A stretch of 20,939 nt of DNA from Myxococcales bacterium. Lineage in GTDB: Bacteria > Myxococcota_A > UBA9042. A program made the position numbers and the translations under genes. This document shows positions 1 to 20,939 of this stretch, piece after piece. The notes beneath the pieces were generated by a model. It did no database searches and had not been told where the DNA came from. It saw nothing but the letters and a program-made list of their open reading frames with translations. Location of the stretch: contig JBBISH010000112.1 in NCBI GenBank assembly GCA_037441385.1, forward strand, positions 1 to 20,939, given 5' to 3'. Positions within the stretch are counted from its first letter, which is position 1. Every line of letters begins with the position of its first letter.

Positions 1-44
1 CCGATCACCTCCAGCAAATCAAGAAACCGCGGCATGGCGCCAGG

Positions 45-137
45 GCCCGAAAGGGGATCCCCCGAGGGTGTCCAGAGGGCCGATGGCCCTTTGGCGCGGG
101 CCGCGCAGGCCGCAGGGGATCGGGGGCTAGGCCCCCG
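45..137. repeat. cluster of short GC palindromes (REP-like)
   Basis: Closely spaced hairpins in non-coding DNA: CCC-GAAA-GGG (46-55), GGGCC-GAT-GGCCC (76-88), CGGGGGC-TAG-GCCCCCG (121-137). Confidence 0.3.
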
Positions 138-431
138 AGTGTCGTCTGAGGCTGCTGGCCTTTTTCCCTCGGCCGCGGTGGCCGGGTGTTCATAGGATCT
201 ATGCGTTGCTGCTTGGCGAGGGTGACTAGGCAAAGGTGTCAGGCATTACCTGCGAACAGCATTCCAAGCAAGTTGTTGACTTTACGCAATTGATCCGGCC
301 AGATGCCTGGACGTGGTGACACCACTGCCGGCAAGACGCATTTCCGCCGCAGACGCTTGACGCCGACTTGCCGCCTGGCGCATCTTGAAGCTGCGGCCCA
401 CCGAACCCAGGCGTGAGCCCGGGAGCCTCTG

Positions 432-1373
432 ATGGCCAAGGCAGCACAAGTTCTCGCCATCGCGCTCGTTTTGACCCTATTGGCTGCAGCTGGGCTTGCC
501 GGGTGTGGCGCTCAGGCAGCGTCGGCAACGGGCGCGACAGGCACAGCCGCCGATGTTGCCCCCAGCGACGTCCCTGACACAAACGCAAGCCCAATGCCAA
601 CCGAGACGGCCGACCGTGGTGCCGGAGAAACTTCGGATGGCACGGTGGCAGCCGAGACTGGCATAGGCACGGGGACAGGCGCCAATGGCGACGCCGAGCC
701 CTATTGCCATCACGACTGCGTGTCAATGCGCGTGTGCCAAGACGGCGTCGTCAAGACCTACTCCAACGTGCCCGTGCCCTGCAAGTTCTGGACAGGTGAG
801 TGCACGCTCGACGGTCCAGCCTTGCCATGCCAGAAAGGCTGCCGCACCGACATGGGCGCCAATCCCAGTTTCTACGACATTTCGCTGCCGGCCCAAAATC
901 TGTGCGCCGAAGCAGTAGCCAAGGCCGTGGGCAGCCCGTGCCAGGGCGACGCGGACTGTCTAGGCGCAGCCCAGTGGGGCAAGTACGGTCCAGTCAACAT
1001 GTATTTAGCCTGCGACACGAGCGCTACCGGGCTGTGCGTCGCGGCACCGCCACCTGTCGTTGCCGACTGGGGCGAGACGTGCGGCCTCAAGGGTCTTGCG
1101 AAGTACGTCTCGTACACGCCCGCCAACATCTTGCCCGCTCCCGGTTGTCAATCGGGCCTTTGCTTTGTGCAAGGTGGCTACACGTGTTCGGTCGGCGTCC
1201 GCGCCGGCTGCACCAAGGCCTGTGCGCACGACTGGGAGTGCCCGCAAGGCGCCCTGTGCAAGTCGGTGGCTACCGTCCTGCAGTCCGGCAATGTCGAAGA
1301 GCTTTTGCATTGCGTGCCTGTGGCATCGACGCCCGGACTAGCGCCGTGGTACTGCCGCACCGATGTGCTGTGA
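432..1373 (+). CDS. Cys-rich secreted lipoprotein, unknown function
   Basis: 313-aa ORF with hydrophobic N-terminus and lipobox LAG-C, an Ala/Thr/Gly/Asp low-complexity linker, then a Cys-rich region (CQGDADC, CTKACAHDWECPQGALC). GGGAG lies upstream of the ATG. Confidence 0.8.
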   Translation: MAKAAQVLAIALVLTLLAAAGLAGCGAQAASATGATGTAADVAPSDVPDTNASPMPTETADRGAGETSDGTVAAETGIGTGTGANGDAEPYCHHDCVSMRVCQDGVVKTYSNVPVPCKFWTGECTLDGPALPCQKGCRTDMGANPSFYDISLPAQNLCAEAVAKAVGSPCQGDADCLGAAQWGKYGPVNMYLACDTSATGLCVAAPPPVVADWGETCGLKGLAKYVSYTPANILPAPGCQSGLCFVQGGYTCSVGVRAGCTKACAHDWECPQGALCKSVATVLQSGNVEELLHCVPVASTPGLAPWYCRTDVL

Positions 1374-1523
1374 TGGCGTCCGTGTGTGGTTTGATTTGGT
1401 GTGTGGTGTCCATGGGCCGGGCCGCACGTCCGGGGCAGTGGCGCTAGGTCTCAGGTTTTGCGGACAATTTGCCCGGTTCCCCACCTGGCATTACCAACCC
1501 GAAATTCGCGATGGGTCAAGCCG

Positions 1524-1544
1524 GGGTACAAAATGCCCCCCAAC
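1524..1544 (+). repeat. dispersed copy of the 21-bp motif
   Basis: GGGTACAAAATGCCCCCCAAC, 20/21 identical to 10495-10515. Confidence 0.8.
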
Positions 1545-1671
1545 TTCCACGCGCCGCCGCAATCACGCTCGGAAGTGTGGCTCCAACCTTGGCGCTGGCG
1601 AAACCATTGCCTTTTGGCGCGCCACAGCCAACGAACCCTTAGCCACCGCAAGCGGAGCACTCAAACTCTGC

Positions 1672-2085
1672 CACGACAGCCTGCCTCCCACGGCGCGCGA
1701 GCAGCTCAAGTGGTCGGCATTGCTGGCGATTAGCTCGATTGGCGAGGTGAACCTGCGCGCGCGGGTGGCGATGGCGGCGGTCAGCGAGGGCTGGCCGCTG
1801 GGCAAGGTGCGCGAGGTGGTGGCGCAGGCCCAGGGCGGCCGGGTGTGGGATACGGAGTCCGAGACGCCCGGCCTGCAGCTGCCCGAGCCCAAGCCCGCCG
1901 CCGCGCCGCAGCCCGGCCGCCTGGTGACCCGCACCGAGAAGTGGACCGAGGAAGTCGGCCAGTGGCAGCAGGAATTCGACCGCATCGACGCCAGCAAGCT
2001 GAGCAAGGTCCAGGTCGAGCGGGTGCGCGCGGCGGTGGCGACCCTGCGCGGGCAGCTGGATGCGGTGGAGAAGAGGCTGGGGTGA
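1672..2085 (+). pseudogene. probable 5'-truncated gene fragment, DUF1016_N/YhcG-N-like helical domain plus C-terminal coiled coil
   Basis: Only the 3' part of ORF 1363-2085 has gene-like GC3-rich codons. QLKWSALLAI..RARVAMAAVSEGWPLGKVREVV resembles the DUF1016 N-terminal pattern LSWSH..R..A..GWS..L. No convincing start or RBS; start coordinate approximate. Confidence 0.4.
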
Positions 2086-2090
2086 TGGGG
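1905..2090 (+). repeat. 186-bp direct repeat, copy 1
   Basis: Aligns without gaps to 3057-3242 with 3 mismatches (GAC/GAG, AGC/GGC, GTG/CTG). Confidence 0.95.
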
Positions 2091-2302
2091 GCCGCCCGCC
2101 TGTTCAAGCCGCGTGCTTTGCCGCATGGCCCGCCGGCACCCAAAATCCACCACCGAAATTCCCCCCGGCCGTCGATTTGGGATGCAAATCAAGGCGCAAG
2201 GAACGGAGCGACTGAGGCGACCTAGGGGTCGCCGCAGGGAGAGAAGTGACGCAGCAACGCCGAGTTGCGCCCAAAGCGGCGGATCGGGGGCACCGTTCGC
2301 CC

Positions 2303-2331
2303 TGGCCCCGGCAACCCCTTGTGGCTATACT
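2303..2331 (+). promoter_or_regulatory. putative sigma70 promoter of the TA operon
   Basis: -10 TATACT (2326-2331) with a weak -35 TGGCCC 17 bp upstream, about 40 bp before the ATG at 2373. Confidence 0.4.
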
Positions 2332-2372
2332 GGAAGGGGCGCGCACGGACATGCGTGCCCGCTTGGTACCGG

Positions 2373-2687
2373 ATGAAGCCGCTCTTGGACCCACAACGCG
2401 CCGCCAAGCTTGCCACCCTCTGCGCAAGTTGGGGGATTGCGCGCCTGGAGGTGTTCGGCTCGGCCGTGCGCGGCGAACTGCGGCCCGACTCCGACGTGGA
2501 CTTGCTGGCGAGTTTTGCAGGTGACCGGCACTACGATGCCTTTGCCCTGATGGACTTGCAGGACGAACTGGCCGCGTTGTTCGGCCGGCCGGTGGACCTG
2601 CTGACCCGCCGCGCCGTCGAGCGCAGTCGAAACTCGCTGCGCCGCCAACAGATTCTCTCCGAGGCGGAGGTGCTGGTTGGACCGTGA
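2373..2687 (+). CDS. MNT minimal nucleotidyltransferase antitoxin (MntA-like)
   Basis: 104 aa from ATG 2373. Has the GSX10DXD motif (FGSAVRGELRPDSDVD) and LFGRPVDL. Overlaps the downstream HEPN gene. Confidence 0.9.
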   Translation: MKPLLDPQRAAKLATLCASWGIARLEVFGSAVRGELRPDSDVDLLASFAGDRHYDAFALMDLQDELAALFGRPVDLLTRRAVERSRNSLRRQQILSEAEVLVGP

Positions 2688-3021
2688 CCTGGCCATCCTG
2701 GTCGACATGCTGCGCTTTGCTGGCGAAATGCTGACGATGCGCGAGCGCTTCACCTTGGTGCAGGTCGAGGCCGACGACGTGCTCACTTCGGCCATCCTGC
2801 ACAAGGCCATCATGCTGGGCGAGGCCGCCAACCGCGTATCGGCAGCGGGCCGCGAACGGTGGGCTTTGCCATGGCGCCACATGGTCGGCCTCCGCAACGT
2901 AGTAGTGCACGACTACGACGCCGTAGATCTCGAGGTCATTTGGGCGCTGGGCGAGGTCGAGTTACCGCGACTGGTCGCCCAGCTGCAGACCATCTTGCGT
3001 GACGCGGAGGACAAGAGCTGA
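2677..3021 (+). CDS. HEPN (DUF86) RNase toxin (HepT-like)
   Basis: 114 aa, TTG start. Has the RX4HXY motif (RNVVVHDY) within PWRHMVGLRN..DLEVIW, and LGEAA. Confidence 0.9.
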   Translation: MDRDLAILVDMLRFAGEMLTMRERFTLVQVEADDVLTSAILHKAIMLGEAANRVSAAGRERWALPWRHMVGLRNVVVHDYDAVDLEVIWALGEVELPRLVAQLQTILRDAEDKS

Positions 3022-3056
3022 GCAGTTTCTCGGCTTCGGGGGCAGATTCTGGCGGT

Positions 3057-3242
3057 GCCGCAGCCCGGCCGCCTGGTGACCCGCACCGAGAAGTGGACCG
3101 AGGAAGTCGGCCAGTGGCAGCAGGAATTCGAGCGCATCGACGCCGGCAAGCTGAGCAAGGTCCAGGTCGAGCGGGTGCGCGCGGCGCTGGCGACCCTGCG
3201 CGGGCAGCTGGATGCGGTGGAGAAGAGGCTGGGGTGATGGGG
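3057..3242 (+). repeat. 186-bp direct repeat, copy 2 (duplicated gene 3' end)
   Basis: Near-identical to 1905-2090 and includes the same stop codon. Confidence 0.95.
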
Positions 3243-3420
3243 AGGCAGGTCCGGGGCCTGCCGGATGGCGACCGCCCCGCTCGGCGACGCCGCTCGACGC
3301 AGCCGGCCGCAAACGCCACGCTTTGCGACCGCGACCTGACTGAGCTAGAACACCAACCAGAAACCTCCCTGATCCGGAGCAACGAAGGGACTTGCGGTCG
3401 AAAACCCGTGGATGCTTGGT

Positions 3421-3448
3421 GGGTCGCAAGCGGGCGCTTGCGCGACCC
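3421..3448. other. GC-rich stem-loop between convergent units
   Basis: GGGTCGC-AAGCG-GG-CGCTT-GC-GCGACCC. No U-tract, so not a canonical terminator. Confidence 0.3.
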
Positions 3449-3490
3449 GCCGCGACGTGGGAGCGGGGATTCGGGGTGGTGATCGGTGCT

Positions 3491-4660
3491 CTAGGGCACC
3501 ACGCACGTCGAGTTTTTGGCCTTGCACTTGGCTTCGTCTTTGCACGCGAGCGAGCCGGCGCAGTCGGCGTCCGATAGGGCCGCGCAGCCCCAACCTTTCA
3601 ACTTGCACCGCCCCAATTCCGCGCATGCCTTCGAGGCCGCGCAGTCCGCGTTGGCGGTGGGGCGGCATTGGCCCGACATCGCGTGGCACTTGCCATCGTT
3701 CTTGCACAGAGCCAGCGCGGCACACACGGCATCGCTGGTGGCCTGGCAAGTGCCTCCGACCGCGCTGCAGCGCCCGAGCTCGGTACACATCGTAGTACCG
3801 GCGCAATCTGAGCTCGAAACTGCGACACACTTGCCAGACACCGCATGGCACAGCCCTTGGGTGGCACAGGCCAGAGTCCGGGCGCAGTCGGCGTCGGCCA
3901 CCGCCACGCACTGGCCCTCTTTGGCTCCACACAGGCCCAGGACTTGGCACCACTGCGACGGCAGGCAATCGGAGTTGCTGGCAGCCACGCACCGCGAGCC
4001 AGCGGCAGTACAGTATCCGGCCTGCGCGCACCACGCCGAGGCGGCGCAGTCCGAAGAGTTCGCGGCCACGCAAGCGCAGTCGCTTGCCGTGCAAAGCCCG
4101 TGATCGGCGCATACCTTGGCCGACTTGCAGTGACCATCGCTGGTCGCACCGCAGCGCTTGCCGCAAACCGCGCATGCGCCCTCGATGGCGCAATTGATGG
4201 ACTTTTGGCAGGCCGCGTCGCTTGTGGCGGTGCATGCGCCAGCCACCGCGCTGCACAACCCGTGGTAGACACACGCCGACCAGGTACCCGTGCAGTCCGC
4301 ATCGCTCAGGGCCAAACACAGGCCGTCGCTTGCGCTGCATGCCCCCTCGTTCTGGCACACCGTGGCCTTGAGGCACGCCTCCGAGCTGAACGCCCAGCAG
4401 CGCCCTCCCTGGACCTGGCAATTGCCAAGCGACCGGCAGTCTGAGCTGGCGGCACAGTCCGCGTCGGTAGTGGCCAGGCAGCCGCCGAGATTCTGGGTAC
4501 ACTGGCCGTGGGCGGTGCACGACGCCGTCTCGCGGCAGGGCACCTCGTCACTCCCGGTCGCGCCGTTGCAGCCAGACACGAGGGCGGCCCCGGCGCTGGC
4601 CACCAGAGTCACAAGCCAGACCGCTGCGATCCTCCAGAAACGCAGTATCTTTGTGGGCAT
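3491..4660 (-). CDS. Cys-rich tandem-repeat lipoprotein (13 x ~27 aa)
   Basis: Start reassigned to ATG 4660 (GAGG RBS, MPTKILRF..., lipobox VSG-C). 13 repeats of C-x5-C-x3-G-x-C-x6-C-x7. Confidence 0.85.
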   Translation of the reverse strand: MPTKILRFWRIAAVWLVTLVASAGAALVSGCNGATGSDEVPCRETASCTAHGQCTQNLGGCLATTDADCAASSDCRSLGNCQVQGGRCWAFSSEACLKATVCQNEGACSASDGLCLALSDADCTGTWSACVYHGLCSAVAGACTATSDAACQKSINCAIEGACAVCGKRCGATSDGHCKSAKVCADHGLCTASDCACVAANSSDCAASAWCAQAGYCTAAGSRCVAASNSDCLPSQWCQVLGLCGAKEGQCVAVADADCARTLACATQGLCHAVSGKCVAVSSSDCAGTTMCTELGRCSAVGGTCQATSDAVCAALALCKNDGKCHAMSGQCRPTANADCAASKACAELGRCKLKGWGCAALSDADCAGSLACKDEAKCKAKNSTCVVP

Positions 4661-4789
4661 AGCATCCTCACGTTCGGGAACCTGCGCACAAACCTGCCAC
4701 GCATACGTCGCGCTCCCCCCGTCGCCGGCAGTCCCCGCCGCTGACCCGCCAAGATCGCGACCGCCAAACCGGACCTTCCAGCCTTCGCC

Positions 4790-4955
4790 CGCCAGCCTAC
4801 GCCGCAGCCCGACCCGCGTCAACGCCGCACACTGGTCACCGGACAACCGAATTATTCTGTAAGATCGAACTCTTGACTCAGCCGTCCTTGGAGATGGACG
4901 GCGTCATGCTAGCCCGCTGCTTCAGCGGCTGGTCCCCTCAAAACAGCCGACATTG
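4790..4955 (-). ncRNA. structured intergenic element, copy A (IS110-end/bridge-RNA-like, putative)
   Basis: 4880-4952 matches 10773-10845 at 61/73 nt without gaps. Similarity continues to a shared GCCTACGCCG near 4795. Stems GCCGTCC/GGACGGC and CCGCTG/CAGCGG. Confidence 0.5.
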
Positions 4956-6173
4956 CTACTGTTCCGGGCCCCGCCGCTCCGCAAGAATCAACAGGTTCCG
5001 CGGCGTCACCTCGCGCGCACAGAACGTGCCCACCTGCACCCGATAGCCCGCCTCGGCCAGCGCCTGCGCCCGGTCCAGCACCAGCCACGCCTCCAGCGGC
5101 GCCCGGAACAGGCCGCGCACCAATTCGCGCCGCTGCACTTGGGCCAGCCGCCGCCAGCCCGCCGCCTCGTGGTGCGACCAGGTGCAGTCGCGGGGCAGCT
5201 CCAAGCCGTCCAGGGCCGCGAACTGCTGACAAAACTGGGCAAACGGCAGTCGCAGCCAGGGGCGCGGAAACGGCGGCATGGTGCGGTAGGTGCCACTGCC
5301 AGTCACGGTGCGCTGCAGCTCGTCGAAACCGAGCCGCCACGCCTGTTCTTGCTGCGCACGCACCAGGTCGCTGCCAGCGGCCACCAGCGGCTCGCGGTGG
5401 AGCAGATCCAGGTCAGTCTGCGTCAATTCAAGCTGTTGCAGACGGCCCCGGGTCGAGCGCGCCAGCTCGCCGCGGGTCAGGTTGTAGCAGCACGGCGCCA
5501 GCGCCACCCCGGCCACGCCGCGCGCCACCGCCGCCGCCAGCAGCGCCGCGTGCAGGTCGCCGCAGGCGTGCAGGGCCACCAACCACTGATCGTGGCTCAA
5601 TATCTCTGCCGTCGTCGGCCCCAGCACATTGGCCTGCACAAAGCGGGCGCGCAGCCCCAGGTGGTCGCACTCGGCCTGCCCGGCCTGCACCAGCACCGCG
5701 TCCCGCTCCAGCGCCAGCAATGTTCCGCCGCTGAGCCGGGCCAACTGCCGCCCCAAGTGGCTTTTGCCGGCGCACCAATCGACCAGCGCCGGCTCGCGGG
5801 GCAGGCGCGGCTGCACGGCGCGACAGAATCCCTCGATCTGCCTGACTTTCCGCCCAGGGATCCGCCGGCTCGCATCGGCGCCCAGCGGTCGGGGCGGACC
5901 CAGAGCCAGGTCAGGCAGCGCCGCGAGATCCCGTGCCCTTTGCGCCACCTGCTGCAGCCACAGGGGCGCCCGATCCAGCCACGGCAGCGCGAGGTCGCCC
6001 ACCTCGGCGTCGCTCAGCCCGTCGAGCCAGGTTGCCAGCTCGGGATGGGTCGCCTGCCAGCCGAGCACAGGTTCCACAAAGGGCTGCGGACGCCATAGAT
6101 ACCCGTACTGCTGCAGCAATTCCGTCAGCGCCGGCAGGCGCTCGCGGAGATTCAATGGCTCGGAGGTGGACAC
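4956..6173 (-). CDS. SAM-dependent methyltransferase (Methyltransf_32-like)
   Basis: 405 aa with motifs VDWCAGKSHLG, ALHACGDLH, APCCY and TPRNLLI. Confidence 0.85.
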   Translation of the reverse strand: MSTSEPLNLRERLPALTELLQQYGYLWRPQPFVEPVLGWQATHPELATWLDGLSDAEVGDLALPWLDRAPLWLQQVAQRARDLAALPDLALGPPRPLGADASRRIPGRKVRQIEGFCRAVQPRLPREPALVDWCAGKSHLGRQLARLSGGTLLALERDAVLVQAGQAECDHLGLRARFVQANVLGPTTAEILSHDQWLVALHACGDLHAALLAAAVARGVAGVALAPCCYNLTRGELARSTRGRLQQLELTQTDLDLLHREPLVAAGSDLVRAQQEQAWRLGFDELQRTVTGSGTYRTMPPFPRPWLRLPFAQFCQQFAALDGLELPRDCTWSHHEAAGWRRLAQVQRRELVRGLFRAPLEAWLVLDRAQALAEAGYRVQVGTFCAREVTPRNLLILAERRGPEQ

Positions 6174-6175
6174 GT

Positions 6176-6718
6176 TCAGCGCCGGGGCGCCTGCGGCAGC
6201 TTGTCCAACGTCAGCGGGCGGCCGGTGGCCTTTTCAAAGGCGGCCAAGAACTTGGCCAGCGCTGCGGTCAGCTGCGTCCGCGCCGGCGACGGGCCGGGAG
6301 CAAGCACCAGCGCCCCTCGCGCCACGCTCACGCGCAAAACGCCCTCCGGCGAAGCGTGCAGGGACGCGCCGTCCGGCAGCGGCTGCAGGCCCGAGCCCTT
6401 CCGATTGGCCAGCTGCTGGGCCAGCGCCAACAACTGCCGGCCCGCCGCACCCGAGGGCCAGGTCACCGCGTCGTTGTGGTTGAACTCCAGCGGCACGCCG
6501 CCAAAGTACCCCGAGTAGCGCAGCAGGCCATCGCCGTCCAGGGCGTACGACTCGATGAGTTGGTTGGGGTATTTCTTGCCGTCCTGGGGGTGCTCGACCT
6601 CGTACCCCAGCGACAGCACGGTCGTCGCAGGCGTCGCCTTGGGCGTGGCGTGGGCGACCTGAGGCAGCGCGCCGATCGTGACGCTCGCCAGACCAGAAAC
6701 CAGAAGCCGCCGTGGCAT
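6176..6718 (-). CDS. secreted hypothetical protein
   Basis: Start reassigned to ATG 6718 (GGGGGAG RBS). Signal peptide ending AHA. Stop codon is 2 bp from the methyltransferase start, implying an operon. Confidence 0.7.
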   Translation of the reverse strand: MPRRLLVSGLASVTIGALPQVAHATPKATPATTVLSLGYEVEHPQDGKKYPNQLIESYALDGDGLLRYSGYFGGVPLEFNHNDAVTWPSGAAGRQLLALAQQLANRKGSGLQPLPDGASLHASPEGVLRVSVARGALVLAPGPSPARTQLTAALAKFLAAFEKATGRPLTLDKLPQAPRR

Positions 6719-6853
6719 GGACTCCCCCTTGCATGGACCCGGCGCCGGCGTCGCCACCCGCAAAAACACGAACGCCGGTGCGACTCTGCAGCCCCACCGG
6801 CGTTCGCCATTTCTGCGGACCCTTGGCTAACGCGCGGGTCCGTCAGGCACGGA

Positions 6854-7285
6854 TCAACCGCGCTCCAGCTTCTCGACGGCCAGCTCGAGCTCTTCGACGT
6901 TGACGTCGGTGCCCTTGCCGTCCAGGGTGAAGCCCTTCCACTTGGTCGGCCAGCCCTCGAAGAAGTTGTAGCGCATGATCTCGCTGCCGTCGTCGGCGCA
7001 GAGGATCACGGAGCCCGACTTGCGCTGCACCTTGCCCTCGACGACGGCCTTGCGCCATTCCCAGAGCTCAGTGTTGTTGATGTAGCCGCGCTTGAAGGTG
7101 ATGTTGCTGTACTTGGTGCGGCCCGGGCGCTTACGCAGCACCATGTCGTCGCCGTCCTGGTACTCGATGATCTCGGTCTCGCTGTCCAGGCCTTCCACGT
7201 TGCGGAAAGCACCCTGGGTGACGCCTTCGATCTCGATCTTGAAGTTGAAGTTACCGATGTGGTCAAACGCACGACGGTTCGGCAT
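6854..7285 (-). CDS. phage tail tube protein, T4 gp19 / eCIS (Afp1/5-like) family
   Basis: 143 aa with motifs FNFKIEIEG, F..VEGL..E.EIIEYQDG, RKRPGRTKYSNITFKRG, LWEW, WPTKWKG..LDG and EELELAVE. GGAG RBS. Confidence 0.92.
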   Translation of the reverse strand: MPNRRAFDHIGNFNFKIEIEGVTQGAFRNVEGLDSETEIIEYQDGDDMVLRKRPGRTKYSNITFKRGYINNTELWEWRKAVVEGKVQRKSGSVILCADDGSEIMRYNFFEGWPTKWKGFTLDGKGTDVNVEELELAVEKLERG

Positions 7286-7374
7286 CTGCAGTCTCCGGCC
7301 CCCTTCGAGGGCCTAGGCAAGTTGGCCAGGCAGCCCATGCTGCGCAGGCATTCGACGGTATCGCCTGGTCTGCC

Positions 7375-7390
7375 GCGTAGCGCGTGCCAA
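7375..7390 (-). promoter_or_regulatory. putative sigma54 (-24/-12) promoter for the tube gene
   Basis: Minus strand TTGGCACGCGCTACGC: perfect -24 TGGCACG and GG-N10-GC spacing, about 90 bp upstream of the ATG. The -12 box is imperfect. Confidence 0.4.
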
Positions 7391-7549
7391 ACCCCGAGGA
7401 ACGTCTGCACCCTACGCTGCGCGGGCCGGACATGCAAGCGAAATTGGTGGACGTGCGTGCGGCCGGGGTCGCCAGGCTCCAGCCTGCGGCGTGGCTTGCC
7501 CCGGTCGACCCCAGCAAGACCGACGACGACCGACAGGCAGCTGATTTTC

Positions 7550-8698
7550 CTAGTCGTCCGCCGCCTGGACCACCGTGTTCACCGCCTTCTCGAAGGCGCC
7601 CAGGTCCAGGTTGCCGTTGCCGCTGGGCTGAAAATACATGATCGGCGAGCCGTTCTTGGCAAACCCGTAGCCGCTGTTGCGGATCTCGGAGCCCTTGAAT
7701 TTGCTGGCATGCCCCTCGTTCATCTTGGTCCAGGCATCGACTTGGGCGGTGTCTTGGAGCACCGGGATCGTCTTGACCATCTTGATGAGGTCGGCGGGGT
7801 TCGACGACTGCTTGTCGGCGATGAGCACCATCACCGTGTCGCTGTGGCCGGTGTTGTTGGCCTGATCCTGCAGCTTTTGCATCAATTGGGCCTGCGAGCG
7901 GCACGACGCGCACCAGTCCGAGACCAGCGCCACGACGATCTTCTTGCCTTTGAAAGCCTCGAGGCCATAGCTGGTGTTGTAGAACGGGCTGCCGGGGTTG
8001 ATGTCTTGCAGCTGGAAGGCCGGCAGGTCGTGGAAGGTCTTGACGCACTGCGCCTTTTCGTCGCCGATGCTGGTGATGTCGCCCTTGAAGGCAATCTGCG
8101 CCAGGTCCACGTTGAAGTGGCGGCCCAGGTACTTCATGTTGACGATGCCGCCGAACTGCGGCTGCAGGGTCCGGTTGCGCAGGATCGCTTTGGCCATTCC
8201 GGCTTCGGGCTGACCCAGGGCTTCCAGCGGGAGGCTGCCGGCGGCGCCGACCGACGCGTAGATCACTTCGCTGCTGCTGGGTTCCTTGCTGCTCCAGCCT
8301 GGGCACAGGGCCAATTCGCTGCTGCCGTCGGCCTTGGCGACCTTGGCGCGCGCCCAGAATTTCACACCTTTGAGCTGCAGGCCCTCGCCCTGAAAACCGG
8401 CCTGGTACTCCAGTTCGAGCTTGCAGGTGCCGTCGGGCTGGGCGACCGAGACCGTCAGCGCCGGCACACAGGCCAACCCACCTGGATCCTTGTTGATTTG
8501 GTGCGTCATCGTCGCGACGGCCTTGAGGCCCTTGTACGAAACGGTGACGTCGGTATTGTCGATGCTGGCAGCGAATCCACCGGTGGCGGTCAGGGGCGTA
8601 TCCACGGGCGCGACTTGGGTTACGCCCGCGCTGTCGCACCCCAGCCAGAAGGCGCCCATCGCCAACCCAAGCAACACGGTCCCAACCTTGCCGCGCAT
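7550..8698 (-). CDS. lipoprotein with C-terminal thioredoxin-like (TlpA/AhpC-TSA-like) domain
   Basis: Lipobox WLG-C. C-terminal LPAFQLQDINPGS..FKGKKIVVALVSDWCASC (CxxC)..PVLQD. GGAGG RBS. Confidence 0.85.
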   Translation of the reverse strand: MRGKVGTVLLGLAMGAFWLGCDSAGVTQVAPVDTPLTATGGFAASIDNTDVTVSYKGLKAVATMTHQINKDPGGLACVPALTVSVAQPDGTCKLELEYQAGFQGEGLQLKGVKFWARAKVAKADGSSELALCPGWSSKEPSSSEVIYASVGAAGSLPLEALGQPEAGMAKAILRNRTLQPQFGGIVNMKYLGRHFNVDLAQIAFKGDITSIGDEKAQCVKTFHDLPAFQLQDINPGSPFYNTSYGLEAFKGKKIVVALVSDWCASCRSQAQLMQKLQDQANNTGHSDTVMVLIADKQSSNPADLIKMVKTIPVLQDTAQVDAWTKMNEGHASKFKGSEIRNSGYGFAKNGSPIMYFQPSGNGNLDLGAFEKAVNTVVQAADD

Positions 8699-8789
8699 CC
8701 AGACCTCCCGCGCAGGCCATACCGGCTTCGGCGACCGCGCTGAGACACGCTAACATGGGCCGCGGACTGGCGAAAGTGCCAGGTGGCGC

Positions 8790-10154
8790 TCAACGTGCCG
8801 CAGGTGTGGCGAATTCGGGCAAAGCCAGTGCATAATCAAAGGCTTCGGACCCCACGCGCCGCTGCCGCAACCGCCCATCGGCGCCGTAGACGTCGACCAC
8901 CGGCAGCCCGGCCACCGCCGGCAGCAGGCGCAGCATCTGCGCGGCGTCCCAGTCGCTGGCGTCGACCCGCACCACCAGCAACTCGGGGTGTGCTTTGGCG
9001 AATTCCTCAAGCTGGACCGAGAGCTTCTGGCACGGCGCACACCAGGTAGCCCAGTAATCCACCAGCGCCACCTGTCCCGGCGGCAGCAGGGCGGCGATCT
9101 CGGGCTGGGGCAGGTCGCCGGGCCGGGCGGGCACGGGCTCGGCCTTGGCCGGATCGCCCAGCGGCTGACTCCACGACAGGCCCACAAAGACCCAGTAAGC
9201 GGGCGGGGTTTGCAGCCCCAACACATCCCGCCACAGGGGCTTGCGGCCGGTCAGGTCCAGCGCGATCTGGTCGGTCAGCTGCCCGCGCAGCGAGGCGGTC
9301 AGGTCCACGTATTCGCCGCCCACGCTGGCCGAGTCGACGCGCACGCCCTGCCAATCGAGTTCACTGGGCATTTTGCGCTGCAGCCAGTCGACCGACAGGC
9401 TCGCCTGCAGCCGCTTGGGCCAGAGCTGCCCCGAAAGCCCGCCGCTGACCGCGGTCTCGCGCTCCCAGCGGAACCCGTCGTTGCAGTCGGCCAGCGGCGT
9501 GCGGGTGCGCAGCGCGGCAAACCAGCCCAGCTGCTCGACAAAGCGGCCGTAGAGCTCGGCGTCGGCCAATAGCCACCACGTGCCGCGGCCCAGCGACAGG
9601 GTCTTGTCCAGCTGCTGCCCCGGTTGCAGTTGCGTCACCTGCAGTTTGGAGACGTAGGGCCCGGTCGGCGCCGCCAGGCCCGCCGTCAGCTGCAGGCGCG
9701 GCAGCCAGCGGCCGTCCAGGCCCAGGAGTCGAAAAACGTCTGAACGCGCCCGAAGTTCCAAGTCCCCCAAGCCGTAGTCGTCTGTGTGGCGACTGTCCGA
9801 ATCGCTGCGGATGCGCCCGCTGGGCAGCAGCAGGCTGGCGCCCAGGCCGCTGGCGTGGTCGATCGCGGCGCTCAACGTAACCAGTTGAAGCGAAATCGAA
9901 AAGTGATCATAGCTGGGCAGCGCCCGCTTGCCGCCGTAGGGCTGGTCGCCGTAGGCGTAGGCATAGGTAAGCCCAGCGCGCACGCGGGTTTGTGGGGCGG
10001 CGGCGCTGCCGTCCAAGGCGCGCGCCATGTCGGTGTCTCCCACCGGGAGAGCGGGGTTGCCTCAGGCCGAGCACTGGGCCTGGGCCGGTGCGCTCCAGCC
10101 CGCCAGCACGGTCAGCGCCAGCGCGACAAGGGCAGCCAAATTCCAAGGTTTCAT
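8790..10154 (-). CDS. putative selenoprotein: signal peptide + CxxU + outer-membrane beta-barrel (Phenol_MetA_deg/transporter-like) + C-terminal thioredoxin
   Basis: ORFs 10062-10154 and 8790-10043 are in the same frame, separated only by TGA 10062-10064: ...AQAQCSA-TGA-GNPALPVGDTDM. GGAG RBS before ATG 10154. Barrel motifs GLGD, PTG, LGRG and amphipathic strands. Trx motif VDYWATWCAPC. 454 aa in total. Confidence 0.8.
10036..10064 (-). promoter_or_regulatory. UGA plus bacterial SECIS-like hairpin
   Basis: UGA, 11-nt spacer GGCAACCCCGC, then stem-loop UCUCCC-GGU-GGGAGA with G/U in the apical loop. Confidence 0.7.
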
Positions 10155-10231
10155 GGGGTGCTCCGCGGGCAGCTGCGCCGACGGGAGTCTGGCATTGCCG
10201 GTCCAGTGCGGCAAGGAGGGCAGGCGTGCGC

Positions 10232-10518
10232 GTTGGGGGGCAATTTCTACCCCGCAATCCGCAAAGCATTTTGGGCGTCCCGGCCCGGCGCACGCCAGGT
10301 TGGGGGGCATTTTCTAAGAGTAGGGGGCAATTTCTGAACGCCACGCCGGGCCGTCGCGCTGCGGCCGCCGGTCGTCGCAAGTGCCGGCGGCGCACTGGCC
10401 TCGTCCTCCCGGCGGTGGCGACGCGGCACCGCGCCGCCACCCCTTCGGGGCCAGCATCGCTGACGCGGGATGCGTGTTTTCCAGCAATTCCGGAGGGTAG
10501 AAAATGCCCCCCAACCTG
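10232..10518. repeat. cluster of GGGTAGAAAATGCCCCCCAAC-type motifs, including a perfect 21-bp inverted repeat
   Basis: Copies at 10232-10252(-), 10296-10316(-), 10321-10336(-, degenerate) and 10495-10518(+). 10296-10316 and 10498-10518 are exact reverse complements. Confidence 0.85.
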
Positions 10519-10639
10519 CGGCTTAAGGTGCGGTGGACCAAGATGGGCAGAACGGTCTACGACTGGACACCCATGCGCCAAGACAGGCTGTGCAGGCAGC
10601 CGCATGGGGGTGCGCAAAGGGAAGTGTCTGATTCCCGTC

Positions 10640-10668
10640 AAAAAAACCCAGCCAATGAATTGGCGGGC
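10640..10668 (-). terminator. intrinsic terminator
   Basis: Minus strand CCC-GCCAA-TTCA-TTGGC-T-GGG followed by TTTTTTT. Confidence 0.75.
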
Positions 10669-10679
10669 TATCATTGCGC

Positions 10680-10850
10680 CGTCGGCCTACGCCGACGTCC
10701 CGGTTCACTTCATCGCGGGTACGTATGAGCGGGGAAGCACTGAATTGTCCGGCACTATCGCGTCCTCGACCTAGCCGTCCTTGGCGAAGGACAGCGTCAT
10801 GGTGGCCCGCTGCTCCAGTGGCTGGGCCACCCTAACCAGCCGACACTCCA
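10680..10850 (-). ncRNA. structured intergenic element, copy B (IS110-end/bridge-RNA-like, putative)
   Basis: Homologous to copy A. Stems GGTGGCCC/GGGCCACC and GCTGTCC/GGACGGC (a G-U pair on the minus strand only). AT-rich upstream and followed by a terminator. Confidence 0.55.
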
Positions 10851-10951
10851 TAATTTTTTGACCCAATCAGCGCCTATTAAGGGCAAACAACTCCCGGTAG
10901 CTGGGATGCGACTTCTAGGCCAAGCACGCCAACGGTATGGCACGGAACGGC

Positions 10952-11545
10952 CTACACCGCCGCCGCCAGCTCGCGCAGCGCCTCGACGTCGGCGTAGATC
11001 TCGGCCACCGTCAGCTCCACCTCGGCCCCGGTCAGGCGCAGGGTCTCGCCATCCCCGCAAGCGCGGAAGGTCCAGCTGCCGTCGGCGTTGCGGGCAAAGT
11101 GCTCGACCAGGTTGCGATCTTGGTTGACCAGCAGGTAGTCGCACAGGCTGGGCAGGCGGCGGTACAGCTCGAACTTGCCGCCGCGATCGTACATTTCCGT
11201 TGTGGGCGACAGCACTTCCACCAGCACCGCCGGGTTGATCACGCCGTTGGGGTCGCGCGGGTCGGTCTGGAGCGGCCCGCACACCACACTGGCGTCTGGG
11301 TAGCAGGCGTCGCCCAGCAGAGGGATGACGATGCGCAGCTCGGAGTTGAACGGCCGACAGGGCTTGCCTGCCAGGACCCGGCGCAGGGCGGCATAGGCGT
11401 TGCCGGCCAGGTGGGCGTGGACGATGGATCCCCCCGTCATCGCAAAGATTTCCCCGCTGTGGAACTCCAGCTTGACCGGGCTACGGGCGCAGGCGTCCAG
11501 GTAGTCGGCGTAGGTGGTGGGCAGGGTTTTGCCGGCTTGGGCCAT
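10952..11545 (-). CDS. Uma2 family PD-(D/E)XK endonuclease-like protein
   Basis: Start reassigned to ATG 11545. Motifs EFHSGEIFAMTGGS..H, YPDASVVC, LVEVLSPTTEMYDRGGKFELYRRLPSL.DYLLVNQD. Confidence 0.92.
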   Translation of the reverse strand: MAQAGKTLPTTYADYLDACARSPVKLEFHSGEIFAMTGGSIVHAHLAGNAYAALRRVLAGKPCRPFNSELRIVIPLLGDACYPDASVVCGPLQTDPRDPNGVINPAVLVEVLSPTTEMYDRGGKFELYRRLPSLCDYLLVNQDRNLVEHFARNADGSWTFRACGDGETLRLTGAEVELTVAEIYADVEALRELAAAV

Positions 11546-11584
11546 GGGCGCCTCGGCGGGCCGGCGGGGGCCGGTGTAGGTAGG

Positions 11585-11613
11585 AGTGTAGGGACGGCGG
11601 GGGCTTCCAGCAA
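11585..11613 (-). promoter_or_regulatory. putative sigma70 promoter for the Uma2 gene
   Basis: TTGCTG-17 bp-TACACT on the minus strand, 40 bp upstream of the ATG. Confidence 0.45.
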
Positions 11614-11704
11614 GCAGAAGCGAGGCTTGCCCCAAGGCCACGCCTGGCCCATCATCGCCCGGCGCGCGGCCGACCGCGGCGACCGGACCGCCAGGACCGA
11701 GACC

Positions 11705-12508
11705 ATGCAACCCCATACGAATACGCAGACTTTTGCAGGACGGGCCACGCACGTCGCGGAGTTGGGCCACGGCCCGGCGGTGGTGCTGATCCACGGCTCG
11801 GCCGACAAGCCGACCACCTGGCTGCCGGTGATGCAGACACTGGCCGGGCAGTTCCACTTGTTTGCGCCGGGGTTGCCGCCCATCGCCCCCGAAGAGGTGG
11901 CCGCGGGCAAGCTGGCGCTGGACCTGGACCTGCCCTGGCTGGACGACGTGCTGACGTCCACGGGCGCGCGAATTTTGGCGGCGCATTCGTACGGAGCGCT
12001 TCTGGCGTTGAGGTGGGCGCTGGCGCATCCCGGCCGCCTGGACCGCTTGGTGCTGATCGAGCCCATCTGTTGGGGCATGGTGGCCGACGCCGGCACAGCC
12101 CACCAAAGGCTGGGCGAGCTCAGGGATTTTTGCCTACACGCCTTTGCCCGCGGCGAGGTGGAGCCGGCGATGCACTGGCTGGTGGACTACTGGAACGGCC
12201 AGGGCTTCTTTGCCGGCCTGCCCGAGCGGGTCCGCGCTGGCCTGCTGAGCCTGTACGGGCGCACCTGGGCCGAGGTGGCGAGCGGCGGCGGCGACCAGAC
12301 CCATGCCGCAGAGGTTTGCACGTTGACCACGGATGTGCGCCTATTGGCTGGGGAACACACTACCGCCGAGTCGCTGGCGGTCATGCGCGCCCTGGCCGCC
12401 GCCCTGCCCCGCGCGCCCCTGCAGGTGCTGCAAGGCGCGACCCACCAGTGCCTGAAAAGCCACGCGGCGCAGGTGGCCGCGGCGATCGCCGGCACTCCAG
12501 AACCCTAG
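11705..12508 (+). CDS. alpha/beta fold hydrolase
   Basis: Start reassigned to ATG 11705. GPAVVLIHGS, nucleophile elbow AHSYG, LVLIEP and a C-terminal His (GATH). Confidence 0.88.
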   Translation: MQPHTNTQTFAGRATHVAELGHGPAVVLIHGSADKPTTWLPVMQTLAGQFHLFAPGLPPIAPEEVAAGKLALDLDLPWLDDVLTSTGARILAAHSYGALLALRWALAHPGRLDRLVLIEPICWGMVADAGTAHQRLGELRDFCLHAFARGEVEPAMHWLVDYWNGQGFFAGLPERVRAGLLSLYGRTWAEVASGGGDQTHAAEVCTLTTDVRLLAGEHTTAESLAVMRALAAALPRAPLQVLQGATHQCLKSHAAQVAAAIAGTPEP

Positions 12509-12526
12509 ATCGAGAAAGGTGAAATC

Positions 12527-13321
12527 ATGGGCGATCACGTCCAAGTTCTGCGCGAAGGCGACCTGGCCGAAGTGCGCCTGACCCGGCCCGACAAGCGCAA
12601 TGCGCTCAGCTTCGCCATGCTGGGCGACCTGATCGACGCGGCCGATACCCTGAGTAAGGACAAGGCGTTGCGCGCCGTGCTGCTGACCGGGGCCGGCGAC
12701 TGCTTCAGCGCGGGCATCGACCTGGGCGACCTGCGCGACAAGAAACAAGCCCTGCGGGCCGCGTGGGAGCTGGCGCAGCCGACCGCCAACCTCTTTCAGC
12801 GCGCTTTCCTATGTTTTCGCGATTTGCCAGTGCCGGTGCTGGCGGCCATCCACGGCCACTGCCTGGGCGCCGGGCTGCAGCTAGCCCTGGCGGCGGACTT
12901 CCGCATCGCCACGCCCGACGCGCAACTGGCGATCATGGAAGCGAAATGGGGCCTGATCCCGGACATGGGCGCCAGCGTGACCCTGCGCGGCCTGCTTGGC
13001 GCCGACAAGGCGCGCGAGCTGATGATGACGGCGCGGATCGTGACGGGAGAGACCGCGGGCGCACTGGGCCTGGTTAGTCACGTCGACGCGGATCCCCGCG
13101 GCCGGGCGTTGGCGCTGGTCGACGAACTGCGCACCCGCTCGCCCGACGCGATCGCCGCCGCCAAACGCCTGTGCAATGCCATGGAAACTCAAGGTGCTTC
13201 GGCCACGTTGGGCCTGGAACGCCGCTTGCAGACGCGCCTGCTGCTGGGCAAGAACTTTGGCATCGCCGCCAAGCGCGCCAAGCAACCCGAGCTGAGCTGG
13301 AAGCCGCGCAGCTTGGGCTGA
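12527..13321 (+). CDS. enoyl-CoA hydratase/isomerase (crotonase family)
   Basis: Motifs RPDKRNAL, FSAGIDL, IHGHCLGAGLQLALAADFRIA and EAKWGLIPDMG. AAAGGTG RBS. Confidence 0.95.
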   Translation: MGDHVQVLREGDLAEVRLTRPDKRNALSFAMLGDLIDAADTLSKDKALRAVLLTGAGDCFSAGIDLGDLRDKKQALRAAWELAQPTANLFQRAFLCFRDLPVPVLAAIHGHCLGAGLQLALAADFRIATPDAQLAIMEAKWGLIPDMGASVTLRGLLGADKARELMMTARIVTGETAGALGLVSHVDADPRGRALALVDELRTRSPDAIAAAKRLCNAMETQGASATLGLERRLQTRLLLGKNFGIAAKRAKQPELSWKPRSLG

Positions 13322-13425
13322 CGCAAGCGTGGCAATCGGCCAACGCATTGGGGCGGGGCCCTGGTCGATTTCGGGCGACTTGCCCGCCAAGAACGGGTAT
13401 CCTGTTCGGCGTTTGCGGTTCGCCC

Positions 13426-15942
13426 ATGAACCCGCTGGCGCCGACCTACCCGATGAACACCCGCCCTGCCCGCCGCCCCCTCGCGTTCCGTGTACCCATT
13501 CGCACCAGCGGCTTGGCCCTGGCGGCAATGACCAGTCTGTGGCTGGCGACCGCCTGCTCCGACGGAGCGGGGAGTTCTGGCGCGGCCAGCGACACCAGCG
13601 CCGACAGCGGCCACTTGGACTCCACCGCCCTCACCGACGGCAGCGGCGGCGGCGTCACGGCCAACGCGAATGGCCCCAGCGTGGTCACCTGCCCCAAGGC
13701 CCTGCCCGCGCCCAAAGCGGCCGGCAGCTGCGACGTAAGCAAGGGCTCGACCACCCGCGTGATCCGCGGCACCGTCCTGGCCACCGACCACGTGTTCGTC
13801 GGCGGCGAAGTGGTCATCGACAGCAAGGGCAACATCACCTGCGCCGCTTGCGATTGCTCGGCGACCGACGGCTACAGCGGCGCCACCACGCTGCAATGCG
13901 GCGACGCCGTGATCTCGCCGGCGCTCATCAACAGCCACGATCACATCACCTTTGCTCAAAACGCGCCCAAGGCCCACAGCCAGAAGTACGACCACCGCCA
14001 CGAATGGCGCAAGGGCGCCAACGGCAAACAGAAGATTACTGTCCCCGGCGCCCCCAACGGCACCACCGACGAAGTGACCAGTTGGGGCGAGCTGCGCTTT
14101 GTCATCGGCGGCGCGACTTCGACGGTCGGCTCGGGCGGCGTCAACGGCATGCTGCGTAACCTGGACAAGTCCGGAACGATGCAGGGCAATTTGGGCAAGA
14201 CGCCCGTCGATTTCGAGACGTTCCCCCTGGGCGACTCAAGCCCAGACATCAGCAAACCACTGCCGACCACCTGCACCTACAAGATCGCGGTCACCGACCC
14301 GGAAGTCGCCAAAATGACCTCGTTCTTCCCACACATGAGCGAGGGCGTCGACCAGTCGGCCCACAACGAATTCGACTGCACCGACGGCGTCAACGCCCAG
14401 GCCAACTATGAGCGGCCGCAGACCGCGCTCATCCACGCCGTGGGTCTGCGCGCCGCCGACGTCTACCTGGCTGCCAAGACTGGGGTTTCACTGATCTGGT
14501 CGCCGCGCTCGAACATTGACCTGTACGGCTTCACCGCCAACGTTTCGCTCTTTGCCAACTTGGGCGTGCCGATCGCGCTCGGCACCGACTGGAGCGCCTC
14601 GGGCAGTATGAACATGCTCCGCGAACTGGCCTGCGCCGACAGCTTCAATCAGAAGAACCTGGGCGGATTCTTTACGGATTACCAGCTGTTCATGATGGTC
14701 ACCGGCACCGCGGCCGACGCCGCCAAGATGGGCGACGTCTTGGGCCGCATCGGTGTGGGGCGTCCAGCGGACATCACCGTCTTTGCCAGCCACGGCAAGG
14801 CGCCCTACGCGGCGGTAGTGCGCGCCGCCGTTGAGGATGTGGCGCTGGTCTTGCGTGGCGGCGTGGTCCTGCACGGCGACGCGGCCCTGGTCGACGCCCT
14901 CTCCAGCGACGGCGGCGCCGGCTGCGAGGCCCTGAAGAACTGCCTGTCCGGCAAAAAGCTCTGCGCCAAGCGCGAGTTTGGTCAAGACACGGCGGCCCTG
15001 GCCAAGACCATTGGCACCCCGTACGACCTGTACTTCTGTGGTGTTCCGCAAGGCGAACCGTCGTGCGTTCCGTCGCGCAGCGGCGTGTTCACCGGCGAGC
15101 CCAGCGCGACTGACAAAGACGGCGACGGCATCGAAGACAGCAAAGACCTGTGCCCCACGGTGTTTTCGGCGATTCGGCCCATGGACGGCGGCCAGCAGAT
15201 CGACAGCGACGGCGACGGCAAGGGCGACAGCTGCGACGTGTGCCCGCTGACGGCCAACAGCACGGATTGCAGCAAGGTGACGGTCCCCGTCGACGTGCCA
15301 GACACCACCTCGGGCGGCGACACTTCAGGCGGCGGCGCAGACGCGGGCAGCAGCGACGTCCAGCCCACCGCGGCAACGATCCCCGAGCTGAAGAAGATGG
15401 CCGCGGGCACGGTAGTCGAGCTCAAGGGCCTGTGTGTCACCGCCATCCGCACGGTGACCAGTGGCAGCACGGTGTGGGTGCAGCAGCCCGGCCTGACCAG
15501 CGACGGCGGCTACGTGGTGTACAGCAAGACCGCGGTGAGCAACAAGGTCGGCGACCAAATCGACGTGATCGGCGCGGTGGGCGACTTCAAAGGCCTGCCC
15601 GAGCTGCTGACCCCGGCCATCACCACCAAGGGCACCTGCAGCGAGGTCATCCTGCCCGTCGCGGTCTCGCCCTCGGACATCGCCACCGACGGCGCCAAGG
15701 TCAAGACGCTGATGAGCATGCTCGTAGAAGTGAGCGATGTGACCGTGACCGCCGCCGCCGCGACCGCCAAGGACGACTTCTACGTCACCGGCGACCTGCG
15801 CATCTCGCCGTTTGTGTACGCCTTTGACGGCACCAAGTACCCGGTGGGGACGCAGTGGAAGAGCATCCGCGGCGTGCTGGACTGGTACACGGACCACAGC
15901 AAGATCAATCCGCTGTCGGCGGCTGATCTGGTCGAGCCATAG
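13426..15942 (+). CDS. secreted/lipoprotein metal-dependent amidohydrolase with TSP3-like Ca-binding repeats and C-terminal OB-fold-like domains
   Basis: Lipobox-like LATA-C. Metal motifs INSHDH, PHMSEG, LIHAVG and ALGTDW. Repeats DKDGDGIEDSKDLCP and DSDGDGKGDSCDVCP. C-terminal VWVQ..VGDQIDVIG.VGDFKGLPEL. Start is 13426 or 13453. Confidence 0.85.
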   Translation: MNPLAPTYPMNTRPARRPLAFRVPIRTSGLALAAMTSLWLATACSDGAGSSGAASDTSADSGHLDSTALTDGSGGGVTANANGPSVVTCPKALPAPKAAGSCDVSKGSTTRVIRGTVLATDHVFVGGEVVIDSKGNITCAACDCSATDGYSGATTLQCGDAVISPALINSHDHITFAQNAPKAHSQKYDHRHEWRKGANGKQKITVPGAPNGTTDEVTSWGELRFVIGGATSTVGSGGVNGMLRNLDKSGTMQGNLGKTPVDFETFPLGDSSPDISKPLPTTCTYKIAVTDPEVAKMTSFFPHMSEGVDQSAHNEFDCTDGVNAQANYERPQTALIHAVGLRAADVYLAAKTGVSLIWSPRSNIDLYGFTANVSLFANLGVPIALGTDWSASGSMNMLRELACADSFNQKNLGGFFTDYQLFMMVTGTAADAAKMGDVLGRIGVGRPADITVFASHGKAPYAAVVRAAVEDVALVLRGGVVLHGDAALVDALSSDGGAGCEALKNCLSGKKLCAKREFGQDTAALAKTIGTPYDLYFCGVPQGEPSCVPSRSGVFTGEPSATDKDGDGIEDSKDLCPTVFSAIRPMDGGQQIDSDGDGKGDSCDVCPLTANSTDCSKVTVPVDVPDTTSGGDTSGGGADAGSSDVQPTAATIPELKKMAAGTVVELKGLCVTAIRTVTSGSTVWVQQPGLTSDGGYVVYSKTAVSNKVGDQIDVIGAVGDFKGLPELLTPAITTKGTCSEVILPVAVSPSDIATDGAKVKTLMSMLVEVSDVTVTAAAATAKDDFYVTGDLRISPFVYAFDGTKYPVGTQWKSIRGVLDWYTDHSKINPLSAADLVEP

Positions 15943-17120
15943 TGACGCCGGATCGCCCTGAGCCAACCCCGTCGCGCCTGCGCTTTGACCGCCACGAACT
16001 GGCGGGCGCCTTTGGGGATATCGGCACGGACCTGCCGCTGCTGATGGCGCTGATCGCGACGTGCGGCTTGGATGCCGCCAGCGTGTCGATTGCCTTTGGC
16101 GCCCTGCAGATCGCCACTGGGGTGGTGTACGGCTTGCCGATGCCCGTGCAACCGCTCAAGGCGATGGCGGCCATCATGTTGGCGCAGCGTCTGTCGGCCG
16201 GTACGCTGGCGGGCGGCGGCCTGGTCATCGGCGTCACGATGCTCGTGCTGGCGGTCACCGGTACGCTGGATTGGCTGGCGCGGGCGGTGCCCAAGGCGGT
16301 GGTGCGCGGCATGCAGTTGGGCCTGGGCATCACGCTGGCGACGTTGGCCCTGAAGCAATACGCGGGATCAGACGGCGGTGTGGGTTATGCCGTGGCCGGG
16401 TTGGCCACGGTGGTTCTGCTGTTGTTCCGCCGGCAAAAGCGCGTGCCAGCGCCGCTGCTGGTGATGGGGCTGGGCGCACTGTATGCCGTTGCCGTCAAGC
16501 TGGATTGGGCGGCCTTTGGCGGAGCGCACCTGCAGTTGCACCTGCCGACCCTGCACGTGCCCAGCCGCGAAGAACTGGTCCAAGGCGCGCTGTTGCTGGC
16601 GCTGCCGCAAATCCCTCTGTCGCTGGGCAATTCGGTGATCGCCACCAGCCAGACGTCGTACGACCTGTTCCCGGACCGCGGCGTGCCGGTGCGCAAGATC
16701 GGTCTGACCTACGGGCTGCTCAACGTGATTGCCCCGTGGTTCGGCGGCGTTCCGGTGTGTCACGGCTGCGGCGGGCTGGTGGGGTTCTACGGCTTTGGCG
16801 CCCGAACGGGTGGCGCGGCGGTGCTCTACGGCAGCATGTATCTGGTCTTGGGCCTGCTGCTGGCACCGTGGTTCTCGATCCTGACGCAGGCGTTCCCGAT
16901 GCCGGTGCTGGGGGTGGTGCTGCTGTTCGAGGCGGTGGCGCTGATGACCCTGGTCCGCGACGTGGCCAACCATCCGACCGGCCTATGGATTGCCCTGCTG
17001 GTCGCCGCGGCGGTGGTGGGCCTGCCCTACGGCTACGTAGTGGGTATGGTCGGCGGGTCGGCGGTGGCTTTTGCGGCCCAGCGGGGTTGGATTGGCGTGC
17101 CGGCGCTTGAGCACCGATGA
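15942..17120 (+). CDS. putative molybdate/sulfate transporter (MOT1 family)
   Basis: Motifs ELAGAFGDIGT.LP, YGLPMPVQPLKA, PKAVVRGMQLGLG, Q.PLSLGNSVIAT and PVCHGCGGL...Y.FGARTG. GTG start overlaps the upstream TAG. Confidence 0.9.
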   Translation: MTPDRPEPTPSRLRFDRHELAGAFGDIGTDLPLLMALIATCGLDAASVSIAFGALQIATGVVYGLPMPVQPLKAMAAIMLAQRLSAGTLAGGGLVIGVTMLVLAVTGTLDWLARAVPKAVVRGMQLGLGITLATLALKQYAGSDGGVGYAVAGLATVVLLLFRRQKRVPAPLLVMGLGALYAVAVKLDWAAFGGAHLQLHLPTLHVPSREELVQGALLLALPQIPLSLGNSVIATSQTSYDLFPDRGVPVRKIGLTYGLLNVIAPWFGGVPVCHGCGGLVGFYGFGARTGGAAVLYGSMYLVLGLLLAPWFSILTQAFPMPVLGVVLLFEAVALMTLVRDVANHPTGLWIALLVAAAVVGLPYGYVVGMVGGSAVAFAAQRGWIGVPALEHR

Positions 17121-17222
17121 GCCACGCGAGCACGCAATGGAGCTCGCTAAGTTCAGGCTAGATTTCCGATTTCAGCTCGGGGCAATGCGCGGGATGCCTA
17201 GCCGAAGAGAACGGAAGCGGCA

Positions 17223-17852
17223 TCAAGGAGCGCTGGCCCCGACCAGGCCCTGCACAATCCGCGCGCGCATGGTGTCGCGGGCGGTGCGGAAGCGCGCCAA
17301 GAGCTCGTCGCGGCTCAGGTTGGGATCGCGGCTGGCCGGGTCGGGAACAGAGTAGGCGTAAGCCGAAAAGAAGATCACCTGAAACAACGAGTTGAAGGCC
17401 ACGAGCCCGGCGCAGTACTCGCAGTCGCCTTGGGCCAGGTCGTTCCACACAATCACCATGGCGATGCAGCGCGCCAAGCCGATCAGGATGAGGCCGACCA
17501 TGTATTCGGGCTGGTCGCGCAAGAACAGCACCGCCAGACCGAACATGAGGACGGGGCCGATGACCCAGTTCTGCAGCAGCGACAGCCCCAAAAGGCGCTT
17601 GTTGGCAAAGGCTTTGCCCATCTCCTCGTAGCGGACCTTGGCGAGCGGCGGGTGCATCATCGCCACCAAGCCCACGGCAATCGGGATCGAGGTGGTGCCT
17701 ACGCTCAGGCTTTGGAGCGATCGCGTCACCCCAGGAACCTGCAGCCCCAAGAAGATGCCAAGCGCCATTGCCGCAAAGATCCACAGGGTCAAGTAGCGAT
17801 CCAAGAAGCTCAATTGCCTGAGCAACGTGGGGGAGGAGGCGGAAGAGGGCAG
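17223..17852 (-). pseudogene. acr3: truncated ACR3 arsenite efflux transporter fused in frame to an ArsC (LMW-PTP type)-like C-terminal tail
   Basis: Acr3 motifs [46 protein letters not shown] and LVAFNSLFQ stop after about 165 aa, then [18 protein letters not shown] follows. No in-frame ATG (CTG at 17852). Confidence 0.8.
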
Positions 17853-17879
17853 GCGACACCGCGAGCGCCATCGGCGACT

Positions 17880-17920
17880 TATCGTATTTTTACGATAGGC
17901 CTGAGCGAAGACGCTGTCAA
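17880..17920 (-). promoter_or_regulatory. sigma70 promoter with overlapping palindromic operator (ArsR/SmtB-type)
   Basis: TTGACA (17920-17915), 17 bp, TATCGT (17897-17892). Inverted repeat TATCGTA-AAAA-TACGATA at 17880-17897. Confidence 0.75.
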
Positions 17921-18036
17921 GCCGCGGTCCGTGCCGTTCGCACATGACGCCGCGCAAGAGAATCGCTATCCTGGCCGCTGTGCACGACACCCAAGCGCAT
18001 TGGCCCAGCGCGCCCGCGCGATGTCCAAGGAGACCC

Positions 18037-20939
18037 ATGCACTCCCCCACCCTTCGAGTCCGCTGGACGGCGCTTGTGGCAAGCCTAGTTCTTGGCGCTT
18101 GTGGCAGCGACCCGGCCAGCCAGCCCAACGGCGACGTGACGGCCGGCGTCGACGCGGCCGACAGCGCCACCAGCGACACCGCGGCAGCCGACGCGGCCGA
18201 TGACGCGGCAGTCCCAGACACACAACCCCAGGACACGGCCCAAGATAGCGGCCCCGAGGTGGCCGACGACGCAGGAGCGGTGGCCGGCACAGATGCCGAC
18301 GCAGATGCCGACATAGATGCCGACACAGATGCCGACACAGATGCCGACACAGTAGCCGACGCAAGTGCCGACGCAAGTGCCGACGGCGGCGCCGATGTGC
18401 CCGTGGGTTGCGGCAGCGACAGCGACTGCCCTCCGGCCGGCGCCTGCTTGGTCGCCACCTGCGGTCCCGCCGGCAAATGCCTTTCGCTCCCCGCCAACGA
18501 GGGAGGCGGGTGCGACGACGGCAACGCCTGTACGACCAAGGATGTGTGTGCCTCTGGCGTGTGCAGCGGCGCCGGCAGCCTGGCGTGCGACGATCAAAAC
18601 GCTTGCACCGTGGATAGTTGCAACCCCATCTCGGGCTGCATCAACCTGGCCGCCGCCGCCAGCAGCGCCTGCGACGACGGCGACCCGTGCACGGCCGGCG
18701 ATCTTTGCCAAGCCGGCAAGTGCCAGCCCGGGACCCTGATTTGCCAGTGCCAGAACAGCGCAGACTGCGGCAAGTTCGAGGACGGCAACCAGTGCAACGG
18801 CACGCTGTACTGCGACAAATCGGCCGGCGCGCCCTACACCTGCAAGCTGAACCCGGCCAGCGTGGTGGTGTGCAACAGCAGCCAGGATTCGCCTTGCCAG
18901 AAGAACACTTGCGTGCCCGCTACGGGCGAGTGCAAGCTCGTCGTCGCCCCCGGCAACACCCCCTGCGACGACGGCGACAGCTGCACGCTGGGCGATTTCT
19001 GCGAGCAAGGCCTGTGCCAGGGCGGCAGCAACACCTGCTACTGCAAAAAGGACACGGATTGCGCGCCGTTCGAGGACGGCAACCTGTGCAACGGCGTGCT
19101 GTTCTGCAACAAGGCCACCAGCCAGTGCCAGGTCAACCCCGTCAGCATGGTCAACTGCCAGACCGTGGACGACACGTTCTGCCAGCAGAACCTGTGCAAC
19201 CCCAAAGACGGCAAGTGCTATTTGATGCCCGTCCACCAAGGAAAGGGCTGCGACGATGGCAACGCCTGCACCCCGAACGAAACTTGCCAAGACGGCACCT
19301 GCAGCACGTCGACCAACACTTGCGAGTGCCAAAACGACGCCGACTGCCTGAAAAAAGATGACGGCAACCTGTGCAACGGCACGCTGTACTGCGATGTGGC
19401 CAGCAATCACTGCAAGGTGAACCCCGCGAGCGTGGTCGTTTGCGACACCACCGCCGATCCCGTTTGCCAGCAGACCACTTGCGACCCCAAGACCGGCCAG
19501 TGCGCCCCCAGCAACCTGCCCAAAGACGGCACAGCGTGCGACGACGGCAACCCGTGCACGCCCAGTTCGTTCTGCAAAGCGGGCAGTTGCCAGGCCCAGT
19601 CCAACCTGTGCGAGTGCCAAAAGGACAGCGACTGCGCGCCCAAGGAAGACGGCGACTTGTGCAACGGCACCCTGTACTGCGACCAAGACAGCCATGTCTG
19701 CCTGGTCAACCCGGCCAGCGTGGTCAGCTGCACGAGCGCTTTTGACGAGCCGTGCCTGACCAACCAATGCAACAAGAAGTCAGGCACTTGCGGGATGCAA
19801 CCGGCGCATCAGGGCAACCAGTGCGACGACGGCAGCTCGTGCAGCGGGGGCGGCTGGTGCAGCTACGGCGGCTGCCAGGTGACGGTCAAACAGGCCTGCG
19901 AGTGCGTGCAGGACAGCGACTGCAAAGCCTTGGAAGACGGCGACTTGTGCAATGGAACGCTGTACTGCGACAAGTCGGGGTCGGGCAAACCGGCCTGCAA
20001 GCTGAACCCCGCGACGGTGGTGACGTGCCCCAGCGTGGACGACACGGCGTGCAGCAAGAACCAGTGCCATCCCAAGACCGGCCTGTGCGAGCCCACGGCC
20101 GTGCCGGGCAGCTGCGACGACGGCAAAGCCTGCACGACCCAGGACACGTGCGACCAAGGGAGCTGCGCGGGCGTAACCAAGGACTGCGCCGACGGCAACG
20201 CCTGCACCGTCGATCTGTGCAAAGAACCGCAGGGCTGCATCCACCCCCTGCAACCCGCGAGCACGTGTGACGACAACAACCCTTGCACTACAGATGGTTG
20301 CGACCCTGCCGTCGGCTGCAGCCACGGCTACACGACCGCGGCCTGCGACGACGGCGACCTGTGCACCGACACCGACCAATGCAAGGGCGGCAAGTGCCAG
20401 GGCAGCCCCATCGACTGCAGCGACGGCAACCCGTGCAGCGACGACGTCTGCGACGCCGCGGTCGGCTGCAGCCACCCGCCCAACAGTGCCAGCTGCGACG
20501 ACGGCAACGCGTGCACCAGCGGCGACCAGTGTCAGGGCGGCGGCTGCCAGGGAAGCGCTCAGAACTGCGGCGACAACAATCCTTGCACTACGGATAGTTG
20601 CAGCGCCAAGACCGGCTGCAGCAACGTGGCGAACACCGCCAAGTGCGACGATGGCAGCGCCTGCACCAGCGGCGACGTGTGTGGGGGCGGTGTCTGCGGC
20701 GGCGCAGCCATCGACTGCGACGACGGCAACGTGTGCACGGACGACAGCTGCGACCCCAAGTCCGGCTGCGCCCACGCCGCCAACGCGGTCGCCTGCAGCG
20801 ACGGCAACGCCTGCACCAGCAAGGACACGTGCAACAACAGCAAGTGCGTGGGCACCGCCGCCGTGTGCAACGACGGGAACCCGTGCACCGACGACGGCTG
20901 CGACCCCAAGACTGGCTGCAGCGCCGCGGCCAACAGCGC
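18037..20939 (+). CDS. giant Cys-rich repeat lipoprotein (partial, runs off the window)
   Basis: AAGGAG RBS and ATG 18037 giving [22 protein letters not shown]. Asp/Ala linker, then many CDDGNxCTxDxC repeats. The frame appears open to the window end, so it is absent from the ORF track. Confidence 0.9.
18289..18384 (+). repeat. 8 x 12-bp intragenic tandem repeat (xDAD/ASAD)
   Basis: ACAGATGCCGAC-like units encoding [32 protein letters not shown]. Confidence 0.9.

What the first reader, a model, noticed from the sequence alone, without database searches (positions are those of the whole stretch)
4790..10850. Two diverged copies of a ~170-nt structured element resembling an IS110 non-coding end (bridge RNA) with no transposase nearby
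Seen: 4880-4952 and 10773-10845 are 61/73 identical without gaps. Weaker similarity continues about 90 nt to a shared GCCTACGCCG, with a highly variable middle section. Both copies are intergenic and in the same orientation. One stem substitution keeps pairing (G-U) only on the minus strand, which points to a minus-strand RNA. From memory and unverified, the string GGTTAGGGTGGCC..GAGCAGCG..ACCATGACGCTGTCC..GGCT..GTGCCGGAC resembles the leader upstream of some IS110-family transposases. No DEDD recombinase is in the window. Inference: orphan or domesticated bridge-like guide RNAs with different variable loops, a non-autonomous element, or a new cis-regulatory RNA.
Basis: partly seen in the sequence, partly recalled or inferred. 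Interest (0 to 1): 0.75.

Follow-up and report, generated by a model that had tools for sequence, protein, structure and literature searches.

The report
Palindromic mobile repeats, not bridge RNAs
The two look-alike intergenic stretches are old copies of a small hairpin-rich repeat that has spread, without a transposase gene of its own, through the genomes of a group of myxobacteria; this is an ordinary kind of selfish DNA and not an orphan guide RNA.

Summary
The repeat is real: 4880-4952 and 10773-10845 are 61/73 identical, and chance does not explain it. The shared unit is a 76-nt module made of two hairpins joined by an invariant linker. The stems show compensatory changes.

A covariance model finds a third module in the window, inverted, at 10629-10704. 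Copy B is therefore an inverted doublet. The shared GCCTACGCCG is the hairpin of that second module, which is only a decayed remnant in copy A.

The only relatives found are 11 loci in three Myxococcota MAGs.
- Eight of them have the same doublet inside a 224-281 bp unit.
- That unit has 14-bp terminal inverted repeats, and flanks that usually read TAA or TTA.
- Within one MAG the copies are 97-100% identical at unrelated sites.
- Seven of the 11 contigs break inside the element.

No transposase of any family, DEDD included, lies near any copy. Rfam and BLAST against plasmids, phages and E. coli gave nothing.

Verdict: decayed members of an apparently undescribed MITE-like, non-autonomous repeat family. 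The IS110 bridge-RNA reading is not supported. Strand evidence is mixed. Any role as a terminator or in mRNA stability is inference only. Low interest.

The parts
4876..4951 (-). Copy A, first module: hairpin Ha, invariant linker, hairpin Hb.
   Evidence: Covariance model R1 scores 80.4 bits, E 7e-26. It is 89% identical over 66 nt to the MAG copies L008/L009/L024.
4816..4875 (-). Copy A spacer between the first module and the remnant of the second. The end next to the module is shared with copy B and with L008/L024; the rest is not alignable.
   Evidence: Alignments.
4775..4815 (+). Copy A, decayed remnant of the inverted second module. It includes GCCTACGCCG at 4795-4804. The limits are approximate.
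   Evidence: GCCTACGCCG lies at the same distance from the core as in copy B. In copy B that string is the loop and stem of the second module's hairpin. The model gives no significant match here with filters off, so the assignment is inference from position.
10769..10844 (-). Copy B, first module.
   Evidence: R1 scores 74.7 bits, E 6e-24.
10705..10768 (-). Copy B spacer between the two inverted modules.
   Evidence: It lies between the two model matches. It cannot be aligned with copy A except near the first module.
10629..10704 (+). Copy B, second module in inverted orientation. It holds GCCTACGCCG at 10685-10694.
   Evidence: R1 scores 34.9 bits, E 1.5e-10 with filters off. BLAST gives 81-83% over 58-60 nt to the second modules of L006, L018, L036 and L050.
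10640..10664 (-). Terminator-like site on the minus strand: the Ha-equivalent hairpin of the second module followed by a run of seven T (10646-10640).
   Evidence: It is the only terminator-like site in 4400-11200. The hairpin folds at -12.5 kcal/mol with z -1.62, which is weak. The T-run is absent from the MAG relatives.
4956..6173 (-). Upstream neighbour of copy A: a Methyltransf_32 gene with its TAG stop at 4956-4958.
   Evidence: Pfam PF13679, E 1.6e-19. GC3 is 0.85. Stop codon checked.
3491..4660 (-). Downstream neighbour of copy A: a lipoprotein-like gene. Its ATG is at 4660 and its N-terminus ends ...LVSGC.
   Evidence: Translation and sequence. No Pfam family matched.
10952..12106 (-). 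Upstream neighbour of copy B: an open frame with a Uma2 domain and a TAG stop at 10952-10954.
   Evidence: Pfam PF05685, E 5.5e-31. Stop codon checked.

Best explanation
The two copies are old, diverged members of a family of small, non-autonomous, palindromic mobile repeats (MITE-like) found in a lineage of Myxococcota.

The conserved unit is a 76-nt module. It has a short hairpin with a UGAA-type loop, then an invariant single-stranded linker, then a 9-bp hairpin. A full element carries two such modules in inverted orientation.

In the best-preserved relatives the doublet sits inside a 224-281 bp unit. That unit ends in 14-bp terminal inverted repeats and is flanked mostly by TAA or TTA.

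Inferred mechanism: a transposase encoded elsewhere in the genome recognises the ends, and probably the module, and moves the unit to T-W-A sites. In a 67% G+C genome such sites lie mostly at stop codons and between genes.

The window copies have lost recognisable termini and are probably immobile. Copy B keeps both modules; copy A keeps one and a remnant. Read through from the upstream minus-strand genes, their hairpins may stabilise or end those transcripts, and copy B has a hairpin followed by U7. That is a side effect and not the reason the sequence exists.

Shown: the repeat, the module structure, the inverted doublet, the multi-copy dispersal and the absence of a transposase.
Inferred: mobilisation in trans, the target duplication, and any effect on transcripts.
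For: Family and structure:
- The genome-contig scan returned 52 loci. Eleven carry the module at 80-96 bits; the best of the other 41 scores 21 bits. All 11 come from three Myxococcota/Myxococcales MAGs.
- A second, inverted module lies next to the first in 8 of the 11 loci and in window copy B.
- On 16 distinct module sequences, 95.1% of cells pair and 7 of 17 pairs show changes on both sides. The covariation score is 0.278 against 0.135 +/- 0.016 in shuffles (0 of 500 reach it) and at most 0.084 with slid partners.

Signs of mobility in the relatives:
- Terminal inverted repeats match 13 of 14 in L006. The complete units are 281 bp (L006 3829-4109) and 224 bp (L050 3970-4193).
- The three bases abutting the ends are TAA or TTA at 6 of 10 ends, and 9 of 10 begin with T. 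The background frequency of TAA plus TTA in these loci is 0.43%.
- In both complete units one such triplet is the TAA stop codon of a flanking gene: peptidase C92 in L006 and the IMS/DinB-type polymerase in L050.
- Within one MAG, copies at six unrelated sites are 96.7-100% identical, and similarity stops at the element ends. Between MAGs identity is about 82%.
- Seven of the 11 contigs break inside the element.

No coding capacity or known match:
- None of 122 open frames of at least 180 codons in the window and the 11 loci matches a transposase family.
- Whole elements fold into long stem-loops. Copy B reaches -99.5 kcal/mol with z -3.47. L006 reaches -129.8 kcal/mol.
- Copy A is closer to a copy in another genome (89% to L008) than to copy B (81-84%), as expected of a mobile family.
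Against: - The window copies have no detectable terminal inverted repeats: 0 matches at up to 3 mismatches.
- Their left arms resemble neither each other nor the MAG arms. Their membership therefore rests on the internal modules alone.
- The target duplication is not proven. In the two complete units the flanks agree in only 2 of 3 positions (TAA/TAG and TTG/TTA).
- No autonomous partner with the same ends was found or could be looked for.
- The module is more conserved across genomes than the arms. That could mean the module has a function of its own.
- The subfamily closest to the window (L008, L009, L024) has a single module, and its ends are poorly defined.
- The covariation alignment was fitted to the model, and its rows are related copies.
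- The terminator-like hairpin in copy B is weak (z -1.62). The scan that found it gave fewer sites than its shuffles did: 1 against 4.3.
Confidence: 0.75

Rival explanations
1. The copies are REPIN-like. The two-hairpin module would be a large REP unit, and inverted doublets of it would be moved as single-stranded DNA hairpins by a RAYT-type (HUH Y1) enzyme. They would not be cut at terminal inverted repeats by a DDE transposase.
For: - The modules come as inverted doublets with a spacer.
- The hairpins covary while the linker is invariant, as expected for a site recognised in single-stranded form.
- The module is conserved across four genomes while the outer arms differ.
- G-U evidence favours neither strand.
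Against: - The best-preserved copies are bounded by 14-bp terminal inverted repeats about 60-100 nt outside the modules, and copies stop being alike exactly there.
- No Y1 transposase was seen in the window or the 11 loci, though only about 8 kb or less per locus was examined.
- Single-module copies are also multi-copy (L008, L009, L024).
Confidence: 0.1
2. The copies are a family of functional RNAs, either cis-regulatory or small RNAs, transcribed from the minus strand. The conserved module would be the active part and the variable spacer would give specificity. The mobile copies in the MAGs would then be a side branch.
For: - The hairpins show compensatory changes.
- The linker is invariant in four genomes.
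- Both window copies lie between minus-strand genes in the same orientation.
- Copy B ends in a hairpin followed by U7 on the minus strand.
- The MITE review held in the library notes that MITEs can give rise to small RNAs (passages read in PMC10969869).
Against: - No Rfam family matches.
- No promoter-like site lies in 4400-11200.
- Copy A begins 4 nt after a stop codon, so it has no room for a promoter of its own.
- The genes next to the copies are unrelated from copy to copy.
- The inverted doublet presents the module on both strands.
- Fold z-scores do not prefer a strand.
- The U-run is absent from all relatives.
Confidence: 0.1
3. The copies are orphan or domesticated bridge or seek RNAs of the IS110 family, or the end of an IS110 element that lost its recombinase.
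For: - Small-RNA genes left behind by, or moving apart from, an IS110-family element are known. [quoted passage not shown]
Against: - None of 122 open frames near 13 copies matches PF01548, PF02371 or any other transposase family.
- The relatives have terminal inverted repeats, whereas IS110 elements typically lack them (PMC11208160 passage).
- The consensus structure is two plain hairpins with 4-nt loops, not two internal loops.
- The element is a symmetric inverted doublet.
- BLAST found no similarity to 72,556 plasmids, 5,426 E. coli genomes or 50,697 phage records, many of which carry IS110-family elements.
Confidence: 0.03
4. The conserved core encodes a 9-residue peptide on the minus strand (ATG at 4907 and at 10800) that acts as a leader or micropeptide.
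For: The ATG and the length are shared by copy A, copy B and L008. The last three residues are the same in all three.
Against: - In the other MAG copies the same ATG opens a 56-codon frame with no stop at the shared place.
- The inverted second modules have ATA, ATT or ATC in place of the ATG.
- Differences between copies are compensatory in the hairpin, not synonymous.
- Copy A has no clear ribosome-binding site.
Confidence: 0.02

Closest known systems
Bacterial MITEs in general, such as the QMITE elements of Coxiella and the pneumococcal RUP/BOX/SPRITE repeats as described in the review PMC10969869 (passages read); Correia elements of Neisseria (recalled)
   Same: - The units are small (224-281 bp) and have no coding capacity.
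- The best-preserved copies have terminal inverted repeats.
- Copies sit in intergenic positions, are multi-copy, and are near-identical at unrelated sites.
- Their transcripts would fold into very stable stem-loops.
- Direct repeats at the flanks fade with age, as the review notes.
   Different: - The elements are G+C-rich rather than AT-rich.
- The most conserved part is an internal pair of inverted two-hairpin modules, not the termini.
- No parent IS is known.
- The window copies have lost their termini.
REPINs/BIMEs: inverted doublets of REP sequences mobilised by RAYT transposases (recalled; cited only in the reference list of PMC12288879)
   Same: They are inverted doublets of a palindromic unit separated by a spacer, dispersed in intergenic DNA, and often lie just after genes.
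   Different: - The unit here is 76 nt with two hairpins and a 17-nt invariant linker, far larger than a REP.
- The relatives carry outer terminal inverted repeats.
- No RAYT gene was seen.
[quoted passage not shown]
   Same: It is a short structured sequence present both in several linked copies and in copies unlinked to any transposase gene.
   Different: - ssr9 shares its flanking boxes with a DEDD-encoding IS in the same genome.
- Here no DEDD gene and no shared boxes were found, and the ends are true inverted repeats.
Tourist-like MITEs of the PIF/Harbinger superfamily, such as mPing (PMC2836001; passages read). The related bacterial IS5-type elements with 3-bp TNA duplications are recalled only.
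   Same: The flanking triplet is TAA or TTA.
   Different: - That is a eukaryotic family.
- The duplication here is not proven.
- No transposase link was tested.

Membership tests
IS110-family bridge RNA / non-coding end | It lies inside an element that encodes a DEDD recombinase (Pfam PF01548 plus PF02371). | tested here: not met
   None of 58 window frames and none of 64 frames in 11 related loci (all of at least 180 codons) matches any transposase family at E<=1e-5. Flanks of up to 4 kb were examined; seven contigs end inside the element.
IS110-family bridge RNA / non-coding end | The element typically lacks terminal inverted repeats and excises without a scar (PMC11208160 passage). | tested here: not met
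   Related full-length copies carry 14-bp terminal inverted repeats, 13 of 14 matching in L006. The window copies themselves show none.
IS110-family bridge RNA / non-coding end | The RNA has two internal loops that pair with target and donor DNA. | tested here: not met
   The consensus structure is two simple hairpins with 4-nt loops and one bulge. Complementarity of a guide to a donor or target could not be tested because neither is known.
IS110-family bridge RNA / non-coding end | Sequence or profile similarity to described bridge or seek RNAs or to IS110 ends. | tested here: inconclusive
   No Rfam match reached threshold, and none at E<=10 covers the cores. BLAST against plasmids, E. coli genomes and phages found nothing. 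I did not check whether Rfam 15 holds bridge-RNA models, and ISfinder is not on hand.
MITE (miniature inverted-repeat transposable element) | Small size and no transposase gene. | tested here: met
   Complete units are 224 and 281 bp. No transposase domain was found.
MITE (miniature inverted-repeat transposable element) | Terminal inverted repeats. | tested here: inconclusive
   Met in the relatives. Six loci match the terminal motif exactly (L002, L006, L018, L036, L039, L050). L027 carries it with one mismatch. Not met in the window copies: 0 matches at up to 3 mismatches, and the arms are not alignable.
MITE (miniature inverted-repeat transposable element) | Target-site duplication. | tested here: inconclusive
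   Flanks are TAA or TTA at 6 of 10 ends, against a background of 0.43%. The two units with both flanks agree in only 2 of 3 positions.
MITE (miniature inverted-repeat transposable element) | Many copies at unrelated sites, with young copies nearly identical. | tested here: met
   One MAG has six sites with 96.7-100% identity and unrelated flanks. Seven of 11 contigs end inside the element. The window has two elements (three modules) in 21 kb.
MITE (miniature inverted-repeat transposable element) | A related autonomous IS with the same ends in the same or related genomes. | not tested
REPIN / REP-RAYT | Inverted doublets of a palindromic unit. | tested here: met
   Second inverted modules are present in 8 of 11 loci and in window copy B.
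REPIN / REP-RAYT | A RAYT (Y1 HUH) gene in the genome, itself flanked by the repeats. | not testable with these tools
   The source genome is not available. None was seen in the window or the 11 loci.
Intrinsic terminator (copy B only) | A G+C-rich hairpin followed directly by a U-run downstream of a gene on the same strand. | tested here: met
   The site is at 10664-10640 on the minus strand, about 290 nt after the Uma2 stop. The hairpin is weak at -12.5 kcal/mol with z -1.62. Function was not tested.

The most novel reading that the evidence does not exclude
The invariant linker with its two covarying hairpins may not be mere filler of a MITE. It could be the recognition unit of a so far undescribed mobilisation system in Myxococcota, read in single-stranded DNA or RNA form. 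That would be a large two-hairpin REP analogue, with the inverted doublet as the mobile hairpin. The 60-65 nt spacer that differs between copies could then carry copy-specific information.
Probability: 0.1. Interest if true: 0.6.

Novelty: new member of a known kind. Interest (0 to 1): 0.25.

Why it matters
- The result removes a tempting false lead, an orphan bridge RNA, and replaces it with a concrete anatomy of module, doublet, termini and target triplet.
- The family appears undescribed. Four full-text searches found no paper on MITEs or REP-type repeats in myxobacteria. The held library omits most subscription journals.
- The family breaks MAG assemblies in this lineage: 7 of 11 contigs end inside it.
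- It inserts right at stop codons, so it is relevant to annotating 3' ends and to binning and assembly of these genomes.
- Beyond that it is ordinary selfish DNA.

Tried and rejected
- **Rfam.** The gathering-threshold scan of the whole window gave 0 matches. The E<=10 scan of 4600-11100 gave 5 weak matches. Only anti-hemB (16.1 bits against a gathering score of 49.5) touches the element. The E<=10 scan of L006 3700-4250 gave 8 weak matches, all far below gathering.
- **BLAST, distant mode.** The L006 element was searched against plasmids. Window 10600-10900 was searched against plasmids, E. coli genomes and phages. None gave a match.
- **Mini-ORF on the minus strand.** Rejected.
- **Relics of terminal repeats in copy B that I thought I saw by eye.** Not supported. 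There were 0 matches at up to 3 mismatches, and arm alignments scored no better than shuffles.
- **A 29-nt similarity between the flank of copy B and the unique flank of L008.** Five of 500 shuffles reach it. It led nowhere: tblastx shows no shared genes between the window and any locus apart from the element itself.
- **Strand assignment from G-U pairs and fold energies.** Mixed.
- **Promoter scan.** 0 sites.
- **Search for the terminal repeat motif in all 52 loci.** It was found only at the elements themselves.
- **Not done.**
  - R-scape is not available, so the count of structure pairs was used in its place.
  - ISfinder is not available.
  - I did not send translations of the element to the protein collections.
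Full report
**Observation.** Windows 4880-4952 and 10773-10845 are 61 of 73 identical without gaps. The longer pair 4846-4952 / 10739-10845 is 81 of 107 identical. Two motifs drawn from the core match only these two places in the window at up to three mismatches, where shuffles expect 0.09 and 0.00 matches. GCCTACGCCG is shared at 4795-4804 and 10685-10694, at nearly the same distance from the core in both copies.

**Setting.** The window is 67% G+C. Pfam hits, third-position G+C and direct reading fix the neighbours.
- Copy A begins 4 nt after the TAG stop of a minus-strand Methyltransf_32 gene (4956-6173). It lies about 220 nt upstream of a minus-strand lipoprotein-like gene whose ATG is at 4660.
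- Copy B lies 107 nt after the stop of a minus-strand Uma2-domain frame (stop at 10952-10954). About 900 nt with no convincing coding signal lie between that stop and the start of the thioredoxin-domain gene (8790-10043, minus), and copy B sits within this stretch.

Both copies are therefore intergenic and co-oriented, as reported.

**Known families.** Rfam gives nothing at gathering thresholds for the whole window. At E<=10 nothing covers the cores. BLAST in its sensitive mode finds no similarity in 72,556 plasmid records, 5,426 E. coli genomes or 50,697 phage records.

**Relatives elsewhere.** I scanned genome contigs once with a 21-base pattern (18 specified bases) that both copies share. 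It returned 52 loci. A covariance model built from eight distinct core sequences separates them cleanly. Eleven loci score 80-96 bits and the best of the other 41 scores 21 bits.
- All 11 loci come from three MAGs labelled Myxococcota or Myxococcales: L008, L009 and L024; L018, L027, L029, L036, L039 and L050; L002 and L006.
- The window's own copies were not among the hits, so the source genome is not in that collection.
- Seven of the 11 contigs end inside the element. That is the usual signature of a multi-copy repeat that short-read assembly cannot resolve.

**Anatomy.** The shared unit is a 76-nt module. Its parts, in order:
- a short hairpin (three outer C-G pairs, a bulge, five inner pairs and a four-base loop);
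- a linker that is invariant or nearly so in all first modules;
- a 9-bp hairpin.

On 16 distinct module sequences, 95.1% of cells pair and 7 of 17 pairs carry changes on both sides. The covariation score is 0.278 against 0.135 +/- 0.016 in column shuffles (0 of 500 reach it), and at most 0.084 when partners are slid. Two caveats apply: the alignment was fitted to the model, and the rows are related copies.

**A third module in the window.** The same model also matches the opposite strand directly beside the first module. This holds in 8 of the 11 loci and in the window at 10629-10704 (+), at 34.9 bits and E about 1e-10 with filters off.
- A full element is therefore an inverted doublet of the module.
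- In copy A only that fragment survives, and the model finds no second module there.
- The 'highly variable middle section' is the 60-65 nt spacer between the two modules.

**Mobile units in the MAGs.** In the MAG copies other than L008, L009 and L024, the doublet lies inside a unit with 14-bp terminal inverted repeats, matching 13 of 14 in L006. Two complete units measure 281 bp (L006 3829-4109) and 224 bp (L050 3970-4193).
- Copies within one MAG are 96.7-100% identical over 141-250 nt. Similarity ends exactly at the terminal repeats, and the flanking genes are unrelated. Between MAGs identity is about 82%.
- The three bases outside the ends are TAA or TTA at 6 of 10 ends. Those triplets make up 0.43% of positions in these loci.
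- In both complete units one such triplet is the TAA stop codon of a neighbouring gene.
- The two units with both flanks agree in only two of three positions. A 3-bp duplication is therefore plausible but not shown.

**No transposase.** None of 122 open frames of at least 180 codons matches any transposase family at E<=1e-5. The set was 58 frames from the window and 64 from the 11 loci. The neighbours include a radical-SAM enzyme, an IMS/DinB-type polymerase, histidine kinases, a molybdopterin oxidoreductase and a glycosyltransferase.

**What it is.** These features fit a non-autonomous, palindromic mobile repeat: a MITE in the usual sense, with a REPIN-like inner doublet. The definition is as summarised in passages of the review PMC10969869. 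The window copies are old members.
- They are only 76-84% alike.
- Copy A is closer to a copy in another genome (89% to L008) than to copy B.
- Their arms no longer align with each other or with the MAG arms.
- No terminal repeat is detectable.

I infer that a transposase encoded elsewhere moves intact units to T-W-A sites.

**Effects on the host.** Whole elements fold into long stem-loops on either strand.
- Copy B reaches -99.5 kcal/mol with z -3.47 on the minus strand, and -89.9 kcal/mol with z -2.40 on the plus strand.
- The 86-nt cores do not prefer a strand.
- G-U evidence is split: one substitution favours the minus strand and another favours the plus strand.

On the minus strand, copy B ends in a hairpin followed by seven U about 290 nt after the Uma2 stop. 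The hairpin is weak, and the U-run is absent from all relatives. A role as the Uma2 terminator, or as a 3' stabiliser of the methyltransferase message for copy A, is possible but only inferred.

**The IS110 idea.** According to passages of PMC11208160, IS110 elements encode a DEDD recombinase, typically lack terminal inverted repeats, and carry a bridge RNA with two internal loops. Here no DEDD gene is near any copy, the relatives have terminal inverted repeats, and the consensus fold is two plain hairpins.

Small-RNA genes unlinked to their IS110-family element do exist; ssr9 of ISPpu9 is one (PMC12288879, abstract and passages). The idea was therefore reasonable, but nothing here supports it. 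The recalled sequence resemblance could not be checked against ISfinder.

**Rejected side readings.** The nine-codon minus-strand ORF is not conserved.
- The same ATG opens a 56-codon frame in other copies.
- The ATG is absent from the second modules.
- The differences between copies are compensatory in the hairpin.

**Novelty.** Four full-text searches were run. The three aimed at myxobacterial repeats returned no paper describing MITE or REP-type repeats in myxobacteria. The fourth covered the IS110 and bridge-RNA literature. The library omits most subscription journals, and older descriptions of myxobacterial repeats may exist. I rate this a new member of a known kind and of low interest. 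The open point is whether the unusually conserved two-hairpin module is a recognition unit in its own right.

**Left unchecked.** ISfinder, the complete source genome and any transcript data were not available.

Noticed in passing
window 10296-10518, plus ~10232-10254 and 1522-1552: A perfect 21-nt inverted pair (10296-10316 + and 10498-10518 -) bounds about 223 bp, 110 nt from copy B. The same motif, a G-run followed by CATTTT, also occurs alone at about 10232-10254 (+) and 1522-1552 (-). It looks like a second, unrelated MITE-like family, and the roughly 900-nt gene-poor stretch may be a nest of repeats.
   Followed up: partly
window 10062-10154 (-): A 30-codon ORF with a signal-peptide-like N-terminus and a four-residue tail lies just upstream of the thioredoxin-domain gene 8790-10043 (-). 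It was read from the sequence.
   Followed up: no
window 1905-2090 and 3057-3242: A 186-nt direct repeat at 98.4% identity, 1152 nt apart, lies inside two minus-strand open frames (1563-2324 and 2913-3344) that have no Pfam match.
   Followed up: no
window 17944-20937 (+), runs off the end: A frame of at least 998 residues, cysteine-rich and highly repetitive, has Dicty_CTDC repeats and a run of 12-nt tandem repeats at 18247-18407. Together with the TSP_3 repeat in 13171-15942, this fits a myxobacterial origin.
   Followed up: no
L029 1309-1518 and L050 5345-5553: Another repeat in the same MAG, 210 nt at 96.7% identity. In L029 it directly abuts the end of the element studied here, so repeats cluster there too.
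   Followed up: no
window 3491-4660 (-): The lipoprotein-like gene downstream of copy A contains four diverged copies of a 60-nt internal repeat (3729, 4053, 4215, 4461) and matches no Pfam family.
   Followed up: no
L006 4110-4112 and L050 4194-4196: In both complete MAG elements the terminal repeat directly abuts the TAA stop codon of a neighbouring gene. This suggests insertion at, or duplication of, stop-codon triplets.
   Followed up: partly

Follow-up and report, generated by a model that had tools for sequence, protein, structure and literature searches.

The window analysed here is a stretch of 20,939 nucleotides from a genome of a Myxococcales bacterium, and the gene of interest is located on its minus strand (10154..8790). 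The ORF recognized with translation table 11 is 417 aa long, begins with GTG (8790..10043) and lacks a signal peptide, as the sequence-only reading had stated. That reading had also placed directly upstream, in the same frame, a signal peptide led by a ribosome-binding site and followed by Q-C-S-A, TGA, and GNPALP. Every one of these elements is indeed found on the minus strand, and the frame runs through them into the 417-aa ORF. When the TGA is read through, the precursor is 454 residues in length. The features of the gene and of its downstream neighbor, all on the minus strand, are as follows:

10161..10164, minus strand: Shine-Dalgarno-like GGAG, 6 nt 5′ of the ATG (direct reading of the sequence)
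10152-10154, minus strand: start codon ATG (reading of the sequence)
10077..10154, minus strand: signal peptide, codons 1-26, MKPWNLAALVALALTVLAGWSAPAQA (translation, judged by eye)
10062..10076, minus strand: predicted mature N-terminus Q-C-S-A-U with the CxxU motif (translation)
10062-10064, minus strand: TGA at codon 31, the proposed Sec codon; GNPALPVGDTDMARAL continues in the same frame (reading of the sequence)
10035..10051, minus strand: bSECIS-like hairpin, stem UCUCCC / GGGAGA, loop GGU (or C-GGU-G) (alignment of 40 sequences)
9990..10076, minus strand: segment before strand 1, mature residues 1-29, a candidate lumen-occluding plug (AF2 secondary structure)
9159..9989, minus strand: 12-stranded outer-membrane beta-barrel, mature residues 30-306, with an invariant P-T-G motif (AF2, Foldseek)
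9105..9158, minus strand: Pro/Ala-rich linker, mature residues 307-324 (AF2 secondary structure)
8793..9104, minus strand: C-terminal thioredoxin domain (Pfam PF00085, E 6.5e-09)
9030-9044, minus strand: active site W-C-A-P-C of the thioredoxin domain (reading of the sequence)
8790..8792, minus strand: ordinary TGA stop of the barrel-thioredoxin gene (translation)
7550..8698, minus strand: partner gene downstream of the barrel gene, 382-aa lipoprotein with lipobox L-G-C (translation)
7901-7915, minus strand: W-C-A-S-C of the partner (translation)

Cleavage of the precursor by signal peptidase I is predicted after A-Q-A, an A-x-A site recognized by eye, and would leave Q-C-S-A-U at the start of the mature protein, as had been proposed from the translation. 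Related loci were collected by a contig search; those matching the thioredoxin domain or a fragment only (L047-L080, among them L049, whose match covers residues 231-408) are left out of all counts. The N-termini of two loci (L039 and L041) are cut by a contig end, and 44 loci include the N-terminus. In all 44, Q-C is preceded, as judged by eye, by an in-frame hydrophobic leader with [AS]-x-[AG] at its end, and 39 of them keep the whole arrangement of signal peptide, Q-C-x-x, in-frame TGA, and [GVSAT][NS]P[AST]LP, which is therefore above chance. At the aligned codon, position 31, which the sequence-only reading had proposed to check in homologs for Cys or TGA, the other five loci have TGC or TGT and thus encode CxxC. 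This Sec/Cys pairing extends to full-length database homologs, which read Q-C-x-x-C-G-N-P-A, and a signal peptide followed by QCxxC is found in 21 of the best 150 barrel relatives. Q1, C2, and position 5 (C/U) are invariant in 43/43 aligned barrels.

The existence of Cys forms, in 5/44 loci and in many database proteins, could be taken to mean that the TGA is a nonsense mutation, a mark of a pseudogene, or a sequencing error in a normally CxxC-type gene. Against this, 39 species-level genome bins that were assembled independently, most of them under Myxococcota titles, share the TGA at protein identities down to about 30%, and the frame downstream of it is intact. The sequence-only reading had named TGC or TGT in all close relatives, together with a genome devoid of Sec machinery, as the observation that would speak for such damage; the nearest relatives of the window gene (77%, 59%, and 56% identity in tblastn) all have TGA. 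Since the hairpin described below also accompanies the TGA but not the Cys codons, damage or error is hardly conceivable. Coding is conserved on both sides of the TGA in one frame, with the signal peptide on the 5′ side and the NP[AST]LP motif on the 3′ side. The barrel gene itself terminates at an ordinary TGA stop in the window and in 23 of the 42 complete related loci, so that TGA appears to be recoded by its context rather than reassigned.

Another way to explain an in-frame TGA is to assume two cistrons: an upstream ORF of 30 codons would end at the TGA and the barrel would start at an internal GTG or ATG, with the hairpin acting as a translational control element whose 3′ arm, GGGAG, is Shine-Dalgarno-like. 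GGGAGA is indeed located 7 nt 5′ of the ATG of Met43, and gene callers picked a Met43-type start in close relatives. However, a barrel protein cannot reach the outer membrane unless it carries a signal peptide, and the sole one is 5′ of the TGA. The leader is in the same frame in 39/39 TGA loci, while unlinked ORFs share a frame in about 1 of 3 cases. Furthermore, GNPALPVGD between the TGA and Met43 is conserved as protein and is continuous with the leader in the Cys forms, the Met43 position is occupied by I, L, M, or P in relatives, and the called start in one clade is a GTG directly after the TGA. Two separate cistrons are thus extremely improbable. Close database homologs, with about 90% query coverage, have their annotated start at a Met immediately beyond the site and carry the name “thioredoxin family protein”; gene finders seem to truncate the gene because the Sec codon is read as a stop.

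The hairpin starts 12 nt 3′ of the UGA and its loop starts 17 nt after the UGA. In the alignment of 40 sequences (A2), columns 16-22, 25-26, and 28 are invariant, giving the pattern CTCCCGG..GG.G, and the four core pairs are kept in 40/40 sequences. The flanking pair 15-29 covaries (GC in 17, UA in 10, and unpaired in 13 of the 40 sequences), and its covariation score was reached by 0/500 shuffles. Synonymous sites within the hairpin are frozen (Leu CTC 38/38, Pro CCG 38/38, Gly GGA 36/38), while in 37 other conserved 4/6-fold columns the share of the top codon is just 0.32-0.73. Judged from these alignments, the hairpin appears to be under constraint at the RNA level. It is the MFE structure of the 22-nt piece in 40/40 sequences, with free energies from -7.0 to -13.5 kcal/mol (-7.5 or lower in 33/40 sequences), and it is absent from all five Cys forms. 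The hairpin is short, with an invariant core of 4 bp, and RNAalifold alone reports just the four invariant pairs with a covariation term of essentially nil. The MFE of a 65-nt fragment of the window folded alone is a different local fold (z -1.03), and a single-sequence fold is therefore uninformative here. An Rfam scan of 9800-10300 at E <= 10 gave no SECIS family; snoZ6, Lambda_thermo, and mir-3569 came up as sub-threshold chance matches.

The bacterial SECIS model given in section 5 and the Fig. 2 legend of a recent review demands a stem of 4-16 bp, a loop of 3-9 nt with a G in the first two loop positions, a location 16-37 nt after the UGA, and an MFE of -7.5 kcal/mol or lower (PMC13188914). 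The hairpin of the barrel gene agrees with this model in its loop (C-G-G-U-G / GGU), its 17-nt spacing, and its free energies. Computationally, UGA codon 31 thus appears to be recoded as selenocysteine by way of a bSECIS hairpin.

A similar situation is found in the adjoining gene. A neighbor with a W-C/U-x-x-C motif is present in 41/45 loci, and in 25/45 it belongs to the same family as the partner of the window (the P0075 family). Eight of these 25 partners are of the Cys type; in the other 17, a TGA in place of the first Cys of W-C-x-x-C (UxxC) splits the gene at precisely this codon. Each of the 17 has a separate hairpin after it, which resembles that of the barrel gene in its G-G/U loop and shares the 17-nt spacing. 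The partner is thus probably a second selenoprotein of the UxxC type in one clade of the relatives, while it is a CxxC protein in the window, where its GC3 is 0.87. In 16 further loci, a Cys-rich protein with 31-52 Cys is encoded upstream, and [GV]WCxxC is present in 16/16 of them.

Context-dependent readthrough that inserts Trp, Cys, or Gly at the UGA, with no involvement of selenocysteine, would also leave the frame open. The hairpin argues against it, as it agrees with the bacterial model (PMC13188914) in all four points, and Cys is the specific alternative to the UGA at this site, which belongs to a CxxC redox motif. In the partner, TGA and Cys likewise replace each other at the CxxC, together with the similar hairpin and spacing. 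In addition, supplementary tables of PMC5029168 list SelD and the Sec trait for cultured myxobacteria (Anaeromyxobacter, Haliangium, Myxococcus, and Stigmatella), and ordinary readthrough is accordingly very improbable. A tRNA-Sec gene was not found in the 20.9-kb window or in the 46 flanks; a tRNA-Ala gene is present in one flank only (L024). Taken together, there is little doubt that the barrel-thioredoxin gene is a genuine Sec-decoding gene, as far as comparative sequence analysis can tell.

The protein encoded by this gene had been guessed from its sequence to be an outer-membrane beta-barrel carrying a C-terminal WCAPC thioredoxin domain, and structure prediction and profile searches bear out both parts. 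The AF2 model (pLDDT 90.3, pTM 0.78) has 12 strands and a thioredoxin fold. The 12 long strands of the barrel, mature residues 30-306, have pLDDT above 90, while the segment before strand 1 has pLDDT 49-68 with a short helix at 17-21, and its first 16 residues are of low confidence (pLDDT 49-61). The top Foldseek match is 4rl8, a COG4313 protein (E 1.5e-13, TMt 0.79), and the FapF structures 5o65, 5o67, and 5o68 follow with E from about 1e-13 to 4e-11 and TMt 0.69-0.79. The C-terminal domain matches Pfam Thioredoxin (PF00085) at residues 361-404 above the cut-off (E 6.5e-09), as do 66 of 68 relatives, and its profile matches in the PDB are all thioredoxins or PDI domains (best 2vim_A, E 8.5e-14). 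W, C, and C of the active site are invariant in an alignment of 21 sequences and at least 90% conserved in one of 68 sequences. The linker between the two domains differs in length between relatives. A protein-atlas search with the table-11 ORF gave leads only, namely nameless barrel-like clusters, one of them with PF13557 in 16% of its members.

The best structural match is thus the 12-stranded barrel of COG4313 / Phenol_MetA_deg (PF13557), represented by Pput2725 of Pseudomonas putida F1 (4RL8). The identity to 4RL8 is only about 17%, and the window protein has no PF13557 match at E <= 0.01 in Pfam; weak matches occur in 9/68 family members at E <= 0.1 (best 2.5e-05). Because the curated threshold of PF13557 is not reached, the barrel is regarded here as a distant structural relative of COG4313 and not as a member. 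In Pput2725, the N-terminal segment of about 14 residues folds into the lumen (PMC4493636). The window protein likewise has a segment before strand 1, which in Pput2725 is a conserved functional element occupying the lumen. The account of Pput2725/COG4313 in PMC4493636 describes neither a Cys/Sec motif nor a fused thioredoxin domain, and the substrates proposed for COG4313 are hydrophobic organics. FapF, the secretion channel for functional amyloid in Pseudomonas (5O65/5O67/5O68), is also a 12-stranded barrel with conserved PTG motifs, and its lumen is closed by a helix plug that is controlled by a periplasmic N-terminal region. Unlike FapF, which has an N-terminal trimeric coiled coil and a fap operon, the window protein has its periplasmic domain, a thioredoxin, at the C-terminus and a 29-residue CxxU segment at the N-terminus; no coiled coil of the FapF type is present, and no fap-like genes were found near the window gene by Pfam. 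By analogy with these channels, the CxxU pair is placed on a segment that may plug the lumen.

Outer-membrane selenoproteins already in catalogues (NF049945 and NF041027) also carry Sec in an outer-membrane beta-barrel, the first of them also as CxxU (PMC13188914, Table 1; the deep-Sep paper). They differ from the present protein in belonging to different barrel superfamilies, and their catalogue names mention no thioredoxin fusion. TonB-dependent receptors have 22 strands and MtrB has about 26. The read-through protein is matched neither by these two models nor by that of the Trx7/PDZ CxxU selenoprotein NF041199 (NCBIfam, E <= 0.01).

The partner consists of a beta-rich N-domain and a TlpA/ResA-like thioredoxin-fold domain (AF2 pLDDT 86). 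The Pfam match to Redoxin is weak and below the curated cut-off (E 1.3e-05), and Foldseek matches of the C-domain are ResA, TlpA, CcmG, DsbE, and Etrx1 (E about 1e-06, TMt up to 0.79), so that the protein can be described as a lipid-anchored thioredoxin fold with CxxC of the TlpA/ResA/CcmG type. In its C-domain fold and W-C-x-x-C, it resembles TlpA acting on ScoI, ResA/CcmG, and the pneumococcal Etrx lipoproteins. TlpA keeps the copper-site cysteines of ScoI reduced. The logic is that of extracytoplasmic reducing pathways, in which a dedicated reductase keeps a CxxC-type site reduced in an oxidizing compartment. Unlike in those pathways, the presumed client here is the N-terminus of an outer-membrane channel that carries a thioredoxin domain of its own, Sec would replace Cys both in the client (in the window clade) and in the reductase (in the 17 related loci), and no CcdA/DsbD is found nearby. 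The Sec-form partner of these 17 loci, with U-x-x-C in a redoxin-like fold, is similar to catalogued UxxC selenoproteins of thioredoxin fold (Redoxin PF08534, Prx-like, and thiol:disulfide isomerase-like), whereas the partner in the window is a Cys form and the proposed Sec of the barrel protein lies outside any thioredoxin fold.

Conservation does not extend beyond the two-gene module in the 118 flanking ORFs from 29/45 loci (Pfam, E <= 1e-05), among which there is neither CcdA/DsbD nor any recurrent metal or selenium gene. One-off neighbors are TerB (L028), NrfD/4Fe-4S/cytochrome c3 (L006), rhodanese-cytochrome c (L044), and a Cu monooxygenase domain (L032).

From these features, a working scheme can be drawn. 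On the model of COG4313 and FapF, the N-terminal segment would reside in the barrel lumen with the CxxU pair on the channel plug. The pair would cycle between a selenylsulfide and a reduced selenolate/thiolate, and the tethered thioredoxin domain and the partner lipoprotein would re-reduce it, with reducing power coming ultimately from an inner-membrane system of the CcdA/DsbD type; such a system is not seen in the window. The reduced CxxU would then bind or attack a thiophilic substrate in the channel, in a manner resembling TlpA-ScoI. The outline of this scheme, comprising the Sec-containing precursor, the 12-stranded barrel of COG4313/FapF fold, the thioredoxin domain, the two-gene module, and the general idea of a CxxU site maintained by reduction, is highly probable. 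That the thioredoxin domain or the partner serves to reduce the CxxU is somewhat probable, and capture of a thiophilic cargo (soft metals, metalloids, or chalcogen species), as opposed to a role in gating or catalysis alone, is put forward tentatively. The sequence-only reading had inferred a redox-gated or metal(loid)-binding uptake porin, for which the wider family gives some circumstantial support.

Gating would be the main function if the selenylsulfide acted as a latch that locks and releases the plug, with a substrate like that of COG4313, a small hydrophobic molecule, or like that of FapF, an unfolded polypeptide; the upstream Cys-rich protein of the 16 loci is a possible substrate. The kinship in fold to plugged channels, in which transport requires movement of the plug, the control of the FapF plug by its periplasmic N-terminal region, and the upstream proteins with their 31-52 Cys are all consistent with such a latch. 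However, fap-like genes and a coiled coil are lacking here. CxxC forms that consist of the barrel only and lack the thioredoxin domain also exist among the relatives (P0111, P0122, and P0123), and in 40 of the best 150 barrel relatives the CxxC is replaced by a mature N-terminus of A|HH. Because of these two forms, a ligand site seems a better description of the N-terminal motif than a latch, and a redox latch is rather unlikely.

The barrel might also be just a membrane anchor, so that the protein would be a periplasmic oxidoreductase tethered to the outer membrane, in which CxxU, thioredoxin, and partner form a relay of the reductase, isomerase, or peroxidase type and nothing is transported. 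The presence of three redox motifs in two adjacent genes and the resemblance of the partner to the reductases ResA, TlpA, CcmG, and Etrx1 fit this, and Sec typically occupies catalytic redox positions, as in the many CxxU and UxxC oxidoreductases of Table 1 in PMC13188914. But the N-terminal motif stays with the barrel in the three relatives devoid of thioredoxin, the segment before strand 1 opens with three invariant positions (Q1, C2, and position 5), and Pfam and NCBIfam scans revealed no known peroxidase or Msr domain. A mere anchoring role of the barrel is thus unlikely.

A bolder reading can also be imagined. The protein would take the part of DsbD at the outer membrane, in that a Sec/Cys pair on the plug is charged by the protein's own thioredoxin and a (seleno)thioredoxin-fold lipoprotein, and reducing power or a reactive selenolate is presented to the outside. 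Although this is quite unlikely, extracellular thiophilic species (Cu, Hg, selenium or tellurium oxyanions, or polysulfide) would, if it were true, be reduced or captured at entry, and the sister group with the A|HH N-terminus would be a “hard-metal” version of the same device.

The gene almost certainly encodes an undescribed family, an outer-membrane channel with a Cys/Sec pair at its start and a thioredoxin domain at its end. That the architecture is not a described selenoprotein family had been suspected from the sequence, and the catalogues agree: the 119 families listed in Table 1 of PMC13188914, the 2026 review, do not include it, and a scan of the read-through protein against NCBIfam 20.0 gave no selenoprotein model and only weak thioredoxin-domain matches far below the cut-offs. 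Literature searches retrieved no prior description, while candidates in Haft & Tolstoy 2025 or Deng et al. 2026 could overlap, and Myxococcota are not treated as a source of selenoproteins in the literature found.

The family would be a widespread addition to the bacterial selenoproteome in Myxococcota, with at least 39 species-level genomes and probable further clades in protein databases. It would also correct a systematic mis-annotation, in which database entries begin after the Sec codon and have lost both the signal peptide and the active site. The compact SECIS, CUCCC-GGU-GGGAG at 17 nt from the UGA, together with the two-gene module, provides simple search keys for further members. Selenocysteine would be placed at the extreme N-terminus of a mature outer-membrane channel, on a segment that plugs related channels, and this channel has two thioredoxin-fold companions, one a fused domain and the other a separate protein that probably is a selenoprotein too in some lineages. 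Should the relay proposed here prove true, this would be a first case of an outer-membrane pore that incorporates thiol/selenol chemistry and would offer a testable handle on how soft metals or chalcogens are dealt with in the cell envelope.

In the frame opened by the ATG at 10154 of the minus strand, the barrel gene reads MKPWNLAALVALALTVLAGWSAPAQA-QCSA-TGA-GNPALPVGDTDMARAL... and meets no further stop until the TGA at 8792-8790. The sequence-only reading had placed an RBS-led leader, QCSA and a TGA in frame with a barrel ORF of 417 aa lacking a signal peptide; translation bears out the continuous frame, and the ORF call confirms the leaderless ORF.

10154, minus strand: ATG start of the barrel gene, with GGAG 6 bases upstream
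8790..10043, minus strand: longest table-11 ORF, 417 aa, GTG start, without signal peptide
10050-10036, minus strand: stem UCUCCC-GGU-GGGAGA of the window, from the alignment of 40 sequences

Searching the protein database at E <= 0.001 yielded 73 relatives. Every close one (54-87% identity, about 90% query coverage) bears the name "thioredoxin family protein" and has its annotated start at a Met shortly past the TGA position, and several longer, more distant ones carry a signal peptide followed by Q-C-x-x-C-G-N-P-A. Furthermore, a single scan of a species-representative genome collection gave 80 loci (L001-L080), from which L001-L046, mostly with Myxococcota-type record titles, were kept as spanning the barrel region, and L047-L080, matching the thioredoxin domain or a fragment only, were dropped. 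With L039 and L041 set aside, their N-termini being lost at contig ends, 44 loci were left for the codon count. An in-frame TGA lies exactly at the CxxU position (Cys and presumed Sec at the mature N-terminus) in 39 of the 44, where the upstream codons of the same frame give a signal-peptide-like leader and then Q-C-x-x, and a Cys codon stands there in five (TGC in four, TGT in one), so that the proposed comparison of Cys and TGA among homologs came out in favor of a selenoprotein. The window's barrel gene also terminates with TGA, as do those of 23 among 42 complete relatives, indicating that the codon is recoded by local context and not reassigned. With midpoint rooting, which need not give the true root, a tree of 43 complete sequences nests the five Cys forms among the Sec forms as one clade (support 100/99); the window is sister to L001 (77% identity). 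Among the ORFs scanned, the context formed by the window's other genes is shared with L001 only, and in part (enoyl-CoA hydratase and alpha/beta hydrolase). The record titles of four MAGs (L010, L012, L014, L028) name Klebsiella pneumoniae or uncultured Enterobacteriaceae. As the barrel genes of these MAGs fall within clades whose other titles are Myxococcota, the labels are probably wrong.

No tRNA-Sec was found in the window or in 46 flanks of related loci. In Peng et al. 2016 (PMC5029168, supplementary tables), SelD and the Sec trait are listed for Anaeromyxobacter, Haliangium ochraceum, Myxococcus fulvus, and Stigmatella aurantiaca, and Sorangium cellulosum is listed without the trait; among the species listed there, the Sec trait is common in cultured myxobacteria.

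Taken from the 39 TGA loci and the window (n = 40), the 60 nt from the TGA onward align without gaps, with CTCCCGG..GG.G invariant throughout. A stem of CUCC and GGAG is found in 40/40, an extra C-G pair in 28/40, and covariation is seen at one flanking pair, which is G-C in 17 sequences, U-A in 10 and unpaired in 13 (n = 40). When 22-nt pieces are folded, every one of the 40 sequences adopts the hairpin as its minimum-energy structure, at -7.0 to -13.5 kcal/mol (<= -7.5 in 33), and its loop, C-G-G-U-G, starts 17 nt past the UGA. The loop, spacing and energy values fall within all four limits set by the bacterial SECIS model (the Sec-recoding hairpin) as quoted in a 2026 review (PMC13188914). 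Rfam holds no family matching the hairpin, and RNAalifold retains only the four invariant pairs. Covariation by itself is thin support for the hairpin, and conservation at synonymous sites is the stronger argument. Indeed, among complete Sec-form coding sequences (n = 38; L004 and L034, with no stop on the contig, being excluded), the hairpin codons are Leu CTC in 38/38, Pro CCG in 38/38 and Gly GGA in 36/38, while in the 37 remaining conserved columns of four- or six-fold degeneracy the commonest codon has a share of only 0.32-0.73, and GGA is used 1-4 times per column in other conserved Gly columns. The five Cys forms have GCG TTC GCT... at this site and no hairpin, the peptide being AF[AV][SA]G as against ALP[VGA]G in the Sec forms. 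The 3' arm, GGGAGA (10036-10041, minus strand), mimics a Shine-Dalgarno sequence 7 nt 5' of the Met43 ATG (10026-10028), which is probably why gene callers start close homologs at Met43.

The next gene by GC3 analysis, at 7550-8698 on the minus strand, encodes a thioredoxin-fold partner. In its model (pLDDT 86.2), a beta-rich N-domain accompanies a thioredoxin fold, which matches ResA, TlpA, CcmG, DsbE/F, Etrx1, and Sco in Foldseek. A profile of the partner family was run on the ORFs up to 7 kb from the barrel gene at 45 loci (the window and 44 others); a long Cys-type partner was found at eight (window, L001, L002, L005, L007, L009, L010, L034), and a short one, split by an in-frame TGA at its first Cys, directly downstream of the barrel gene at 17.

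7550-8698, minus strand: partner gene of the window, 382-aa lipoprotein with lipobox L-G-C and W-C-A-S-C
L015, L016, L018, L020, L027, L029, L030, L032, L033, L035-L038, L040, L042-L044: split-partner loci (n = 17)
L033:6818-7645: example of a split partner, TGA at 7331-7333, directly 3' of the barrel gene

All 17 short forms read ...LLEGF-TGA-x-x-C-RSQ... where the window partner has ...VSDW-C-A-S-C-RSQ, and each has its own hairpin after the TGA (GGUCCCA-G[G/U]N-UGGGAC, loop 17 nt past the TGA). Since TGA and Cys alternate at the same site and each TGA comes with a hairpin, the partner is also a Sec/Cys pair, and its short form is a second predicted selenoprotein, with U-x-x-C. At 16 other loci, including all five with Cys-form barrels, a Cys-rich protein is encoded upstream on the same strand, with [GV]WCxxC about 110-118 residues from the C-terminus in 16/16; a redoxin domain in these proteins has weak Pfam support (a match in 3/4 scanned at E <= 0.01, in 0/6 scanned at E <= 1e-05). 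Altogether, 41 of the 45 barrel genes have a W-C/U-x-x-C neighbor; the other four are L003 (about 1 kb of flank only), L004 (contig ending inside the gene), L006, and L028. The TGA could instead divide two cistrons, mark a pseudogene or be read through by a means other than Sec, and each of these is contradicted by the conservation of the frame, by the number of independent genomes, and by the SECIS-like hairpins on both genes.

Beyond the barrel-partner pair, no conserved gene was found among 118 flanking ORFs from 29 loci. Elsewhere in the window, a 143-aa ORF (6854-7285, minus strand) strongly matches the T4 gp19-like tail tube protein (PF06841, E 1.4e-38), which points to a phage-tail-like or contractile-injection element; for its neighboring ORF at 6176-6769, Pfam gave no match. 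ORFs in 1-4900 have GC3 of 0.6-0.8, lower and less decisive than the rest of the window, and five of them scanned gave no Pfam or NCBIfam match.

13171-15942: amidohydrolase fused to thrombospondin type 3 repeats
15942-17120: MOT1-type molybdate transporter
17223-18539, minus strand: ACR3/SBF-type arsenite efflux homolog
17944-20937: large Dicty_CTDC-repeat protein

Towards its C-terminal end the barrel protein matches a Pfam thioredoxin domain (E 6.5e-09), its only Pfam match. A structural model was built for the mature read-through form (428 aa), with U as C, from a 68-row alignment (mean pLDDT 90.3, pTM 0.78).

Residues 1-16: low model confidence
Residues 17-21: short helix
Residues 30-306: twelve long strands
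Residues 307-324: linker
Residues 325-428: thioredoxin fold

Both the beta-barrel and the C-terminal thioredoxin claimed from the sequence are thus recovered, outer-membrane channels being the best Foldseek matches. Against the PDB, the COG4313 channel Pput2725 comes first (4rl8, E 1.5e-13, TMt 0.79) and the FapF amyloid secretion channel next (TMt 0.69-0.79), with FadL, autotransporter barrels and OmpG far below. The window protein has no match to PF13557 (Phenol_MetA_deg), to which 9/68 relatives match weakly. Some 14 N-terminal residues of Pput2725 are described as folded into the lumen, and the N-termini of TcpY and SphA as about twice as long (PMC4493636); for FapF, a helix plug, a periplasmic control region and conserved PTG motifs are described (PMC5557850), and PTG is conserved in the window barrel family too. 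By analogy, the 29-residue segment opening Q-C-S-A-U may occlude the lumen.

A barrel-only profile collected 1031 cluster representatives at E <= 0.001 (284 at <= 1e-10, 67 at <= 1e-30), and N-termini of the best 150 were sorted by a crude regular expression. A signal peptide with QCxxC was found in 21, 12 with and nine without the thioredoxin domain; 40 are barrel-only with the mature N-terminus A|H-H, 24 begin directly past the expected Sec site, and 65 are fragments or unclassified. Among the nine, P0111, P0122, and P0123 are apparently complete barrel-only proteins keeping Q-C-A-A-C, so the CxxC/U N-terminus goes with the barrel and thioredoxin is an add-on. The A|HH proteins (in P0158-P0241) are about 330-350 aa long and have A|HHG[ST]..R[VI]G where Q-C-x-x-C/U otherwise sits; two Cys lie in the last strands of the five examined. 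Eight others (P0169, P0177, P0178, P0185, P0207, P0211, P0213, P0237; roughly 310-470 aa, thioredoxin motif in 7/8), whose annotated start, "MNPNLPVGGSA...", is one residue past the expected Sec site, are probably another TGA-containing clade.

The architecture is absent from the 119 families in Table 1 of PMC13188914, where the nearest in kind are the FCYXU-type TonB-dependent receptor, the GSU2204/MtrB-PioB barrel and Trx7/PDZ, and the protein matches no NCBIfam 20.0 model of these entries. A full-text literature search, covering recent catalogues incompletely, found no prior description. As far as that table and NCBIfam 20.0 go, the earlier remark that this is not a described selenoprotein family stands, and the barrel-thioredoxin proteins are rated a new predicted one.

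The barrel gene combines a Sec-type recoding signature, an export signal, a barrel fold and a thioredoxin domain, and its conserved partner shows a Sec/Cys switch like its own. The first mature residues are the family signature: they are either His-His or Cys-x-x-Cys/Sec, an alternation that hints at a putative ligand- or metal-binding site. The CxxU would sit on the channel plug and cycle between a selenylsulfide and a reduced form, re-reduced by the tethered thioredoxin domain and the partner lipoprotein; when reduced, the pair would capture or attack a thiophilic substrate in the channel. In rival readings of its role, the protein might instead be a redox gate of a transport channel or an outer-membrane-anchored periplasmic oxidoreductase.
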